This document shows, one piece after another, positions 1-64,000 of a stretch of 64,000 bases of DNA; position 1 is the first letter of the stretch; every line of letters starts with the position of its first letter. A program made the position numbers and the translations under genes. The stretch covers positions 41,609-105,608 of the IMG/VR virus record IMGVR_UViG_3300006467_000134; one strand, written 5' to 3'. The notes below the pieces were generated by a model. The model had not been told where the DNA came from. It did not search any database and saw only the letters and a program-made list of their open reading frames with translations. This stretch comes from a virus. Taxonomy: Duplodnaviria > Caudoviricetes.

Positions 1-1293
1 AACGTTGGTCGTGGCGAAATCACGTTCCATCAGTCGTTCGAAGATTTCTGTGGCTCGATCATAAGTGATTGCATCGCCGTAAATACAACCAACATGTGGA
101 TCCAGCTCTTTGAAACCTTTGGAATTGAAGGTAGTACCAAACTCTTCAGCCAGTAGGCGGACAACTCCCTTAATCTCAGGCTCTTTGATTTCTCGTCCTT
201 CCAATGTCACGTAGCCATCGGAACACTTCATAGCGTCTGCCCGATAGTGAATCAAAGACAGGTAAAGATCCTGGTCTTTCTTCAACTCTCGTCGAGCTTC
301 CTCGCAGGTTCCATCGTAATCCATAGTACGATATCCGCACAGGATTAGTACTGGATCGCCAGAATCAGGTCGGAAGACGACTTTCCCGTCTCGCTTCATG
401 ATCTTGTCCTTCAGGTGAGGGGCAATCTCAAGCAGCACTTTCCAAAGGTCCCACGTATCGATGACAATACTGATGAAACCTTCTGGATAAAGCTCCGAGA
501 TCAGTCGATCTACAGTGTGGAGCTCGTTTACCTTACCACCAGCACACATCACGGCATGTTCAGTCGCTGGCACGGAAACAGACGTATCCCGGGGAGCCTT
601 GTACCAGTGCCGAACCGCGGCCTTACCTGGTAGAGTGTCACTGCCTTTGAAGAACAACAGGTGACCCATGTCAGTGGTAATCGAAGATTCCACACTGCTC
701 ATACCACGCATCGAGAAGTTGTGCCCTTGGAAGGGAACAAAATCAGGGTTGCCAGTACGCTCAGCATAGTCACTCATCAGCTCCCAGAAACGACGAGCAA
801 TGGTAGCCGCTGTGATTGGGTTCCAAATAGTATTCTGACATACGGTTTCAATCGCATTGGTTAACCAGCCAAAGTTTGGATCAGTATTCTCAATAGTAGC
901 CAGTGGAACACCAATTGGACACAATACGCCTTCGGGAAGAGCCTTGATACGAAGTGGGAGGTACCCCAGGTCATGGAGTTCACCATAACGTGAGACGTCC
1001 ACAGCACCTGGTCCAAAGTACTCGTCGAAGTATTCTTTGAGCTCTGCCAGAACCCGGGCCTTTGGACGATCAAAGAAATTCGTGTTGAACTCAACTACCA
1101 AGTACTTCAGCATGAAATACTGTAGACCAAAGTTCACAACATGGTTCACACCTGGAATCCGGCTGGTACGAGGAGTAATGTTGGCATTTACGTACTCCGT
1201 GTTTTCCGGGTATTGTGGTGGGTGAGATATCTTGTAGGCATCTGCCAGAATGATTGGGTTGATGCGAAGGTCACTGTATTCAAATCGTGTCAT
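1..1293 (-). CDS. nadV: Nicotinamide phosphoribosyltransferase-like protein (Nampt / Namat-like), 3'-truncated by the window edge
   Basis: Not in the ORF track; translated by hand from ATG 1293: MTRFEYSDLRINPIILADAYKISHPPQYPENTEYV...LHDLGYLPLRIKALPEG...QGHNFSMRGMSSVES...VPATEHAVM...VVFRPDSGDP...YGDAIT. These are NAMPT family motifs. ATGA overlap with the upstream Prs-like gene. Confidence 0.93.
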   Translation of the reverse strand, partial: MTRFEYSDLRINPIILADAYKISHPPQYPENTEYVNANITPRTSRIPGVNHVVNFGLQYFMLKYLVVEFNTNFFDRPKARVLAELKEYFDEYFGPGAVDVSRYGELHDLGYLPLRIKALPEGVLCPIGVPLATIENTDPNFGWLTNAIETVCQNTIWNPITAATIARRFWELMSDYAERTGNPDFVPFQGHNFSMRGMSSVESSITTDMGHLLFFKGSDTLPGKAAVRHWYKAPRDTSVSVPATEHAVMCAGGKVNELHTVDRLISELYPEGFISIVIDTWDLWKVLLEIAPHLKDKIMKRDGKVVFRPDSGDPVLILCGYRTMDYDGTCEEARRELKKDQDLYLSLIHYRADAMKCSDGYVTLEGREIKEPEIKGVVRLLAEEFGTTFNSKGFKELDPHVGCIYGDAITYDRATEIFERLMERDFATTNV

Positions 1294-2066
1294 TTGACTT
1301 CTCCAAAGCGAGTGTAAATTTTGGTGATTCCAGCTTCCCGCAAAGGCTCCAAACCTTTGGAGAAAATACCGTGGGTAACGTACAGTCCTACTTCCCAAAC
1401 ATTGTAAACTCTGTGTAGGAGTTTTGCAGATTCAATGAATGTTCGTCCGCCGTCACAAATATCGTCAACAATCAGAATTCTTTTTGTCCAATGCCCATCT
1501 TGAGGACTAGCGGTCTCAGACTCCACTGTTAGGTTCAAGATCGCTCCGGTGGAAGGATCTCGCATCTTTCCAAGCACTACCTTTGGTTTGTCCACCAAGT
1601 GACTGTAGCGAATGGCTGCAGTCTTATCAGGGAAGCAAAAGGCAGTGGGTTCAAATTCCTCAGTAGGAATAACCGGTGGTACGTCAATAAGAACCAGTCC
1701 ATACTCTCCATAAGGGAAGCTGGGATTGTGAACATCTTGGGTGTAGATTGTACGGTATCCCACAGCGTATAAGCAGGTCAGAAAGGTGTGCAAACCAAAC
1801 GTTGCTTGATTACTGACTGCCTTGTCCTGGCGGGAATACGGTAGAAACGGTACATCTAGGACAGCGTACCCATGATGGAAACTTAGTAGCTGTCCTAACT
1901 GATAGATGAAGGGAAGCTCTCCCTCATCCAAGGGAAAATCGAAACTCCACCTGACGTATGGATAAATATCCATAATATTTGGGATCTTCCAAGCCTGACA
2001 GGTTCCATCAGGAAACTTGGTGGGTTCCACAACAATGTTGTTGTCAGCCGCTCCTACCGTAATCAT
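1290..2066 (-). CDS. prs: Ribose-phosphate pyrophosphokinase-like protein (Prs / Adps-like)
   Basis: KFPDG, PFLPYSRQDK, DVHN, FPDKTA and the PRT loop ILIVDDICDGGRTF, LYVTHGIFSKG. Confidence 0.92.
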   Translation of the reverse strand: MITVGAADNNIVVEPTKFPDGTCQAWKIPNIMDIYPYVRWSFDFPLDEGELPFIYQLGQLLSFHHGYAVLDVPFLPYSRQDKAVSNQATFGLHTFLTCLYAVGYRTIYTQDVHNPSFPYGEYGLVLIDVPPVIPTEEFEPTAFCFPDKTAAIRYSHLVDKPKVVLGKMRDPSTGAILNLTVESETASPQDGHWTKRILIVDDICDGGRTFIESAKLLHRVYNVWEVGLYVTHGIFSKGLEPLREAGITKIYTRFGEVK

Positions 2067-2067
2067 A

Positions 2068-2796
2068 TCATTCCTCTACAATCTGGAGTTTGACACCGAA
2101 CGCCCGTTCGATAAAGCCAATGTTTGCTTTGAGACTCTGATTGTACTCTTCAACATTGTCACTTGTCAACATCGTTGCACATAAAAACTCCAATTTTCCG
2201 GAATCTGACTCAATACCATGGACTTTCTCGATGATAGTGAACGTTTTTTCCAGTAATTGGTGCTGTCCTTCAGTCAAAGCGAACTTGTGTTTCACCCACT
2301 TTACGTCCTCTTCGTCAGAGGAGCTCTTCGGTTTTGCCGATTCTTCGTCAGCGTCGTGGATAATTTCCTTCAACTTAGTCTGGGTGTTCTGTTCGGCAAT
2401 GTCAAGCATCTCATCAACATTGTCCTGGTCCACCCGGGGTAGAAGCATTTTCAGCTTACCCCAGCCAACACTATTGATACGTTCTTCAGGCTGGCCGAGT
2501 TTTAGAACAAATGTCTCGTAAATACGAATGAAGGTAGAAGTAGACGTGCGGTCGTAGTTGTGTTCAATAAACGCATACTGTTCCACACTGGTGAAATTTT
2601 TAGTTTCTCCGTCTTCCTCGTAGGTCCACTGCTTGTAATATTCCTTCTCCCGGACCTCATAGAGAAGGTGACCCAACGCCACATTGGTTAGGTCTTTAAC
2701 CTGACGCAGCTTCACCAAGGCTTCCCGAATAGCATCAGGTCGGTGCTCACTATCTTCAGGTAAGGTTACTAGTTCATTCAAGTTCATCGTCGTCAT
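2068..2796 (-). CDS. Hypothetical protein, DUF3102-like helical domain
   Basis: LGHLLYEVREKEYYKQW...FTSVEQY...IRIYETF pattern; ATG 2796 preceded by GGAGGA. Confidence 0.6.
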   Translation of the reverse strand: MTTMNLNELVTLPEDSEHRPDAIREALVKLRQVKDLTNVALGHLLYEVREKEYYKQWTYEEDGETKNFTSVEQYAFIEHNYDRTSTSTFIRIYETFVLKLGQPEERINSVGWGKLKMLLPRVDQDNVDEMLDIAEQNTQTKLKEIIHDADEESAKPKSSSDEEDVKWVKHKFALTEGQHQLLEKTFTIIEKVHGIESDSGKLEFLCATMLTSDNVEEYNQSLKANIGFIERAFGVKLQIVEE

Positions 2797-3058
2797 CCGA
2801 TTCTTCCTCCAGAGTCGCAAAAGTGTCATACCCTAAAAGACGGTCCAGCTGGAAGTAGATTACCATGGCCGCCTGACCAGTGAGTAACTTGACATCCAAA
2901 ACTTCACCATCGTTGTCATAGGTCACAAGACCAAAGACGTTGTAGTCGATACCATCCATCGAATCGATCCCCACTACCACAAGATCAACATTGTTGTACA
3001 ACATTACCTTGTTTTGGGGATCTAGTGCTTTCTGGAGGTACTGGTTAATTTTTTTCAT
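2774..3058 (-). CDS. Hypothetical protein
   Basis: 94 aa ORF overlapping both neighbours in the operon. Confidence 0.7.
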   Translation of the reverse strand: MKKINQYLQKALDPQNKVMLYNNVDLVVVGIDSMDGIDYNVFGLVTYDNDGEVLDVKLLTGQAAMVIYFQLDRLLGYDTFATLEEESDDDDELE

Positions 3059-3401
3059 GGGCTGCTACTGCCTCCTCAATGTATTCAATCGCCAGGTCAG
3101 GACGATCCAAGGTTTCCTTGGCGTTGAGTAGAAGAACTACATAGCCTGCAGTAACCGCGGAACGATACTTAACGATATCATTGGCATGGCTCTTTGCACT
3201 ACCACCATGACCATAGCCAGAGCCTTGAACTTCGATAAGGATGTTGGTTCCTTTTATCAGGTAGTCAAAAACCCAACGCCGATGTGAGTTGTAGTTTAGC
3301 TCGTCCACCAGGTCTTTGAATTTGACTTGTTCAATAAGGTAACCTTCGCCAAAGTGGTTCTTAGCCGCTTCGGTTAAGGCAGCCTCTGCTTTACTTGGCA
3401 C
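3045..3401 (-). CDS. Vsr/DUF559-like PD-(D/E)XK endonuclease
   Basis: RRWVFDY...ILIEVQGSGYGH...DIVKYRSAVTAGYVVL. Confidence 0.75.
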   Translation of the reverse strand: MPSKAEAALTEAAKNHFGEGYLIEQVKFKDLVDELNYNSHRRWVFDYLIKGTNILIEVQGSGYGHGGSAKSHANDIVKYRSAVTAGYVVLLLNAKETLDRPDLAIEYIEEAVAAHEKN

Positions 3402-3723
3402 GAATTTTCTCCCACTGCTGGTAGACTCGATTTATAAAGGTAAAGGAAACTGGTTCCTTCCACTCCAGTATAGCGTCGTCATTATTAGGATTTAAGGTCC
3501 CAATCAACTTACCTTCGAGAAGAATCTTGTAAGTATCGGGAAGATGCTCGCATTTTTCCAACACTGGTTCTGGATTGCAGGTGCAGTAGCTCATCTCTGT
3601 CATACCAGGTCCAATCAACAATCCATCGAAGTCCAAACAAAAATGCCAGCCCTTGCTCATCTCGCCGACTGTAAGACATTCGTCCTGGTTTTCTATTAGA
3701 GAAAAGTACCTAAAATCATCCAT
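3391..3723 (-). CDS. Hypothetical protein
   Basis: Likely start ATG 3723 (MDDFRY), overlapping the upstream stop; fills the operon gap. Confidence 0.6.
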   Translation of the reverse strand: MDDFRYFSLIENQDECLTVGEMSKGWHFCLDFDGLLIGPGMTEMSYCTCNPEPVLEKCEHLPDTYKILLEGKLIGTLNPNNDDAILEWKEPVSFTFINRVYQQWEKIRAK

Positions 3724-4525
3724 TCCAATTTTCCCACACTGGTTTATTCTCACGCTTCTCAGCCAACCAATCTTTGAAGGACATCCCGAGCAGTTGTTCT
3801 TCAGTCTGCCCGTCTTCAAGTGGAAGTGTCTCGTTCTCGATTGCCTGGAATACTGTGGTTGAGAGAGCTGTTGCTGCATTCCAATACATCTCTTCACCCG
3901 GATACCAGAGTGTTCGCATGTTCAACGAACCTTTGTCAATCAACAGGAATAGTGTTCCCTCTTTGTCGATGATCTTCTGGGTGATAGACGCCTGCGACTT
4001 GTAGCCCGGCATGAGATCAGACGCAGTTTTGGTTTGTTGAAACTTGTCAGAACCCATCGTCTTGATTTCCAGATGGAGAAGCTCACCTGGATCCTCTGGC
4101 AGTTCCTTCGGTGTTGTTGCTCCCAAGGCCTTCATGAAGTCTTTGGCCAACAATCCGTCTAATCTACCTGAGAACCTGTACAAAGGATCGAAGATTCGAA
4201 TTTCTTTGTACTTGGGAGTATCGTACTGTGGAAATAGTACGCCTGCAGCATGAAGCTTTTCCTGAACATACTCATGAACCACATTACCAATCGTGGTGTG
4301 AAGCATACTGGTCCAGGTTTGGTTCCATGGTTTTGGATCCCAGTAGTCCAAAACAAACTGGGTTGCTGTGTTGTAGTAGATACCAGACAGCCACAGGTTG
4401 TCTCGGCGAAACTTGTCACCTGGATCTTCCTGGGTAGTCAAAACACGTTTAATCTCTGCAGCTGTTACAGGAGCCAACTTACGCTTCTGCTTTTCCTTTT
4501 GCTTATAGACATCACCAAATGCCAT
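3716..4525 (-). CDS. PD-(D/E)XK exonuclease (Cas4/RecB-like)
   Basis: IGNVVHEYVQ, FSGRLDGLL, HLEIKT, YKSQ motifs; start 4525 overlaps the NUDIX stop. Confidence 0.75.
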   Translation of the reverse strand: MAFGDVYKQKEKQKRKLAPVTAAEIKRVLTTQEDPGDKFRRDNLWLSGIYYNTATQFVLDYWDPKPWNQTWTSMLHTTIGNVVHEYVQEKLHAAGVLFPQYDTPKYKEIRIFDPLYRFSGRLDGLLAKDFMKALGATTPKELPEDPGELLHLEIKTMGSDKFQQTKTASDLMPGYKSQASITQKIIDKEGTLFLLIDKGSLNMRTLWYPGEEMYWNAATALSTTVFQAIENETLPLEDGQTEEQLLGMSFKDWLAEKRENKPVWENWNG

Positions 4526-5142
4526 TACAGTCCCCTCTCGATTAGAATCTGTGACCAACTTTCGTACTTGTCTTTGTTAGCCATAATGTTTTCAACACTG
4601 TCCCAGCCGGCATCACCAAGATCTGCCTCATGTGTTTTCAATTCGGGATTCGTGCACACTACGGCGAATACCAATCCCAGGTGTACTTCACCGACTTCGT
4701 CGGAGTTATCGTTGATCACATCAATTGCTGGAGTGATTCGATAATTCCTGACGTCTCCTATGCTGATCTGAAGCTCTTCCCACAATTCTCGTTGTAGTCC
4801 ATTGTAGAATGTGTCTCGGAAGCTTCCGTCATAGTCACTTTGGTTGATGTGGCCGCCAAACCCAAGGCTGTATTTTTTGTGAAGCCTCTGTTCACCACCA
4901 CCTTTACCCCGTTGGTACCGGAAGTACTGGTTATCATGTACTAAAACAATGTATGGGATTAGTTGTTTGAACTCAGGGGCTTTTTCGGCAAACTCTCGGG
5001 GCATGAAGGTAGTCATACCGCTATTGAGCAGTTGATTTACGATTCCAACAGCCCGATCCTTATCGTTGGTGACTTTTACTGCGTCATCCAAAACTTCGTT
5101 GACAAACTGCGTTGGTACAACCAGCACTTGTTCATCGCTCAT
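4525..5142 (-). CDS. NUDIX-family phosphoesterase
   Basis: KQLIPY...RGKGGGEQRLHKKYSLGFGGHIN...GLQRELWEEL...VGEVHLG...YESWS. Confidence 0.85.
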   Translation of the reverse strand: MSDEQVLVVPTQFVNEVLDDAVKVTNDKDRAVGIVNQLLNSGMTTFMPREFAEKAPEFKQLIPYIVLVHDNQYFRYQRGKGGGEQRLHKKYSLGFGGHINQSDYDGSFRDTFYNGLQRELWEELQISIGDVRNYRITPAIDVINDNSDEVGEVHLGLVFAVVCTNPELKTHEADLGDAGWDSVENIMANKDKYESWSQILIERGL

Positions 5143-5482
5143 TAATCAGTTCCTCAAAATCTACCTGAGGCATCATCACCCAGGTTCCTGGTGTTCCAAA
5201 AGGCGGACTTTCCAACTGCAGAAGTAGTCCTGGTCGTTTGCCGGCTTCCCGGGCTTCTCTGTTAATCTTGGCTAGTTGTGTAGCAGAAATTGTCAACGAA
5301 TACCTGCAGGTGTACTTACTATCGAGAAGGAAGTCTTTTACTCGAATGTCACCTTTCTGAGCAGGAAGAGCACCAGAAAGGGGGACTCTCGTCCCCCCAA
5401 GATCCTGTGCTTGTTTTTGTTCCCGCCTGTTGGCATCGGTCTTTCGATCTCTACTCGGTCCCAGCTTCCCTTTCTTCGTCAT
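5132..5482 (-). CDS. Holliday junction resolvase-like (Hjc-type) nuclease
   Basis: REQKQAQDLGGTRVPLSGA...KGDI...LLDSKYT; adjacent to RecA; GGAGGA before ATG 5482. Confidence 0.7.
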   Translation of the reverse strand: MTKKGKLGPSRDRKTDANRREQKQAQDLGGTRVPLSGALPAQKGDIRVKDFLLDSKYTCRYSLTISATQLAKINREAREAGKRPGLLLQLESPPFGTPGTWVMMPQVDFEELINER

Positions 5483-6539
5483 CTGGTCCTCCAGTAATGA
5501 GAGAATAGACCATTGAGCGAACGTACGCATAAAAGGCTGGGTCGTTCATACGGTCCTTGAAGTCATCCTGAACTCGGTATTCCTCACCCAAGATATTCCA
5601 AACCTTCCCATCCTTGTAGCACCAGTTTGCCTGGCTTTTTACGATGTTCCACAAAGTCTTTTGATTGTCAACATATCCGGCAGGATGTCCATCAACAGGC
5701 TGTGTAGCCATGTCGAAGCTAAACACTGCTTTTGGTCTGGCAGTCTTATTCTTATGAAGTAGACCGCCAAAGGTTCCCATACCAAAGTTCTTTGTTCCAT
5801 CCTTCTGTAGGTTACCTCTGTTCATGTAGGTAATCGTAGACGAATAGAAGATCTGACCATTGCCTCCCGGAATAGTTCTTGGGTCGCCCATCATTGTGAT
5901 CTTATGGCGAAACTGATTCAATCCGATAAGGGTTGTGTTAAGCCATGGAGTATCTTTCTGCTTGGCATCAATACCAGCTTGGGTCCACTGACGATAGCCT
6001 TCATTCAAGACTCTGGCTCGTCCCCCTAGTCCAGCAGATTCTTCTGCCGAAATTTCGGTCTGCTTTTTACTCATCACTGGTTCCCACGAGTCGCCAATGA
6101 TTAGAGATACTCGCCGGCCTAGAATGATGTTCTTGACAATGTCAATTAACTGCTCACCAAAGGACGGCTGAATCACAATGAAGTGATCCTCATGGTTTCG
6201 TCCACAAAGAACACCGTTCGCCCGAGCCCACTCTTCGTCGAAAGTGTTTTCAAGGTCAACAAAGGCTACTTTACAGGGATCGGAATAACTGGCATCGAAC
6301 TTTCCAGTCTGCCGGTTAATCTTCTGAACCTCTGCCGCGGTTTTGAGAGCCAAGGTGGTTTTAGCACTAGATTCCCAACCAACAATCAGATGATTCAATC
6401 CGGCTTTGAAGCCTCCTCCGAGAGCTTGATCATAGGCTACAACTCCCGAAGAAAACCGGAATCCTTCACTGGATTGGTCTAGGCGAACAGTGTCACCATA
6501 GGCTGTTCCAAGATCTTTTCGGAGATCGTCCAAGCTCAT
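5451..6539 (-). CDS. recA: RecA/UvsX-like recombinase
   Basis: SSGVVAYDQALGGG, GWESSAKTT (Walker A), FVDLENTFD, LIIGDS, LNQFRHKI, GDPRTIPGGNG. Confidence 0.9.
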   Translation of the reverse strand: MSLDDLRKDLGTAYGDTVRLDQSSEGFRFSSGVVAYDQALGGGFKAGLNHLIVGWESSAKTTLALKTAAEVQKINRQTGKFDASYSDPCKVAFVDLENTFDEEWARANGVLCGRNHEDHFIVIQPSFGEQLIDIVKNIILGRRVSLIIGDSWEPVMSKKQTEISAEESAGLGGRARVLNEGYRQWTQAGIDAKQKDTPWLNTTLIGLNQFRHKITMMGDPRTIPGGNGQIFYSSTITYMNRGNLQKDGTKNFGMGTFGGLLHKNKTARPKAVFSFDMATQPVDGHPAGYVDNQKTLWNIVKSQANWCYKDGKVWNILGEEYRVQDDFKDRMNDPAFYAYVRSMVYSLITGGPDDEEREAGTE

Positions 6540-6868
6540 TAAATAAGTCCTCGGTCTTTCAGAATCTGTTCAAACTCAGCCAACGTGGGTTCCAAGGCTG
6601 CCTCTACCTTAGCATTGGCGACCGCAGTAGCTGCATCGATTTCTTCTAAGTAGGAAGGAACGGTTACCATGACGTCAATACGAATACTATTGAAGTCACC
6701 CAGATTTTTGGTTAGGCCTGCCTTTACGCTCACGGACGCTGTTGGTACATCTTGGAATGTAAAGACTTCCACTTTCTCCGAATCATCCTCAAAGGTGTCC
6801 AGGACCTTACCGTAGCTCGTTTTGGTGTAAACTCGTTCTACGGACAATTTACTTGGGATTTCTTTCAT
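6539..6868 (-). CDS. Hypothetical protein
   Basis: 109 aa ORF with GLTKNLGDFNSIRIDV; translationally coupled to its neighbours. Confidence 0.75.
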   Translation of the reverse strand: MKEIPSKLSVERVYTKTSYGKVLDTFEDDSEKVEVFTFQDVPTASVSVKAGLTKNLGDFNSIRIDVMVTVPSYLEEIDAATAVANAKVEAALEPTLAEFEQILKDRGLI

Positions 6869-8163
6869 AACTTCCTTTCTTTGAAGCCGAGACCGGCAAA
6901 CTGCTTTCGTATCTTCCAGCTAATGGCAATGAGATAATCAGTTTGCACAATAGGGTATAGAACGTAGGGAGCCCGCTTGTCTTTGTTTTTGCGGGTTATC
7001 CTACCGGCGACCTGCTCAATATCGCCAAAGGGGGTACAACAGACCAGCGTGTCTAGCTCTGGGAGATCTACACCCTCGGCAAACTTTCGTTCTGTTGACA
7101 GAATAATTGGGTAATCGCGTAACTTGTCTTTATCGCTTTTCTTGGTTTTACCTGAGTACATTATAGAGTTTAGCCCACGGGAATCAAGGGCTATTTCCAA
7201 TAGTTCAAGTTGTCGAGTCCGGTGGCTGATTACAAGAACCTTTCGCCCGGCTTCCACCATCTTGGCAATATGGCTACAAAGCAACCAATTGTACTCTTCG
7301 TTCTCGGCAAGTACTGTCAGATATTTCGAGTGATTGACTTTCCCCCGATGTTTTACCTCATCTTCATCAATCTTCAGGTTGACTGGAAGAAACGAGACAT
7401 ATCGGTTCTTTTCTTGATTCTTGTCTTTAAACTTCTGGCCAACAGGACCCATGTGAACCTGCCAAACTCTATCCAGTTTGTCGCGTCGTCTCCAGGTAGC
7501 ACTTACTCCCAATCGGTACATTGAGGGGATTTTCTTAAGAATATTTTGAATAGTGTCACAGGGACTGTGGTGACCTTCATCAAATATTGTCAATCCGAAG
7601 TGCTCAAGAAATCCTGGAGGTAGGCTTCCTAGCTTGGGTCCGAGGCTCTGCATCGTCGCTACGGCTACAGGCTTCTGCCAGTCCCACTTTTCAATATCCC
7701 CCTGGATAATCCCCCAATCAACACCGAAGAGCTTCTCAGCGGTATCCCCCCACTGATCGATCAAGCTGGATTGATTTACAATCACCAGTGCATTTGTAGA
7801 CAGCCTCTCGGCAACATGAATACCAATGAAAGTCTTACCAAATCCAGTATGAGCCCACAGTAGGTGCGATCCATGGTTTTCCATGCCGGCCATGCACTGC
7901 TGGACTGCCTCCCATTGTTGGTCGCGATACTCGTGTTCCAAGTTTGGCCAGGCTACAATTGGGCAGGAGGCAAGGTTACGCCCCTGTAGACCTTGCCTAC
8001 GTGCCCAGTATACTGGAAGCCCAATCATATTGTCCTGGAGCTCCCAACAATCAACTATCTTATCTCCGACAAAGTCGGATCCAGTAACACGCAGCTCTTT
8101 CTTGATGAACCGCATATCAACATTTTTTTGCTCGGTCCAATATAGACCTTCGTAGTAGCTCAT
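6865..8163 (-). CDS. Superfamily 2 DNA helicase (UvsW/ResIII-like)
   Basis: AHTGFGKT, IFDEGHH, GVSAT, EGVDLPELD, EQVAGRITR. Confidence 0.92.
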   Translation of the reverse strand: MSYYEGLYWTEQKNVDMRFIKKELRVTGSDFVGDKIVDCWELQDNMIGLPVYWARRQGLQGRNLASCPIVAWPNLEHEYRDQQWEAVQQCMAGMENHGSHLLWAHTGFGKTFIGIHVAERLSTNALVIVNQSSLIDQWGDTAEKLFGVDWGIIQGDIEKWDWQKPVAVATMQSLGPKLGSLPPGFLEHFGLTIFDEGHHSPCDTIQNILKKIPSMYRLGVSATWRRRDKLDRVWQVHMGPVGQKFKDKNQEKNRYVSFLPVNLKIDEDEVKHRGKVNHSKYLTVLAENEEYNWLLCSHIAKMVEAGRKVLVISHRTRQLELLEIALDSRGLNSIMYSGKTKKSDKDKLRDYPIILSTERKFAEGVDLPELDTLVCCTPFGDIEQVAGRITRKNKDKRAPYVLYPIVQTDYLIAISWKIRKQFAGLGFKERKL

Positions 8164-8357
8164 TTTGACAGATCACTAATTTCAAAGATTTCCTGGCTCT
8201 TATGTAGAAGTGTTGGTAGACAATTCGAACATAAAAACTGAAGTGTTCTCTTGTTATTGCTTAACACCCGAACGGTGTCATCCACTTTGTAGCATTTTTC
8301 GCACTGGGGTCCACTGTAGTAAGGAACACACTTATAGGTAGTGCTTTTTGTTTTCAT
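8160..8357 (-). CDS. Small Zn-ribbon protein
   Basis: CEKC...CSNC, 65 aa, overlaps neighbours. Confidence 0.55.
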   Translation of the reverse strand: MKTKSTTYKCVPYYSGPQCEKCYKVDDTVRVLSNNKRTLQFLCSNCLPTLLHKSQEIFEISDLSK

Positions 8358-8862
8358 TTCGGACTTCCAATGGAATAGACTCTAATCCCAAACCGTCAGC
8401 CACTCCCTGTGGATCGGTAATCAATGATTCGTAGGTAACAGTTAGTACTCTGTCATGCCGAATCACGGGATAGATGAAGGAAAGAGCTCGTGCTTGTTCT
8501 TTGTAGGCTTCACCTGTGTCTTTTACATGTTCCGCCTTTACCGCACTGGGTGCTGCAAACATACAAGAGCGTACCGTAACCACTACCCAGGGATCATATT
8601 GAAGATCCAAGGCTTTCTCGTATTGGTCGGCAAAAGCATTCCAGTCATTACCGTGAGGCACACTTCTGCGGATTACGATCTTCTCTTCGTTGATCGGGAT
8701 CGATGTAACATGTGGTTGTTGATGCCCATCACTACCCCAATAACCATTTCGTAGAAAGATCCTCGTCATTAGGCGAGTTCCACTGGATTCTGGGCCAAAA
8801 ACAAAGACTAGATCTTTTTCGCTTGCTTGCATTGGTATGTCCTTAAATGAAGAAAGCCCCAT
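8332..8862 (-). CDS. Sulfotransferase-family (P-loop) protein
   Basis: VFVFGPESSGTRLM (PAPS-binding loop), VVVTVR, VTYESLITDP. Confidence 0.65.
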   Translation of the reverse strand: MGLSSFKDIPMQASEKDLVFVFGPESSGTRLMTRIFLRNGYWGSDGHQQPHVTSIPINEEKIVIRRSVPHGNDWNAFADQYEKALDLQYDPWVVVTVRSCMFAAPSAVKAEHVKDTGEAYKEQARALSFIYPVIRHDRVLTVTYESLITDPQGVADGLGLESIPLEVRNENKKHYL

Positions 8863-8878
8863 TTCCTGGGGCTAGTGT

Positions 8879-9538
8879 TTAGAGTCGTCGTAAAACCTGT
8901 TTGACAATTGCATGTCTCATATTGTCGTCTTCTGTCATCTCGCAGGCTGCCACACCAGGACAACCATAAAGCCGCTCAATAACAGAAACGAATCCTGAGC
9001 CTTCTGCAATATCATTCTGGTCTGTGTCACCATTAACTACCATCTTTGAATTGAGGCCAATACGGCTCAAGAACATCTTAAGTTGTCCGTATGTGGCATT
9101 CTGAGCCTCATCCAAGATTACAAAAGAGTCATTGAAAGTTCGTCCCCTCATGTATGCTAGTGGTGCGAACTCAATAATCCCTTTACTCATCAAATAACGA
9201 ACTGTCTTGGGAGTCAGGATTGACTCAAGCTCCGTTCGTAGAGGAATCATGTAAGGATGTAGCTTCTCGTTTAGATCGCCAGGCAAAGCTCCAGTATCTT
9301 CATCCACCTGTACCAAGGGGCGAGTCAAGATAATGTGCTTCACCTTTCGGTTTGCCAGTGCCATGCAGGCCTGGTAGACTGCCAAAGCAGTTTTTCCAGT
9401 ACCTCCAGGTCCTGAACACAGAGTGATAGTCTCTTCCTGCATCGCTAGAACATATTCCGCATGATTTTCCGTACGGGGTTTCACCTTACGAAGCAGCGAA
9501 ATTGCATCGAGTTCTTCCGCATTTTCCGGTTTTGACAT
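8879..9538 (-). CDS. phoH: PhoH-like ATPase
   Basis: GPGGTGKT, LTRPLV, GALPGDLNEK, LAYMRGRTF, ILDEAQN, GDTDQND. Confidence 0.95.
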   Translation of the reverse strand: MSKPENAEELDAISLLRKVKPRTENHAEYVLAMQEETITLCSGPGGTGKTALAVYQACMALANRKVKHIILTRPLVQVDEDTGALPGDLNEKLHPYMIPLRTELESILTPKTVRYLMSKGIIEFAPLAYMRGRTFNDSFVILDEAQNATYGQLKMFLSRIGLNSKMVVNGDTDQNDIAEGSGFVSVIERLYGCPGVAACEMTEDDNMRHAIVKQVLRRL

Positions 9539-9548
9539 TCAACACTTT

Positions 9549-9755
9549 CTATTTTTTAAAGGCAAGTTCCAAAAGACTTAAGAATAGTACTACAGGCCAA
9601 ATCACAAACATAACAATTCTTATGAATAGTAGCATTCCTGTATCCTCTTCTCGTAGAGTACCCTGCTCTAAAGCATAACGAGCTGCAGCCTCTTGAAACA
9701 AGCCTCCGTAAATTGTATAGAGGACAATCGCGATCCCAATTAAAATTTCTGTCAT
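9549..9755 (-). CDS. Small membrane protein
   Basis: Two hydrophobic segments; ATGA-type coupling to the polA stop. Confidence 0.6.
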   Translation of the reverse strand: MTEILIGIAIVLYTIYGGLFQEAAARYALEQGTLREEDTGMLLFIRIVMFVIWPVVLFLSLLELAFKK

Positions 9756-11629
9756 TTTCCGTCCGCCCAATTGGCAACAATTTTTGGGTCAGCCCTTAAG
9801 GGCACACGAAGTTGAATGCACTGTTCCATACAATCCCGAAGGTCAATAGCTACTTCCTCAATAATATCGAGGTCACATTCAACTACAATTTCGTCATGAA
9901 TGGAATTAACTAAGAATACCTTGGTTAACCACCATCCTTTTTTCTTCATCAGGTTTCTGAATTTGATCTGCCCCATCTGAATAATGAGAGCACCTGCCCA
10001 TTGCATAGGGAAGTTATTCAGCTTGTTTAACCCGCCTTTGTAGTATCTCGCCTTTTCCTCTGGAGGAATTCGCCTTTGACGTCCGAGTAGCCCCATTACA
10101 GGCATATTGTTTTGGTAGAGTTTTTCCACCCGTTTAATATTTCTGGTTACACCAGGTCTTTTACGGAGGTATTCGTCCTTAATTCGCTCACAGACATCCA
10201 TAGGAATGTGCTTCTGCGAAAAGTGTAATCTTCCAGCACTACCATTGTAGATCAACAGGAAATTACAGGTCTTGGCTGCCTGTCGATCTCCATTAAGCAT
10301 TTCGATAGCATTAGCGGTGTCTGTGTGGAGGTCAAGTCCATGCCAAAAGCCTTCCTTCTCATTTTCCTCTGCACCACACTTCGGACAGGTTCTCAGAAGT
10401 TTCTTACTCTTACCTTCGGCACCACACGGGCACTTGTAGGATAGATAGGCTTCTAAAAAACTAGGATCCTGAGTTTCGTGAGCTGCAGTGCGGAGCTCCA
10501 ACTGCGAGTGGTCGGCAACGATCAGACCGCGGCCTTCCTCAGCAATAAAACACTCTCGTACGTTAACCCCATAGAGTGACTCGAACCGTTCATCCTTGTA
10601 CTCTGTGGGAACATTCTGCAGGTTGTGATCGCTGCACCGGGTTCTCCCAGAATCTGAGTGGACCGAGTAGGATCCATGCACCCTACCATCAAAGGATGTA
10701 GCAGCCTCGTGCGTTAGGGGTTGGACATACGTACCTATCAGCTTTTTGATCTTTCGGTATTCAAGGATCAGCTTACAGACTTTGTATTTCTTTGACAGCT
10801 TGGTCATAGACTCGTCGTTAAGCTGAATCTTTCCTTTATCCGTCAGGTTCAATCCGGTGCTGTCGTACCCCAAATCTCGGAAGAACCTATTGCGTAGTTG
10901 GTCGTCACTAGAAATATTGATCTTACCGATCTTACGGTGAATCTCTTTCTCTAGTTTGATTGACCGACTTAGCAAATCAAGGTAGAGCTTTCGAGCTCGT
11001 TCGATGTCCCACTTCATACCAGTGTACATGATATCTGAAAACACCAGTATCGACTTCATGAGCACTAGGTACAGATCCCAGCACCCCTTAGCTTTTACTT
11101 TCGGTCTGAAGTCCAAGTACAGTCGCAGTTCCCAGTAGACGTCGTCTTTTCCATACTGATAGAATTCTTCAGTATCGAGACCACCCGCGGAGGCAGTTTT
11201 ATAATCCACCATCTCTTTGTTGTAGATTGATGGAACCAAGTCCTTCAAACCATAAGACATCATGTTCTCATCATAGAGATTGAGGAGAACGATGGTATCG
11301 CGGATTAGTGGGTCGCTATACGTGTAGCCGGCCCGCTTGAGGATCTTAAGGTCAAACTGACTGTTGTGAGCAATACATTCAACCTCCCCATCAAAGGCGG
11401 CATCTATGATTGCTTGAATGTCTTCCCGGTCAGTGTAATACTCATTTATGATCTTACCATCTTCAATGGTGGCAAAACCGCACCCATGAATATCAAACTC
11501 TTCATCCAACCACGATTCTGTTTCTTCGTGCTCGATATCGAAACAACAAAGCTTACTGGACTTTATCGCCTGGATCAGACGCTGCCTGCTCACCGTTGGG
11601 GTTGGTAAGGTGGATCTTAGTGAAGCCAT
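9752..11629 (-). CDS. polA: DNA polymerase family A with 3'-5' exonuclease domain
   Basis: Exo: FDIE, AHNSQFD, YGKDD. Polymerase: NLQNVP, motif A IVADHSQLELR, motif B RQAAKTCNFLLIY, motif C IHDEIVVE. Confidence 0.95.
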   Translation of the reverse strand: MASLRSTLPTPTVSRQRLIQAIKSSKLCCFDIEHEETESWLDEEFDIHGCGFATIEDGKIINEYYTDREDIQAIIDAAFDGEVECIAHNSQFDLKILKRAGYTYSDPLIRDTIVLLNLYDENMMSYGLKDLVPSIYNKEMVDYKTASAGGLDTEEFYQYGKDDVYWELRLYLDFRPKVKAKGCWDLYLVLMKSILVFSDIMYTGMKWDIERARKLYLDLLSRSIKLEKEIHRKIGKINISSDDQLRNRFFRDLGYDSTGLNLTDKGKIQLNDESMTKLSKKYKVCKLILEYRKIKKLIGTYVQPLTHEAATSFDGRVHGSYSVHSDSGRTRCSDHNLQNVPTEYKDERFESLYGVNVRECFIAEEGRGLIVADHSQLELRTAAHETQDPSFLEAYLSYKCPCGAEGKSKKLLRTCPKCGAEENEKEGFWHGLDLHTDTANAIEMLNGDRQAAKTCNFLLIYNGSAGRLHFSQKHIPMDVCERIKDEYLRKRPGVTRNIKRVEKLYQNNMPVMGLLGRQRRIPPEEKARYYKGGLNKLNNFPMQWAGALIIQMGQIKFRNLMKKKGWWLTKVFLVNSIHDEIVVECDLDIIEEVAIDLRDCMEQCIQLRVPLRADPKIVANWADGK

Positions 11630-11969
11630 GTGTTATGTTCCATGTGTTCGTGATTGGTTCAGCTAACTCAATGTAGACAATTGATCCAGGTTCGATTGTG
11701 CGATATTTATCAGGGTCTACGTTGAACTCATTGAGAAGATCCATCTCCTCGTCATATTCCACGTATAGACGCCCTGATTCAGTCTCTTGCACCACACATT
11801 CAATGACCCGTGAATTAGGGTCAGTCCAAGGTGTACCCTCATTGGCAAAAAAGAGACCAGTGAAAATACATACAATAGTTCCAACAGCAGCTGCAGGAAA
11901 ATTATCGTAATGGGCTGATACAGCCACCAAAATTACCCAAAGGATAACTATCAAAATAATAACTAGCAT
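11553..11969 (-). CDS. Membrane protein
   Basis: Two N-terminal TM segments; GGAG before ATG 11969. Confidence 0.65.
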   Translation of the reverse strand: MLVIILIVILWVILVAVSAHYDNFPAAAVGTIVCIFTGLFFANEGTPWTDPNSRVIECVVQETESGRLYVEYDEEMDLLNEFNVDPDKYRTIEPGSIVYIELAEPITNTWNITHGFTKIHLTNPNGEQAASDPGDKVQ

Positions 11970-11988
11970 CGAAATCTCCAAAGAGGTG

Positions 11989-12022
11989 AAAATAAGGGAC
12001 CAGAAACCTGATCCCCCATTTT
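11989..12022 (-). terminator. Putative intrinsic terminator after ssb
   Basis: Minus strand AAAATGGGGGATCAG-GTTT-CTGGTCCCTTATTTT. Confidence 0.55.
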
Positions 12023-12038
12023 ACACTACCAGTTTGAT

Positions 12039-12737
12039 TTAGTCAAGGTCATAACTTACGTCATCACCAGATTGATTTTCGACGGAATCTTCAGGAGCCG
12101 AGCCAGATTTGATGCCCCAGGCTTGTTCAGCCAATTCGGCAATCTTTTCGGGATCTGTCTCAATAGTTGAAGCCACCTCTTCCAAGGTAAACGGCTTGAG
12201 TTGGTCTTCGGTGAATCCCTTCTCCAACAGTTCTTCCTTGGTGTAGTGTCCTTTGAACCGATACTTGTCGCCAGTGATTGGTGGACTTGGAGTTCCAGCC
12301 TTTCCTCTGGAGACTAGTACACGAGCCATGACAAAGTTGCCATCAGCCTCATCGTTCATCTCGGAAACAATAAGTTCGTAGCTCTTACTGGTTGCTGCCA
12401 AAATCTTTCGGTCACCAGGAACTTCCTGACCATTTCGAGTGAATGGATTCAGATCCAAAATCGAGAAGAATGCACAAGGTGCCTGACGAGCATCCTTTTT
12501 ACCAGCCGCAAAGGCTTGGCAAGCGGGACAGTTGTCACCCAGGCAAACTACTGGATGGGTTCGGTTACCAACGCGAATCTTGTGAATGAATTCCGTTGGT
12601 ACGTCTTCCAAAGCTTCCAGCAGAACGATCTCTCGGTTCTTCTCCTCGTACTTCATTTTGAAGTTCCATGGAGTGTTGCTTTGCTTCTCGACTTGTTCTT
12701 GGTGATCGTTAAAAAGCTTTGAGCCTTTAGTAAACAT
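12039..12737 (-). CDS. Single-stranded DNA-binding protein (gp32-like)
   Basis: H...CLGDNCPAC Zn motif, acidic C-terminal tail (DDVSYDLD), position between primase and polymerase. Confidence 0.7.
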   Translation of the reverse strand: MFTKGSKLFNDHQEQVEKQSNTPWNFKMKYEEKNREIVLLEALEDVPTEFIHKIRVGNRTHPVVCLGDNCPACQAFAAGKKDARQAPCAFFSILDLNPFTRNGQEVPGDRKILAATSKSYELIVSEMNDEADGNFVMARVLVSRGKAGTPSPPITGDKYRFKGHYTKEELLEKGFTEDQLKPFTLEEVASTIETDPEKIAELAEQAWGIKSGSAPEDSVENQSGDDVSYDLD

Positions 12738-13664
12738 TCAGAGTGTCTTTCTAAATTCGTCTTTTGTGAACTCGCCTGAATCTTTTACTTGGCCCTTTGA
12801 GTTCAGAAAGGACCAGTAAACACGAAAGATTAAGCGAGATGGATACATAGACCGAAGTTCAGTCCATCCATGCTCTCCCGCTTTATCTTGGTCGAAGTAG
12901 CAGTACGGTACCTTACCACTACCTGCGATGAGGTCTACCTGTGAGCTTGAGATGTTAGCCGTCCATGTACAACATGTATCATAGCCTTCCTCGTTCGCCC
13001 ATGGGTAGATGTTTAGCATATCTGTGAAGCCTTCTACTACAATTAGTTTGGGGTTGTCACTGAAGTGATCTTCGCCCCCAAGGAATGTGGCTGTATCACA
13101 GAAATACTTTAGGTGCTTTTGTGCCGGGTTATCTTCAATTGACCGCCCGATCATGCCCAAAAGCCCATGTTTATCCCTTACAGGAAAGATTACTCGTTTC
13201 TGCCGCGGATCCCACCGTAGTCCGAATGTATCACATACGGACAGATCGTATCCACGATCTTGCTCCAAGTATTCCTCTGCAGGCGTTCCTCGAAAATCAG
13301 GGAACGTCTGCAGTAAGTCGTCATCAAAATACTCTTTCACTTTCCGAGTTTTTGTTTCAACGACCTTTCGTAGCTCCATTTTTAGTCGGTAGGTATCTTC
13401 ATTCCAGACCTTAAGCAGAAGTGCTGCTTCAGGGTCATTACTTAAACGATGATATTCCGATAAAAACTTGTGGTAGGAGCCCTTCATACCACAAGCGTAG
13501 CACTGAAAAAAATCAATGTCTGGCCAGATAACCAACGATTTGCTGTTATCCGTGCCTTTGGCGTGAGTCCAGGGAGCAAACGGACAATGACAAATGTACC
13601 CCTTGGAATATTCTTTGTGAATAATTCCCAGGTTTGTCAAGTCTTGGCTTATGTTCCAGGACAT
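12738..13664 (-). CDS. dnaG: DNA primase (CHC2 Zn finger + TOPRIM)
   Basis: CPFAPWTH...FQCYACG, RVIFPVRD, VVEGFTDM, YFDQDKAG, KDSGE. Confidence 0.9.
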   Translation of the reverse strand: MSWNISQDLTNLGIIHKEYSKGYICHCPFAPWTHAKGTDNSKSLVIWPDIDFFQCYACGMKGSYHKFLSEYHRLSNDPEAALLLKVWNEDTYRLKMELRKVVETKTRKVKEYFDDDLLQTFPDFRGTPAEEYLEQDRGYDLSVCDTFGLRWDPRQKRVIFPVRDKHGLLGMIGRSIEDNPAQKHLKYFCDTATFLGGEDHFSDNPKLIVVEGFTDMLNIYPWANEEGYDTCCTWTANISSSQVDLIAGSGKVPYCYFDQDKAGEHGWTELRSMYPSRLIFRVYWSFLNSKGQVKDSGEFTKDEFRKTL

Positions 13665-14056
13665 ACTTCCTCCATTGACATTGCGTTCTCGCGAACGTTG
13701 AATGAGGATTTCCTTCTGGCAACCTCAGCCAATACATCTGGATCCAAATGTGGGTTGAAAATACTTGCGTTCTTGTATCGGAACCACTCGTGAACCTCGT
13801 GAAGTTCTGCCTGCTTAATCAACCCGAAAATAACTCCCACTATTTCTTGCCGGCACATGTGTTGAGAAAGGAATCGTTTACCACTTTTCCAAGGAACTCT
13901 GGTGCCATCACGGGAAGCACTATCTAGAGAAGCGTCACTTTCCTCTGAAACAGAAATCTGAATGAACAGTCGATCTCCTGATTCTTTCACTAGTATAGTC
14001 CAGCCGGGTTTGTAGGTACATTTCTCTACGATCTCGCGTATCTCGTCGTTTGTCAT
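13649..14056 (-). CDS. Hypothetical protein
   Basis: 135 aa; YKPGW...AELHEVHEWFRY...IFNPH. Confidence 0.75.
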   Translation of the reverse strand: MTNDEIREIVEKCTYKPGWTILVKESGDRLFIQISVSEESDASLDSASRDGTRVPWKSGKRFLSQHMCRQEIVGVIFGLIKQAELHEVHEWFRYKNASIFNPHLDPDVLAEVARRKSSFNVRENAMSMEEVCPGT

Positions 14057-14092
14057 TCTCGTCTTTCCTTGTGTGTGTTTGGTGATAGCACG

Positions 14093-14353
14093 TTAATCGC
14101 TTAAACCAACCAAGTCTGCAGGCTCTTTGGTTACCCATCGCCAGTGGGCATAGTTATCTTCTCCAACGTATCGCTCGGCATAACCAAGATCTACTGCCTC
14201 CTGTTGCAAATCTTCGAGCTTTTGCTTATGGATATTGGGGGATGTCCAGTAAAGTAGTCCCGAGACAAGTAAAAAGACGCCAAGCAAAGTAAAGAAAAAA
14301 GCCAAAATTAGATCACTTTCCGTACTACCAATCCTTAAGTTACGAGATGACAT
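14093..14353 (-). CDS. Small membrane protein
   Basis: Single TM segment, then EAVDLGYAE...WRW. Confidence 0.6.
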   Translation of the reverse strand: MSSRNLRIGSTESDLILAFFFTLLGVFLLVSGLLYWTSPNIHKQKLEDLQQEAVDLGYAERYVGEDNYAHWRWVTKEPADLVGLSD

Positions 14354-14798
14354 CTGCAGTATTCTCCAAAATCTTGACTAACTGCGGTGAGATTCCAAAA
14401 CGATCAGCACAAACATCGATGGACTTACGAATGTTGCCGTCGTGTTGTCTTTCACTGGCTGCCTTCCAGTCGCAAAACATTTCAAGGACGTCAAACAAAT
14501 TCATGTCTTCAATACCATTTTTGAAATGCTCTGGGTGGTGGCGATTCTTCGCGTAGTGATGTTCCCTGGCAGTATCTAAGGCTTTCAGAGATTCCTTATA
14601 TTCTTCTGAATCAAAGGTAAGCTCTTTTAGCTTAGGACCATGTTCCGTGAAACCCTCAACCTCTGGGGACGCTAGTTTACTGGCATCATGTACTTCCCCA
14701 CGCTTAATCAACGTGAACGCAGATGTGTTTAGTAGCTCCTGTACCCGTTGAATGTGTTGGTAGGTTTCTACCCTACCAGTGTCTAAATGTCGTTCCAT
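14340..14798 (-). CDS. DUF5662-like HD-type protein
   Basis: HI..V...HDASKL...HHYAKNRHHPEHF...EMFCDWKAA. Confidence 0.75.
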   Translation of the reverse strand: MERHLDTGRVETYQHIQRVQELLNTSAFTLIKRGEVHDASKLASPEVEGFTEHGPKLKELTFDSEEYKESLKALDTAREHHYAKNRHHPEHFKNGIEDMNLFDVLEMFCDWKAASERQHDGNIRKSIDVCADRFGISPQLVKILENTADVIS

Positions 14799-16045
14799 TA
14801 GTATTCAAGTCCCTCAACACTGATTTCTTCGTCCTGCGAACGCTCGTAGAACTTTTTGTTTTCATGATCCCAGTGGATCTCGAATGTCGTATCCCTGGTG
14901 GGATTGGTGGCATCTTTCATCTTTGTGATTCGTACGGTAGCCAGGTTCATGTTGCGTTGATCCTCCGATGCCTGTAGAAGGAACATATTAGTCGCAGCAA
15001 CTCGCCAATCCTTACCATACCTGGTCTGATTTCCCGCATCTGCGTTACTGAGTGTTTTCTTGACAGTGGTTGACTGCTGAGTCGTTACAACCCACGGCAA
15101 ATTGGTTACCCGGGCAGCATTTTGTAGCTGTTCAGTGATCATTTTGATCTTCTGCCATTCGTCTGACTGGCCAACCTGTAGTCGGTAACCTGCATCAACG
15201 ATCACTAAATCAGGTTGATAACTTTCAGTCAGGAGCAGGATATCGCCAACTGATCGAACATCTGAGGGTGCAAAGAAAATATCACCTTTAGCATTCTCGA
15301 TCTGCTCCAAACGGTTCTTGAATTTGATCTCTTCCATCAACCTAAGCTTGTGATGCCTCAAGCGACCATAGCTTACTTCGTAGATTAAGCTCTCGGTTCG
15401 CTCCTGAACTACCTTGTTGGAGTCCTCCAGGCTCACCATAAGAACTTTATGTCCTTGTTCAAAACCAAGGGCTGCGGATATACAACTAATCCAGGTTTTA
15501 CCTACGTTGGGTTCCGCCGACCATACGTGAACACCAGCTTTTGTCCATCCTCCACAAAGCTCGTTGATCGTTTCCCAAACTGTGGGGATGCCAAGTTCGC
15601 CCTGTCTCTTTTCTTCTCGATATTCTAAGTACCTTTCTTTTGCCGAGGACTTAAATGAAACAATACCTTTTCCTGGATTGACTACTGAGCCCACCGACAT
15701 AAATTTGGCAACGGCTGCCTGTGGGTCGTCTGCAAGTAGATTGATTGCCTCTTCGCCGATCTTAGCAATTCGTTGCTGATTCAGATACTTGGTATAGGAA
15801 TCAACCGCAAAGTCCTCACTTTCGACGTCAGGAAGATCTACATCCAACTCGTCCAGGATAGTGTCTTTGTTTGGCCACTGCGAGTAAGTATTGTTGAAGT
15901 TTTGGATAAACTCAACAACAGTGTAGCCGGCTCTGTCAAATTCCTGGATGTGACTGAAAGTGATGTTGTTATCAAGTAACGGCGAGAAGCTTTGCTTACT
16001 TAGGCATAGGCTCAGTAACCTTTTTGATGATTGGTGCAATATCAT
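14798..16045 (-). CDS. dnaB: DnaB-like replicative helicase
   Basis: GIPTVW, SAEPNVGKT, VSLED, DLVIVDAGY, VVTTQ. Confidence 0.88.
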   Translation of the reverse strand: MILHQSSKRLLSLCLSKQSFSPLLDNNITFSHIQEFDRAGYTVVEFIQNFNNTYSQWPNKDTILDELDVDLPDVESEDFAVDSYTKYLNQQRIAKIGEEAINLLADDPQAAVAKFMSVGSVVNPGKGIVSFKSSAKERYLEYREEKRQGELGIPTVWETINELCGGWTKAGVHVWSAEPNVGKTWISCISAALGFEQGHKVLMVSLEDSNKVVQERTESLIYEVSYGRLRHHKLRLMEEIKFKNRLEQIENAKGDIFFAPSDVRSVGDILLLTESYQPDLVIVDAGYRLQVGQSDEWQKIKMITEQLQNAARVTNLPWVVTTQQSTTVKKTLSNADAGNQTRYGKDWRVAATNMFLLQASEDQRNMNLATVRITKMKDATNPTRDTTFEIHWDHENKKFYERSQDEEISVEGLEY

Positions 16046-16629
16046 TTATGTGGTCTAAATAGATGGGAGCTGTCTGTCGTAACAAAATCTACGGACTCTG
16101 TTAACACTCGAAAGAATGAAGGATACACTTCCTCGAATGTCTTTGGTCCGATGTTGGATGTGATGATGGTGGCTTTTTTGGCATCTATTCGCCTGCGAAC
16201 CATCATCTCTATCATCCGTTCTCGCTCGCCTACTCGTGCAACTTTCCTACCTTTCTCGCTTTTCACTGACAAAACAAATTCATCAAGTACCAGAAGAGGG
16301 ACCGTTTCCGCCCTTTGGACAACAGTCATGTCATCGTCAAACTCATAGTCTTCAATAATGTACTTGGGAACTTGGTCACAGGCCAACCATAATCCGCTGT
16401 GTCCTTTACTCAAGGCCGCCTTAAGGCAGATAGCAGCAATGGCTGACTTGCCTGTTGATTGCTTGAAACTCAGATATAAACCACGACCATTGCTAACATT
16501 ATACGTTATATTCTCCACGTAGTCAACAATCTGTTCTTTGTGGCTCGCCTTATCAGGAATTTCTGATAGGCGGGCATCCCAGTGATTCCTGGGTAGGTTC
16601 ATCCGATTAAGTAAATCTTCTACTCCCAT
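16042..16629 (-). CDS. DnaC/IstB-like helicase loader
   Basis: GRGLYLSFKQSTGKS, LLVLDE, TIITSN; directly upstream of dnaB. Confidence 0.8.
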   Translation of the reverse strand: MGVEDLLNRMNLPRNHWDARLSEIPDKASHKEQIVDYVENITYNVSNGRGLYLSFKQSTGKSAIAAICLKAALSKGHSGLWLACDQVPKYIIEDYEFDDDMTVVQRAETVPLLVLDEFVLSVKSEKGRKVARVGERERMIEMMVRRRIDAKKATIITSNIGPKTFEEVYPSFFRVLTESVDFVTTDSSHLFRPHK

Positions 16630-17183
16630 TCTCTATCCGCTAACCCTTCTGATGGATCTTTCTTTTTGGTGGGAATTCCAACTAGTCGCCATCGTTCTAG
16701 TTCTCGAATATGGACAATGCTAAGCAGTTGGTAAATCTCATACGGCTTTAAGTCCTCCTGGTTATCTTGAACCCATTTGTACAAGCGAAGTAGATCATCT
16801 TCAGGGAGAGCCATTCGAGCTTGCTTAGCAAACTTGCGGTACTTTGGGGAGTACTCGTTGGAGCCGCTAATATAAAAGTCACTGGGTATCACATCCCAAT
16901 TTTCTACAAACCAGTCAAGAACTGAGTCTTTCTTACGATTGCCTGCTGGCCTCTTACCTTGACGAGCCATTAATCCTATTGGGAATAATTCCTCAGGATC
17001 CTTTATCTCAGTCACTAGAAATGGGCCAGTCCCTTCATACTTTAGCCAGCCCATCTGCTGGTACTCATCCAAATAGTAGTCCTGCTTATTCTCTACCTCT
17101 CGGTCGGTCATTAGAAGCAGTTCTACATAAGGAAGTATTCGATGTCCATATTCTTTGTACATCTTTTTCAGTGATTTTATCAT
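16620..17183 (-). CDS. Hypothetical protein (possible replication initiator by position)
   Basis: 187 aa ORF immediately upstream of the DnaC-like gene. Confidence 0.6.
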   Translation of the reverse strand: MIKSLKKMYKEYGHRILPYVELLLMTDREVENKQDYYLDEYQQMGWLKYEGTGPFLVTEIKDPEELFPIGLMARQGKRPAGNRKKDSVLDWFVENWDVIPSDFYISGSNEYSPKYRKFAKQARMALPEDDLLRLYKWVQDNQEDLKPYEIYQLLSIVHIRELERWRLVGIPTKKKDPSEGLADREWE

Positions 17184-17199
17184 ATCGACGTGATCTTTC

Positions 17200-18021
17200 T
17201 TAGCTTTGCATTTCCCAAAAAGTATGTCTCAATCTCTCTCTTAACGAGCCTGTTATAAAGCATTCTGTGCTGCACCCCGCAAAAAATCTACTGGGCTTAT
17301 ATGGTTCCAAATTCTGCTTGATGTGATTTTCTGTATCCCATACTAATTTAGGGTCACCTCGCCAAGAAAAATATTCTACGATATCGTAGTTAGCTCTGGA
17401 TCTACCGTTGGAGTACCGTTTACCTACAGTGCGAGAAGTAATTCCGATTTTCCCAAATTTCTCACCAGTTTGACTATCTTCAAAGAATGCTACATATATC
17501 TCTCCGAGTCCATCTCCTCGGTCGCAAGCCTCCTTAAACTTAGTAAAACTATAAACCGATGGGCAGATAGGGTCCATATGTGAGCACGCCTCATCCAACC
17601 ATCCATTTAGTCTCGCCTTCCTGTACTCTGTTGGGTACTTAGTGGCAAACTCTTTTCGGCCCACACAAGTTTTGGCGGCTTTCAAGACCTCAGACTTACT
17701 TACTTTCTTCACCTTTCGGTCTTTAGGCATATGTGAGCACGCCTTGTCTAGCAATCCTTTACGATGTAGCCACATATAACAAGCTGCCTCGTTAAGGCGG
17801 AACTCCTGCCTATTTTTGTATTTAACAGCGATTGTTTTAGCCCTTTTGAAGGTCCATGATTTTCTGGTTGACACCATGTGTGCACACGCTTCGTCTAACC
17901 AACCCTTTCTCCAAGCTTTTTGATACTGGAGATCAGCTTCCCTGCTAGACTTTCTCCAAGCCATCTTTGTTTTAAATTGCTTTGCGGATTTTATTATTTC
18001 AGATTTATCTAGGTAGTTCAC
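17200..18021 (-). CDS. Free-standing homing-endonuclease-like protein: three ~45-50 aa repeats plus a GIY-YIG/T5orf172-like C-terminal domain
   Basis: Repeats end GWLDEACAHM / GLLDKACSHM / GWLDEACSHM; C-terminal EIYVAF...KIGITSR...R...E...TECF; AT/Lys-rich relative to neighbours. Confidence 0.7.
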   Translation of the reverse strand: MNYLDKSEIIKSAKQFKTKMAWRKSSREADLQYQKAWRKGWLDEACAHMVSTRKSWTFKRAKTIAVKYKNRQEFRLNEAACYMWLHRKGLLDKACSHMPKDRKVKKVSKSEVLKAAKTCVGRKEFATKYPTEYRKARLNGWLDEACSHMDPICPSVYSFTKFKEACDRGDGLGEIYVAFFEDSQTGEKFGKIGITSRTVGKRYSNGRSRANYDIVEYFSWRGDPKLVWDTENHIKQNLEPYKPSRFFAGCSTECFITGSLRERLRHTFWEMQS

Positions 18022-18154
18022 ATTATCCCTTTACTAGTTGAGAGAATTGGTAAAAAAGTCCCTTCCTATTTAAATGTACGGGAGTAAGAGGTAAAATACG
18101 CACAAATATTTGTTATCCTTGTAATTTAACCTAAAATAGGCGAACTAAGATTTC

Positions 18155-20320
18155 CTAAATATTACATATCTTCCTTAGTCGCCAACCATCAACAACGAAG
18201 CCTACAGGATCCGCACAAACTCCCAACGAAAATTGGATAGTAAAACTTGACCCTGTACATGTCCAGGTCTCACTGAAGTACGTTCGAGTTCCTGTATTCA
18301 GGATACCCTGCGAGCCAGTCTGACTATTGGTGTAGGTAATGGGCTGAATAATACCAGCACCACTTCCGAGAGGATGGATACCCGTGATTGGGTAAATCTT
18401 CTGAACGTAGCAATCAAAAATGTATTCATCACCAACACTGGCATCTGCGTGATTATACGTGCATTGGGGAGTGCCTGCACCTGATTGAGCAATCGTAAGT
18501 GTAAGATCCTGGAAGTTCACGAACTCAGTACTACTGGCATTACCAATAGTGAAGTAGGGATCTACTGATTGATATCCACCATTTCTGGCAGCAATCAAGT
18601 TACCACTAATGAGATCTCGTGTTCCGTCCAAACATGAAAAATCCTGCACTGTCAAATTCATAGTCAGGTCATGCGGTGCTGAGTAGTCCACTTGAATCCC
18701 GACCACCAAAGCAGTTACTTCTCGTCGCTCGATCTCGCTGGTTCCCATAGTGGTGAACGTTATCACGTCATTCAGACGTATGTCAGCAATATATGGCACT
18801 GTCAAGGACATGGTGGCATTATCAAGAAACAACTCCTGGTAACGCCTTTTAAGAATCCGAGTTAGCTTCTCAGGTGAGTCTGCATACTTGTTTGAAATAG
18901 TTTCAACTGTCCACCCACATTCACCTGTTTGGTTGTTATCCTTCAAGCTGGCCGTTACCGCCGTCGTTGGATTTGAACCAGGATTTAGTATTGGACGCTG
19001 CAATGGAAGCTGCCTTATGTTTTTCTGACCTGCTCCACCAGCAGGACCACCAATAAGATTACCGAGAGGTACAATAGGTGGTTTAGCAACTTTCTTGATC
19101 TCAAATTTGCGAGCAAGCTTATTTTCTTCCTCGATCTTCTGCTCTACCTTCGGAGGTGCAGCTGGAGGATTGACCATCTCACTAATACGCTTGACAGTGT
19201 TGGCCTCCATTTTCTTGGCCCTGTCGTTAACCGCTTCCTGGTGTGCTTGCCCAGTGGCTATACGGTTGTGTACCTGGTTAATGGCATTTTCGTAGGCCTT
19301 CAACCATTCTGGTGTTGCCTCTTTAGTTGGTCGAATCTGCCCAGTCAAACCAAGATTGATCAGCTCGTCGGAAACAAAGGTTCCATCTTTCTTACGAGCT
19401 TTGATTCTAGTAAGACCGTCTCCCAACACTGTTTGAGTATACAGATTGATGTCATCAGAAACTAACTCAACGTTCAAAAGATCTTTTTCGTTCGCTGAGA
19501 TGTTTGCGACTTGAATCTCCGGTGTCTTATTTCCAATACCAGAAATTACACGGGTGTTATAGTTTCCAGGTACGGACCCAAAACCGTTTGTGTTGTCCGC
19601 AGTTCTAGAGTCCGTCAGTACCTTGTACCCTGAGGAGGCTACTGCAGTATTTGCTCCAGTGCCATTGATCAAGTATGTATTCTGAGGACCAACAGATTTC
19701 TTGCTGACATAGATCGTCCACTCAGGTGGAATTACATGGTCTACAGAACTATTTTGATCCTTCCAATCACCAAACTCAATGTTGCCTCCCGCCTGTACAT
19801 ACATTGTTCCACCAGCTGCCTGGGCAAGCTGTTTTAATTCTTCCCAAGCAGACTCTCCGTCTACGCGAGTAGACAAAGTAAATGTGCTGGTAAGATTGTT
19901 GGTAACCAATGCCGAAGGAACACCAAGATATGTATCTAGGATTGTGTCAATCAGATCTGGGATCGAACTACTAAATATCTCAGTAGTCAGAGGAATCTGA
20001 TTCAATCTGAAATAGTAAGAGGACAGTTGAACTGTCAGCTGATCAGTGGTAGTATCTTGGTACTCGTCATAGGTACCAATCAAACCGGCGATCCAGCTCG
20101 GAGTGGTACTGTATAAATCGGCGTCTGGTGTTCCAGTAATATCCGATCCATACGTTTGTGTTGTCGGAAATTGGTAGACCAGGGGAACACAGGTATCATA
20201 ACATCCTGCATAGAACTGTCCACCTTGATTAGCAAGTACTACAGTTGCACTATAGTCGGAACTTAGTGACAAGGTTGCACTTGCTTTTATCAAATTGTCT
20301 TCAAGCTCAGTTAGGCTCAT
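18155..20320 (-). CDS. Tail tip / baseplate hub-like protein
   Basis: GESAWEELKQLAQAAGGTMYVQAGGNIEF and IRLNDVITF...VVGIQVDY hub-like segments; last gene of the virion operon. Confidence 0.6.
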   Translation of the reverse strand: MSLTELEDNLIKASATLSLSSDYSATVVLANQGGQFYAGCYDTCVPLVYQFPTTQTYGSDITGTPDADLYSTTPSWIAGLIGTYDEYQDTTTDQLTVQLSSYYFRLNQIPLTTEIFSSSIPDLIDTILDTYLGVPSALVTNNLTSTFTLSTRVDGESAWEELKQLAQAAGGTMYVQAGGNIEFGDWKDQNSSVDHVIPPEWTIYVSKKSVGPQNTYLINGTGANTAVASSGYKVLTDSRTADNTNGFGSVPGNYNTRVISGIGNKTPEIQVANISANEKDLLNVELVSDDINLYTQTVLGDGLTRIKARKKDGTFVSDELINLGLTGQIRPTKEATPEWLKAYENAINQVHNRIATGQAHQEAVNDRAKKMEANTVKRISEMVNPPAAPPKVEQKIEEENKLARKFEIKKVAKPPIVPLGNLIGGPAGGAGQKNIRQLPLQRPILNPGSNPTTAVTASLKDNNQTGECGWTVETISNKYADSPEKLTRILKRRYQELFLDNATMSLTVPYIADIRLNDVITFTTMGTSEIERREVTALVVGIQVDYSAPHDLTMNLTVQDFSCLDGTRDLISGNLIAARNGGYQSVDPYFTIGNASSTEFVNFQDLTLTIAQSGAGTPQCTYNHADASVGDEYIFDCYVQKIYPITGIHPLGSGAGIIQPITYTNSQTGSQGILNTGTRTYFSETWTCTGSSFTIQFSLGVCADPVGFVVDGWRLRKICNI

Positions 20321-21855
20321 AGGTCGTACCTCGGATTACGAAAGTCTTTACAGAAGACTTTAACGTCGGCATATTTTTGAAGATCGTATCGTGGGACAAA
20401 CATGTTAAATGTTGTCTGAAGTGGTTCGGCTGGATCATCCCAATCTTGAACATTGTTGTAAACCAAAACTACCCAAGAGAATCTACTGGCTTGCTTTAGG
20501 ATCCTCCGACGCTCGTCACTTGGCTTACTGCGAAAATCAGTAAGTACCAGAACTTCTCCTGTAACTGAGCCTAGTTGTTTGGTTTGAGTTACTGAGTAGT
20601 CTTGTACTTTCAGAGCCTCAGTTAAAGGACCGGTATCGTAACAAACAATGCCTTTTCCTAATTCAAGAATCTGATTCGCCGGTGCAACAGAGTTATCTAG
20701 TGTCCTGATTGACTGTACTGACCCTTTTACAAAGCCATTTACATCTTTCTCGATGAAGCTTAACCATTTAGGACCCACGCTCTCAATGCGAAAACGTCTG
20801 TCGTTCCATAAAGGGGTTCTGGTTCTTTGTAGATGCTGAACCATAGTGTACATACGATTAAGAGTTTCCTCGACACTGACGATCTGGTAGTAGGAGTTGT
20901 GCCGATAGGATAGATGATCGATTGGAACAAACGTTCCTTGTGGATCAATCTCCATGAAGACTCCAAGTGCTGGTACTACCTGAGGTAGTCCTATCAATCG
21001 AGACTCCAAATAGGAAACACCAAACCCTTCCCCTGCGGTAAGATTTAAGGTTGCATCACTTAATTTGTAGAGCTCAATCAAATCCTCTTTAGGGAGACTC
21101 TGAGGAATCAAAGTAAACTTGTCTTCTACTCCAAAAGTCTTAACCGCCCGAGAAACATTAAACGAGTCTGGAGTGACTCGATCATGACATCTTCCAAGGT
21201 AACGAACATTATCGTAACCTAAACCAGCGAGAGCTTGAAGAGCTAGATCCCAATGTTTCCGCCAGTAGTTGGCATTTACATTCACAAAAATATAGTCTTC
21301 CGGACGAAGATCTACCTTTAATTTGTCAGACCACTTTTCACGCAGCTCAGCTACTTCGTTGTGGTCATACTTAGTGAAGGCAAACTCAGGATCAGCCATG
21401 TGATAGGCAACCCGGTTTGTTGGAAAGATATCCTTCCAAAGATCCGCGGCAAACTTGCTCATGTGGATCACGGAATTGGGTCGAAGAGACTTTCCATAGG
21501 TATTTGCATATTGGCTGTAGTTATCAGTTGAAACTCCCTCAAACGCCCACCAATAGTACACAGGGCAATTGTGCATTACTTCATTCATTTCAAACAACTT
21601 AACCGTTGTCCAGCTACCAGCCAACACAATTACTGCATCTGGTTGTAGGTTTCGAATCTCCGATTCAACCTCGAATGAGTCATTGATATCATTTAGTAGG
21701 GTAATATCGTATCCCTCTCGCCCACAATTACCAAGATTATAGGTAAGGTAATGACATTGGTGTCCTTGGGAAACAAAATAATCCCCAAGCAGCTGGGCCT
21801 GATGACCGAAGCCGGTGGGGATCTTTGGGCTGTCTGAAACAAATACAATCTTCAT
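20317..21855 (-). CDS. Glycosyltransferase family 4 (GT-B)
   Basis: KIVFVSDSPKIPTGFG, VNANYWRK, LIELYKLSD, GEGFGVSYLES. Confidence 0.88.
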   Translation of the reverse strand: MKIVFVSDSPKIPTGFGHQAQLLGDYFVSQGHQCHYLTYNLGNCGREGYDITLLNDINDSFEVESEIRNLQPDAVIVLAGSWTTVKLFEMNEVMHNCPVYYWWAFEGVSTDNYSQYANTYGKSLRPNSVIHMSKFAADLWKDIFPTNRVAYHMADPEFAFTKYDHNEVAELREKWSDKLKVDLRPEDYIFVNVNANYWRKHWDLALQALAGLGYDNVRYLGRCHDRVTPDSFNVSRAVKTFGVEDKFTLIPQSLPKEDLIELYKLSDATLNLTAGEGFGVSYLESRLIGLPQVVPALGVFMEIDPQGTFVPIDHLSYRHNSYYQIVSVEETLNRMYTMVQHLQRTRTPLWNDRRFRIESVGPKWLSFIEKDVNGFVKGSVQSIRTLDNSVAPANQILELGKGIVCYDTGPLTEALKVQDYSVTQTKQLGSVTGEVLVLTDFRSKPSDERRRILKQASRFSWVVLVYNNVQDWDDPAEPLQTTFNMFVPRYDLQKYADVKVFCKDFRNPRYDL

Positions 21856-21859
21856 GTTT

Positions 21860-22087
21860 TTACCAACGGTTGTCTGGGCAGGATTCGCTTTTCAAAGTAG
21901 TCTTTTCCGGAAGGTAGCACCAACATTCACCACATCGGTCTTCTACACGTAGATCACATGCTGAGCATTTTGCCAGGCGGCTGGCTTGTTCAGGAACAGT
22001 TGCTCGTTCATATCCCGACTGCATTGCTCTCCATTGAGCTTTCAAACATCGGAAGGGTCCAATAAAGATGAAGGATAACCAGCTCAT
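21860..22087 (-). CDS. Small Cys-rich protein (DUF6171-like)
   Basis: RLAKCSAC...RCGECWCYL..K......CP..RW. Confidence 0.7.
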   Translation of the reverse strand: MSWLSFIFIGPFRCLKAQWRAMQSGYERATVPEQASRLAKCSACDLRVEDRCGECWCYLPEKTTLKSESCPDNRW

Positions 22088-22338
22088 TTAGGCAGACTCC
22101 CTTTTGGGGTACAGTCCTCACATGAATCACAAATGCGAAGATCCTTGTCATTTGGTGGTGCGTGTGTAGCACATCGAAGCTGATATAGTGCACAGTCATA
22201 GACGTATTCTCTGTAGCGAGATCCACCACAAGTACAGCCTTTTCCATTAGGCCTATAGCGTGATGGATCTTTTTTGCTACGATAAATACAAGAGTTGATC
22301 TCTTTATCTGTAAAACCGTTTGGGTTCTCTTTACTCAT
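22084..22338 (-). CDS. Small Cys-rich protein
   Basis: Eight Cys in ~84 aa (CIYR, CTCGG, VYDC, C, CDSCEDC); start 22338 coupled to the upstream stop. Confidence 0.6.
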   Translation of the reverse strand: MSKENPNGFTDKEINSCIYRSKKDPSRYRPNGKGCTCGGSRYREYVYDCALYQLRCATHAPPNDKDLRICDSCEDCTPKGSLPK

Positions 22339-22612
22339 TCTTGTTCCTATATCCGAGTTTGTAGAGAATTTCGGCCAGCACTTTGCCGGCATCATCAATT
22401 GCTTCCTCGTCTAGATCCCAAAAGCAGGCGTGTAGAATTTCATGGCATATTACCTCAAGTTTTTCTTCACCTTTGAGGTCCTTGTCTATTTGGATCTTAC
22501 GTGGATATTTTTTCGTAGGTTTATCACAAACTCCCTTAACCTTCTCATTTTCATGATGAAGGTCCTTGACGAACTTTAAAATATACGCTTTTCCTCTTAC
22601 TCGAATTCGCAT
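22331..22612 (-). CDS. Small HEXXH zincin-like protein
   Basis: G.CD...IQID...VICHEILHACFW..DEE. Confidence 0.7.
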   Translation of the reverse strand: MRIRVRGKAYILKFVKDLHHENEKVKGVCDKPTKKYPRKIQIDKDLKGEEKLEVICHEILHACFWDLDEEAIDDAGKVLAEILYKLGYRNKNE

Positions 22613-23478
22613 GGCCGAAGATCCTCAGGATTCAAACTGTGCTTTAGCTGTATAATCCGTTGGTGTTCGTCATGTTCCATATCCAAAGTAGAGGCATAAT
22701 AGGGAGAGTCGTCCATCCAACAAACAATGGGGTTGCTGTCCTCAGGTGTTGGCGGAACTCCATATTCAGCTCTTGTGTAGTTCAATGCTGATAGTCCTTC
22801 CATCATTCTTAATACGGGGAGCCATCGCTTATACATCGACTTGTATTCGCGAACTGCGTCCAACCATAAAGTCCAGTACTTCAGGAATTGTTTGTGAGCT
22901 GCCTTTGCTTTCTCGTTATACTCTTGGTGCATTGGACCTACCGTAGAGTCTCTCTTGGTCGCCCATTTGATTCTCTCCGATTCCCACTTATCCATCAAAG
23001 GTTTATTCTGGCGAATACGGTCTCCTATTTTCTTTAGTGGAGGTAGTGGCCAATATTGTCGTCCAAGAGGTCCATACTTCTGTATAAATCTCTTAGCTTC
23101 GTTGGGGCACATGAACTTCTGCCGGCTGGCATTTGGGTGCATCAAGCAATTGTATGATGTTGATGCCGCATGTCCCCAAGCACAGAATTTAGGATTTCCC
23201 CACAAGTGGCAAAACTCGTGGGGCATTGCATTGAAAGTCCACCAATCCGCTGATATCTTTCTGGTAGTGTCAAACCAAATATGGTTTTGATAGGTTGCTG
23301 CCGCCCACTTACCAGAAGGATATCCGGAAATAGTAAACTCAGGTTGACTTGAGTACACGAATCGAACATTCGCCAAGTTGGACAAGACATCCAATCCTCG
23401 TCGAATATGACTATAGGTTTGTTGTTGGGTATGTCCCTTAGTATTAAAGGGATACCAGGCAAACTTGATAACGGTCAT
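22597..23478 (-). CDS. Metzincin (matrixin-like) zinc metallopeptidase with helical C-terminus
   Basis: HEFCHLWG...WGH plus Met-turn CLMHP; preceded by WAAATY..HIWFD. Confidence 0.65.
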   Translation of the reverse strand: MTVIKFAWYPFNTKGHTQQQTYSHIRRGLDVLSNLANVRFVYSSQPEFTISGYPSGKWAAATYQNHIWFDTTRKISADWWTFNAMPHEFCHLWGNPKFCAWGHAASTSYNCLMHPNASRQKFMCPNEAKRFIQKYGPLGRQYWPLPPLKKIGDRIRQNKPLMDKWESERIKWATKRDSTVGPMHQEYNEKAKAAHKQFLKYWTLWLDAVREYKSMYKRWLPVLRMMEGLSALNYTRAEYGVPPTPEDSNPIVCWMDDSPYYASTLDMEHDEHQRIIQLKHSLNPEDLRPCEFE

Positions 23479-23479
23479 G

Positions 23480-23605
23480 CTAATTTCCAAAAAGAACTGC
23501 AAATATCTGGTCTGGGTTACCAACGTTGATAACACCGTATGCAATGGCGAGCATGATCAATATCGTGATACTAAGTGGTGATCTGGAAATTCTTTCTTCG
23601 TCCAT
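23480..23605 (-). CDS. Unannotated 41-aa membrane peptide
   Basis: MDEERISRSPLSITILIMLAIAYGVINVGNPDQIFAVLFGN*; fills the gap before ATG 23478. Confidence 0.4.
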   Translation of the reverse strand: MDEERISRSPLSITILIMLAIAYGVINVGNPDQIFAVLFGN

Positions 23606-24800
23606 CGCTTGGGAAAGTATGGAGCTCGAACTGCTCGTACTTCAAAGTGAGGTACTCTTGGGGATTTGTTCGGTCGTCCAGCAATTTCACACGCGATACA
23701 TCTGGGCAAATGCGTAGCCATCCTTTATTGTCTGTTAGTACAATAAGAGCTGACTCTAAACTAGAATCCAAGTTAGGCAAGGCTCGTCCACGACGGGTAA
23801 GAGAATCGCCAGATGGTTCAACTCCATCATCTGAGGTGCGGAAATTTTGTAGTGCTTTGGTGCGTAACCAATCTTGGATAGTTCGGTGTGGTCGGCGGTT
23901 GTAAGGACCTTTGAGAAACAAATCACGGAACTTATCAAGATCTTGTTCAATGGTTCGGTATACTTGTGCAGACAGGCTGTAAGCTCTTAGATCCTCAGTA
24001 AAGGTTACCTTTACTACATCTGCGTAATCTTTATCGGTCTTTAGATTACCCGTCCATCCTTGGATAATTCCAATATTACTGTCTGCCGCTTTCCGTACCT
24101 GGCGAATGTATTGTGGCAAATTCACAGCCACTTCCATATTGGCATCCAAGACAGTGACCTCTTTATACCCTTGATTGAACAGCTCTTTTAAGCTGTGGAG
24201 TAGCAAGCGGCCATGACCAATGTCCTTGACTTTAAAAACTTGCATCCCGTGCTGCTCGGCATAACCAAGTAGTTCGGATTGTCGAGCTTCTGTGTAGGGG
24301 CTCTTTGAGTCAATGATGGCTACCGCGGCAACGTCAACACCTTTAAATCTTGCCACATCATCCAATGTAGTGTGTGTTGTAGGAAGTGACTCAATCAGTA
24401 CCAAAACGGCATGATCATGCTTTTTCTTCATCGGTAGAGGATCCTCTAACAGATGATAGTTGAACTCAATCGGGGGAGCGTCCTTGTATTTGAAGGATTC
24501 TCCAGTAGCATCATCGAGCCGGCGATGTCCCTTCCAAGGTTCCTTGTCCTTTGGAATTAGACGCACTTCTGCCAGAGAGGATCGTCCAACAAATTCAGCA
24601 TCTTTGTCCCAATAAAGCATAACGAATTTGTAGGTATTACCCTTGAAAAACTTTAGCTTTGGCCGCTCGTTAGGATCATTAGTGTACTCGTAACGATCCA
24701 CTTCACCCAGCTCATCTTTAACTTCGCCTTCACCTAGGACAACATCCCGGGCACCAATCAATGTTTGTAGTTTGTATTCTTCTGTTTTCAGTTCGGACAT
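23571..24800 (-). CDS. Hypothetical protein, possibly a degenerate GT-A-like domain
   Basis: Lies inside the glycosyltransferase cluster; ELFNQGYKEVTVLDANMEVA resembles the GT-A core but lacks a clean DxD. Confidence 0.5.
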   Translation of the reverse strand: MSELKTEEYKLQTLIGARDVVLGEGEVKDELGEVDRYEYTNDPNERPKLKFFKGNTYKFVMLYWDKDAEFVGRSSLAEVRLIPKDKEPWKGHRRLDDATGESFKYKDAPPIEFNYHLLEDPLPMKKKHDHAVLVLIESLPTTHTTLDDVARFKGVDVAAVAIIDSKSPYTEARQSELLGYAEQHGMQVFKVKDIGHGRLLLHSLKELFNQGYKEVTVLDANMEVAVNLPQYIRQVRKAADSNIGIIQGWTGNLKTDKDYADVVKVTFTEDLRAYSLSAQVYRTIEQDLDKFRDLFLKGPYNRRPHRTIQDWLRTKALQNFRTSDDGVEPSGDSLTRRGRALPNLDSSLESALIVLTDNKGWLRICPDVSRVKLLDDRTNPQEYLTLKYEQFELHTFPSDGRRKNFQITT

Positions 24801-25495
24801 CTTGGTTCCTGAATAAGTTTGGTGTATAGTTCGTAGGTCAGGTCATCAAAAACTGGGGCGATCACACTTACAGGCTTTCGGTACTGTGGTTGATGCTTGC
24901 TATACTCCACAGAACTGGAATGCCTGGCATGTGTGTCTTGCCAGCGGTACAGGTATGAAGGACAGGTAAGCTCTGGTTCCTGGTGTTTGGTTAGATCGGA
25001 GATAAACTGCAGATCGAAGCTACTGGCGGTTGACCAATATCCTACATGACCCATAGCTCCTCTGGAAACAACCAAGGTTCCATGGAAACGTCCTTTAGTG
25101 TTCTCTTCCAACCAGTAAGTACCGTCTGGTTTGTCATAGGTGGTCCAAATCTTACCACATTTTGACCAACCGTCTTTATTCTTACTGGCCGCCTCTACTC
25201 CCTGGCTCAAATGCCAAGGAAGATAGAGATCGTCGTCGTCCCAAAGAGCAAAGTAATTCCAAGCAGTTGGCATTACCTTCAACATGTGCATGTACTTCTC
25301 ACCGAGACTTGGGAATCTAGTGGAAGTGCTGAGTAACGCCCAGTTATCGCCTTTTTGCTCGGGGTAGTTACCCTGGTCATCGAGAATTAGCAAATACTTG
25401 TCCTGGTAGTCCTGAGCTAGGAACATTGCCAAGGTATTTTGAATCATCGATGGGTGACGCCCATAGGTGGGGCATAAGCAAACGACTTTACTCAT
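24788..25495 (-). CDS. Glycosyltransferase family 2
   Basis: VCLCPTYGR, LLILDD, SLGEK, ALWDDDDLYLPWHL. Confidence 0.88.
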   Translation of the reverse strand: MSKVVCLCPTYGRHPSMIQNTLAMFLAQDYQDKYLLILDDQGNYPEQKGDNWALLSTSTRFPSLGEKYMHMLKVMPTAWNYFALWDDDDLYLPWHLSQGVEAASKNKDGWSKCGKIWTTYDKPDGTYWLEENTKGRFHGTLVVSRGAMGHVGYWSTASSFDLQFISDLTKHQEPELTCPSYLYRWQDTHARHSSSVEYSKHQPQYRKPVSVIAPVFDDLTYELYTKLIQEPRCPN

Positions 25496-27476
25496 AGTAC
25501 CAGGCTTCCTCTTTGGCAATAGTCTTGCGAGCTCGCTTAATACACTTTTTGATCATTCTAGTAATCTGTCCAGATTGATCAGCAAGCCAGAAAGCTTTTT
25601 GCTTTTTCATTTTCTCGGCATTATTCTTGAGCTGCTCCCGGATTACCTCGATGTTCTCTTCACACCAGTTAGGACCCATTCGATCCATGTGAGCTGCAAA
25701 CTTATTGCAGGAACAGTTAGCTCCTGGCTTCATACCAAAAAACTCCAGGTACTTTTTCAATTCAGTGCCCGGTCCATAACCTGGTGTCCAAGGACGAATT
25801 GGTTCCTGTGGTTTTAATTCTGGTACTTTAGACAGTACAGTCATTCCGCCCTGTTGTGGCACATGATCAACAATAAACCAGTCTGTTTTCCTAATCCAAG
25901 GTTCGATAGCGTGACGTACACCAGGTAGATGATTATCACCTACTTTAGGTCCTCGTTCGCCATAATCTTGAGTACCATGAATGAAGATGAACTTGTTTAC
26001 CTTATCGCCATGCTTGTTCAAACAGGCTGACAGATATCCAGCGTCGGAGCGAACATCCAAGTACAAAAGGTCACATTGTTCGATCTCGGTTTCTACCGCC
26101 TCTCCAGACTCAAAGTTGTGACCCTCCATACCTGCGAACTCAAGCTTGAATTTCCAGTTAGGATCGTTCTTGAGAATCACGTTGTAGCTTGGGTCAAGCT
26201 CTGTCTGGAAGCTGTGTAGGAACTCAGCATCCTCGGGCAGCGAGCCAGCAAAAGCCAAAGTACTCTCTCGAATGTTTGAGAACTCCGTAACACTCTTGCT
26301 CATCTCGGTGTATCGTTTGATAGCACCAAAATGATCTCTGAGGTACCTAGGCTTTTTCTCCATCCAAGGAATTAGCTCAGAGAGCTTGGTACTTGGAGGC
26401 GGACCCTCTTGAGGTGTGCGGTGGCACTTACCTACAGTCTCCGTAGCCCCGAGAGGCTTGTTGACGTTGATTGGGTCTTGGGCAATAGTGTTCCACTGAA
26501 TCAAAGGAAGCTTTCGCTCATTGATAAAGTGGTGACGCATAGTGGTAGTGTCAAGTCCCAGTTCCTGCCACTCGATCATGTAGTTTCGTACACGATTGTA
26601 CTGAGTGTTGGGAAATGGAGTCTTGCTAGTCTTGCCACGGAATCGATGAAACCACTTGAAGGACGAAAGACAGACAGCCCGCTTACCAGCCTGCCTGAAT
26701 TTCTCGTGCATATAGAACTCTTCGCCGCCGAAACCATCCACATGGGGATTGAAGCCTTCCCAGTGCTCTTTACGACATGCAAATAAGCCCATCCCCATAG
26801 AGGGAATCTCAAAGACTTCTGCAACCGAGTCAGTCTTTACAAGACCAAAATCATGCAGGTTTGCGGGACTAATATCCTTGGGAATAATTCTCCCATCTAG
26901 TTCCTCCAGGGGCGGCTGGGTTTGGCAGTCGTGAAATATGTTCCACAATCGCCATTGCTGTGGCTCTCCCTGTGGTGTGGGAATGCGAACACAGGCAACG
27001 TCCGTCTCCCCGTCAGGGAAGCGATAAGCCTGTGCCCATCGTCCGTACATCTCGTTTGACCAGATGCCTTGGAAGTGAGTTTCTCCGCGAACACCCGGAT
27101 CGTAGACAAGAGGACCTTGTACAAGATCAGAGCATTCTGGGTTTGACAGATACTTTATAGCATCCAGCAATCCAGAGAAACTGACAGAGACGTGGCAGTC
27201 CATGACTACCACAATCTCTCCAGTTGCTTGCTCAAACACCATGTTCTTTGCCTTGAAGGCACTCTGTTTGGCCAGAGGAACATAGTGAACATCAGGAAGA
27301 CCTGAAATCCAATTCTTCAGGTCTTTACCCTCTTCCTTTGAAGGGTTGTTGTCAACGACAATATACTCCACTTCAAAATCCTGCGGGTTGTCCATGAAAC
27401 ACATTCGCATGTGCTGTAGCGTACCCCAGACTCCGTCGAAGTCGTCATAGGTCGCCATTCCAATCGTTACTTTCAT
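25488..27476 (-). CDS. Fusion of a glycosyltransferase family 2 domain, a class I SAM methyltransferase-like domain and a Cys-containing C-terminal domain
   Basis: TIGMATYDD, IVVDNNP, VVMDCHV, GFGGEE; CDLLYLD...NKFIFIHGT (Methyltransf_24-like); GPGTELKK...CSCN...MDRMGPNWCEEN. Confidence 0.8.
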   Translation of the reverse strand: MKVTIGMATYDDFDGVWGTLQHMRMCFMDNPQDFEVEYIVVDNNPSKEEGKDLKNWISGLPDVHYVPLAKQSAFKAKNMVFEQATGEIVVVMDCHVSVSFSGLLDAIKYLSNPECSDLVQGPLVYDPGVRGETHFQGIWSNEMYGRWAQAYRFPDGETDVACVRIPTPQGEPQQWRLWNIFHDCQTQPPLEELDGRIIPKDISPANLHDFGLVKTDSVAEVFEIPSMGMGLFACRKEHWEGFNPHVDGFGGEEFYMHEKFRQAGKRAVCLSSFKWFHRFRGKTSKTPFPNTQYNRVRNYMIEWQELGLDTTTMRHHFINERKLPLIQWNTIAQDPINVNKPLGATETVGKCHRTPQEGPPPSTKLSELIPWMEKKPRYLRDHFGAIKRYTEMSKSVTEFSNIRESTLAFAGSLPEDAEFLHSFQTELDPSYNVILKNDPNWKFKLEFAGMEGHNFESGEAVETEIEQCDLLYLDVRSDAGYLSACLNKHGDKVNKFIFIHGTQDYGERGPKVGDNHLPGVRHAIEPWIRKTDWFIVDHVPQQGGMTVLSKVPELKPQEPIRPWTPGYGPGTELKKYLEFFGMKPGANCSCNKFAAHMDRMGPNWCEENIEVIREQLKNNAEKMKKQKAFWLADQSGQITRMIKKCIKRARKTIAKEEAWYYE

Positions 27477-27485
27477 TATCTAATC

Positions 27486-30400
27486 CTAAGGTAAGGCAAC
27501 AGTAGTTGTACTTGTTGTAGGTCCACCGCCAGTGCAGTTAGCCTCAGCACAGGTAAGCCCTTCATACCACGTTCCATACAGGCTATCAGTACAATAAGTC
27601 TCACTTACATCTGGCTCACAGGCACCACCTTCGAATCCGTGACAACATGCTCCCAAAGGTGCGGTTGTAGTGGACGTAGTGGTAGTAGTCCAGCTTCCAC
27701 AAGGCTCAAAGCCTGTGCAATCTGAAGCACCATCCCACGTATAACCACTGCCAGTATCCATCTCACTGCAAGTAGATTCATTAACATACCAGCAAGTAAC
27801 AAAGCCGGTCACACAGCACTGACCCAGTGGAGCAGTAGTTGTGGAGGTAGTCGTGGTAGTCGATGTTGTGATATCTGGACCAAGGCTCCCGCAGTCAGTG
27901 AACTTGTGGGTGCCGGGCCGAGGATATGTGCCGGGGTGACTGCAAGGACATTCGTCAGGACAAGGATCTACAAGTAGCGTCCAACCATTGTAAGGTCCAC
28001 CATTTGCCAGCCAATCACACCGCTTGGAACAGTCTTCTCCAGCAACAGTGGTTGTACTTGACGCACACCATAAGTCACATTCGGAAAACTCGCCCTCGTC
28101 ATAAGGTATGGAGCGTTCACATTCTGTACTGACTACTAGGCAGTAAGCATAAGGATCATCAGGTATCTCTGAAGGTCTACGACAGTCACAAAAACTGCCG
28201 GTACACAGTCCGCAGATTCTTACCCATGCCTCGGATGCAGGATTCCAGATGAATACACACGGCTCCACCTGTGCACATGGAACATGAGGCTCAGTGCCAG
28301 CATCCCGTACACAAGTAGTGGCGATCTCTACTCCACACTCAACGGTGTCAGGGTCCTGCTCTGGCTCCTCACAACAGCATTGACTGTAATAGGTGAAATC
28401 AGTAGTGTATCCGTCTTGATGATCGCTACAAGTAGGCCCCTCTGTTAAGCAGTTAGCACTTGGAATAACAGCACTGTATCCATCACAACTGCTGGTTGTA
28501 CCTGTGCAGTCTGCTATCAGTACCCAACTCTTTGTCCCGCAGCCACCAATCTGGTATAAGGCTCTCCATAAACATTCTGAGTCTGTGCACGTTTCGCAAT
28601 CGCATGTTGATGAGGTGGTACTACAGTTATCTGGCTGAGGAATTACGTAACCAGTAGTACATCCTGTCTCTATAGTAAACTCGTCATAAGGTCCGCAGAA
28701 ATCAGGCTCAACACACTCACAGTAGAAAAGCTCACCGTTGACATTAGTCATCTCAATGTCGTCAATGAAGTACGTGTCTGAGGGAACGTCATCCGTGGAC
28801 CCAGCAGACCGCCGTAAAACTACCTCTACCAATGCACCGCCTTCTACAGTAGCATAGCTTTTCTGTGTCCAGCTAGAGGGAACTGGATCAATAACTTCCT
28901 GACTAACGCCATTAAGGTATACCTCGATCTCAACTCCAAGAGCAGAGGCAGGACCCTTAACATAAAAGGAAGCAGTTCCTCCCCCACTACCTACTGTGGA
29001 CTTCCAACCGAGAATAAACTCTTGCTCCTCGGTAGTATCTGAGTGGTCAATTAGCTCCGAGGTTGTTAGGCTGTTTGAGGTGCTGTTTGAGTCTGTGGCT
29101 GTTTTGATCCAAGCCTCTCCAGTATCATCTTCCTCATCCACATAATCGTACATGTGGTTAGTGTAGAAGGTAATACCGTCAGTAGCCCAACACATCTCAG
29201 CAAAGTGGTCACCGGTCTCACAGTCAATAGTAGCTGTATCGCCTGCGGCTGTTGATGTAGAGCTTGTGCTAGTTGTGGTTGTAGGGCAGCCGCAATCCAC
29301 AGGCTCTGGTACAACTTGCCCTTCAGACGTAGTAGAGGTTGTAGTGGTTCTCTTAAAACAATCGTTGTCAGTAAGAGTCCACTGACCATACGAATCGTAC
29401 CACGTCCACTGGCAAGAGCCTTCACACGGATCAACAATAGGTGGATCGTTCGCTGGATCGAGACATGGGTCGCTATACTCTGTAGTCTGAGGATTGGCTA
29501 CGTAAAACTCACACTCGTTTACCCTGTGGCAAACATGCCAGTTGTACTCTGCGTCAGTTTCAAAGATGTTGTAGACCGTCTCTCGCCGGATTTCCCCGTT
29601 CTCATCCAGCACAGGTACGAATTCCCCGTCCTGAATCTTGTAGATACAACAAGACTCACTGCCGGGAGTGGTGCCTGTTCTAGCTGGAATCACCGAATCA
29701 AAATATGGAATGCAAACATAGGCATCATCGTGAGAACCTACAAATACCTGCTTTTCAATCGTGACATCAAACGTTGCCGCTGTTAATTGATTCTCAAAGG
29801 TAATTGTACACTTCAAATTTGCCAGGTATGGCTCAGCTTCCTCATCCGCCGTTAACCCGGCGTCATCCTTCCTACAGAAGGAAGCAGTTACCATGTTTGG
29901 TTTTGGGAAATTTTCTTGAACGGTAGATTCCGTTGTGACTTCGGCTTCGATTTCCCAAGTCTTGGAAAGAATCAAACAAAGATCTCGCCCCGCTGCGTCT
30001 TGCTCAATGTAACTGAGCTCCAGAGAATAGACGTCTTCCTCGCAGAACTTAACGAAGTCTGGTCCAAGAATCTTTCCTTGGATATCGAAGTTCAAAGAGC
30101 TTTGACCAAGAGTGTCTGAAGATTGGGGGCAGTTATAGGTTACCTGATAGGTGTCAGATTTCCGAGAAATGCCACCCCCCGTTTCATCGATAGCGATTAC
30201 CTGCCAGTAGACAGTCTGACCTAAGCTAATGTCAGTGATTGCTGTCAAAGATTGGTAGGTGTTAGCTGTTTTTTCTTGGCGAACACTAGGACCCGAGAAT
30301 TCCGGATTGTCAGCCCACATCACAATGTAGTGTGTAGCGTCAGTTACCGATCCCCACACGAGAACAATACCCGTGGCGGCAAACTTGGACGTTCCCAGGC

Positions 30401-30527
30401 ACACAACCGATTGGTCCTTAGGTGCCAAAAGATACGGAGTATCCAGCACAATTTGGCTGGACCACTCCGCAGGTGTTGTAATGGCATCAGCACAAACTTC
30501 CTGAGCCATTGAATAATCGTATGTCAT
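27486..30527 (-). CDS. Cys/Thr-rich modular tail-associated protein (FN3-like N-terminus, mucin-like Thr tracts, Cys-rich repeats)
   Basis: LVWGSVTDATHYIV...VYWQVIA (FN3-like); poly-Thr linkers; repeated C-x-W...W-x-L...C and PLG(Q/A)CC modules; two genes after the tape measure. Confidence 0.7.
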   Translation of the reverse strand: MTYDYSMAQEVCADAITTPAEWSSQIVLDTPYLLAPKDQSVVCLGTSKFAATGIVLVWGSVTDATHYIVMWADNPEFSGPSVRQEKTANTYQSLTAITDISLGQTVYWQVIAIDETGGGISRKSDTYQVTYNCPQSSDTLGQSSLNFDIQGKILGPDFVKFCEEDVYSLELSYIEQDAAGRDLCLILSKTWEIEAEVTTESTVQENFPKPNMVTASFCRKDDAGLTADEEAEPYLANLKCTITFENQLTAATFDVTIEKQVFVGSHDDAYVCIPYFDSVIPARTGTTPGSESCCIYKIQDGEFVPVLDENGEIRRETVYNIFETDAEYNWHVCHRVNECEFYVANPQTTEYSDPCLDPANDPPIVDPCEGSCQWTWYDSYGQWTLTDNDCFKRTTTTSTTSEGQVVPEPVDCGCPTTTTSTSSTSTAAGDTATIDCETGDHFAEMCWATDGITFYTNHMYDYVDEEDDTGEAWIKTATDSNSTSNSLTTSELIDHSDTTEEQEFILGWKSTVGSGGGTASFYVKGPASALGVEIEVYLNGVSQEVIDPVPSSWTQKSYATVEGGALVEVVLRRSAGSTDDVPSDTYFIDDIEMTNVNGELFYCECVEPDFCGPYDEFTIETGCTTGYVIPQPDNCSTTSSTCDCETCTDSECLWRALYQIGGCGTKSWVLIADCTGTTSSCDGYSAVIPSANCLTEGPTCSDHQDGYTTDFTYYSQCCCEEPEQDPDTVECGVEIATTCVRDAGTEPHVPCAQVEPCVFIWNPASEAWVRICGLCTGSFCDCRRPSEIPDDPYAYCLVVSTECERSIPYDEGEFSECDLWCASSTTTVAGEDCSKRCDWLANGGPYNGWTLLVDPCPDECPCSHPGTYPRPGTHKFTDCGSLGPDITTSTTTTTSTTTAPLGQCCVTGFVTCWYVNESTCSEMDTGSGYTWDGASDCTGFEPCGSWTTTTTSTTTAPLGACCHGFEGGACEPDVSETYCTDSLYGTWYEGLTCAEANCTGGGPTTSTTTVALP

Positions 30528-30904
30528 TAACTACATCCGTCACTTGTGACCGAGACAATTAAAAGCTCACCAGAAACGGTGAAGAGGTTTAGTCCGATTT
30601 GTTTGGAAGACAGAGCAACCATACGAACAGTCCATTCTTCACCATTATACCCGATGAACGTCAAAGGTAAAGTGTCATAAGGGGCAACTCGGTTATAAAT
30701 GTCAGAAAACTGACATTTTTCGGCCTGGCATACCCCCTCACACTTAAAATTGACTGTTTCTCCACCATACCGGAAGGGAACGCATCCCTCCTGGTATACG
30801 TGGGTTTGAGCAGTTTCAGTCGTGGTGTACCGGAGCGTAGGAAAGAAATCATCGTATTGGAACTGCTGTGGCAGATCCTGCCCAGCAATAGTGGCTACAG
30901 CCAT
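30527..30904 (-). CDS. Putative distal tail protein
   Basis: 125 aa gene directly after the tape measure; beta-rich. Confidence 0.5.
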   Translation of the reverse strand: MAVATIAGQDLPQQFQYDDFFPTLRYTTTETAQTHVYQEGCVPFRYGGETVNFKCEGVCQAEKCQFSDIYNRVAPYDTLPLTFIGYNGEEWTVRMVALSSKQIGLNLFTVSGELLIVSVTSDGCS

Positions 30905-30913
30905 AAAGAGCTC

Positions 30914-33900
30914 CTAGATAAACGGTGTAATTTCATCCGCACTGGTAACAGTGATGTTGAAGATTCGGTTGTCATTAACCGAGGAACCACTTTGATCCGC
31001 TCGGGCAATAGGCGTATTTGCTGTAGGCATTGGTTGATTCATCTGGATTTGGAATCCTTGAAGATTGGCCTTAAATGCCTCAGCGATAGATTCACCCCAC
31101 TGAGCTCCTAGATTCGCTACGAACCCTGGATCCAGTAAAGATGCCTGCAGTCCAGAAACATTAATGCCCTGGGCTCCTGCATTAGTACGCTGAACATTCA
31201 GATCTGCATCACTTAAACGTTTATCCGAAATTGCTCGTTGGAGGTCAAGGACATCCTGCAGTTTACGGATTTGCTCGTCTACATTGACGCCGCCGATACC
31301 AGCAGCCTTACGCTGCTGGAGCAATCTTAGTCGATCTTCAAGCTTCAACTGCTCTTTGAATTCCTTTTTAGCCCGGGCTTCATTACGAGCCTGGATTACA
31401 TTACGGAATTCTAGGAGAGCATTGGCTTGACCAATCGTCTGTAATTGTCTAATCAGCTGATCAGTGATAGAGTTCTCGATTTCTAGGTTTTTGCTCTTTT
31501 CCTTGGTTTCCTTTTCTGCTTCCTTATTCTTCGCTTCCTGGAATGCAGCATCAATGGCTGCCAGGTCCTGATTAAGGATGGCATCAAGGTCGGCTTTGAC
31601 TTGGGCCTGGCGATTCTTGATCACCTGGTCAGTCTCACCTTCCAAGGCTTCGGCAACTTTCTCAAACTCTTTCTTTTCCCGAGCTGCGGCTTCCTCAATT
31701 AGAAGCTGACGTTCCGCCAGGTACTTTTGATCTTCATCAAGAATACCATTGACAATCTCACGTCTACGAGCAAGCTCGTCATCGGCAAGATCATCATTAC
31801 GTCGTTTACGCTCTTCAGCAATCGCATCTTCGAAAGTTTTGACGTCGTTTTCACGTTTCTCAACGCCTTGCTCCAAAGCCTCAATAACTTTCTGCTCTGC
31901 ATTTTGATCCTTAGCTACCTGCAATCGCTCACGTTCAGTATCCAGAAGTTCCTGGGTTTTATCCCTGAGCTCCTGAAGCTCTGTCAGGCGATTACCGCGG
32001 CTGTTTTCTTCGGCTAAATCCAGAAGAGCTTGATCAACCTCTGCAGCTTTTTCAGCAAGCTTGTCAGCTTCCGTACGAGCATCAGCGAAGATCTTAGCGA
32101 TTGCGATCAACCCTTCCTCAACGCTGGCAACAGTGTTCTTACTAAAGTATTCTGCAATTGCATCAGCTTGAGGAATAATCTTGTTCAGGAAACCAGATCG
32201 ATTTAGAATTTCCTCAATTGCTGTGTTGAGCTCAGGAATCGCTTCCCTAATCTGCTCAAAGCTTGACTCAGGAGTCAAGTTAATCCCAACCTTATTTAGC
32301 TCTGCTTGGTACTTAGCAATAAACTGTTTGAATGCCTCACCATCGTCACGACGGAATAAGGTTTGGGCATCACGCAGCTCTGCATAAACATCCTGTAGGA
32401 CTTCTGCTTGATCAAGTAGGCCTTGACGTTCGGCAATCAACTCGTCTTTAGGTTTCAACAGATCGTCGATTGTCTGTTCCGCACCTTTAGCAGCTGTCTT
32501 TAGCTTATCAAAAGCAGCGGAATACTTCTCAATCAGATCATCGACACCACTTGTAGATTGCCCGGCTTCTTGTAGTTCCATCCGTTTCTTAGCTAGTTCA
32601 GCAAGGCTGTCATTCAAAACCTGCATCTCAGCTTTAATTTCCGATAGTCCTGCTCGACCGAATAGATTTTCTAACTCATCAGCTTGGACACCTGTCAAAT
32701 CAGGGATCTTATTGATAAGTTCGATAACCTTATTAAGGCGGGTTTGTACGTCGGACGAAACATCTAGAGAATCGCTGAATTTCTTGAACTGCTTGACGTC
32801 CATTTTGTTCAGACGTTCATAGAGCTCATCCAAAGAGGCCAACGTATCCTGGGAACTATTCTCAACCTCTTCTAGTGCCGCGGCAAATTCACGAAGTCGA
32901 TCTACTGGTACGTAACCATAAGCAGCTGCTTCAAAGGCCGCCTGAGCTGCAATAGCTGCTGCCTTCCATTGACGGGTCAACTCTTGCAGAGCAATGATCA
33001 AACCGTGTACAGCTGCAACCATTCGGAATAGAACTTCGACACCAGTGTTTACAAAGTCAATGATCGCCGTTTTGTTGATTCGTAGAACACGTACAAACTG
33101 AGTCATCAGTTTGACAGCTTCTGTTAAAACAACTCCAACTAAAGCTCCAAATTCCTTAAAGGAATCAGTGTTTCGCTCACTTTCAAAACCAAGCTCAATA
33201 AACAGAGCTTGTAGCTCCGTTAGGAACTCTTTGAACGCGGGAACCAATTGAGCTTCAACTGTTTTCTGGAATTCTTCAATAGCTGGAAGGACAGTGTTTC
33301 CAAGAATCACACCAATCGAGTCCAAGACTTGATTGAACGTTTCGGCACTTTCCTTAACAGTATTGATTACACCAGTACCAAAGGCAGTGGTAATTGCTGC
33401 TGCAAATCCAGCCAGAAGCCCAGTTATCGCAATAATGGGCAGAGTGATAGCTGTCAGTGTCGCCCCAATCAGCAAAAGTGCTGGGAGGAACTCAATGCTA
33501 AGAGCTGTAGCTACGGCAGTAACAACAGATCCCATAACACCAATGGCTGAGATTGTAGATCCAAAGGCAATAACCAAGGGAACGATGGCAGCTGCTAAGC
33601 TACCCAGTAAAAACAGAAACGCTCCTGCTGCCGTTGAAGTTGCCCCAAAAGCTGCGGTGATCTTAGCAATCGTAGCTACAAGCTCATTGTTGCTATTAAT
33701 AAAGCTTGTGATCTTCGTAGTTATCTGTGTGAAGGTCTGTACAAAGATACGGATCTCGTCATTCACCAATCCACCAATAGTGATCTTTAGACTCTCAAAA
33801 GCACTATTAAGGATTTTGATGTCACCCACTAAGGTGTCAAGTTTGATCTGTGAAATTGTTCGAGCAAGGCCAGCAGAGTTTTCAATTTGTACATTAAGCA

Positions 33901-35359
33901 AACGTAAAGACTGTGAACCTTGGTTGATAAGAGCTTGCAGTGATCGGAAGGCTCGTTGATCAAACAATTGACCAAGTGTTGTTGCTCCAACCCCAAGACG
34001 TTCGAACTCTTCCACAATCTGTGAGATGCTGTTTCTCCGAGGGTCAATAGCATCGAAGCTTGAACCAAGTCGTCGAAGAACCTCATCAGCCAATTCGGCA
34101 TTTTCTACCAACTGGGTGAGAACTCTGGACAAGCCAGTTCCAGCGATACTTCCCCTGAGACCTGCGTTAGCCAGGACACCCAAGGCTGCAGATGTTTCTT
34201 GAATCGATTGACCGAATGCTGCAGCTGCCGGAGAGACAATCTTGAAAGACTCTTTCAGTCGATTAATATCTGTGTTTGCGTTGGTTACGGTAGCTGTTAG
34301 AACGTCAGCAACCTCTTTGGCACTGTCTGCCGTTAGGCCAAACGAACGAATAATCGATGCCATTAGGTCGGCAGCATCCTTAATAGATGCACCTGTAGCT
34401 GCTGCTAGTTGGCCAACGCCTTCGAGGGAGTTACTTACTTCATCAAACGTGAAACCCGCCAAACCTAATACTTGGGCTGCCTGAGCAATCTCAGTTGCCG
34501 TAAATACGGTTGTTTCTGCTAAGCGGAGAATCTCATTTGATAGTGCATTGATTTTTCCGATTGTTCTATCACTACCATCTTGCAATCCATTGATTACAGC
34601 GGTAGTATCTGCAATTGCTTGCTCGAACTCTGCGTTCGCTTTAGCAAACAATGCTATGAGTCCAGTAATAGCCACACCAATGGCCAGTAACTGAACACCT
34701 GCATCCCGAAGGATGAAACTAAATTGTCGTAATGAATACCCAAACTGGGTAATGCGTTGACCGGCTGATACAAGACTTGATGCTATCTGTGCTGCACCAT
34801 TGATAATGCCCTTGCCTAAAAGAGAAAAGGCCTTCCCCAATGACCGGAATCCCTTTCCATACTGTCCTCGAAAGAACCTACGGAAAGCGACACCAGTCCG
34901 AGCAAGACCTTTTCCAATGTTGCCAAAGCTGTCATCAAAGGCCTTTTTAATATCCTCTGCTTGAGCTCGCAACTCGTTGACATAGTTTGCCCCAGCAATA
35001 TCCCGTTTACGTTGCCGTACTTCGGTATTCGTCTGAGGTTGGTCAGCCGGCGAACCAGTATTGCTGTTTCGTTGGCCAGGTAGGCGGGCAATCTGTTGTC
35101 GGAGTCGTAAGATCCGAGTCAGAATACGCACAGTGTACAACAAGGCTCGATTTAGACGGTTAACGCTTTTGGTGACTTTGTTAACAAACTTGGCACCGTC
35201 TCCGAAATTAGCCAAAGCTGATTTTACTTTGATCAGGCTTTGGTATGTGGAGAGGGCTGATTGTCGAACTACTTTCAGAGCCGCGGGTACTCGGGCAAGA
35301 CGATTGAAGCCTTGTACGACAGCCTTTACTCGAAAGACAGCTTCACCTAGGTTAGCCAT
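30914..35359 (-). CDS. Tail tape measure protein (TP901 family)
   Basis: TVFTATEIAQA...LAGF, TNANTDINRLKESFKIVSPAA, LANAGLRGSIAGTGL; TM region; long coiled coil. Confidence 0.95.
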   Translation of the reverse strand: MANLGEAVFRVKAVVQGFNRLARVPAALKVVRQSALSTYQSLIKVKSALANFGDGAKFVNKVTKSVNRLNRALLYTVRILTRILRLRQQIARLPGQRNSNTGSPADQPQTNTEVRQRKRDIAGANYVNELRAQAEDIKKAFDDSFGNIGKGLARTGVAFRRFFRGQYGKGFRSLGKAFSLLGKGIINGAAQIASSLVSAGQRITQFGYSLRQFSFILRDAGVQLLAIGVAITGLIALFAKANAEFEQAIADTTAVINGLQDGSDRTIGKINALSNEILRLAETTVFTATEIAQAAQVLGLAGFTFDEVSNSLEGVGQLAAATGASIKDAADLMASIIRSFGLTADSAKEVADVLTATVTNANTDINRLKESFKIVSPAAAAFGQSIQETSAALGVLANAGLRGSIAGTGLSRVLTQLVENAELADEVLRRLGSSFDAIDPRRNSISQIVEEFERLGVGATTLGQLFDQRAFRSLQALINQGSQSLRLLNVQIENSAGLARTISQIKLDTLVGDIKILNSAFESLKITIGGLVNDEIRIFVQTFTQITTKITSFINSNNELVATIAKITAAFGATSTAAGAFLFLLGSLAAAIVPLVIAFGSTISAIGVMGSVVTAVATALSIEFLPALLLIGATLTAITLPIIAITGLLAGFAAAITTAFGTGVINTVKESAETFNQVLDSIGVILGNTVLPAIEEFQKTVEAQLVPAFKEFLTELQALFIELGFESERNTDSFKEFGALVGVVLTEAVKLMTQFVRVLRINKTAIIDFVNTGVEVLFRMVAAVHGLIIALQELTRQWKAAAIAAQAAFEAAAYGYVPVDRLREFAAALEEVENSSQDTLASLDELYERLNKMDVKQFKKFSDSLDVSSDVQTRLNKVIELINKIPDLTGVQADELENLFGRAGLSEIKAEMQVLNDSLAELAKKRMELQEAGQSTSGVDDLIEKYSAAFDKLKTAAKGAEQTIDDLLKPKDELIAERQGLLDQAEVLQDVYAELRDAQTLFRRDDGEAFKQFIAKYQAELNKVGINLTPESSFEQIREAIPELNTAIEEILNRSGFLNKIIPQADAIAEYFSKNTVASVEEGLIAIAKIFADARTEADKLAEKAAEVDQALLDLAEENSRGNRLTELQELRDKTQELLDTERERLQVAKDQNAEQKVIEALEQGVEKRENDVKTFEDAIAEERKRRNDDLADDELARRREIVNGILDEDQKYLAERQLLIEEAAAREKKEFEKVAEALEGETDQVIKNRQAQVKADLDAILNQDLAAIDAAFQEAKNKEAEKETKEKSKNLEIENSITDQLIRQLQTIGQANALLEFRNVIQARNEARAKKEFKEQLKLEDRLRLLQQRKAAGIGGVNVDEQIRKLQDVLDLQRAISDKRLSDADLNVQRTNAGAQGINVSGLQASLLDPGFVANLGAQWGESIAEAFKANLQGFQIQMNQPMPTANTPIARADQSGSSVNDNRIFNITVTSADEITPFI

Positions 35360-35549
35360 GTATCTCAATACCTTTGCTGGTTAAAAACTCTTTGAAACCA
35401 TGCTCATTAGCATGGTTCCCGGCACGGACTGCCTCAGCGAGGTATCCGTAGTGTTTGCTATTGTTCTTGATCTTTCTTTCGTATAGCACAAAGATCTGGT
35501 ACAGAGAAAGCTCTAAAAACTCATCTGCACCAAATCCAAGTTCAAGCAT
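35352..35549 (-). CDS. Tail assembly chaperone C-terminal extension (gpT-like), reached by -1 frameshift
   Basis: The -1 frame is open from the slippery site at 35648-35654 into MLELGFGADEF. Confidence 0.75.
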   Translation of the reverse strand: MLELGFGADEFLELSLYQIFVLYERKIKNNSKHYGYLAEAVRAGNHANEHGFKEFLTSKGIEIHG

Positions 35550-35569
35550 AGCATCGGCTAGGAATTCTC

Positions 35570-36049
35570 CTAAGCCGTAGGTTGGTCCTGTTGGTCCGGA
35601 CTCAAAAAGTCCAGCAGGGCTTGCGGAGCCTTGATCCCCGCCAGAGTAAAATTTTTCTTGATTGCTGCCACGTCATAAGTGAACCGGCAAGCAACAATAA
35701 TTTCACTGATATCAGAGAGTTGAATATCGTCGCCAAACTTGTCTTCCTTCTCCCCAATAGATTGGTAGACAAATTTCTTGACAAACTCAAACACTTGGTC
35801 GTTAGTTAGAAACTGTGCGATAGTTTCTACTGTGTCTTGGTCGCTGGAAGTATCCATAGCACTCAGAAGGTGCAAGAGATTGAATCCTTCGCTAATCAGC
35901 CTGGTTAGCTTTCGCACTCCCAAAGGCTTGAAGTCATACTCACCAATAGTCAGTTTGACTGGATAAGGAAGACCAGCTAGTTTAGCAGGATCAATTGCAG
36001 ATTCGTCCTGCTTGGTTGACTGGGCATCTTGGCCCAAATCCTTAGACAT
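35570..36049 (-). CDS. Tail assembly chaperone (gpG-like)
   Basis: Position between tail tube and tape measure; slippery site near the 3' end. Confidence 0.8.
   Translation of the reverse strand: MSKDLGQDAQSTKQDESAIDPAKLAGLPYPVKLTIGEYDFKPLGVRKLTRLISEGFNLLHLLSAMDTSSDQDTVETIAQFLTNDQVFEFVKKFVYQSIGEKEDKFGDDIQLSDISEIIVACRFTYDVAAIKKNFTLAGIKAPQALLDFLSPDQQDQPTA
35648..35654 (-). other. Programmed -1 ribosomal frameshift heptamer A-AAT-TTT
   Basis: X XXY YYZ pattern in KKNF. The -1 frame has a TGA just upstream and is then open into the 35352-35549 ORF. Confidence 0.8.
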
Positions 36050-36347
36050 GCTTATTACCTCGCTTCGAGTGATTTCGCAGGTGGTCACGCAGTTGACCCA
36101 TTTTCTTGTCGTAGGTCAAAGGTTCAACGCAAGTCTCGCCATTGGTATATGAGAAGATGAGAGAGTTAAGTTCCTCTTCAACATCGCGAGTATCATCCGT
36201 AGGGGTTACTTCAAAGACAAAGTAAAAGATATTGTCTTCCCCTGGGATTGGCTCAAGGCCGGCAAATCTAGTGTTTACAGTTAGTTGAGCCCAAAGAAAG
36301 GCTGCCTGCTTCAGATCACGAGTGTGATGTTTGTATGGTGTAGTCAT
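36042..36347 (-). CDS. DUF5659-like protein
   Basis: TRDLKQAAFL...FYFVF...VEPLTY. Confidence 0.6.
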   Translation of the reverse strand: MTTPYKHHTRDLKQAAFLWAQLTVNTRFAGLEPIPGEDNIFYFVFEVTPTDDTRDVEEELNSLIFSYTNGETCVEPLTYDKKMGQLRDHLRNHSKRGNKHV

Positions 36348-36379
36348 TTTCTACTCTGTAAGTCTTCCTGAAATGGAAT

Positions 36380-36426
36380 AAAAATCAAAAATCCTAATCT
36401 TAATAGTAGTCCTACGCTGAATTAGA
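36380..36426 (-). terminator. Possible intrinsic terminator after the tail tube genes
   Basis: TCTAATT...GATTAGG stem followed by ATTTTTGATTTTT on the minus strand. Confidence 0.35.
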
Positions 36427-36427
36427 C

Positions 36428-36784
36428 TTAGTAGATATACTCGAATGGAGCTTCTACGGTCAGATCGTCTTCAACGATGGTGTGGCCTGTTTCTGGGAAG
36501 GTGTATCGGACCTTCTTGTCATTCCAGTAGAACGCACCTTCGGCAGGACCGAAAGCACAACCACATTCACCCGAGTCACAAGGACGCGAGTCCAAGCTAT
36601 TGTCAACGCGGTAGTCACCTACAGCAGCAGACAGAATAGCTTTAATCAAACCAGATTCGCTCAACAGGTTGTTGGGGTCGGTGATTTGAAAATCAGCAAC
36701 GGCAGCAGGAGGAGGCGTTACTTCCGTAACGGTGACAGTCCAGCTGCTCAAGTCGATAGCTTTATTGCAAAGACTCATTATCAA
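36428..36784 (-). CDS. Hypothetical virion-associated protein
   Basis: 118 aa acidic ORF directly after the tail tube gene. Confidence 0.65.
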   Translation of the reverse strand: MIMSLCNKAIDLSSWTVTVTEVTPPPAAVADFQITDPNNLLSESGLIKAILSAAVGDYRVDNSLDSRPCDSGECGCAFGPAEGAFYWNDKKVRYTFPETGHTIVEDDLTVEAPFEYIY

Positions 36785-36795
36785 TTACCTTTCAA

Positions 36796-37314
36796 TTAGG
36801 CACAAGCGACAGTACCAGCGTAGGTACAACCATCAGTAACAATTCCGAACGTATCGGAGTTGTTGGGGTCTTTCATGATTTCGAATTCCATAGCCAATCG
36901 TACCTCTTCGGCGAAGTTCATTACGTACTCCGATTCCGAGTTACTAACGGCACGGTAGAATTCAAAAGTTCGACAACCACAGGACGGACCAGGTCCTTTG
37001 ATTGCGATAGTGTGCTCACTAGCAGCACAACCATCATTGTAGCCAAGGGTCAAAACAGATCCGACCAAATTAGCCGAGGGGTAACCCAAAGCAATTCGCA
37101 ACAGATCCAAAGTAACTTCCTGGGCGGTAAACGTAACGAAGTATTGTTCGCTAGTACGAACCGACTTCATGGTACCAGCGTACTGGTCACTTGAAACCGA
37201 CAAGAACTGAGGAGAGTACCGAACGGTACAACCGCCAGTCGTCGAGCCGATGTCAGTATCGTCGATACACACAGTGTACGTACCGATGATCAGATTATCG
37301 GGAGTGATAGCCAC
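36796..37314 (-). CDS. Major tail tube protein
   Basis: NLIIG...DIGSTTGGC.VRY...V..DQ pattern typical of siphoviral tube proteins; AGGAG before GTG 37314. Confidence 0.8.
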   Translation of the reverse strand: MAITPDNLIIGTYTVCIDDTDIGSTTGGCTVRYSPQFLSVSSDQYAGTMKSVRTSEQYFVTFTAQEVTLDLLRIALGYPSANLVGSVLTLGYNDGCAASEHTIAIKGPGPSCGCRTFEFYRAVSNSESEYVMNFAEEVRLAMEFEIMKDPNNSDTFGIVTDGCTYAGTVACA

Positions 37315-37325
37315 TACATAAACTC

Positions 37326-37853
37326 CTAACAAATATCCCCATCAGGATCGCGGGGATCAGAAACTGGCTCGGCTGCCTCGATATCAACAGAAGTATCGGA
37401 ATCGCAAGCGATTCTCCAAGTTAACTGTACATCTAAGGACCGAGAATGAATATCGGAATGTTCTTCAAAATCGTTTTCGTTTACCATATCTGAAACGAGT
37501 AACTCAGTCCAAGCATTATTGATATAACTATTGGAAACATCCCAAAAGTCATTGCTTGTGTCGGTTATATCCTCGATTATTGAATCAAGAAGTTGTTCTG
37601 GCATCAGACTACCACCAGTGTGGGCTGCCCCATAGGTCGTAATACGGACAACTGTTTTGTGAATCACATTTACAGTTGAGCTCCGTGGATTAGACCGTTG
37701 GACGTGAACACTTACATAAGGCAACCTGTCTTTCACATCTGATAAATATTGACCGATGTGAGTCTTTCCTGTTCCAGTGGGAAGCAGGGCAGTTAGACTG
37801 GCATTAGCCTTAAGCTTGTTGATCACTGCCTCTTTCAAACGTATTGAGCTCAT
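37326..37853 (-). CDS. Tail terminator / tail completion protein
   Basis: AVINKLKANASLTALL...LPYVSV; position before the tube gene. Confidence 0.7.
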   Translation of the reverse strand: MSSIRLKEAVINKLKANASLTALLPTGTGKTHIGQYLSDVKDRLPYVSVHVQRSNPRSSTVNVIHKTVVRITTYGAAHTGGSLMPEQLLDSIIEDITDTSNDFWDVSNSYINNAWTELLVSDMVNENDFEEHSDIHSRSLDVQLTWRIACDSDTSVDIEAAEPVSDPRDPDGDIC

Positions 37854-38371
37854 GATTTAAAGATCCTTCTAATTAGAGGTTTGACTTTGTCTGCAAAGAC
37901 GCCGGCAAACTCCCGACGATGTTCGGAAACAACAGGTAGAATGATCGGATAAGCTCGGTTACCATAACTGGTAATACGCCGATAGATACGAAGGGTAACC
38001 TTCTCCAGCTCCTCACCACTTAAACCAAATCGAAAAGCAACCCATCGCTTCAGTGTAGCAAAAGACACGTCGTGTGGGCCAATTCTTTTTCGTCTAGGTT
38101 TAGGTTCGATGTGCATACCATAGTCAACAAAGTATCCAAAATCGACATAGTCTTTTCCGGCTTTTGACTCAGTAGCGTTATAGAGGCTCTGGGTAAACAG
38201 GTGGTCTTTCCAAGGTGGTCGAGGATCTGTCCGTAGGCGTTCTTTAATTCGCTCTACAAACACTTCATCAACTGTCTCTTGGATTGGTTCCATGAACTCT
38301 GTTGGAAGTTCATTTATTTTCCTAGCTGCTATGACAAGTGCAGTGAACCCTGTTAGTTCAATATCTATCAT
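37850..38371 (-). CDS. Neck / tail completion protein (HK97 gp10-like)
   Basis: TQSLYNA...YGMHIE...LKRWV...IYRRI..YG..AYPII. Confidence 0.65.
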   Translation of the reverse strand: MIDIELTGFTALVIAARKINELPTEFMEPIQETVDEVFVERIKERLRTDPRPPWKDHLFTQSLYNATESKAGKDYVDFGYFVDYGMHIEPKPRRKRIGPHDVSFATLKRWVAFRFGLSGEELEKVTLRIYRRITSYGNRAYPIILPVVSEHRREFAGVFADKVKPLIRRIFKS

Positions 38372-38994
38372 TAGATTCTAGGGTTTGGATCATCCATGTC
38401 CGCCAATTCTGCCTGGATCGTCGTATGATGCCATAGACCTCTGATGGTCTTTTGGTGCTCATAACGAATGATCTTGTAGTAAATTGAAGGACCGGTGAAC
38501 CGGTAGAAATCGAAACCGTCTGGAAAGTCATTACAATACCGGAAACTGGTAATTGTGTAGTCTGTTCCATCATAGGTTAAGGTATAGTCACTCTCACCAA
38601 CAGTAATTTGAGTAGTCCCATTAACCCACTTGGTTCCATCCCAAGTTAGAAGTACATCCCCTCCAGGAGTGGAGATCCACATTTGAGGCCCAGTATTATC
38701 AGGGGCTCCCTGAGGCACTTGAACGTTAGGTAAAGTACCCCAGTCAATACGAACAAAATCACCGTTCTCAATCTTACTTGGGATCGAGGGTCCGGTGATT
38801 AATATCCGTCTCATGAAAGCTGAAGATTCTCCCATCCCTTTAGGGTGGTCGAAGTTTTCAGAGAAGAACCTAAGTTCCCCGACTCTTCCTTGCACGTTTG
38901 CGTGGAGTACTGTGTCCGTTGTCCCCGGCACTATCTGTCCCATCACTACCCGTTCCGACCGCCTCACTAGGTTCAGCCGGTGGATGCTCGTCAT
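38371..38994 (-). CDS. Putative head closure protein
   Basis: Position in the neck cluster; start uncertain (38994 or 39051). Confidence 0.5.
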   Translation of the reverse strand: MTSIHRLNLVRRSERVVMGQIVPGTTDTVLHANVQGRVGELRFFSENFDHPKGMGESSAFMRRILITGPSIPSKIENGDFVRIDWGTLPNVQVPQGAPDNTGPQMWISTPGGDVLLTWDGTKWVNGTTQITVGESDYTLTYDGTDYTITSFRYCNDFPDGFDFYRFTGPSIYYKIIRYEHQKTIRGLWHHTTIQAELADMDDPNPRI

Positions 38995-39175
38995 CCGTGT
39001 CGGACTTCTCTTCACTTGCGTCCTCCTCAGACAATATAATAGGAGAGGCATCTGTGTAATGATCAGGCAAAGTAAAATCCTGAAGGTTAATTTGTTGTCC
39101 CTCTGTGAAGAGCAATCGACCTTCTTTTACTCGCACTGATTTACCTGCAGGCACCGTAAAAACTTTTAACACCAT
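38870..39175 (-). CDS. Hypothetical protein
   Basis: Coupled to the upstream stop; acidic low-complexity C-terminus overlaps the next gene. Confidence 0.5.
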   Translation of the reverse strand: MVLKVFTVPAGKSVRVKEGRLLFTEGQQINLQDFTLPDHYTDASPIILSEEDASEEKSDTDDEHPPAEPSEAVGTGSDGTDSAGDNGHSTPRKRARKSRGT

Positions 39176-39828
39176 CGTCCACTTCCTCCGTTACAATCGT
39201 CATCTGAGGCATCACTAATAAAACTGATACCAAACTGGGCAAAAGGATTGATATACGCTTGGATCCTCTCATCGAGTTCTGTAAACCCTGTAGATCCTCG
39301 CAAATTCAACAAAGTGTAGTCTTGTTGATATGACTGACTTGTATCTTCAAAGTCCTCACGAACCAATCGACTTGGACGAAGACCAGAAGAACCTGGAGTA
39401 ATGTATTCCCGGGCTAAAGTAAAGACAATATCTTTGTAGCCAGCAGGCATCGTCTCACCAAATGTCCCGCAGACTCGTACGTCGCGGGTTGGGAAACAAT
39501 CATTACAGTACCTAATGTATCTTGGGAAGACTTCGATATAGTCAGTATCAACTGTTTCCCAATCGTCGCAGGAATTGCTGCATTCTCGGATTTCCACTGA
39601 CGTTAGAGACGTCAGAGGTTTCTCGGTGACTGGGAAAAGGAACAAGTCTTGTTTGCCTGTACCCAGGACGATAATACATTCAGAAGATGGGCAGTAATCC
39701 TGCCCTGTTAACTTATCAACTAATTCCAAGGCAACGTCCAGTTTTGTTTGAACGTATGCCTCAGAACAGCAGAGCGACTCAGTGTCGCATGAAAAATAGT
39801 CAAGCAAATCAGAAGCTAGTAGACACAT
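39166..39828 (-). CDS. Head-tail adaptor protein
   Basis: ALELVDKLTG...PLTSLTSVEI...VRVCGTFG..MPAGYKD adaptor-like pattern. Confidence 0.7.
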   Translation of the reverse strand: MCLLASDLLDYFSCDTESLCCSEAYVQTKLDVALELVDKLTGQDYCPSSECIIVLGTGKQDLFLFPVTEKPLTSLTSVEIRECSNSCDDWETVDTDYIEVFPRYIRYCNDCFPTRDVRVCGTFGETMPAGYKDIVFTLAREYITPGSSGLRPSRLVREDFEDTSQSYQQDYTLLNLRGSTGFTELDERIQAYINPFAQFGISFISDASDDDCNGGSGRWC

Positions 39829-40090
39829 AAGATCGCCTCCTCCAAAATCTCTTGAAAAACCGTTTTCTCTGATATGGATCGGGATCTACAGTATCTTCAT
39901 CTTTTGATTCATCTTGCTGACGGTCACGAAATCGTTCCCACCAGGGTTCACGATCCTCACGTTGCTCCTGTCTATCATGTCTCCACTGCTCAAAGAAATC
40001 AATGATCGGTGTAGATCTGTAGTTACAGGATTGCACCAAGAGGATAAGACAGACAAGGATCACAATCGTGAGAATCATGTACGATTTCAT
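39809..40090 (-). CDS. Putative lipoprotein / membrane protein
   Basis: Hydrophobic N-terminus ending VQSC; basic C-terminus. Confidence 0.6.
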   Translation of the reverse strand: MKSYMILTIVILVCLILLVQSCNYRSTPIIDFFEQWRHDRQEQREDREPWWERFRDRQQDESKDEDTVDPDPYQRKRFFKRFWRRRSYVSTSF

Positions 40091-40581
40091 TAGTAGCAGC
40101 CATTAGGCCCACATGTGCGAGCTCGGCCACCAAATACACCGCGGAATACTCTCCGTGGTTGGGCTACCTGACGAACAGGAGCCTGGTAGGTTTGAGCTGG
40201 ACGGTATGTAGGCTTAGCAACAGGAGCTGCATATCCAGTTACACCACCGTAGCTTACTGGAGGAACAGGAATTCCGTTGATAGCCGTTAGAGTTTCACCA
40301 GGTCGCAAACTAGCAACTGCTTGGTCGTAGTCAGACTGAGCTACGCCAGCCACAACTTGACCAGCCGGTACAGATTGAACCGTAGTGGCTGGTGCTTCCA
40401 GGCCACATTGGCAACGTGCGTCCAAAGCATCAACACGATCTTCCAGATCGTCAACTCGGCCAATCAAAGCCGACAAGGATACGTCATAAAACGTGGCGGC
40501 AATTGGCTCGCCGTCTTGTACGGGAATAGTTCCCAGTCCGCCCAAAAAGGACAGAGAATAGATCAAAGCATTCTTCAACAT
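40090..40581 (-). CDS. Secreted low-complexity protein with C-terminal CGPNGC motif
   Basis: Signal-like N-terminus, short coiled coil, CQC, Pro/Ala-rich linker, RRVFRGVFGGRARTCGPNGCY. Confidence 0.7.
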   Translation of the reverse strand: MLKNALIYSLSFLGGLGTIPVQDGEPIAATFYDVSLSALIGRVDDLEDRVDALDARCQCGLEAPATTVQSVPAGQVVAGVAQSDYDQAVASLRPGETLTAINGIPVPPVSYGGVTGYAAPVAKPTYRPAQTYQAPVRQVAQPRRVFRGVFGGRARTCGPNGCY

Positions 40582-40591
40582 CGAGAATTCC

Positions 40592-41473
40592 TTACAGGTT
40601 TGAGTTTTCGGGGTCTTCTACAGCCCCAGTGATTACGTAAAAGTCGTGATACTTGCGGCATTGGAAAGCGGATTCCATAGTCATCAGACCAAATCCGCCT
40701 TCTCCCCAACCACTGCCCTGTGGACCATACATTGCATCCTTGGAGGGTCCCCAAGAATTGCACAGGTCGGGGTGTACTAGATCTCGCCCACCTACCCACT
40801 TACCAGCGTGGAAGAATGAGGCATGGTTACCAGGACCGCGGCCTTGAACGGCATAACCGTTTTGTAGACGCATCGAGCTATTTGCAACATGCCATGCCAT
40901 GACAATTGGATATTCTCGGGCAATGGCGGTAACAATCGTTTGCTTGAAGCCTTCGTAGTCTTCAGGGACTCGGTAAGGTTCCCAGCCTTTGAATCGGTGA
41001 GCGGCTGCGTCAGCCTCTCGGCGAATAGCTTCTGGCACTTGGCGTTCGTTGTATACCAGGTGGCCAATTTCACCAGATGGAAGAACGCGAGGAGCAAATC
41101 CTTGGTTCTTCAAAAATGCCATTCCGTCATCCAGCATCGAACCACGATCTTGACCACCATTGATGTGGTAGTACATGTAGTTGTCTGCCAAGGCTACGTG
41201 CTTCTGTCCCGTGATATCACGGTTTCGATACATAGCACCAGCTGCTGCCGAGGTGTTACATTTACCAACAGACGATTGGTTGATCATCCATTTGGCAAAC
41301 TTAGTTCGGATTTTCTTGTAATCCTTTGCCTTGATTAGGCGTTCTGCCTCTGATGCGTCAAGCAATTCTGCTTGCGGAAACTCCGCGTAAACACGAGGCA
41401 ATTCATCAGGAACCAAGTTACCAGTAGACACCAACGTGCCATCAGGTAACTTAAACTGTTCTACTTCTGCCAT
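40592..41473 (-). CDS. Papain-like (C1) cysteine peptidase
   Basis: NQSSVGKC (catalytic Cys), GGQDRGS, GNHA (His), NSWG...WGEGGFG (Asn). Confidence 0.88.
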   Translation of the reverse strand: MAEVEQFKLPDGTLVSTGNLVPDELPRVYAEFPQAELLDASEAERLIKAKDYKKIRTKFAKWMINQSSVGKCNTSAAAGAMYRNRDITGQKHVALADNYMYYHINGGQDRGSMLDDGMAFLKNQGFAPRVLPSGEIGHLVYNERQVPEAIRREADAAAHRFKGWEPYRVPEDYEGFKQTIVTAIAREYPIVMAWHVANSSMRLQNGYAVQGRGPGNHASFFHAGKWVGGRDLVHPDLCNSWGPSKDAMYGPQGSGWGEGGFGLMTMESAFQCRKYHDFYVITGAVEDPENSNL

Positions 41474-42039
41474 GACTTAATCACCTCCTCAAGTTTCGAC
41501 ACAGAGTCGGGAAGAGGAGCGAACTTAACTACCTCTCCACCACGAGTAACATATACGCCAGGAGCTGGCTGTTTAGCCAAATAGGGCTGTGCTGCTGGCT
41601 GTTCATCATCCCACTTTCGGTACTCAGCAAACCCGTACTTTTCCCAGATACCCTGTCCTTCAAGAGGTCGCATGGCATCTACCAAGTCTTGCTGGGTTAC
41701 CGTAGTTTCAGAGTCAACAACCAGAACCAAAGTGGCATCTGCAAAGTCGATACCGTCCTTTCGCTCGTCCTGTTGGTCATCCTTCTGGTCGTCCTGCTGG
41801 TCTTCGTCCTGCTTATCGTCCTTGTCGTTGTCATCAATTTGACCTTGGTCATCTTGATTCTGGTCAAATGGCCACAGATCGTTATTATCTGCGTACCACC
41901 CATAACCCAGCAAGGCAATAATAAGGATGATCAGAAAAGTAGGAAAACTGCCTGAACTCTGAGGAACTGGCTGAACTGGTTGTACAGCTTGCTGTTGTTG
42001 CTTTAGCAACTGAGCCAAAATGCTGTTCTGTTCATTCAT
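41461..42039 (-). CDS. Membrane-anchored protein with D/Q-rich linker and thioredoxin-like C-terminal domain
   Basis: TM segment; DQ/DK repeats; LVLVVDS...PGVYV..GGEVVK..PLP. Confidence 0.65.
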   Translation of the reverse strand: MNEQNSILAQLLKQQQQAVQPVQPVPQSSGSFPTFLIILIIALLGYGWYADNNDLWPFDQNQDDQGQIDDNDKDDKQDEDQQDDQKDDQQDERKDGIDFADATLVLVVDSETTVTQQDLVDAMRPLEGQGIWEKYGFAEYRKWDDEQPAAQPYLAKQPAPGVYVTRGGEVVKFAPLPDSVSKLEEVIKSWQK

Positions 42040-42041
42040 TA

Positions 42042-42575
42042 TTATTCTTCCTCGCAAGTTAGTTGTTGCCCGGTCAGAGCTCCGTAAACTTCAGCCAATG
42101 TAGCACTGTCTTTTTCATGGCTGGCTTTAATCAAAGCAATCTCCAGCAACTGTTGTTGTTCTGCAGTCAATCGTGGCTGTGGTTTAGTTACCTGCTCCAG
42201 GATATCCCGGGCTGTTGGATCCGCGAAGTTTCCTCCAGATGGAGTTACTGTGTCGATTGGATCTTGCTGAGTGAAGTTATCAAACTGCTCACGTCCCCAG
42301 TTGAAGACATAGCTTACAAAATACCAACCTACTCCACCGACAGTGATAATGAAGTTGATGAATCCAGTTGTCCATTCAACGAATGCCGCGGAAGGTGCTT
42401 CCTGATAAACAGTGACGCCGGCAGCGTTGACAGTTTCGACATCAGGAGGCATTACGGCTGGGAGGGTAAACCACAGGAGTGTTCGAAAGGCGATATACCC
42501 AATGAACAAACCAAACAGAAGTTTCGCCCAACGATAATCTTCGTCGAGCTTCAAGTCTTTCAAAAAATCAAGCAT
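42042..42575 (-). CDS. Two-TM membrane protein (holin-like candidate)
   Basis: Two hydrophobic helices; first gene of the protease cluster. Confidence 0.55.
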   Translation of the reverse strand: MLDFLKDLKLDEDYRWAKLLFGLFIGYIAFRTLLWFTLPAVMPPDVETVNAAGVTVYQEAPSAAFVEWTTGFINFIITVGGVGWYFVSYVFNWGREQFDNFTQQDPIDTVTPSGGNFADPTARDILEQVTKPQPRLTAEQQQLLEIALIKASHEKDSATLAEVYGALTGQQLTCEEE

Positions 42576-43626
42576 TGCTGTCTTTCCCCGCCGTATACCA
42601 GGCATTCCTGATACCTCTAGGCAGATTCAAATAATGGGACATAAAGAGATCCTTGAAGTCCCCGATGTGGATCTCAACCATCAGGTCCTTCACAAGTATC
42701 AGATGAACGTCCTCTTCATCATCAACTATCTGAAATCCGTCTAAGTAATCTGGCAATGTGTTGTCAGCGTCGTTTGAGATCTTAACTTTGATCTTTCTAG
42801 ACGTATCCGTTTTGGTGTAGGACTGACAGTGACTTATGCCGAGAAACTCGCAGATTTGGTCGGCTGTAATAGATTCAGCCAGGGCCTTAGAAACCGGACA
42901 ATAGGGTTGTAGACTATGTGTTGGTTGTAGGCCGAGCTCGTCGAAGTTCTCAATCCCGAGAACTGTTGGGTATCTTTGTATTACATTATACCCTGTATTG
43001 GTTAAAATGCAAGAACTTTCTACCCCCAATACTCCAGAAATATGAATAAATCCAGAATCTATCCCCACAAATCTACTACAAGTAGCCAAAAGCTGGGTTT
43101 GTTCAAGTAAATCTTCGGTCCAGTCAGACACCTTGTAGATATGATTTACCTTATCTGTGAACCCATAGTCACCAGAGGTACCCAGGAAATACACATGCCA
43201 TCCTGCTTTGGAGGCACTATATGCCACTTCGTCCCAAACATTCTTTGGAATGTGCCGATTGGGATTAGTAGCTGTAGTGTGAATCGCTAGGGTTTGTTGT
43301 ATTGGATCTACTTGAATTCTAAAACTACCAATACTTGGTTTATTCTGATTGAGCCTTTTTGCAGCCAACTCGTAGTAGTCAAACTTGTACAACTTATCGT
43401 AGTTCGCCAGAAACATGTCTGATCGAATTACTTTGTCGTACTCTTCATCCAGGTCCAAGTTCTTGAACTCGGGACTGTGTACGTCGAACGTTTTGTTGAC
43501 ATTAGTCAGTTGAGAAATCAGAGGACGTTGTGCATCTCTGATAGCCACATCTACTAAGTCCTGGCAAGCTCCAATTAAGATAATTGAATCGCCAATTCCA
43601 CCATCACAAATGATCAGCTTTTTCAT
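42568..43626 (-). CDS. Glycosyltransferase family 9 (heptosyltransferase-like)
   Basis: GGIGDSI, IHTTATNPNR, FVGIDSGFIHISGVLG. Confidence 0.85.
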   Translation of the reverse strand: MKKLIICDGGIGDSIILIGACQDLVDVAIRDAQRPLISQLTNVNKTFDVHSPEFKNLDLDEEYDKVIRSDMFLANYDKLYKFDYYELAAKRLNQNKPSIGSFRIQVDPIQQTLAIHTTATNPNRHIPKNVWDEVAYSASKAGWHVYFLGTSGDYGFTDKVNHIYKVSDWTEDLLEQTQLLATCSRFVGIDSGFIHISGVLGVESSCILTNTGYNVIQRYPTVLGIENFDELGLQPTHSLQPYCPVSKALAESITADQICEFLGISHCQSYTKTDTSRKIKVKISNDADNTLPDYLDGFQIVDDEEDVHLILVKDLMVEIHIGDFKDLFMSHYLNLPRGIRNAWYTAGKDSNA

Positions 43627-44188
43627 GTCGTTCCTTAATCTTTTTAGTGGTTTCCCAACCTAACTTATAAAGCACCCATTCCAACCCATACCAAATTCTA
43701 AGTCCATCTATTACTGGATTAAGATAATTAGTCATTGGACAGAATTTGTAGCCAGCTAAGTGTTTCGGGATCAGCTTTTTCATTGATCGGTGGTGAAGAT
43801 CATGTTCCTCGGCGGATTGAAATAATCCTACTCGTTGCATGAACTTTATAGACCAATGAAGCTGTCTTTGAGGAACATGAGACCAGCGATGAATTAGATT
43901 ACCAACACTGGTAAATAGAACCCCTAACCAGAGAATCCTTGGTGCTCCAACCAACCACAGTATAGACGCTAAGGGTACCGCGGCTATTACCGATGATTTT
44001 ATGTTTGTCCAGGGTGTTCCGAGCAGCATGGCTGTTGGCTGACGATGGTGAAGATCGTTGTCCTCGGCTATTGAGTCAAGGAAGCTTAGAGAATAATTCC
44101 CATCTAAGTAACGATCTTCCCACCAATGAACAGCACCTGAAATGAGATCGGCCAGTAACCAAGCTGCCAGAATCTCAATTAGGATCAT
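43604..44188 (-). CDS. carF: CarF/TMEM189 (PEDS1)-family lipid desaturase
   Basis: ADLISGAVHWWEDRY, DLHHRQP, NLIHRWSH, MQRVGLFQS.EEHDLHH, FCPMTNYLNPVID. Confidence 0.88.
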   Translation of the reverse strand: MILIEILAAWLLADLISGAVHWWEDRYLDGNYSLSFLDSIAEDNDLHHRQPTAMLLGTPWTNIKSSVIAAVPLASILWLVGAPRILWLGVLFTSVGNLIHRWSHVPQRQLHWSIKFMQRVGLFQSAEEHDLHHRSMKKLIPKHLAGYKFCPMTNYLNPVIDGLRIWYGLEWVLYKLGWETTKKIKERHEKADHL

Positions 44189-44772
44189 GCCTTCACCAAC
44201 ATCACAATCTCGGCATCAGCCAACACAGCGGTATCTGTTACCAGATACAGGTTTGCCTTGCTATAAAGCATCAGCATTTCTGCGTCAGTAGGCTCGTAGT
44301 GGTTGTTTGTAGTCGTGAAGCTGAACAGTTCCTGAGGATCATTGTAGCTGCCGTCAAAATAGACGGTGATTACATCTCCGTTGAACTCGTCAGGAGCATA
44401 GAAGCTGCCACCATGATATGGTGCGAAGTTCTGTACGTCAGAATCAGTCTCTCCAGATGCAATCGAGAAGATCAACTCTGATCCACCTTGAAGGCTATCT
44501 GTGCTTCCTGCGGTTCCAGAGGCCTTACAGCTACTGATAAACTGCCTAACCAGAGCGTAGGTTAGAGCATCACCTGACCCACTACTAGCTAAAGCATCGT
44601 CGTCGTGAATTGCCTCAGTTCCGCTTCGAAGTGACTGTACAACCCATTTACCGTCCGTAACAAGACGAACTTCTGCTTGTGTGAGGTCGATGTCTACGGT
44701 GTGTCCCGCAGAGTTATTGAAGATCAGGTTACACCCATCAAGGGTGTAACTTTCGTATGAACAACATGCCAT
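44185..44772 (-). CDS. Hypothetical virion-associated protein
   Basis: 195 aa acidic ORF with AGGAG RBS in the head region. Confidence 0.7.
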   Translation of the reverse strand: MACCSYESYTLDGCNLIFNNSAGHTVDIDLTQAEVRLVTDGKWVVQSLRSGTEAIHDDDALASSGSGDALTYALVRQFISSCKASGTAGSTDSLQGGSELIFSIASGETDSDVQNFAPYHGGSFYAPDEFNGDVITVYFDGSYNDPQELFSFTTTNNHYEPTDAEMLMLYSKANLYLVTDTAVLADAEIVMLVKA

Positions 44773-44808
44773 TTACTGGCTCCTATGGATAGATTGGTTA
44801 TTAAGAGA

Positions 44809-46980
44809 CTATGCCCAAGTATGGGAAACGCCCGGAGTTCCAGCTACAACGACCCACAAGGTTGATGTCACCGCTTCCAGAGTCAGGGCCGAATTAGCTG
44901 CCATCGTGATTGACCCGCCAGTACCGGCAGTTGTCGAATCAGCCCCACCGACTACCTGAACACTTGCTGGCTGGGCAATCGTCACCGTTCCGCCTGCTGA
45001 AATATATTGGTGTCTTTGTCCAACTTCTGCAGTTGTCGGCAACGTGTAGGTCGTTGTACCAGTGGCGGAAATGTACGACTCACCCGGCAGCGTCGTTTTG
45101 TCAGCGTTTCGAACCTGAGTCTTTGGCGTCGACAGTCCTCGATAGAATCCAGACACTCGCCCAGACACATCGTTGTAGGAGTTTTGCAGCGACAGGACGT
45201 TTCCGCTGGACTTCACGCCATAGCTGCCGTCTTGGTCATCGCCAAGGAACTTAAACCACTCGTAGGGCCTGCTAGGGTTCGACGCGATAGATGTATCGTG
45301 CGTACTGATCCTGAATCGCTCATTCCCGTTAATGTCAAAGAACTTGAACGCGTTGACGTTTCCTTCTGTGTTCGGATTCGGGAGAAACTGTAAAACAGAA
45401 TTAACCTTATCGTATTCTACGGTAAACGCTTTTTCTCGCGTTCCTAGGTTAAGTTTATCGGTGAAAATTTCGGCGTTGGCAATGTCATAAAATGAATAGC
45501 GGTTAGGTCCAATCATAAGACAAGACAGCTCACTAAGCATCATTGCGGACAAGTAGTCATTTGCAGTATCTGGCAAATGCGTTCCGTCACCTTCCCAGCT
45601 CAAATCTGTTAATGCCGAATACGTCTTAAAATGCCGGTAGGCGTCAAACCAATACAGCCCACGATCCTCAGCATATTGGCGAACAAGTGCGTTTTCTGCG
45701 TATGTGTCGTTCTCAGTTTCGGCCCCTGTGTCTGAACTGTCAGGCGATGTCAGTATCAATACAAATTCAGTGTTCGCCGCAGCAATAACTGCATCTAGAT
45801 AATTTATGAATCCGCCTGTTTCATAGCGGGCAACATTCTCCTTGTTCTCGCAGAACCAAAGCGTTGGACACACGTCTGCCAACATCGCATCACGAGTAGA
45901 AGTATCCCAGTCCAAATAATCCTCAAAATTCATGCCGCCGCGTTGCATACTGTGTTCAACGAAAGCGTTCTTCGACAGAGCATTGAAGATTACCCGAGTT
46001 ATCCTAACACGACCGCCTGATACGTGGACCGCCTTGATACCTCGTGAGCCGAAATCACTCCTAAGAAGGATTCGACCGTATGTCGTGGTTGGGTTGTCGC
46101 AGTCAATCGACGTGTAGCCTGTGATGTCAGACCATGAACTTGGCGATCCTTCGTCGGTGCTTTCCTGCAACTTGAAGATTCCAGCTCCCGATTCCTTCAC
46201 GTAATAGACAACGATGAAATCGCATTCTGGGTTGTTTCCATTTACGCTATAGGCAGCTTCACCTCCACTACCAATAGAAGTATAGGTTCCAGCGAAGTTT
46301 ACTTCGTAGTCGTATTCCTTGCCGCTGGTGCCATCTGCATCCCATGCGTCGCCAGACAGCGACTTAGTTTGAAGGTAAATATCTTTTTCAAAAGTCGCCG
46401 CCCACTTGGCTCGAAATTGGTTGTATACTTTTGGGGCAACACTGTCTCCGGTTGAACCAGTTACAAGCTGTGCCTTTAGCGTGGCAGTGATTGTCCCTGT
46501 TGCCGGTGTGGTTGGCGTTTGGTCGGTGGCCATCTCGCAAGTGAAAGTCGTGCTACTTGGAACCGTCAAGATTCGCCAACCGTTGTTGTAGTCAGTTTCG
46601 TTTGCACCAGAGATCAGCACCGAATCGCCAACAATGAACAGGTGGTCAGTCGCGGTCGTGACAGTCATAGTTGTGCCGGATCGCGTGATACTCGATACGG
46701 AAACTGCAGATTGCGTAGTATTCACAATGTCCAGTTTACGCATAGTACGTTTGAAATTCTTCAAAGGTGCGTTGGCATCTACTAAGAAAGAGGAGTCTCT
46801 AAGAGTTTCTGCAATCTGCTTGAGGTTCTCGTTTAGGAGAATTTTTCCCTCCATAGAGTCAATTGACATCTCTTGTCGAAAGAGTCCCAACATCTCATAC
46901 GCAATACCATGTGACTGCATAAGAGGAGTAGGAGAGGTTGCTCCGGGGGAGGCGTCTGGGTAACGTGTCCAGTCTGACAT
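44809..46980 (-). CDS. Head fibre/decoration-like protein with SGNH-hydrolase-like domain
   Basis: N-terminus shared with 47032-47499; SITRSGTTMTVTTATDH...GDSVLISGA beta domain; GDS...GG...DGTHL SGNH-like blocks. Confidence 0.6.
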   Translation of the reverse strand: MSDWTRYPDASPGATSPTPLMQSHGIAYEMLGLFRQEMSIDSMEGKILLNENLKQIAETLRDSSFLVDANAPLKNFKRTMRKLDIVNTTQSAVSVSSITRSGTTMTVTTATDHLFIVGDSVLISGANETDYNNGWRILTVPSSTTFTCEMATDQTPTTPATGTITATLKAQLVTGSTGDSVAPKVYNQFRAKWAATFEKDIYLQTKSLSGDAWDADGTSGKEYDYEVNFAGTYTSIGSGGEAAYSVNGNNPECDFIVVYYVKESGAGIFKLQESTDEGSPSSWSDITGYTSIDCDNPTTTYGRILLRSDFGSRGIKAVHVSGGRVRITRVIFNALSKNAFVEHSMQRGGMNFEDYLDWDTSTRDAMLADVCPTLWFCENKENVARYETGGFINYLDAVIAAANTEFVLILTSPDSSDTGAETENDTYAENALVRQYAEDRGLYWFDAYRHFKTYSALTDLSWEGDGTHLPDTANDYLSAMMLSELSCLMIGPNRYSFYDIANAEIFTDKLNLGTREKAFTVEYDKVNSVLQFLPNPNTEGNVNAFKFFDINGNERFRISTHDTSIASNPSRPYEWFKFLGDDQDGSYGVKSSGNVLSLQNSYNDVSGRVSGFYRGLSTPKTQVRNADKTTLPGESYISATGTTTYTLPTTAEVGQRHQYISAGGTVTIAQPASVQVVGGADSTTAGTGGSITMAANSALTLEAVTSTLWVVVAGTPGVSHTWA

Positions 46981-46991
46981 TAGTAATTCCT

Positions 46992-47025
46992 AAAAACAAA
47001 AAGAGAGCCTCTATTACAGAGGCTC
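46992..47025 (-). terminator. Intrinsic terminator
   Basis: GAGCCTCT-GTAAT-AGAGGCTC followed by TCTTTTTGTTTTT on the minus strand. Confidence 0.75.
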
Positions 47026-47031
47026 AGTGAC

Positions 47032-47499
47032 TTACGCCAAAATATCCCATTCGCCGGTTGCACCTGCTACCAAAGTAACAGAAGCGTTATCAGCCAACGA
47101 AGCAAGAGTTCCATTGATCGTAGCAGCAGTGGAGACCGTCCACGAGTTACCGGATACGTTGTTGATCCGCAGGATCTTGCCAACATCAGCAGCAGCTGGG
47201 CTGTGCAGAGTCAAAGTTTTGCTCGCACCGGCAGTCAGTCGAATGTAGGTACCAAAGTCAGCGGATACCGTAGTGTAATCATCTGTCTTAGATTGAATCG
47301 TGAGTTTGAACAAGCTCAGCATCGTCTCAGCGATCTGCTTAAAGTTCTCGTTCAAAAGAATTTTGCCGTTTTCCGAGTCTACCGAGTCTGTCATGTTGAA
47401 CAGAGCCAACATTTCATACGCATATCCATTTGCAGACATGAACGTAGTAGGCGAGGTAGCTTGGGCAGTGGCGTCATCAAAACCGGGCCAAACTGGCAT
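47032..47499 (-). CDS. Capsid decoration/fibre-like protein
   Basis: First structural gene after the capsid and HNH genes; paralogous to both ends of 44809-46980. Confidence 0.65.
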   Translation of the reverse strand: MPVWPGFDDATAQATSPTTFMSANGYAYEMLALFNMTDSVDSENGKILLNENFKQIAETMLSLFKLTIQSKTDDYTTVSADFGTYIRLTAGASKTLTLHSPAAADVGKILRINNVSGNSWTVSTAATINGTLASLADNASVTLVAGATGEWDILA

Positions 47500-47522
47500 A
47501 GTAAAGGACCTTTCAAAGTTAA

Positions 47523-47599
47523 ATGGCTGCCATCATCAGGCACTGCCCACCACGGTCAGTGCGAAACAAGGCAGTCCGAAGACTGCCCTGCTTTTCGGC
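47523..47599 (-). ncRNA. Type II hammerhead ribozyme (downstream of HNH), predicted cleavage UUC^ between 47563 and 47562
   Basis: Minus strand: GCC-GAAA-AGCAGGGCAGTC-TTCG-GACTGCCTTGTT-TC^-GCACTG-ACCGTGGTGGG-CAGTGC-CTGATGA-T-GGC-A-GCCAT. The full core is present, with one extra U after A9. Loop I GUGGU can pair with the 3' GCCAU. Confidence 0.82.
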
Positions 47600-47601
47600 T
47601 T

Positions 47602-48267
47602 TTATTCAGGGAAATTTAGGTAGGCAAATTCACCAAACAGCTCTTTTGCTTTTTCATCATAAGCCTTTGCAGCTTCCAGTGCTGTATTGAACCTACCAAG
47701 ATGGTGAATTTTTCCCTTATGCTGGAGTCTAGCAATATATTGATACTTGGTTTTGTTCTTCATTAGGCGTTTAGTTACTCCTTTATAACCAGATTTACAG
47801 TTTTTCTGCGGACCTGAATTTAAAACGTTTTGAGTCAAAGAGCATAAACGCAAGTTCGACTTTCTATTGTTTAGTGGGTTTCTATCAATATGATCCACTA
47901 TTTCATCGGGAAGAAGGGATCTTCCTAAAGAAAGCTCCATTACCAATCTATGAAGTTTCGTCGGTCTGGGTCTATGTGAAAAACCGTACCCATTTTGTAG
48001 GTGCCAGTTCTGCTTATAAAGTGTATCCCAATATTCGGGATCTACCAAAAGCTTATCTCCTGCTTTAGTGTATATAACAGATTTATCTTCTTGATCTGGA
48101 AAATTCAAAGGGAGATAAGGACTAATATCTTTGGCCTTTTTATCGTAGGCTCTGGCAGCTTCCTCAGGGGTTGGAAATGTGCCAAGATAATGGCGTTTCT
48201 TGTCTACTTGAATTTCAGCGGCAAATTTCCCATCTTTTTTGGGCCATACACCACGTAACTTTTTCAT
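47602..48267 (-). CDS. AP2-HNH-AP2 homing endonuclease
   Basis: RGV...YLGTFPTPEEAARAYD (AP2); LHRLVM...VDHIDRNPLNNRKSNLR (HNH); YKGV...HLGRFNTALEAAKAYD...FAYLNF (AP2); AT-rich. Confidence 0.92.
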   Translation of the reverse strand: MKKLRGVWPKKDGKFAAEIQVDKKRHYLGTFPTPEEAARAYDKKAKDISPYLPLNFPDQEDKSVIYTKAGDKLLVDPEYWDTLYKQNWHLQNGYGFSHRPRPTKLHRLVMELSLGRSLLPDEIVDHIDRNPLNNRKSNLRLCSLTQNVLNSGPQKNCKSGYKGVTKRLMKNKTKYQYIARLQHKGKIHHLGRFNTALEAAKAYDEKAKELFGEFAYLNFPE

Positions 48268-48281
48268 TTTACTTCCTTTGT

Positions 48282-48354
48282 AACCTATGACTCATCAGGA
48301 GGCTTTCGGTCGATAGCCTCGACTAAGAAGACAGTAAGTCTTCTTAGTTTCGTC
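48282..48354 (-). ncRNA. Type II hammerhead ribozyme (between capsid gene and HNH), predicted cleavage GUC^ between 48321 and 48320
   Basis: Minus strand: GAC-GAAA-CTAAGAAGAC-TTACT-GTCTTCTTAG-TC^-GAGGCT-ATCGACCGAA-AGCCTC-CTGATGA-GTC-ATA-GGTT. Canonical core with perfect stems I, II and III. Loop I GACC can pair with the 3' GGUU. Confidence 0.92.
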
Positions 48355-48381
48355 TTACTTGAAATTATCAAGTATTTAAAC

Positions 48382-49437
48382 CTAACTAGGGTCAGTCGGG
48401 TTGTGATTAACTGGAGCCGTACCAGCCGAGCAGATGCCAGTAGCTGGCGTTCCGCACAGACGCAGGTTCTTAACCAGGACAACCATGTCAGGGTTTTCAA
48501 CCATGAAGTCAGCTTCCCACCACATGGTGTATTCGAAGCTGTCACAACGAGGCTTACGTTCACGCTCAATCGACAATTCGCGACCGGTAACGTAGATCAG
48601 GTTGCTCAATGGCGTGTAAACCATGTAAGTACCGTCAGTTTCCCCGCCACCATTGTCCAGGTTTTCTGGCCAGTTGTTAACGCGGAAGACAGATTCACCA
48701 AGTGGGTTGACGCCTTGGCCGCCACTCAGGATGATCTGATCACCCAGGTTGGTAGCTCGGCTGGTCAACTGCTGTACCCATCGGTTGTACAGGCGAGGAC
48801 CCAGTACCCATCGATACTGATCCAATTCGCTCAAATACTCAACAGGGATGCGGTTCTGGATTTCGAACAACAGTTCGGTAGAGATACCAGCACCAGCAGC
48901 GTCGATAATTTGGGTGGAGGGAACGCAAGACTTCAACAGACGGATGAAACCGTCGTTAACGCCCAACAGGTTGTTCAGATCGGATTGACTGTCGCCAGTA
49001 GGAATAGCGGTGTCGCCCATAACAGCGGCACGTTCCATGTCAACAGCAATACGCTTCTGGAATTGACCCAGCAACGTTTGGGTTACTTGCTCCCGTTCGA
49101 CGTTGTAACGCAGGAAGTCACTCTTTACCGAAAAGAAGCTTCCATACTTTTCCAAGTCGTAGGTCAGCATCGAGTCGGTAGGACGAGATTCCTGAGGGCA
49201 GCTCGTAGCATGAGCACCCTGAGAAACAACACCACCGAGGTCCAGACGGTGGATCTTACCTTTACGGTTGTCCACTCGCATGGTACGAATATTTTGCAAC
49301 AGGTTTGAGGTGTTGCGAACCATGTCGAAGAAACGGTCGGACTGAGTCCGATCCAACATGGCGTTAGGGTTGGTTGCTTCGCTGATCGGGATTTGACAGC
49401 CCTTAATCAGATCAACCATTTCAAGTTTGCCACTCAT
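48382..49437 (-). CDS. Major capsid protein (HK97 fold)
   Basis: LDRTQSDRFFD, DFLRYNVER, IAVDMERAAVMGD, NDGFIRL, TPLSNLIY; follows the protease gene. Confidence 0.92.
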   Translation of the reverse strand: MSGKLEMVDLIKGCQIPISEATNPNAMLDRTQSDRFFDMVRNTSNLLQNIRTMRVDNRKGKIHRLDLGGVVSQGAHATSCPQESRPTDSMLTYDLEKYGSFFSVKSDFLRYNVEREQVTQTLLGQFQKRIAVDMERAAVMGDTAIPTGDSQSDLNNLLGVNDGFIRLLKSCVPSTQIIDAAGAGISTELLFEIQNRIPVEYLSELDQYRWVLGPRLYNRWVQQLTSRATNLGDQIILSGGQGVNPLGESVFRVNNWPENLDNGGGETDGTYMVYTPLSNLIYVTGRELSIERERKPRCDSFEYTMWWEADFMVENPDMVVLVKNLRLCGTPATGICSAGTAPVNHNPTDPS

Positions 49438-49449
49438 CAAGTGTTTTCC

Positions 49450-50910
49450 TTATACGAAAAATTGGCCGAACAAGTCCTGGTCAGTCACTTCGCCGCTGTC
49501 GCCCTTAGCGACTTCTCGGCGTTCCTCACGGTTGGTCAAGTTGATCTTCAGGAGACCAGACAGATCATTCAAGATTTCACTCTTGATGGCTTCTGCCAAT
49601 TCTTCTGCGGATTCTTGAGCAGGTGCTGACTCTTGCTTAGGGGGATCTTGTTCTTGTTCTTGAGAGGGCAATCGAGCTTCAAAAGCTTCGAATCGCTTGT
49701 TGAAGTCATCCTGCATTTTAGCCAACTGGGCTACCAGGGCATCATTTGCAGAAGGTTCTTGTGTTGGTTCTTGAGTTGCTTCAGCAGCTGGTTCAGTGGC
49801 CTTAGCAGGTTCTGCAGGAGCAGCCTGTAGTGCTTCAAAATCAGCTTCTTGCAAATCAATGTGTACAACTTCTTGCTTTGCTGCTTCACCTTCTTCATTG
49901 GTGATTTCTTCCGACTTCAGAACTTCCTTTTTGCAATTTGGGAAGTACTTGTCGATCAGACCTTCATCAACCAGGCAGACTCGCAAGGACTTAACTACTT
50001 GAGTTTCTTCACTCACAGTGTTATCCTCTACTGGAATATCATTAAGTTCGCCGACTTGCTCGGCATTAGAAGAATCATGATCTAATCGTGCAGCAGTGAC
50101 GACCGAAACATCACCTAGCTTAACTAGGTAACTCTTTTCGATGTCAAACTGAGCCTGGTCTTGAACCACAGCAAAGTAGTCCGTGTCATTCTCAGTGATG
50201 GATGTATATTCAATTCCCCGAGCCTGTAAATAAGCTTTCGCTACATCAACAGTTGGGTAGTAACTCTTGGACAGTTTGAATTTGATAATCTCAGTAGGCA
50301 CAGCCTCAGAGGTTTCAAAATCAACAGATTTTCCAATAGTCAGGGCAGACGAAGTGTGCTGCGGCATGTGTACGATACTGATTTCCTTGAGGTCAATCAT
50401 CTTCAGTAGGTCATAAGGTTGTCCGATATCGACACCTTTAACCAACTGAACAAGACCACGCCAGGAAAATGCACCTAGATGCCCTTTCAGTACTTCCTCT
50501 TTGGCCAAATCATTTGTTACTTCTGCAACAACAAAGAGTCCGCGGTCACCGACTTTCAAATCGGGGTAGCGTTTTACAGGAAGTCGATTAATGACTTCCA
50601 TGTTTCTAGCAGAAGAGATAACAAACTCATCGTCCTCTTGGTCGGAAATAAAGGCAGCTTCAGCCTCCCTGACTACACCTGCAGAAACATCATTCCCGTG
50701 AGGGTCTTTGATGAACTTGTGATCCCGCAGCAAAGTACCAGTGTTGAGAAATGTGTCAACATTGAACTCGGAAGCAGGAGCGAAGTGATTTTGTCGATCA
50801 GGAGACTCAACAGAAGCAAAACCCTTAACGAATACCGACTGATCCGATTCTTGAATGTCCGCAGCTAACGCTGAAGAACCTTCAATCATTTCGTAGGTTG
50901 GTAGAGACAT
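49450..50910 (-). CDS. Prohead maturation protease with scaffold-like C-terminus
   Basis: VKGFASVESPDRQ, LLRDH, GLFVVAE, GAFSWRG, DLKEISIV; acidic coiled-coil tail. Confidence 0.88.
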   Translation of the reverse strand: MSLPTYEMIEGSSALAADIQESDQSVFVKGFASVESPDRQNHFAPASEFNVDTFLNTGTLLRDHKFIKDPHGNDVSAGVVREAEAAFISDQEDDEFVISSARNMEVINRLPVKRYPDLKVGDRGLFVVAEVTNDLAKEEVLKGHLGAFSWRGLVQLVKGVDIGQPYDLLKMIDLKEISIVHMPQHTSSALTIGKSVDFETSEAVPTEIIKFKLSKSYYPTVDVAKAYLQARGIEYTSITENDTDYFAVVQDQAQFDIEKSYLVKLGDVSVVTAARLDHDSSNAEQVGELNDIPVEDNTVSEETQVVKSLRVCLVDEGLIDKYFPNCKKEVLKSEEITNEEGEAAKQEVVHIDLQEADFEALQAAPAEPAKATEPAAEATQEPTQEPSANDALVAQLAKMQDDFNKRFEAFEARLPSQEQEQDPPKQESAPAQESAEELAEAIKSEILNDLSGLLKINLTNREERREVAKGDSGEVTDQDLFGQFFV

Positions 50911-52655
50911 TAAGTTTGCTCACTTTCAGGATCAACATTATCATCCGTAGATGGAGGAGTATCCTGCGTTTGAGTCGCTGTTTGGTCTACAGCAGTCGTT
51001 GGTAAATCATTTAAATCCTGAATCTTCAAAATCTGTCCACCAGATGTGCGGAGGAAGTTAACATTACCACCAGGAATGGATTCCATTCCAAGGTTAGTAC
51101 GAACTTCATTGATATCCTTAACACCATTCAACAAGTACATTTGATCAACTTCAGCCTGCATTCGCATATCGCGAACATCGTAAGGATCAAACTTGATGTA
51201 GCTGTGAATAATTCCCAGGCCTTTAGAGAGTAGCCTGTAGATTTGGTTTTGCCAGTATTTCTGGCGAGGTGTTACGATACGATCTTTGTACAGTTCAGCT
51301 TGAGACAATCCTTTACCTGAGCCAAGCTCTGCGGACTCAGCGATACCAAGAATTGCTGGGCTTGTTCCATGAGCTACCTGAATAGCTTGTGAGTTTGCTT
51401 TGTAAGTCTCAAGGAAGTCTGCTTCCTTTCGATCAGCCTCAACTCGTTCGAACTTTACAGAGACAGTCTTTCCGGCTCTATGTGGAATCGCCAATACCAT
51501 TGTCTTATGGTATTGACCACGTACTTCCTTCGAAAAGTATTCCGTAATCGTCTTGCGGAACTCTGCATCGACATTGGCACCCTCAACAATAACAGCATAT
51601 CGTGGTACTGTATTGTTGTCGAAGAATTGACTAGTATAGTCTTTGATTCGGGTGTTCGTTTGAATCGCTGAGAGAGCTGGTATTGCATCACAGAAGCCAT
51701 AGTAGATAGTATTAGGGTGTGAGTTAACTAACCACAAAACTTCATTTGCTGATTCCAAGACATTATCAGTAGTTTCTCCAGTTTTTGGATCTACGAGGTT
51801 CCACTCGGCTTTAGCCTTATCCAACGGCCCGTGCTTGACTGGGTCGTACGGTTCATAATAATCACGTTTCTTGGATCCGACTTTAATTGATTTTCGTACA
51901 CGAACCTTCTCACCGAAATTCTGATAGTAGGTATATTGCGTTGTACCATTGACATCGCTCTCCTCTACAAAACCTTCCCAGTTACGAAGGACTTTTATCC
52001 TAGCAGCCGGAATGTGTTGGATGTGCTCGATCTTTTTCGTGATGGGGTTACGAGTAACCTCGATAGCAGCCCATCCAATAGCTTCCCAATCTTGGGCTGC
52101 ATTTCGGAGAACTTCTTCAAATCCCAACCGCGGATTGCAGTCATGGATAAAGGTTCTAATCTCTTCCAGTTCGGAATTGAACAACGACTTTGGAATTACT
52201 TCCTGACCCTCAGCTAGCTGTTCAATCTCGTCGTCCTCGATGACCTTTTTGAAGGAGTCAATCGTGTAGTTTCGATTTACAGCATCTGTGACTTTGGTTC
52301 GTACTGCTCGGTAGTGAACTTCATTAGTGTGTAAAAGATCAGCTACTTTTCGTGGGCAGTATGGAGGATCAATAACGTGCCATTTACCTTGCAGAGCATA
52401 ATGGTAAATGTCTGACTGATTAATCTCATCTGCACTCTGATTTAACCCTTCGATACCTTTAAGAACTTCTGTTCTTTTAAAGCCAGGGATATCAATTTCG
52501 GTGTAGGTATCCACCTTTCTGGTGGAAAGACCACTCCAAATTTCAGAGATTCCCTTTGCTAGGTCAGCAGATAAGGTGAAGTGAACTTCTCCGTCAGAGC
52601 CTTCAGTAATGAAGCCAGTGACTACAGGCTCTTCGAATTCAGTTGTTTGCTTCAT
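50910..52655 (-). CDS. Portal protein
   Basis: IDPPY, DWEAIGWAAIEVTR, HIPA, YYG, FFDNNTVP, AHGTSPAILG, INEVRTNLG..SIPGG. Confidence 0.92.
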   Translation of the reverse strand: MKQTTEFEEPVVTGFITEGSDGEVHFTLSADLAKGISEIWSGLSTRKVDTYTEIDIPGFKRTEVLKGIEGLNQSADEINQSDIYHYALQGKWHVIDPPYCPRKVADLLHTNEVHYRAVRTKVTDAVNRNYTIDSFKKVIEDDEIEQLAEGQEVIPKSLFNSELEEIRTFIHDCNPRLGFEEVLRNAAQDWEAIGWAAIEVTRNPITKKIEHIQHIPAARIKVLRNWEGFVEESDVNGTTQYTYYQNFGEKVRVRKSIKVGSKKRDYYEPYDPVKHGPLDKAKAEWNLVDPKTGETTDNVLESANEVLWLVNSHPNTIYYGFCDAIPALSAIQTNTRIKDYTSQFFDNNTVPRYAVIVEGANVDAEFRKTITEYFSKEVRGQYHKTMVLAIPHRAGKTVSVKFERVEADRKEADFLETYKANSQAIQVAHGTSPAILGIAESAELGSGKGLSQAELYKDRIVTPRQKYWQNQIYRLLSKGLGIIHSYIKFDPYDVRDMRMQAEVDQMYLLNGVKDINEVRTNLGMESIPGGNVNFLRTSGGQILKIQDLNDLPTTAVDQTATQTQDTPPSTDDNVDPESEQT

Positions 52656-52659
52656 TCTT

Positions 52660-54363
52660 TTATCCAATGGTTAGGCAATCTGCCGATAAAGTATCTTGGT
52701 TCATTTCGTTGTGAGCTAGGATGTCATATACGTCAGCATGACGAGAGTGATCCTGGTTGGATCCAACCCATTCATTCTTTGGGTTGCCTTTTTTGTCCTC
52801 AGTATAATTTCTTACCAAGGCCTTCATTTCCTTTAAGTAATCACCACCGTAGACAAACTCAACACCTTGGGGTAGTTGATTTCTCTTAGACCTTAGTTGT
52901 GCATATCCGCGGTCTAATGCTTCAGTACGATCAATGGAAATGATCATGTCGTTGTAATTGTACTTCTGAGTACGGTCAGTACCCTCACCCAAGTATTTAC
53001 AACGCCAAACGACACAATTGGCTTCCTTTTGGAAGTCTTGAGCTAACTTCGACTCAGGGCCTGAGTCAATGACTGCTACCTTGACATTGTATCTCTCGAT
53101 GAGATTGTGAAGGTCAGCCCAGCCAGTAGTTGTATCCAGTTTTCCAAAGAATACTGCTTGTCGCTTACCCTTTACTGATCTACTAATACGAACGTCTAAC
53201 CTACTAGGAGCGACGTCAATACCCATTGAGCAAGGTTCCTCAACACTATCGGATGGTATGTAGGACATCTCAGGAAGATGTACCATCTCGATACCTGTAG
53301 CACATTGCTTAAGGAGATCGCCAGTAACAGAGTTACCTTGGGCTGAGAATGGCAAACCAAGACGCATATTGTAAAAATAACGCATCTTGGAGGGGTTGGT
53401 TAACCCAGCCTGAAACTCTGCATAAAGTTCAGCAACGGTAACCAGGGGAGAGACGATAGAAGGAACATGATACCCTTCAATGTTCTCGGGACTGTGGGCA
53501 TGTGGTAGCCAATGACAGTCATCGTCAAAACGTTGAACGATTCCTTCTGAGCAGTGAGGACATTTGATATAAATATCTCTCCCACAACCTGGCGTCCACT
53601 CTTTATCCCGCAGTTGATAACTGACAATGCTGCCAGCACTATCCTTAATAGGATCAACTACAGTTTCAAACCAGTCCATATTACAGAACTTACCGCACGA
53701 ATCACATGGAGCCATCCATCTTCTCTGATCCGACTTCAGAAACATCTGGTGGATCTTACCATCTGGAGTGGATGGGTTCGATAGGTAGATCTGAAACTTG
53801 TACTGGCTGGACGCCAGGCGTGACATTCCTAACTCAACATTTTCCCAGGTTTGTACCTGGTCAGTTTCGTCAACGCAGTAGAGATCGCCGGCAAATTCAA
53901 CGAAATCAGACTCTACATTAGCTCCAACAAAGCGAAGCATTCCCTTACCAAAGGACAGAGTGACAGTCGAGTTCATGTTACCATCGCGAACAATCGACTG
54001 GTATTCAGTAGATTGGTTGATTGGCCTTTTTACCCGTGAAAGTACGTATGATTCTTTCATTTCGTACTTAGGCAAAATACAGAACACATTGCACCCACAA
54101 TATGCAGTTGCTAACATGTTGATGACCATGAATTCAGACTTACAAATCTGAGCAGCTCCCATCAAGACCATGTGAGGGCTTAATGATTCGTACCATGCAA
54201 TGCAATGCTTGAACTTCTGGAAATCCATTGGTTCGTTACGAGTTGTCTTGTGGTACTCAGTTGCGAACCTAATCCTTGTGTTTCGGATCTCGATCAATCG
54301 TGATAACTTCTTCAGCTCCACTTCGCTCAGATCCAACACTGCGTTCGTCAAGTTGCTCGACAT
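52660..54363 (-). CDS. terL: Terminase large subunit (GpA-like)
   Basis: GAAQICKSE, VDETD, SNPS, SDQRRW..PC..C, FYNMRLGLPF, MGIDV, DHSRHA. Confidence 0.92.
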   Translation of the reverse strand: MSSNLTNAVLDLSEVELKKLSRLIEIRNTRIRFATEYHKTTRNEPMDFQKFKHCIAWYESLSPHMVLMGAAQICKSEFMVINMLATAYCGCNVFCILPKYEMKESYVLSRVKRPINQSTEYQSIVRDGNMNSTVTLSFGKGMLRFVGANVESDFVEFAGDLYCVDETDQVQTWENVELGMSRLASSQYKFQIYLSNPSTPDGKIHQMFLKSDQRRWMAPCDSCGKFCNMDWFETVVDPIKDSAGSIVSYQLRDKEWTPGCGRDIYIKCPHCSEGIVQRFDDDCHWLPHAHSPENIEGYHVPSIVSPLVTVAELYAEFQAGLTNPSKMRYFYNMRLGLPFSAQGNSVTGDLLKQCATGIEMVHLPEMSYIPSDSVEEPCSMGIDVAPSRLDVRISRSVKGKRQAVFFGKLDTTTGWADLHNLIERYNVKVAVIDSGPESKLAQDFQKEANCVVWRCKYLGEGTDRTQKYNYNDMIISIDRTEALDRGYAQLRSKRNQLPQGVEFVYGGDYLKEMKALVRNYTEDKKGNPKNEWVGSNQDHSRHADVYDILAHNEMNQDTLSADCLTIG

Positions 54364-54931
54364 CTGTAATCGCCCTTAAGGTCCTAATAGATTGTAATTG
54401 CTCAATGACCCTTTGTTGTTGTTGCTCACTGGTAAGTTGTGCAAATTCATCCTCAGTTCCGGTGTCCTTACTATCAGCAATTCGATGATAGATTTCGGTT
54501 GCTTTCTTAGGAAGAATTCCAACAGATTGTTGAAGATCGATGAGAGTCTTCTGAAACTGATGTAAAGTTCTCATTGACTCATTGAAAGCTTTGTGATCAG
54601 GTGCTTTCTTAGTAATCTCATCCTTAATTGGATCGTACACTGGTTTTGCTTCAGAATACTTAGATGCCTGGTAGAGGCACATATCTATGTATTTTTGAAG
54701 CGAATACATGTGATCAATTAGGATATCAACAGGCCGCTGATCTTCTAGGTGCTCAAGAGCTGATTCCCTGGCTTTCTGAAGCCATAGGTAAATTGTTCTC
54801 TCAGAGACGTCAAAGAACTTTGCAAGTTGTGGTACAGAAATACCGTCGTACTTCCATTGAAGACAGTATTCTGCTTTACGCTCCAAAGGAAGTGATTTGA
54901 AATTTTCTGGCTTGAGTTTTTGAAAAGCCAT
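54269..54931 (-). CDS. terS: Terminase small subunit (N-terminal HTH)
   Basis: GISVPQLAKFFDVSERTIYLW HTH; immediately upstream of terL. Confidence 0.7.
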   Translation of the reverse strand: MAFQKLKPENFKSLPLERKAEYCLQWKYDGISVPQLAKFFDVSERTIYLWLQKARESALEHLEDQRPVDILIDHMYSLQKYIDMCLYQASKYSEAKPVYDPIKDEITKKAPDHKAFNESMRTLHQFQKTLIDLQQSVGILPKKATEIYHRIADSKDTGTEDEFAQLTSEQQQQRVIEQLQSIRTLRAITDVEQLDERSVGSERSGAEEVITIDRDPKHKD

Positions 54932-54944
54932 ATCTAATCACTTT

Positions 54945-55172
54945 CTAGTCGTCACCCATAGCCCATTCTAAATGGCCAGTCCAGAACGTATCGAAGCACC
55001 AAATAATTGCCATCCAAACGTCTAAGGGTAAAGGAAATAAAATGTCGTGGTTGCCATACTTTATTCTTCCGGTTCTGGAAGAAAAGGTTTCATTTGGGTT
55101 ACCAGCCAGTATGACGTTGAGGCCTTGACTAAATGCTTCTAGTAGGTTCAATCCATACTGTTTGAGAGTCAT
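54945..55172 (-). CDS. Conserved small phage protein
   Basis: QGLNVILAGNPNETFSSRTG...H motif. Confidence 0.65.
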   Translation of the reverse strand: MTLKQYGLNLLEAFSQGLNVILAGNPNETFSSRTGRIKYGNHDILFPLPLDVWMAIIWCFDTFWTGHLEWAMGDD

Positions 55173-55735
55173 TATTCACCCGTTGCTTGAATAGCTACCA
55201 TCTCTGGTGCAGTGATATAGGTAAACCCACGGGCAAACGCTGCCGAGACTTCCTCGTACCTGCCTTTGTAGAAGCTACTTGCTGCCCAAGTGTTTCCATC
55301 TTGGTCGATGATAGGCTGCCGGTTGCTGTTGGCATCGAAGTATTCCTGCCACGTAGTGGCTACCGGATTACCATCTTCGTCCTGCAGCCTCAGATCATCT
55401 GGAACTGCATCGGTCAAAGTGATTTGCCAATACAGGGGAACATTCTCAATTGTCCCACCAAGCCCCACTACTACTTGTAGCATCGGAATCGTAAAGAACT
55501 CCAGTGCTACATTGGCGTAGTAGTGATACATGCCATCAGAAGTTGAGAAGCGGTTAAGCTTTTTCTTTTGGTCAGGCCGCTTTGGCACGTTATCGTTCAT
55601 ATAGAGAACGAGCTTTTTATAGAACTCATTCTCCGTACCGTTAAGGAAGTCAACTGCACCTGATTCCGCATCAGGAGTGACAGGCATGACTAGATATTCA
55701 GGGACATGAATTTCAATGTCCTTATACGTAGGCAT
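55172..55735 (-). CDS. Hypothetical protein
   Basis: 187 aa with GGAGG RBS. Confidence 0.7.
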   Translation of the reverse strand: MPTYKDIEIHVPEYLVMPVTPDAESGAVDFLNGTENEFYKKLVLYMNDNVPKRPDQKKKLNRFSTSDGMYHYYANVALEFFTIPMLQVVVGLGGTIENVPLYWQITLTDAVPDDLRLQDEDGNPVATTWQEYFDANSNRQPIIDQDGNTWAASSFYKGRYEEVSAAFARGFTYITAPEMVAIQATGE

Positions 55736-55750
55736 TCTCTGCCCTCCTAG

Positions 55751-58700
55751 TTAGAAAGTTAAACCAGCACCAAAGTGGTTACACAAGTTCTTAATGCGTA
55801 CATAAAGCTTGGCTCTCTGCTCTTTACTCAGAGTCTCTTTACCGATAATGATAAGTGGAGTTCTGAAGGCACCTGTTCCAGCCGGAGAGCCGCTTCTGTT
55901 GAGGGTAAATAACCAAAGGTCGTTTACTCCTCCGGGTACACGAATGTTTGTCCCAGATTGAATGGTATCTACTGCTGTGGTGTTGGAGTACACTGATTGG
56001 TCAGACCAGTCAGACATATCTCCGATGAGAACATTAGGGAAGTAATCAGGGTAGTTTTCTACCCTACCTCCATTGCCTCCTCCAGTAGAGTTATTGGCAA
56101 CAGCTAGCTCAGTGGCAGTGCCTGTAGTTCCTACTCTATAAACAGAGTCATTGACGTTCTTTTCAACACCTACTAACACTTTGTAAGTGCGTTCATCAAT
56201 TTCGGTAAGCACTGATGCAAAGTACCCAGCATCGACAGGAATGGCATCGTCTAAAAGCCCAGTCTCAAGATACGAGCTGCTGTCGCCTTTAAGGCCAAGT
56301 AAAGTGCCGGTGGCATTGTAGTCACCTGCTGCAAATCCGTTGTTTGTCAACGAACTGCCCGCAGGACCATAATACTTAAGCTTCTCAGTAACTCCGTCAA
56401 AGCTGCCGCCGAGGAACAAGTAAGCCTCTAGAACAGTGCTCCATAGTCCGTCATCTTGCATACCTTGCACAAACTCATCGATGGCTTTGGTGTCTGCTTC
56501 GTAGTCCGAGAAAGTACCGCCAGCGTCAGAGAACCTAGTAAGGTAATCATTAGTGGCTGAGCGAAACTTCTGGATACTGAAGCGAGCTTCGTATTTAGGT
56601 TTGACAGTACCAATTACTACGTCACCTGTGGGTTCGCCTTCGGTATAAGGGTCTAGAACTAAGTCGCCGGGAACAGAGATGTTAGGAGGCAGAGCCTCTA
56701 CCACTGGAGCAAAGTTTACCTTTGACTCAGCATAGTTATACCAAGGTCCAGCAGGATTGGTCAGTGTGTTGCCGAGATCGTCGGTGCCATCGGCTGCGAG
56801 TGATGCTGGGATTCGGACGTTTTCTAGTGGCGTGTCGGTGGTTGGGTAGTATGGATAGTCCGAAGGAAAATCTGTCACTCCCTTAACGATCTGCATTTCC
56901 CTGTACCAGTACGAAACAGACGCGTCCCCTGTGTAGCTTCCGTTTGCCCGATGTCGCCAGTTGATAAAGTTATTTGTCCCACCCATCGTTCCGCCGACTT
57001 CGCACCGGTAGGTGTTAGGAGCTATTTCGACGATGGACGCATTAACATAACTTCCGCTAAGCGAAGCGGTGACATTTTCAAAGTCAAACTCAACCGACCC
57101 AACACCGTCAGAAGCAACGTGGAGATTGGTTGCCGTTGTTGTGTAAACAACAAACCGAACAGCCCATGATGTACTAGCGAGAATTGGATGCCGTACCCTG
57201 TGTTGCCCCGTTGTTTCATCTTCGGTAGCAACTTGCCAGTCGCCGGAAGTCGTTACGGTCATATCTAAGGTTTGCCAGTCGCCATTCGTCGGGTCGCCAA
57301 ACTCATCCGAATAAAGTGCTTCGTTCCACGCCAAACTGAAACCCTCATCCCAGTTGACGTTTTCCCCAAGCGTCATCGTGCCCCAGTTCGATGCCGCATT
57401 GGTGATGTCGAGCCACGTTTGCGAAACACGTTCACGAACACGGGTTCCAGCACCTTCGGCACATGGGACATCAACGACTTTCGTTCCGTCAGTCCAGAAT
57501 TCGAAATTCGACAACTTACCTTCAAACGGTGCATTTGTGGCTTCCGAGTTTGCACCCAAACGCCATGCGGTCGAAACATTCAACACGCCAGAAACGGTGT
57601 CTGAATACCGTTCAACTTCATCGACATATAGAGTCCGATCCCCACCAGAAACAACAAGCCGAACCGTGTGATCAGCACCGTCGTTAATCGAATACGAAAC
57701 CGTTGGTGACGAACTGTTGTGTTGAAATGACAGATTCCCAGAACTGTTTGTCAGAATTCGGAATCCATCCGTTCCGCTGTCTCGCCAACCGAAAATTACA
57801 TAATTTGCAGCAGCCCCTGTCGTGTTCACAACGAAGCTGATTTCATAGTCGGTAACGTCGCCGCTAATCACGTTCCCAGTGACATACTGAGAACTCGCAC
57901 TTGCCAACACCAACGCACTATGTTCAACCACTTCCGGCTTCCACGGACAGATGCCGGTATTGTCAGCATCGTTCTCATTGATGTCTTTCGTCAGATCAGT
58001 TGACAAGACTGGAAGTAGCGTTCCGATTGGTTGGTCATCAATAGCTTGGAATTCGGTGATTATTGAACCGGCTTCGAATTGGAATTCAGCACGATAGTCG
58101 GTTCCAATGTCTCCGTATCGGTTCATAAAGATTGTACTGCCCCAAGCGCCAGAGATAGTCCCAGTTCTGAAGGTAATGAACAATTGAACCCAGTCACCGT
58201 CAGTTGCAGCGACACCGTGAGCGAGGGTTACTCCTCCTTTATTCTTAATTCCACTTGTGCTTGTTGTGTTACTTGTCCAGTTGTACGCGAGCTGGAATCT
58301 GTCTCCGGCAAATCCATTTGTGTCAATCTCGAATGTCGATGTGTTTTTTGTTCCCTGCTTAACCCACACCGAGGCGGTATAAATCGAATCAGGAGATGTC
58401 GAGTTACTGCCCCATCCAAGTGACGTGTTTACTGAAATGTAGACATGATCTGACAAGCCGGACGTTGGTTGGTTAAGTAGAACAGCCGTGTTGCCTCCAT
58501 GCCGGTCGGTTTGCCCTCCAGTAAATTCAGAGTTTCCTGACGTTATCCAAAGCCCAGCACCTGTTGGATAATCCCCAAGTGTTAAAGGGATTTGATTTCG
58601 AACTGTCGAAAACCCAACAGTGTTGTGGTAGCTGTATGGGATGTCTTGATCGCTGTAGACAGTTGGCGAGTTTTGCCAGATGATGTAGTTTTCGTTTCCT

Positions 58701-59464
58701 GAACAGTCGATCCCGATCACTTGCGAATTATCGTCAAGGTGCCAACGATGATAGATTTCAGAATCAGGATCGAAATTGGGGTTTGTTCCAGATAAACCAA
58801 ACGTTCGAATAAACTCTAGTTCGGATGCCGACAATGCACGGTTGACGATGCCACAATCGAACAGTTTTCCGTTGTGATAATTCGACAGACCGCCGCCACC
58901 AATATTGGAACACCCGAAACCATAATTTTCATCTGTCGTGGCAACCGTTGCTGACGTTGCAGATGAGGTCGATTCTGAATCTCCATTGACGTACATAATG
59001 TGGTCCTGAAGATTGTCCCCGTCTAACACCACTGCCCAAAAGAACCATTCACCAACAGTGCAAACAAGTGACGATTCGTAGAAGTTGCTGTTTATCTCAA
59101 CACGAAGAACATCTGAAACAGAAACAGCCCGGACAGCCCATCTTTGGCTTGCTGTGCTTGGGTGCCCCATGTTGAAAAAGCTGTTATTCGTTGAAGCGTC
59201 ACGCTTCGCCCATCCCCAAACAGTTCGGTTCTGCGAACCACTGATTCCAAGATTGTCAATCGTTCCATATTGGCTCGATCCGTTCAGTTCAATCGCATAC
59301 TTCGGAACTAGGTCACGATCTGTACCCAGACCTACACGCTCGTCTTTCAGAGTATTGTCGGACTGTATTCCTTGGTTTACAAGCCATGCACCTTCGCTAT
59401 TATCTACGGTCAGCAGCTTGTTTGAGCCGGGGATTCCCAGCAATTTGCCGATGGTACTTGGCAT
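55751..59464 (-). CDS. Large LamG/ConA-like multidomain adhesin (head spike/fibre-like)
   Basis: Two LamG-like domains (GEWFFWAVV...MYVNG...RALSASE; DGADHTV...LYVD...FEGKLSNF), each followed by a carbohydrate-binding-like domain. Confidence 0.75.
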   Translation of the reverse strand: MPSTIGKLLGIPGSNKLLTVDNSEGAWLVNQGIQSDNTLKDERVGLGTDRDLVPKYAIELNGSSQYGTIDNLGISGSQNRTVWGWAKRDASTNNSFFNMGHPSTASQRWAVRAVSVSDVLRVEINSNFYESSLVCTVGEWFFWAVVLDGDNLQDHIMYVNGDSESTSSATSATVATTDENYGFGCSNIGGGGLSNYHNGKLFDCGIVNRALSASELEFIRTFGLSGTNPNFDPDSEIYHRWHLDDNSQVIGIDCSGNENYIIWQNSPTVYSDQDIPYSYHNTVGFSTVRNQIPLTLGDYPTGAGLWITSGNSEFTGGQTDRHGGNTAVLLNQPTSGLSDHVYISVNTSLGWGSNSTSPDSIYTASVWVKQGTKNTSTFEIDTNGFAGDRFQLAYNWTSNTTSTSGIKNKGGVTLAHGVAATDGDWVQLFITFRTGTISGAWGSTIFMNRYGDIGTDYRAEFQFEAGSIITEFQAIDDQPIGTLLPVLSTDLTKDINENDADNTGICPWKPEVVEHSALVLASASSQYVTGNVISGDVTDYEISFVVNTTGAAANYVIFGWRDSGTDGFRILTNSSGNLSFQHNSSSPTVSYSINDGADHTVRLVVSGGDRTLYVDEVERYSDTVSGVLNVSTAWRLGANSEATNAPFEGKLSNFEFWTDGTKVVDVPCAEGAGTRVRERVSQTWLDITNAASNWGTMTLGENVNWDEGFSLAWNEALYSDEFGDPTNGDWQTLDMTVTTSGDWQVATEDETTGQHRVRHPILASTSWAVRFVVYTTTATNLHVASDGVGSVEFDFENVTASLSGSYVNASIVEIAPNTYRCEVGGTMGGTNNFINWRHRANGSYTGDASVSYWYREMQIVKGVTDFPSDYPYYPTTDTPLENVRIPASLAADGTDDLGNTLTNPAGPWYNYAESKVNFAPVVEALPPNISVPGDLVLDPYTEGEPTGDVVIGTVKPKYEARFSIQKFRSATNDYLTRFSDAGGTFSDYEADTKAIDEFVQGMQDDGLWSTVLEAYLFLGGSFDGVTEKLKYYGPAGSSLTNNGFAAGDYNATGTLLGLKGDSSSYLETGLLDDAIPVDAGYFASVLTEIDERTYKVLVGVEKNVNDSVYRVGTTGTATELAVANNSTGGGNGGRVENYPDYFPNVLIGDMSDWSDQSVYSNTTAVDTIQSGTNIRVPGGVNDLWLFTLNRSGSPAGTGAFRTPLIIIGKETLSKEQRAKLYVRIKNLCNHFGAGLTF

Positions 59465-59475
59465 GTAAAGGTTCC

Positions 59476-60297
59476 TTATTCGTCCTGAGGAAGCTCCTCA
59501 AGCATTTTTCCAATGACGTAAGGCTTTTCCCCAATAATGATTGGTGTTTTCTTGAAGGTACCCTTTATGAACTGGGTACATTGAGGATTAGCAATTTCTT
59601 TTCGCACCTCATCAGTAAAGACAATAGGTGCTCCGACTTTTAATACTCTCTCGTCCTGCTCAATAAACTCGGAGGCTTGCTCAAACGAGTACATTCCAAG
59701 GATGTTAATCCCTTGCCAGAACGATGAACGTTGAACACTGAAGAACCTGCAATATTCATCGTTTAGGTACCATCGATCAGCGGACATATCATGAATCCAG
59801 GCAGGACCTGAGAAGACATTATTGAAAACTTGCTCAAGTAATGTCTTACTATCGGTGATGGCTGGGTTTTCCTCATAGAACCGAATTAGGTTCTTGCATT
59901 CTTCTAGATCATCTCTGCACCCAGCTACCGCGGTATTGAGATCAGCGTTCGCCTGGATCAATACCTTAATTTGCTCTGCCATTTGCTCAAAGGTAGATTT
60001 GTTTTGCTCTTTGAGCTCTCGGTAATAATCAATCATTACCTGATGTTCTGATTTCTTGAGCTCGGCCTGCATTTCTGCCTTTACCTTCTCAATTTCACGA
60101 GCCTTATCTACTTCTTTCTGAAGGAGCTCATTTTCATACTCTGCTTTTTTCTTTTTGGCTTCCTGCCGTTCCTTGTACCAAAAACCGACTCCTGTGATTA
60201 TACTACTGAGAATAATTCCCCCAATAGTTACCCATGGAATTGATCCGTCCGGATTTGCTTGTAATGGGATTTCGGTTTGGGCTAGTAGTTCAAACAT
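59476..60297 (-). CDS. Membrane-anchored coiled-coil protein with C-terminal PAS-like domain
   Basis: N-terminal TM, coiled coil, then PAWIHD...YLNDEYCRFF...G......F.EQDERVL..G.PI.F.DE...KKTPI. Confidence 0.7.
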   Translation of the reverse strand: MFELLAQTEIPLQANPDGSIPWVTIGGIILSSIITGVGFWYKERQEAKKKKAEYENELLQKEVDKAREIEKVKAEMQAELKKSEHQVMIDYYRELKEQNKSTFEQMAEQIKVLIQANADLNTAVAGCRDDLEECKNLIRFYEENPAITDSKTLLEQVFNNVFSGPAWIHDMSADRWYLNDEYCRFFSVQRSSFWQGINILGMYSFEQASEFIEQDERVLKVGAPIVFTDEVRKEIANPQCTQFIKGTFKKTPIIIGEKPYVIGKMLEELPQDE

Positions 60298-60358
60298 GGT
60301 GATGACCTATATTGGGCCGGCGAGGGGCGTAACTTATTTACTGTTAGGACAAAAAGAA

Positions 60359-61008
60359 TGCCTCGTGCTGCAGGTATACAAAGGTGGGCAACCCAGATTT
60401 GATTACAACTGAGTATGCTAGGCAGAAAAAGAGCGAAGCGAATGAGAAATCCGACTTGGTTTTTACCAATAGGGTATCAAGGAAAAGAACATGGTGTGAC
60501 AAGCGTCGAGCTGTCACTACATACTCTGATTGGGAACCTGTTGGGCGTTCACTACATCCCAGGTGATACACCGGGCTACGATACGTAGCTCTGTATTATC
60601 TTAGGCTACGCGAAAGCGGCTCCCGCCTGCTTTATCTCTGTAGGTAGTGGATCCTATATTGGAGAACCTGTCGGTTTTTTCACTTACACTTCGTTCCAGT
60701 TAGTATTACTAGGCGTAGCCAGGCTTTTGTTAAAAGCTAGGCTTGCCAGGCAACCTTACGATTGCAAAGCAATACCGGATGACCATTAGATAAGACGTTC
60801 GTCCCATGGTCATAAAAAAGGTGTTAGAGCACCGTAAAACTCTCTTGGAAAACACCATATCAACAGGTGTCACCGGGTTACTCCCGTAGGGGTTGGCTGG
60901 GTTCTGATTACCACCAGCACTGTTTTCCTCAATCTTACTCACGACCCTTTTGAGCGGGCAGATAGTCACTGGTAAGATACTTGTGACTGTCCAAAGTAGA
61001 GATGGACG
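60359..61008 (+). ncRNA. Candidate large structured non-coding RNA (family unknown)
   Basis: No credible ORF. More than 15 helices found by eye, including long-range 60431-60455/60670-60696 and 60604-60611/60713-60720, with numerous G-U pairs on the plus strand. Confidence 0.6.
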
Positions 61009-61013
61009 CTAAC

Positions 61014-61042
61014 ATTATACCAATCGGTAGATATTAGGTCAA
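61014..61042 (-). promoter_or_regulatory. Sigma70-type promoter pointing into the virion operon
   Basis: TTGACC (61042-61037), 17 bp spacer, TATAAT (61019-61014). Confidence 0.8.
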
Positions 61043-61070
61043 GCAGAAAACGGAATATTAGAGAATTTTA

Positions 61071-61107
61071 AAGAAAAAACCCTCAAAGGATGATCCCCTG
61101 AGGGTTT
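61071..61107 (-). terminator. Intrinsic terminator insulating the leftward promoter
   Basis: AAACCCTCAGGGGA-TCA-TCCTTTGAGGGTTT followed by TTTCTTT on the minus strand. Confidence 0.65.
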
Positions 61108-61202
61108 AGCTGCTCGTAACATAAGTGCCAGGCTGTGAATAATTCCCAGAGCGTAGAGTTCGGGTCGGTTTGACCAATTTTGGGAATTTTCTTGAAAACT
61201 AG

Positions 61203-61231
61203 TTGACTTATTTTCCGCAGTTCGGTATAAT
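61203..61231 (+). promoter_or_regulatory. Sigma70-type promoter for the rightward unit
   Basis: TTGACT (61203-61208), 17 bp spacer, TATAAT (61226-61231). Confidence 0.82.
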
Positions 61232-61370
61232 GTAGGAAAATCCCACAAAATGCCATAAAAGCCGGGCCTCTACTTGTTAGTACGCCCTTAGACGAGCAAA
61301 TCTACAAGAAACCGAGAAATTTCTGTATTTTCTCCATTTTTCTCTAAACTCTAGCTTTGGGTGCTATTTT

Positions 61371-61862
61371 GTGACTCTTCTGCAGGAAATTAACAAACAA
61401 TTCGGCAATTGGGACTCTTTCTACGAAATACATGAGTCCTTCATTCGTCAAAAGTTCTCCGAGACTACCAGGTCGCCAAAAACAGGCGATGCTTATGATA
61501 CCGCTTTAGCTGAGGGGTACATTCGCTGTTGCTCACAAGATCCAGATGTATCTATGGAAATTCACGAGCAATTCGCCCGCATGGTTATTGGTGGTCATAA
61601 TGCTGAGCGATCCAGGGAAAACCGTCACCGCTTTCGACAAACCTCCCGGGATGAGTTGAATTACCACACCGCTGATGTACACCAAGTTAGAAGCTACCAC
61701 GCCAAGATTGAAGAGCTGGAAGCTAAACTAAACCCTACTGAGTACAAGGTGGCTATGTATTTCTTTGTTCACGAGTGGACACGCACCCAAATAGCCAAAG
61801 AATTGAATATCGATTCACGAAAAGTTTCTTCCATCATTTCCCACGTAAAGAAAATTGCTTAA
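61371..61862 (+). CDS. Sigma-factor-like protein (region 4 HTH)
   Basis: C-terminal LNPTEYKVAMYFFVHEWTRTQIAKELNIDSRKVSSI. Confidence 0.65.
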   Translation: MTLLQEINKQFGNWDSFYEIHESFIRQKFSETTRSPKTGDAYDTALAEGYIRCCSQDPDVSMEIHEQFARMVIGGHNAERSRENRHRFRQTSRDELNYHTADVHQVRSYHAKIEELEAKLNPTEYKVAMYFFVHEWTRTQIAKELNIDSRKVSSIISHVKKIA

Positions 61863-63746
61863 ATGTCTGACGTATCAAATCAGATTCTCTCCGATATCAC
61901 AGTCTGGATGAAATATTCTCGGTATCTTCCAAACAAGCGTAGGCGTGAAACTTGGGAAGAGCTGGTAACTAGCAACAAAGAGATGCACCAGCGAAAATAC
62001 CCTGAGATCTCCGATGAGATTGAGGAAGCATACAAGTTTGTCTACGAGAAGAAAGTTCTTCCGTCGATGCGATCCATGCAGTTTGCTGGTAAGCCGATTG
62101 AGGTTAATCCTGCTCGGATCTATAACTGCTCATTCTTACCCGCGGACTCACCAGATGCTTTTGCCGAGATTATGTTTCTCTTGCTAGGTGGCACTGGTGT
62201 AGGTTTCTCGGTCCAGAAAGCCCACGTACGCCGTCTTCCTCCTGTCATGGGTCCTCTACGACCTGAAGGACGTAAACGGGCTAAGAGGTATCTTGTAGGC
62301 GATTCTATTGAGGGTTGGGCTGACGCTGTAAAGGTACTGGTAGAATCATATTTCTACTCCAAACCAGAAATCGATTTCGACTTCAGCGACATTCGCTCTA
62401 AGGGTACGCAGCTTGTCACAAGTGGTGGTAAGGCTCCTGGTCCCGAACCTCTACGATTATGCCTCACGCATATCAAGAGTATTCTTGAAAATGCTATCCA
62501 GGAGCGTGGTCCTGGAACAAAGCTGAAGCCAATTGAAGTACATGACATTATCTGCCTAATCGCAGATGCTGTTCTGGCTGGTGGTATTCGACGAGCCGCT
62601 TTGATCTCCCTGTTCTCCAAAGACGATAAGGAAATGCTGTTTTGTAAGTCAGGAGCTTGGTGGGAAAAAGCACCATGGCGAGGACGTGCCAACAATTCTG
62701 CTGTTTTTGTTCGGTCTCGGGCCAAGAAAGAGGACTTCGATGACTTTTGGGAAGTCGTCAAGAACTCTGGATCCGGGGAACCAGGAATCTATTTTACCAA
62801 TGATGCGAGCTGGGGAACTAATCCCTGCGTAGAAATTGGTCTCCGTCCATTCCAAATGTGCAACCTGACTGAGATCAACGCAGGGTGTATTGAAACTCAG
62901 GAAGACCTAAACAATGCTGCTCGGGCAGCTTCGTTCATTGGTACACTGCAGGCCGGCTACACTGATTTCCACTACTTGCGTGATGAATGGCAAGAAACCT
63001 GTGAGAAAGATGCGTTGATTGGTGTGTCAATGACAGGCATTTGCTCTGGCAATGTCTTGAGCTTGGATACCACAGAGGCAGCCAATGTAGTAACTCAAGA
63101 AAATGCACGAGTAGCCAAGCTAATTGGAATTAACCCAGCTGCTCGATGCTGTTGTGTTAAGCCAGCCGGTACCACTAGTTTGACATTGGGAACGTCATCT
63201 GGAATTCACGCTTGGCACAATTATTTCTACCTTCGACGAATTCGTGTTAACAAGAACGAAGCCATCTATAAGTACTTGTTGAGGCATCATCCAGAGCTTG
63301 TAGAAGATGAGTCGTTCGATCCACTGAACACCGCGGTAATCACTATTCCTCAGAAGGCTCCAGAAGGGGCTATTCTGCGACATGAAGCTGCCCTTGAAAC
63401 ATTGGCACGGGTCAAACACTTTGCCACTTCCTGGGTTAAGCCTGGTCACAGAACTGGAGTTAATGGACACAACGTAAGTTGCACCATTAGTGTCAAGGAC
63501 GATGAATGGGACTCTGTTGGATCCTGGATGTGGAAGAATCGAGAGCATTACAATGGAATTGCTGTTCTTCCTTACGATGGTGGTACCTACGTACAAGCTC
63601 CATTCGAAGATTGCGACAAAAAGACCTTTGAAAAGCTATCCAAGTCTCTCACAGCTATTGATCTAACCAAGATCAGGGAAACTCAGGATAACACCAACCT
63701 AGCTGGAGAGATTGCTTGTGGACCACAAGGCTGTGAAATTAAGTAA
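61863..63746 (+). CDS. nrdJ: Class II (adenosylcobalamin-dependent) ribonucleotide reductase
   Basis: RRETWEE, LPSMR, YNCSF, GTGVGFSV, GGIRRAALI, TNPCVEI, CNLTEIN, VKPAGT, YVQAPFE, C-terminal CGPQGC. Confidence 0.95.
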   Translation: MSDVSNQILSDITVWMKYSRYLPNKRRRETWEELVTSNKEMHQRKYPEISDEIEEAYKFVYEKKVLPSMRSMQFAGKPIEVNPARIYNCSFLPADSPDAFAEIMFLLLGGTGVGFSVQKAHVRRLPPVMGPLRPEGRKRAKRYLVGDSIEGWADAVKVLVESYFYSKPEIDFDFSDIRSKGTQLVTSGGKAPGPEPLRLCLTHIKSILENAIQERGPGTKLKPIEVHDIICLIADAVLAGGIRRAALISLFSKDDKEMLFCKSGAWWEKAPWRGRANNSAVFVRSRAKKEDFDDFWEVVKNSGSGEPGIYFTNDASWGTNPCVEIGLRPFQMCNLTEINAGCIETQEDLNNAARAASFIGTLQAGYTDFHYLRDEWQETCEKDALIGVSMTGICSGNVLSLDTTEAANVVTQENARVAKLIGINPAARCCCVKPAGTTSLTLGTSSGIHAWHNYFYLRRIRVNKNEAIYKYLLRHHPELVEDESFDPLNTAVITIPQKAPEGAILRHEAALETLARVKHFATSWVKPGHRTGVNGHNVSCTISVKDDEWDSVGSWMWKNREHYNGIAVLPYDGGTYVQAPFEDCDKKTFEKLSKSLTAIDLTKIRETQDNTNLAGEIACGPQGCEIK

Positions 63747-63846
63747 GGAATTTTTACTTTCCCGCGGATCTTGCTGCGGAAATCAATGTTCCAATTGTCC
63801 ATACGTGCCGCGGCACGAGAAGGGTAGTACGAAAACAAATGAGTGA
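63733..63846 (+). CDS. Small Cys-rich protein (DUF5522-like)
   Basis: Not in the ORF track: MKLSKEFLLSRGSCCGNQCSNCPYVPRHEKGSTKTNE*. Confidence 0.7.
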   Translation: MKLSKEFLLSRGSCCGNQCSNCPYVPRHEKGSTKTNE

Positions 63847-64000
63847 CGAACCAGTGATCTATCGATGTTTTTTCAATCGTAGACAAAGGCAGTTTATTGA
63901 CTGTGATCATGTTTTTTCCAGCATCAAAGATTCTTTAGCAGAAGCTGGAATAAAATTTACTGAAGTAGAAAACCAGACTCTCTACTTTCCAGTTAAACAC
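63839..64000 (+). CDS. Hypothetical protein, truncated by the window end
   Basis: ATG 63839 overlaps the previous stop; frame open to 64000. Confidence 0.5.
   Translation, partial: MSDEPVIYRCFFNRRQRQFIDCDHVFSSIKDSLAEAGIKFTEVENQTLYFPVKH

What the first reader, a model, noticed from the sequence alone, without database searches (positions are those of the whole stretch)
47523..48354. Homing endonuclease gene bracketed by twin type II hammerhead ribozymes: a candidate self-excising RNA cassette in the capsid operon
Seen: both intergenic gaps around the AP2-HNH-AP2 gene are almost entirely occupied by hammerhead folds on the mRNA strand. Upstream (48354-48282) is GAC-GAAA-[10-bp stem III]-GUC^-[6-bp stem I]-CUGAUGA-GUC. 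Downstream (47599-47523) is GCC-GAAA-[12-bp UUCG-capped stem III]-UUC^-[6-bp stem I]-CUGAUGA-U-GGC. The two share core and topology, including a loop I / 3'-tail pseudoknot, but have completely different stem sequences, which amounts to full compensatory change. Established: hammerheads leave a 5'-OH and a 2',3'-cyclic phosphate, the ends that RtcB-type ligases join. Inference: double cleavage releases a 758-nt RNA (48320-47563) carrying the AAAGGAAG RBS and the whole nuclease ORF. It could be degraded (limiting toxicity in the highly expressed capsid transcript) or circularised, and the flanks could be re-ligated. That would make it an intron-like mobile element built from small ribozymes rather than a group I/II intron. 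Isolated phage hammerheads are known; I do not know a described hammerhead-HNH-hammerhead cassette.
Basis: partly seen in the sequence, partly recalled or inferred. Interest (0 to 1): 0.95.

Follow-up and report, generated by a model that had tools for sequence, protein, structure and literature searches.

The report
Hammerhead ribozymes flanking phage homing endonuclease
Two convincing self-cutting hammerhead RNAs bracket a selfish nuclease gene just after a phage's capsid gene, but relatives show this is ribozyme "punctuation" of a phage operon, a pattern described in 2011, not a new kind of intron.

Summary
Two type II hammerheads lie on the mRNA strand at 48354-48282 and 47599-47523. They are the only two in the complete 105.6-kb phage genome, and they bracket its only AP2-HNH homing endonuclease gene (HEG). 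Cores are canonical, stems covary across relatives, and each has a loop I/3'-tail pseudoknot.

The intron-like reading is not supported.
- The upstream hammerhead is a resident element of the capsid gene's 3' end. It is present in relatives that lack the HEG, and it sits where more distant relatives carry an intrinsic terminator.
- A relative with a different HEG at the same site has a promoter-like sequence and no downstream hammerhead.
- 80 other AP2-HNH loci carry no hammerhead.
- The flanks are separate genes that need no re-joining.
- Nothing in the sequence brings the cut ends together.

One relative (L008) repeats the hammerhead-HEG-hammerhead layout, with an unrelated downstream ribozyme.

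Hammerheads flanking single phage genes, and the splice/circle idea, were published by Perreault et al. 2011. Those authors looked for spliced and circular products and did not detect them.

Most likely the ribozymes cut the late transcript into separate capsid, HEG (758 nt) and downstream mRNAs. Cleavage itself is untested.

This scan holds other hammerhead-near-HNH notes on other DNA, but none among those retrieved describes a twin cassette.

The parts
48382..49440 (-). Major capsid protein gene (352 aa), the gene directly upstream of the first hammerhead
   Evidence: PHROG phrog_1623 (virion structural protein) at E 6e-58 and phrog_70 (major head protein); weak Pfam match to Phage_cap_P2. 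Portal gene and a 486-aa gene lie upstream.
48282..48354 (-). Upstream type II hammerhead. Predicted cut between 48321 and 48320. Includes the 3' tail GGUU (48285-48282), which can pair with loop I GACC (48311-48308).
   Evidence: Canonical core and three helices. Independent model R2 gives 61.4 bits, E 9e-14. Copies sit at the same position in L001, L002/L005/L006 and L008, with compensatory changes. Not found by Rfam.
47602..48267 (-). Free-standing AP2-HNH-AP2 homing endonuclease gene (221 aa), the only one in the genome
   Evidence: Pfam AP2 (52 bits) and HNH_3 (43.8 bits), both above their cut-offs; PHROG phrog_99 HNH endonuclease at E 3e-57. Single copy in the genome. GC is 37-40% against about 50% in the flanks. 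The D-H...N...N motif is invariant in three diverged homologues.
47523..47599 (-). Downstream type II hammerhead. Predicted cut between 47563 and 47562. One extra U lies between A9 and stem II. The tail GCCAU (47527-47523) can pair with loop I GUGGU (47553-47549).
   Evidence: Rfam RF02276 gives 35.1 bits against a gathering score of 37, full length, E 3.8e-5. Independent model R2 gives 34.7 bits, E 8e-7. The fold z-score is -3.5.
47032..47499 (-). Downstream 155-aa gene of unknown function. It would receive a ribozyme-made 5' end.
   Evidence: ORF. Homologues in L001 (88% identity) and L008 (52% identity). No Pfam or PHROG family. Its N-terminal 60 aa are repeated at the start of the next gene.
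46995..47025 (-). Intrinsic-terminator-like hairpin plus T-run after the 155-aa gene
   Evidence: 9-bp stem with 5 G-C pairs, followed by TCTTTTTGTT.

Best explanation
Both elements are most likely working type II hammerhead ribozymes that cut the late structural transcript at gene boundaries.

The upstream ribozyme is a resident feature of this phage clade. It lies just 3' of the major capsid gene, where more distant relatives have an intrinsic terminator. Its cut would leave the capsid mRNA ending in the stem III hairpin, while RNA polymerase reads on.

A free-standing AP2-HNH homing endonuclease gene then landed in this intergenic site, which is a repeated landing place for such genes. It has no promoter of its own, so it is read from the capsid transcript.

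The second ribozyme, which abuts the nuclease stop codon, cuts again. The nuclease message would then become a separate 758-nt RNA. It starts with a 5'-OH at the foot of a hairpin (stem I of the upstream ribozyme) and ends in a 12-bp hairpin (stem III of the downstream ribozyme) with a 2',3'-cyclic phosphate. The next gene would regain a ribozyme-defined 5' end.

The net effect is to uncouple the fate of three messages (capsid, nuclease, downstream gene). It is not splicing.

Shown here: the motifs, their conservation and covariation, and the gene layouts in relatives. Inferred: cleavage in vivo, and its effect on mRNA stability and translation.
For: Motif quality and rarity.

The upstream hammerhead is independent of the nuclease gene: L002, L005 and L006 have capsid, hammerhead, then the next structural gene, with no HEG.

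Same position as a terminator: in relatives with 44-60% capsid identity (L009, L011, L013, L026, L028, L030) a G+C-rich hairpin, followed by a T-run in five of them (a weaker one in L030), follows the capsid stop, and no hammerhead is found.

HEG hotspot: three different HNH genes occupy this gap. These are the window/L008 type, the L001 type at 43% identity, and the L011 type.

The twin layout recurs: L008 carries a 75%-identical HEG between two hammerheads, the second starting at the stop codon.

No sigma-70-like promoter lies between the capsid stop and the HEG start.

The cut products are held together by only about 2-5 kcal/mol beyond their separate folds, so they should part.

Precedent: hammerheads flanking single phage genes cleave in vitro and in E. 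coli, and processing into single-gene mRNAs was proposed (PMC3088659; review PMC6765202).

The pattern is common. In 67 IMG/VR loci the model finds 108 hammerheads. By my descriptor, 64 of 71 neighbouring same-strand pairs are 200-1000 nt apart. The genes just upstream of them are small accessory genes.
Against: The downstream hammerhead is just under Rfam's gathering score. It has an extra U between A9 and G10.1, which could slow it.

Rfam does not detect the upstream hammerhead, and its stem II is only 3 bp. The fold can extend it through an internal loop.

The effect of a 5'-OH end on mRNA fate depends on the host's RNases, and the host is unknown.

Only four lineages carry the upstream hammerhead and two carry the twin layout. 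The terminator-to-ribozyme swap therefore rests on a small sample and on no rooted tree.
Confidence: 0.6

Rival explanations
1. The nuclease gene and its 3' hammerhead travel together as a self-insulating mobile cassette. The selfish gene lands behind a resident ribozyme and brings or recruits a second one. The downstream host gene then keeps the processed 5' end it had before. This would be an intergenic counterpart of hiding inside an intron or intein. The RNA mechanism is the same as in the best explanation; the difference is who owns the second ribozyme.
For: Both promoter-less copies of this HEG (window and L008) have a hammerhead starting 0-2 nt after the stop codon.

L001's HEG, which is preceded by a promoter-like sequence, has none.

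The two downstream hammerheads share only the core (about 40% identity). Only the window's matches Rfam RF02276. This fits repeated recruitment under selection.
Against: Only two examples are known.

The whole region downstream of the HEG is about 50% identical between the window and L008, so plain divergence with structure kept is an equal explanation.

The downstream hammerhead has 57% GC against 37-40% in the HEG.

0 of 80 other AP2-HNH loci carry a hammerhead, and no AP2-HNH gene lies in 67 other hammerhead-rich loci.
Confidence: 0.17
2. The ribozymes mainly hold down the nuclease. Cutting off the capsid message gives the HEG RNA a 5'-OH end that marks it for decay, as with the glmS ribozyme product and RNase J1 in Bacillus. 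Only a little nuclease is then made from a very abundant late transcript.
For: The HEG has no promoter and sits behind the most highly expressed late gene.

The glmS/RNase J1 precedent is from my own knowledge and was not checked here.

In the uncut fold the ribosome-binding site AAGGAAG pairs with AUUUC upstream of the ribozyme.
Against: After cleavage the 5' nucleotide is base-paired at the foot of stem I and the 3' end is a 12-bp UUCG hairpin. Such ends usually protect an RNA rather than expose it.

The upstream ribozyme exists without any HEG.

The host and its RNases are unknown.
Confidence: 0.12
3. The two ribozymes excise the HEG RNA as an intron-like unit. An RtcB-type ligase then circularises it and/or re-joins the flanking RNA.
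For: Hammerhead ends (5'-OH and 2',3'-cyclic phosphate) are the substrates of RtcB ligases; this is established chemistry and is cited in PMC8782182.

In L008 the two ribozymes share stem II (GAC/GUC), so a hybrid hammerhead could form across a junction.
Against: The flanks are separate ORFs and need no joining.

The upstream ribozyme is retained in HEG-less relatives, and L001 lacks the downstream one.

In the window the hybrid stem II has a central mismatch, and no long-range pairing brings the ends together.

Perreault et al. looked for spliced and circular products from clustered phage hammerheads and did not detect them.

A circle that rebuilt a hammerhead would tend to cut itself again (inference).
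Confidence: 0.06
4. One or both motifs are inactive look-alikes or decayed relics with no role.
For: Rfam gives no match at its gathering score. The downstream copy has an extra core-adjacent U. Perreault et al. list hammerhead-like RNAs that are inactive.
Against: All invariant core positions are intact. Stems I and III and the pseudoknot are kept through compensatory changes across lineages that are 40-80% identical. Chance expectation is about 0.
Confidence: 0.04

Closest known systems
Clustered hammerhead ribozymes flanking individual genes in prophages and phages (Perreault et al. 2011, PLoS Comput Biol, PMC3088659), for example the triple hammerhead around ardA in an Agrobacterium tumefaciens prophage
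   Same: Several same-strand hammerheads, many of them type II with a loop I/3'-tail pseudoknot, sit in intergenic gaps and bracket one gene of a polycistronic phage transcript. The proposed role is processing into single-gene mRNAs. That paper already raised splicing and circularisation and found neither. My IMG/VR sample shows the same spacing, 200-1000 nt.
   Different: Here the bracketed gene is a homing endonuclease. No AP2-HNH gene was found in 67 other hammerhead-rich loci. The site is inside the late structural operon directly after the major capsid gene. The genes beside hammerheads elsewhere are small accessory genes such as anti-restriction, superinfection exclusion and lipoprotein genes.
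Type II hammerhead ribozyme family, Rfam RF02276 (Hammerhead_II)
   Same: Open stem II, closed stems I and III, CUGANGA and GAAA cores, and a pseudoknot between loop I and the tail after stem II. The downstream copy matches the family consensus in loop I and in the tail.
   Different: The downstream copy is 1.9 bits under the gathering score, with a long stem III and an extra U. The upstream copy is not detected at all and belongs to a GAC...GUC stem II subtype that Rfam's model mostly misses.
Free-standing HNH homing endonuclease genes in phage intergenic regions (T4 mob and seg genes; AP2-HNH endonucleases of cyanobacteria and phages). This comparison is from my own knowledge.
   Same: An AT-rich nuclease gene with DNA-binding modules sits between conserved genes. 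It is present or absent among close relatives, and different nucleases occupy the same gap.
   Different: Described free-standing HEGs rely on promoters, terminators or RNA hairpins for their control. None that I know of is bracketed by self-cleaving ribozymes, and full-text searches found no such report.
Intrinsic (Rho-independent) terminators after phage major capsid genes
   Same: They occupy the same position in relatives with 44-60% capsid identity. Both devices would leave the capsid mRNA ending in a stable hairpin.
   Different: A ribozyme makes the end after transcription and lets polymerase continue. A terminator stops part of the transcription.
Retrozymes, viroid-like circular RNAs and HEG-bearing group I introns
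   Same: Ribozyme-bounded RNA units; group I introns often carry homing endonuclease genes.
   Different: There are no repeated ends and no single ribozyme rebuilt across the junction in the window. There is no interrupted host gene. The two ribozymes have separate histories.

Membership tests
Hammerhead ribozyme, type II (Rfam RF02276) | Catalytic core: C3-U4-G5-A6-N7-G8-A9, G12-A13-A14, the A15.1-U16.1 pair and a non-G at position 17 | tested here: met
   Both copies read CUGAUGA, GAAA, the A-U pair and C17. The downstream copy has one extra U between A9 and G10.1.
Hammerhead ribozyme, type II (Rfam RF02276) | Three helices around the core, with stems I and III closed by loops and stem II open | tested here: met
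   Minimum-energy folds give this topology. Stems are 6/10/3 bp and 6/12/3 bp. Across 7 sequences 91.7% of cells pair and 17 of 24 pairs change on both sides.
Hammerhead ribozyme, type II (Rfam RF02276) | Pseudoknot of 4 or more bp between loop I and the nucleotides just 3' of stem II (seen in the majority of type II examples, Perreault 2011) | tested here: met
   GACC:GGUU upstream and GUGGU:GCCAU downstream. All 4 pseudoknot pairs change on both sides across relatives, with 82% of cells paired.
Hammerhead ribozyme, type II (Rfam RF02276) | Score at or above the family's gathering threshold (37 bits) | tested here: not met
   The downstream copy scores 35.1 bits; the upstream copy gives no type II match. 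At that threshold the model reported only 3 hammerheads across 10 hammerhead-bearing loci, in seven of which R1 listed about 35.
Hammerhead ribozyme, type II (Rfam RF02276) | Mg2+-dependent self-cleavage 3' of position 17 | not testable with these tools
   This needs in vitro transcription or end-specific RNA-seq.
Clustered phage hammerheads flanking single genes (Perreault et al. 2011) | Two or more same-strand hammerheads in the intergenic gaps on either side of one gene, or a short block of genes, in a phage transcription unit | tested here: met
   Both lie on the minus strand in the two gaps around one ORF of the portal-capsid operon. The same layout occurs in L008.
Free-standing HNH homing endonuclease gene | HNH nuclease domain with intact motif, plus DNA-binding modules | tested here: met
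   HNH_3 at 43.8 bits and AP2 at 52.1 bits, both above their cut-offs, with a second weaker AP2. D125-H126, N138 and N147 are invariant.
Free-standing HNH homing endonuclease gene | Patchy presence at one locus among close relatives, with foreign base composition | tested here: met
   Absent in L002/L005/L006. Present in the window and L008. Different HEGs occupy the site in L001 and L011. GC is 37-40% against about 50%.
Free-standing HNH homing endonuclease gene | Site-specific DNA cleavage and homing into nuclease-less alleles | not testable with these tools
   This needs nuclease assays or co-infection crosses.
Intron-like self-excising element (group I/II intron analogue) | The element interrupts a host gene or RNA whose function needs the flanks re-joined, and its catalytic RNA parts come and go with the element | tested here: not met
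   The flanks are complete, separate ORFs. The upstream ribozyme stays in HEG-less relatives. L001's HEG lacks the downstream ribozyme.
Retrozyme or viroid-like circular RNA | Repeated ribozyme-bearing ends, so that one ribozyme or a stable helix forms across the ligated junction | tested here: not met
   The two hammerheads share only the core. The hybrid junction in the window has a mismatched stem II, and no end-to-end pairing appears.

The most novel reading that the evidence does not exclude
The homing endonuclease gene and the hammerhead at its stop codon form a self-insulating selfish cassette. It rides a highly expressed late transcript, is cut free by ribozymes at both ends, and restores a processed 5' end to the host's downstream gene. 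That would be an intergenic, RNA-level equivalent of the intron/intein strategy for harmless insertion. The unrelated downstream ribozymes in the window and in L008 would then reflect repeated recruitment under selection.
Probability: 0.15. Interest if true: 0.7.

Novelty: new member of a known kind. Interest (0 to 1): 0.36.

Why it matters
The biological role of most bacterial and phage hammerheads is still open (review PMC6765202). This locus gives a clean comparative case. The same gap after a major capsid gene holds an intrinsic terminator in some phages and a hammerhead in their closer kin. That makes the idea "ribozyme as a 3'-end-forming, message-uncoupling device" directly testable. 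The locus also shows how a selfish nuclease gene without a promoter can sit inside an essential late operon, and it offers two natural variants to compare: ribozyme-bounded, and promoter-bearing without a second ribozyme. It does not reveal a new class of mobile element. The general layout, and the splice/circle idea, are in the 2011 literature.

Tried and rejected
- Rfam at gathering score gave no hit on the window. This is under-detection rather than absence.
- DNA search of the region against 50,697 phage records found no match. The best capsid protein matches to isolates shown were only 23-26% identical, and all 220 matching records were below 60%, so no cultured relative could be used.
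- The HEG protein alone found no IMG/VR relatives. Alignment-based scans found few capsid relatives and only L001 for the 155-aa gene.
- I tested whether hammerheads are a general companion of AP2-HNH genes. Six loci of homologues at 33-47% identity and 80 IMG/VR loci had none, so I rejected the idea.
- I tested whether HEGs are common cargo between phage hammerheads. No AP2-HNH gene lay in 67 hammerhead-rich loci, so I rejected that too.
- Six contigs carrying the identical HEG showed no sequence variation. They give no covariation signal, only proof that the sequence is not an assembly artefact.
- Model R1 hits on the window are circular, because the model was built from those sequences. I replaced them with model R2, built without them (against 99-101).
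- Literature searches for hammerhead plus homing or HNH endonuclease in phages returned nothing relevant.
Full report
WHAT IS THERE

The window is the right-hand 64 kb of a complete 105.6-kb virus record with direct terminal repeats. On the minus strand the order of features is as follows:
- portal gene (50910-52667)
- a 486-aa gene
- the major capsid gene (48382-49440)
- a 114-nt gap
- an AP2-HNH-AP2 gene of 221 aa (47602-48267)
- a 102-nt gap
- a 155-aa gene (47032-47499)
- a terminator-like hairpin (47025-46995)

The predicted cuts fall at 48321/48320 and 47563/47562, so the excised RNA is 758 nt.

IS IT MORE THAN CHANCE?

- Both RNAs fold into the three-way junction as their minimum-energy structure, with z-scores of -3.2 and -3.5.
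- Rfam's Hammerhead_II model aligns the downstream copy end to end at 35.1 bits. The gathering score is 37, and E is 3.8e-5 over the 1.1 kb searched. Its loop I and 3' tail match the family consensus.
- Rfam does not see the upstream copy. At its gathering score the same model reported only 3 hammerheads across ten hammerhead-bearing loci. In seven of those loci my model listed about 35.
- A descriptor scan of the whole genome, both strands, finds these two and no others. In 200 random genomes with the same dinucleotide make-up the mean is 0 at moderate or strict stem lengths and 0.135 at the loosest.
- A covariance model built from relatives and from unrelated IMG/VR hammerheads, without the window's sequences, scores 61.4 bits (E 9e-14) and 34.7 bits (E 8e-7). 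It finds nothing else in the genome. The first value is helped by a close orthologue in the model; the second is independent.
- Over seven hammerheads from this clade, 91.7% of pair cells are standard pairs, against 36-46% when partners are slid. 17 of 24 pairs change on both sides, and the four pseudoknot pairs covary too.
- The region is identical in six separately assembled contigs.

WHAT THE RELATIVES SAY

Capsid homologues and their contigs fall into two groups.

Group 1: four lineages with 76-84% capsid identity. All have a type II hammerhead just after the capsid stop.
- L002, L005 and L006 have no nuclease gene and no 155-aa gene. The hammerhead is followed by the next conserved structural gene.
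- L001 has the hammerhead, then a perfect TTGACT-17-TATAAT promoter-like sequence, then a different AP2-HNH gene (43% identity). It has no second hammerhead.
- L008 has the window's layout. The order is hammerhead, a 75%-identical nuclease gene, then a second hammerhead that starts right at the stop codon, then the 155-aa homologue.

Group 2: six lineages with 44-60% capsid identity. Each has a G+C-rich hairpin directly after the capsid stop, followed by a T-run in five of them (a weaker one in L030), and no hammerhead. L011 also carries yet another HNH gene in this gap, with a terminator of its own.

Three conclusions follow.
1. The upstream ribozyme belongs to the capsid operon, not to the nuclease insert.
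2. It occupies the place of a terminator.
3. The gap after the capsid gene is a repeated landing site for homing endonuclease genes.

THE SECOND RIBOZYME

Between the window and L008 the identity profile is as follows:
- upstream hammerhead: about 79% identical, with compensatory changes
- nuclease gene: falls from about 80% to about 55-65% along its length
- downstream hammerheads: about 40%, sharing only the core
- 155-aa gene region: about 50%

Only the window's downstream copy resembles the Rfam consensus; L008's gives no RF02276 match even at E 10. Two readings fit. Either the second ribozyme was replaced or recruited twice, or it diverged at the high rate of its surroundings while its structure was kept. 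In both readings a hammerhead has been maintained at the nuclease gene's 3' edge in the two lineages where the gene has no promoter.

HOW GENERAL IS THE LINK?

- The genome has only one HNH/AP2 gene.
- None of 80 IMG/VR loci with AP2-HNH homologues has a hammerhead within 1.5 kb, by covariance model or by descriptor. None of the 20 tested has any Rfam family. Six further homologue loci also have none.
- Conversely, an exact-pattern scan for the upstream subtype returned 68 IMG/VR loci.
- The model finds 108 hammerheads in 67 of those loci, often in arrays of 5-10.
- By my descriptor, 64 of 71 neighbouring same-strand pairs are 200-1000 nt apart.
- The genes next to them are small and mostly of unknown function, with anti-restriction, superinfection-exclusion and lipoprotein genes among them.
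- No AP2-HNH gene is among them.

Ribozyme-bracketed single genes are therefore common in phages. A bracketed homing endonuclease is, in this sample, peculiar to this clade.

WHAT IS KNOWN

Perreault et al. 2011 (PMC3088659) described type II hammerheads and the loop I/3'-tail pseudoknot. They wrote that multiple hammerheads often flank individual genes or short gene blocks in prophages. From this they inferred processing into operon-length or single-gene mRNAs, and they showed cleavage in vitro and in E. coli. They added that cleavage plus ligation could give spliced or circular RNAs, which they could not detect. A 2019 review repeats the processing and differential-stability idea and calls the function unproven (PMC6765202). 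Full-text searches found no report of a hammerhead-bracketed homing endonuclease.

MECHANISM

Shown:
- two intact ribozyme motifs, conserved by covariation
- no promoter-like sequence between the capsid and nuclease genes
- foreign base composition of the nuclease gene
- a conserved HNH motif

Inferred:
- The late transcript is cut twice.
- The capsid mRNA then ends in the stem III hairpin of the first ribozyme.
- The nuclease mRNA is a 758-nt RNA whose first nucleotide is paired in stem I and whose last 30 nt form a 12-bp UUCG hairpin.
- The downstream message again starts at a stem I hairpin.
- The halves are held together by only about 2-5 kcal/mol beyond their separate folds, so they should separate.
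- In the uncut upstream fold the ribosome-binding site of the nuclease gene pairs with a segment 5' of the ribozyme. This might tie translation to cleavage. The pairing is weak, and I treat it as a lead only.

SPLICING OR CIRCLES

Hybrid junction sequences were folded. In the window the hybrid stem II has a central mismatch in both the circle and the spliced form, and no other pairing joins the ends. In L008 the two ribozymes share stem II, so a hybrid hammerhead could form, but this is not conserved. The flanks are separate ORFs and gain nothing from being joined. With the negative result of Perreault et al., I put this reading at about 6%. It remains untested for this locus.

VERDICT

Double cleavage that releases a monocistronic nuclease RNA is likely; an intron-like ribozyme cassette is not.
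- This is a new member of a known kind, with two points worth keeping. A hammerhead stands in the place of a terminator after a major capsid gene, and a promoter-less selfish nuclease gene is isolated by ribozymes on both sides.

Noticed in passing
window 47032-47499 and 44809-46980 (minus strand): The first 60 residues of the 155-aa gene are repeated (58% identity) at the N-terminus of the following 723-aa gene. L008's 159-aa homologue matches the 723-aa protein's first 130 residues at 51% identity. This looks like a shared N-terminal anchoring module on two structural proteins.
   Followed up: partly
L001:3295-3325 and L001:4100-4185: The L001 nuclease gene is preceded by a perfect TTGACT-17-TATAAT sigma-70-like promoter placed between the hammerhead and the gene. 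The insertion appears to have removed the ATG of the downstream 155-aa homologue. The homologous frame now opens with ATT AGG, and the first ATG is 20 codons in.
   Followed up: partly
L009:4051-4095, L011:4058-4105, L013:4070-4100, L026:3570-3610, L028:3575-3612, L030:3515-3560: In relatives with 44-60% capsid identity, a G+C-rich hairpin lies immediately after the capsid stop codon, with a T-run in five of them and a weaker one in L030. This is the position the hammerhead occupies in the closer clade.
   Followed up: yes
L051 (about 1640-7260), L053 (99-2551), L059 (5258-7419), L079, L073, L044: IMG/VR phage contigs carry arrays of 3-10 same-strand type II hammerheads, spaced by single small genes. 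Rfam's Hammerhead_II model at gathering score reports only 3 across the ten loci scanned, so the family is under-annotated in phage data.
   Followed up: partly
L008:4923-4942: A run of about 14 C lies between the downstream hammerhead and the next gene. It may be an assembly artefact or a slippage-prone tract.
   Followed up: no
window 44773-44795; L008:5487-5505; L002:5185-5222; L009, L026: A short conserved leader of the form (A/T)CCAT..ATAGGAG precedes the conserved gene that begins MACC/MSCC in all relatives examined. It may be a shared ribosome-binding or late regulatory element.
   Followed up: no
L011:4125-4859: A third, unrelated HNH_3 gene (244 aa) sits in the same capsid-downstream gap in a distant relative. 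It is bounded by terminator-like hairpins rather than ribozymes.
   Followed up: partly
window 47570-47587: Stem III of the downstream hammerhead is a G+C-rich hairpin with a UUCG loop. Read on the plus (antisense) strand, the scan scores it as terminator-like. On the mRNA strand it is followed by UUGUUUC, so it might also pause or weakly terminate transcription.
   Followed up: no

Follow-up and report, generated by a model that had tools for sequence, protein, structure and literature searches.

The gene-free region from which the two gene arms of a 105.6-kb phage diverge contains a conserved folded RNA element, which most likely belongs with the long untranslated leader preceding the leftward operon, and not with a GOLLD-like RNA of the plus strand. 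In the specific form preferred here, to which we assign a probability of about 0.45, a minus-strand leader of roughly 710 nt has a conserved promoter-proximal core, which would control elongation or termination of transcription into a leftward operon of about 84 kb. The element is best classed as a structured phage leader or regulatory RNA; it has no family in Rfam and is found so far in two lineages.

A first-pass annotation had described the region as a single plus-strand RNA of 650-850 nt. All 23 helices that it lists are present and complementary, at the coordinates given, and the region is gene-free, as it had proposed. The single RNA itself was not supported: conservation in a distant relative is confined to the right third (about 60763-60990, here called domain B), with only 28-43% identity in domain A and the 5' hairpin.

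The divergent control region and its relatives

The source record is 105,608 bp long, with direct terminal repeats of 127 bp; the window, i.e. the whole stretch of DNA analysed, is its final 64 kb (64,000 nt). Genes of the plus arm start at 61371 and continue across the record end to about 17 kb of the record. The minus arm, about 84 kb long, begins at 60297 and extends leftwards as far as about 17.6 kb of the record; it includes the genes for a 273-aa protein, a 1237-aa protein, a gpA-type terminase and the portal, as well as head and tail genes. The gap between the arms (1073 nt) is the only stretch of at least 300 nt in the window not covered by an ORF of at least 100 aa, and is the master divergent control region of the phage. 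Its left neighbour is the first gene of the minus arm, coding for the 273-aa protein (59476-60297), and its right neighbour is a gene for a sigma-like protein (61371-61862, plus strand), followed by a class II ribonucleotide reductase gene. The features identified within the gap are collected in Table 1.

Table 1. Features of the divergent control region, in window coordinates; helices and blocks of domain B are given in the minus sense.
Feature	Position	Strand	Basis or remark
Divergent control region, gene-free	60298..61370	.	ORF maps; coding scores; Pfam/PHROGs negative
Irregular 66-nt hairpin	60359..60424	+	z -2.05 to -2.45 plus; -0.15 to -0.5 (chance level) minus
Domain A, 266 nt, closing helix of about 20 bp (60431-60455 with 60670-60696)	60431..60696	+	strand from folding only
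Domain B, conserved structured core, promoter-proximal in the putative minus transcript	60763..60990 (about)	-	blastn, nhmmer
Hairpin AUGACC/GGUCAU and invariant CCGGUAUU, 3' end of core	60771..60813	-	alignment
Small hairpin GGUG/CACC, then invariant U6 at about +190	60814..60833	-	G-C to U-A in relative
Long-range helix 60847-60851/60924-60928	60847..60928	-	three consecutive compensatory double changes
Enclosed helices 60854-60857/60894-60897 and 60863-60873/60877-60887	within 60847..60928	-	carry invariant AACCCGGUGAC
Invariant 15-nt block, GUGAGUAAGAUUGAG	60928..60942	-	GUAAGAU complementary to hairpin-1 loop
Hairpin 1, 13-nt invariant loop, AAGUAUCUUACCA	60962..60990	-	stem: one compensatory, one C-G to U-G change
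P_left, TTGACC-17-TGnTATAAT, 11/12 matches	61014..61042	-	sequence scan; predicted start site near 61007
Intrinsic terminator, hairpin 61077-61107, 14-bp stem then UUUUUUCUUU	61067..61107	-	upstream of P_left
Palindromic motif CTGnGAATAATTCCCAG, candidate operator	61133..61149	.	between the two promoters; also in L131 and L124 control regions
P_right, TTGACT-17-TATAAT, for sigma-like gene and reductase	61203..61231	+	hexamers and spacer conserved in L120

The gap is non-coding: its small ORFs have coding scores in the spurious range, lack ribosome-binding sites, and match no family in Pfam or PHROGs. Two further candidate signals were discarded. A Rho-utilisation signature (excess of C over G) was rejected, as the C/G ratio shows no consistent rut-like pattern and disagrees between this phage and its relative L131; a shared promoter motif for a phage sigma factor was rejected because k-mer enrichment upstream of genes returned only ribosome-binding sites.

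Relatives of the region were obtained by an exhaustive HMMER search with the sigma-like protein, which identified two remote homologues, 39% and 37% identical. The contigs carrying the first of them (L120, L131, L135 and others) are syntenic with this phage: in L131 and L120 a 277-aa first gene on the minus strand (38% identity) is followed by a gap of 1191 nt, the sigma-like gene (39%) and a class I reductase. The sample that yielded L131 also contains a terminase relative (78% identity). Near-identical contigs, which match one or other of the two lineages at 99.6-100% identity, add no informative changes; the evidence for conservation of domain B consists of two lineages. A third lineage, L124, has the same gene order, with a gap of 1.2 kb which shares the palindrome of Table 1, but lacks domain B. 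The reductases of these phages are of different classes, the gene following the sigma-like gene in the window (61863-63746) being of the class II (B12-type), and those of the relatives (L131 3400-7110) coding for class I small and large subunits, the latter with an intein containing a LAGLIDADG domain.

Other searches were unproductive. Phage and plasmid collections gave no DNA match, and searches with the 273-aa protein, the 1237-aa protein and the terminase led to relatives in other contexts, or to contigs ending before the gap. No similarity to the gap was found in 29 reductase-bearing viral loci (nhmmer, blastn, R1 and R2). Scans for exact 17-mers in viral and genome collections, and a palindrome scan, returned only chance-level hits, with no covariance-model match. 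In Rfam 15, the whole window at gathering score, and 60200-61450 and the L131 gap at E up to 10, gave nothing beyond noise-level hits; there was no match to the curated models of GOLLD, ROOL, OLE, HEARO, group I and II introns, RNase P, tmRNA or riboswitches. ARAGORN found no tmRNA, and the lack of a group I/II intron, tmRNA or RNase P signature, already noted in the first-pass annotation, was borne out. In a different part of the window (47521-47600, minus strand) a type II hammerhead ribozyme model gave a match of 35.1 bits (E 4.5e-05), just short of its gathering score of 37.

Two near-consensus promoters, P_left (of the sigma-70 type) and P_right, diverge within the gap as inverted twins. 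P_left would read leftwards into domain B and through the whole structured region. The equivalent promoter of the relative (L120 580-553, L131 2484-2457), also on the minus strand, scores 12 matches out of 12, with the TG of an extended -10, and the position of the promoter is conserved between the two phages. Apart from domain B, the region of P_right is the only part of the gap conserved in the relative; here the alignment (61197-61370 with L120 835-1004) shows that P_right is conserved through the spacer, and not in the hexamers alone. Three conserved blocks, CTCTACTTGT, TTACAA-AAA and ATTTTCTCCA, are found in its 130-nt 5' UTR, and are likely to be either binding sites or a second leader element.

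The terminator located upstream of P_left has a hairpin more stable on the minus strand (-20.2 kcal/mol) than on the plus strand (-15.7 kcal/mol), and a hairpin followed by U7 can be read from the sequence at the analogous place in L131. A weak His_leader-like match, at noise level (E 0.012), was also obtained on the minus strand, at 61071-61198. Terminator and match together hint that a short transcript may be made from the minus strand, or that the two promoters are separated by an insulator.

The palindrome CTGnGAATAATTCCCAG, with core GGGAATnATTCCC, recurs in the window at 60206-60220, 13615-13634, 51202-51221 and 44091, in addition to the copy in Table 1, and elsewhere in the genome at 22149-22171 and 38974-38993. 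It is found in L131 at about 1901-1917 and 2672-2688, in L124 at about 192, 1106 and 1293, and also in a further relative, G001. It is present in the divergent control regions of all three related lineages, where a conserved dimeric DNA-binding protein probably uses it as operator.

The surroundings of the leftward promoter differ with respect to tRNA sequences. In L131, a tRNA-Met (2524-2594, minus strand) lies directly upstream of the promoter, on the same strand; L124 has, at an analogous place (about 990-1003, minus strand), a T-arm-like remnant, GGTTCGATTCC, not called as a tRNA by ARAGORN. Neither is present near the leftward promoter of this phage, the window being devoid of tRNAs according to ARAGORN; the two tRNAs of the genome are at 29-30 kb of the record.

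The conserved core, domain B

Domain B is 73% identical to its counterpart in L120 and L131 over the aligned 60765-60987 (blastn; nhmmer E 1.6e-35), whereas the flanking proteins of the two phages are only 38-39% identical. By sliding comparison, identity is 65-77% over 60773-61008, against 28-43% in domain A and 40-60% in the coding flanks. Since the minus-strand promoter directly adjoins the conserved block, this begins at about +1 of the predicted transcript in the relative and about +20 in this phage; beyond about +245 the sequence is not conserved. Indels of 1 and 2 nt, together with a broken frame in L131, rule out a conserved ORF. A coding reading of the whole gap was rejected on the same indels and split frame, on the low coding scores and on the lack of family matches.

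The core measures about 230-240 nt, with ten helices predicted by alifold. The pairing of GUAAGAU with the loop of hairpin 1, first proposed as GTAAGAT/ATCTTAC, joins two blocks 100% conserved in the distant relative, and is a candidate pseudoknot, for which covariation is uninformative, as both partners are invariant. A crossing helix, GGCTACGC/GCGTAGCC, put forward in the same annotation, is 8 bp long and falls in non-conserved sequence; a few such pairings are expected by chance in 670 nt.

Covariation was analyzed by RNAalifold. The minus strand yields 53 pairs, all formed in both sequences, with 10 compensatory double changes and an energy of -40.5 kcal/mol, and the plus strand 47 pairs, with 8 compensatory double changes and -33.45 kcal/mol; the alignment includes two lineages only, so that statistics are thin, and the structure is derived from the same alignment. 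None of the 53 minus-strand pairs is broken, and sliding the partners by 1-3 columns leaves 0-1 compensatory changes. In a non-circular check, where one sequence is folded alone and the other scored, 5/7 and 3/4 double changes were kept on the minus strand, 5/7 and 4/4 on the plus strand. Domain B is conserved and, in the two-lineage alignment, covarying; the covariation among homologues at first called for is found here, in 10 compensatory pairs, and not in domain A, of which no homologue was found.

The stretch 60697-61008 is unremarkable in comparison with shuffled sequences (z about -2.2 on both strands), and when sequences are folded singly the MFE of domain B is slightly lower in the plus sense. 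The strand is mainly decided by context, namely by the 12/12 minus-strand promoter of the relative directly adjoining the conserved block. Two further observations contribute to the assignment. Several one-sided changes in covarying helices produce G-U pairs on the minus strand and A-C mismatches on the plus strand, and only in the minus sense is the U6 preceded by a covarying hairpin; a U6 following a hairpin has a known role, as a pause or termination signal, in that sense only. We infer that the minus strand is the functional one. The two phages also have leaders of similar length (710 nt here, about 730 nt in the relative) and share a AAAAAGAGC motif, 100-130 nt ahead of the start codon.

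The U6 lies at about +172 in the relative and about +190 in this phage. Its hairpin has a mutually exclusive alternative of similar energy in both phages; with a 4-bp stem only, it is weak for a terminator, and was not flagged by the consensus scan. The succession of a consensus promoter, a covarying hairpin and an invariant U6, with no conservation beyond about +245, would also be expected if domain B were an independent minus-strand RNA of about 190 nt, running from P_left to the hairpin and U6, with the rest of the gap as unrelated spacer. Such an RNA, which may be likened to the lambda 6S (PR'-tR') transcript or to a trans-acting small RNA, seems to us quite unlikely, since beyond the U6 a further 45 nt or so are conserved, including another hairpin and the invariant CCGGUAUU, the stem has 4 bp only, and a search of 60298-60430 revealed no other promoter from which the 273-aa gene might be transcribed.

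Domain A and the choice of strand

Domain A is the most stable of these elements and is lineage-specific. Its MFE on the plus strand is -103.8 kcal/mol, compared with -71.1 +/- 4.2 for dinucleotide shuffles (z -7.8; z -4.2 on the minus strand), and a fold of 60425-60702 on the plus strand gave z -6.14 with 200 shuffles. The initial expectation of folding beyond shuffles is supported for 60431-60696 on the plus strand (z -6.1 to -7.8) and does not extend to 60697-61008. After correction for composition, domain A ranks 4 among 1584 window-strands genome-wide. Several other 266-nt windows, at 19.4-22.4 kb, 12.4 kb and 15.9 kb of the record (outside the window), equal or exceed its composition-corrected stability; they are located in gene-poor gaps. 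In that part of the genome Rfam finds two tRNAs only.

The helix model proposed for domain A survived in part. The partition function assigns a probability near 1 to the long-range closing helix, to GTGAC/GTCAC and to the 18-bp hairpin at 60561-60601. The inner helices TTGGT/ACCAA, AGGGTAT/ATACTCT, TGGGA/TCCCA and GCCTGC/GTAGGT have probabilities near 0, and other pairings form instead. Domain A also contains direct repeats (60505-60557 and 60521-60674; 18 nt at 78% and 24 nt at 71% identity), which provide 60451-60463 with two partners (60533-44 or 60663-74), so that it could switch between two folds.

Domain A and the 5' hairpin are at background identity (28-43%) in the syntenic relative, and no homologue of domain A was found by a single-sequence covariance model (R1), by blastn or by nhmmer; R1 retrieved nothing from L131 even with filters off.

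Several measures favour the plus strand. Ensemble diversity of domain A is 21.8 on the plus strand, where helices have p >0.85, and 62.4 on the minus strand, and its strand asymmetry ranks 3 and 11 of 792 windows. The counterpart of domain A in L131, although non-homologous, also folds better on the plus strand (z -4.48, against -1.93 on the minus strand). The strands become equal when DNA parameters are used (z -4.15 and -3.77), hence G-U pairs account for the lead of the plus strand, an indication of RNA. The argument by which non-Watson-Crick positions would be G-U consistently on the plus strand is partly a matter of ascertainment, as the plus MFE structure has 11 G-U among 100 pairs, and that of the minus strand 6 among 90. 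Preference for the plus strand, as originally claimed, is still favoured by energy, ensemble diversity and strand asymmetry; promoter, terminator and the context of the conserved block speak against it.

Because domain A and its L131 counterpart fold clearly better in the plus sense, a plus-strand or antisense RNA stays a live rival, somewhat unlikely in our judgement. This RNA, discrete, non-coding and some 650-850 nt in length, would run antisense to the leftward leader; the hairpin and domain A would make up its variable 5' part, and domain B its conserved 3' part. It might work in trans, or it might restrain expression of the late operon as an antisense brake. Folding z-scores, a defined ensemble and strand asymmetry speak for it in both phages, as does the G-U origin of the plus-strand advantage, and an invariant 10-bp long-range pairing of UACCGGAUGAC with GUCACUGGUA includes one G-U on the plus strand. 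A conserved 3' and a variable 5' part are, moreover, the pattern described for GOLLD (PMC12286853). However, no plus-strand sigma-70-like promoter precedes the structured region in either phage, only -10-like hexamers being present, and no convincing plus-strand terminator follows it: the hairpin at 61077-61107 favours the minus strand, and the one at 61141-61193, suggested at first as the 3' end, is at chance level (z -0.22). In both phages, the minus-strand start site marks the exact end of the conserved block; at positions of several covarying helices the plus strand has A-C and the minus strand G-U; and Rfam offers no match.

Could the folding be a by-product of inverted repeats in an element acting as DNA, such as a replication origin or an array of protein-binding sites? 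The gap is at the minimum of the cumulative GC skew, at the point where the gene arms diverge, the palindrome occurs in the control regions of all three lineages, and GGCTACG is repeated four times inside 150 nt. This explanation is nevertheless considered very improbable: compensatory changes that maintain pairing while the sequence changes are the signature of a folded strand, not of a binding site, the energy difference between plus and minus vanishes with DNA parameters, and neither iterons nor an AT-rich unwinding block were found.

The proposed leader and known systems

In the minus-strand leader, which remains the preferred reading, transcription from P_left (61042-61014) would start an untranslated leader of roughly 710 nt, leading to the 273-aa gene of the leftward arm. 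Its first 240 nt or so, corresponding to domain B, would be a conserved, pseudoknot-capable RNA acting in cis on the transcribing polymerase. Domain B might load an antitermination state, like the HK022 put RNA, or it might be a sensor with an attenuator, operating through the small hairpin and the U6 at about +190. In either case, it would decide the passage of polymerase through a distal, lineage-specific leader into the late genes. The distal leader would comprise domain A and the 66-nt hairpin, each followed by a U-tract in the minus sense: UUUUUC after the closing stem of domain A, and UUCUUUUUGU after the hairpin, 60 nt ahead of the start codon. Control of elongation or termination is what we infer as the function, and the roles of domain A and of the distal U-tracts are likewise proposals. 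Some data run against this leader. Domain A and its counterpart in L131 fold better on the plus strand, contrary to what one would expect of an RNA made from the minus strand; the 66-nt hairpin does not exceed chance on the minus strand, L124 lacks domain B, and the hairpin before the U6 has 4 bp.

An element of about 230 nt, covarying and at the same position in two phages whose neighbouring proteins are 38-39% identical, makes domain B a concrete candidate for an RNA by which phages of an uncultured lineage may control their late transcription. That domain A, among the most stable folds of the genome, prefers a strand without a visible promoter is an oddity. To our knowledge, few RNA elements act from the very start of a phage transcript on a whole operon. 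The best understood of these, HK022 put, is small and confined to lambdoid phages. Within HK022, putL starts at about +3 of the PL transcript, is independent of protein factors, and has a reach of at least 10 kb (PMC9378689). As in put, the core described here would be a structured RNA placed immediately after a strong sigma-70 promoter from which a long phage operon is transcribed, with hairpin 1 at about +1 (relative) or +20 (this phage); the invariant loop of hairpin 1 includes AAGUAU, which fits the -10-like NANNAT pattern discussed for putL. By analogy with put, action in cis of the nascent transcript may be supposed in this phage as well. Unlike put, which has two stem-loops in about 70 nt, the core spans about 230-240 nt, with at least 7 helices and a candidate pseudoknot, is followed by a variable structured leader of about 460 nt, and shows no sequence similarity to it, a DNA search of the phage database giving no match.

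The PR'-6S-tR' region of lambda offers a second comparison, where likewise a constitutive-looking consensus promoter, an untranslated leader and signals resembling terminators precede a late operon, which here begins with a small membrane protein and includes the gpA-type terminase. Lambda tR' is found at +194, a distance similar to that of the U6 (about +172 to +190). The leader, however, is of 710 nt instead of 194, and the RNA is conserved and, in the alignment, covarying; unlike in Q-dependent antitermination, no Q-like protein was identified in this phage, and the terminator stem is very short. Riboswitch and attenuator leaders resemble the core in the structured 5' domain, the small hairpin with U-tract and the mutually exclusive alternative hairpin, and differ from it in that no Rfam aptamer is recognised, the platform stem is of 4 bp, and about 500 nt of leader still precede the gene.

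With GOLLD and ROOL the element shares a phage origin, a size of several hundred nt and a high degree of structure, with pseudoknots which are here predicted. GOLLD env-38 lies downstream of a Met-tRNA (PMC12286853), and in L131 a tRNA-Met is found directly upstream, on the same (minus) strand. The element differs from those families in that it matches neither of their Rfam models at E up to 10 and only about 230 nt of it are conserved; in this phage the nearest tRNA genes are more than 30 kb away, and its place is between a promoter and a coding operon instead of inside a tRNA island. Extending these analogies, domain B might represent a new class of large promoter-proximal RNA, put-like, about three times larger and with a pseudoknot, reprogramming host RNA polymerase without factors for the operon of about 84 kb; or else the whole stretch of 650-700 nt might be a new ornate plus-strand RNA of phages, of separate origin from GOLLD and ROOL, in which the 3' core is conserved and the 5' domain, though very stable, evolves fast. 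Novelty of this order, on either strand, is a doubtful proposition, for which put and GOLLD are the nearest points of reference.
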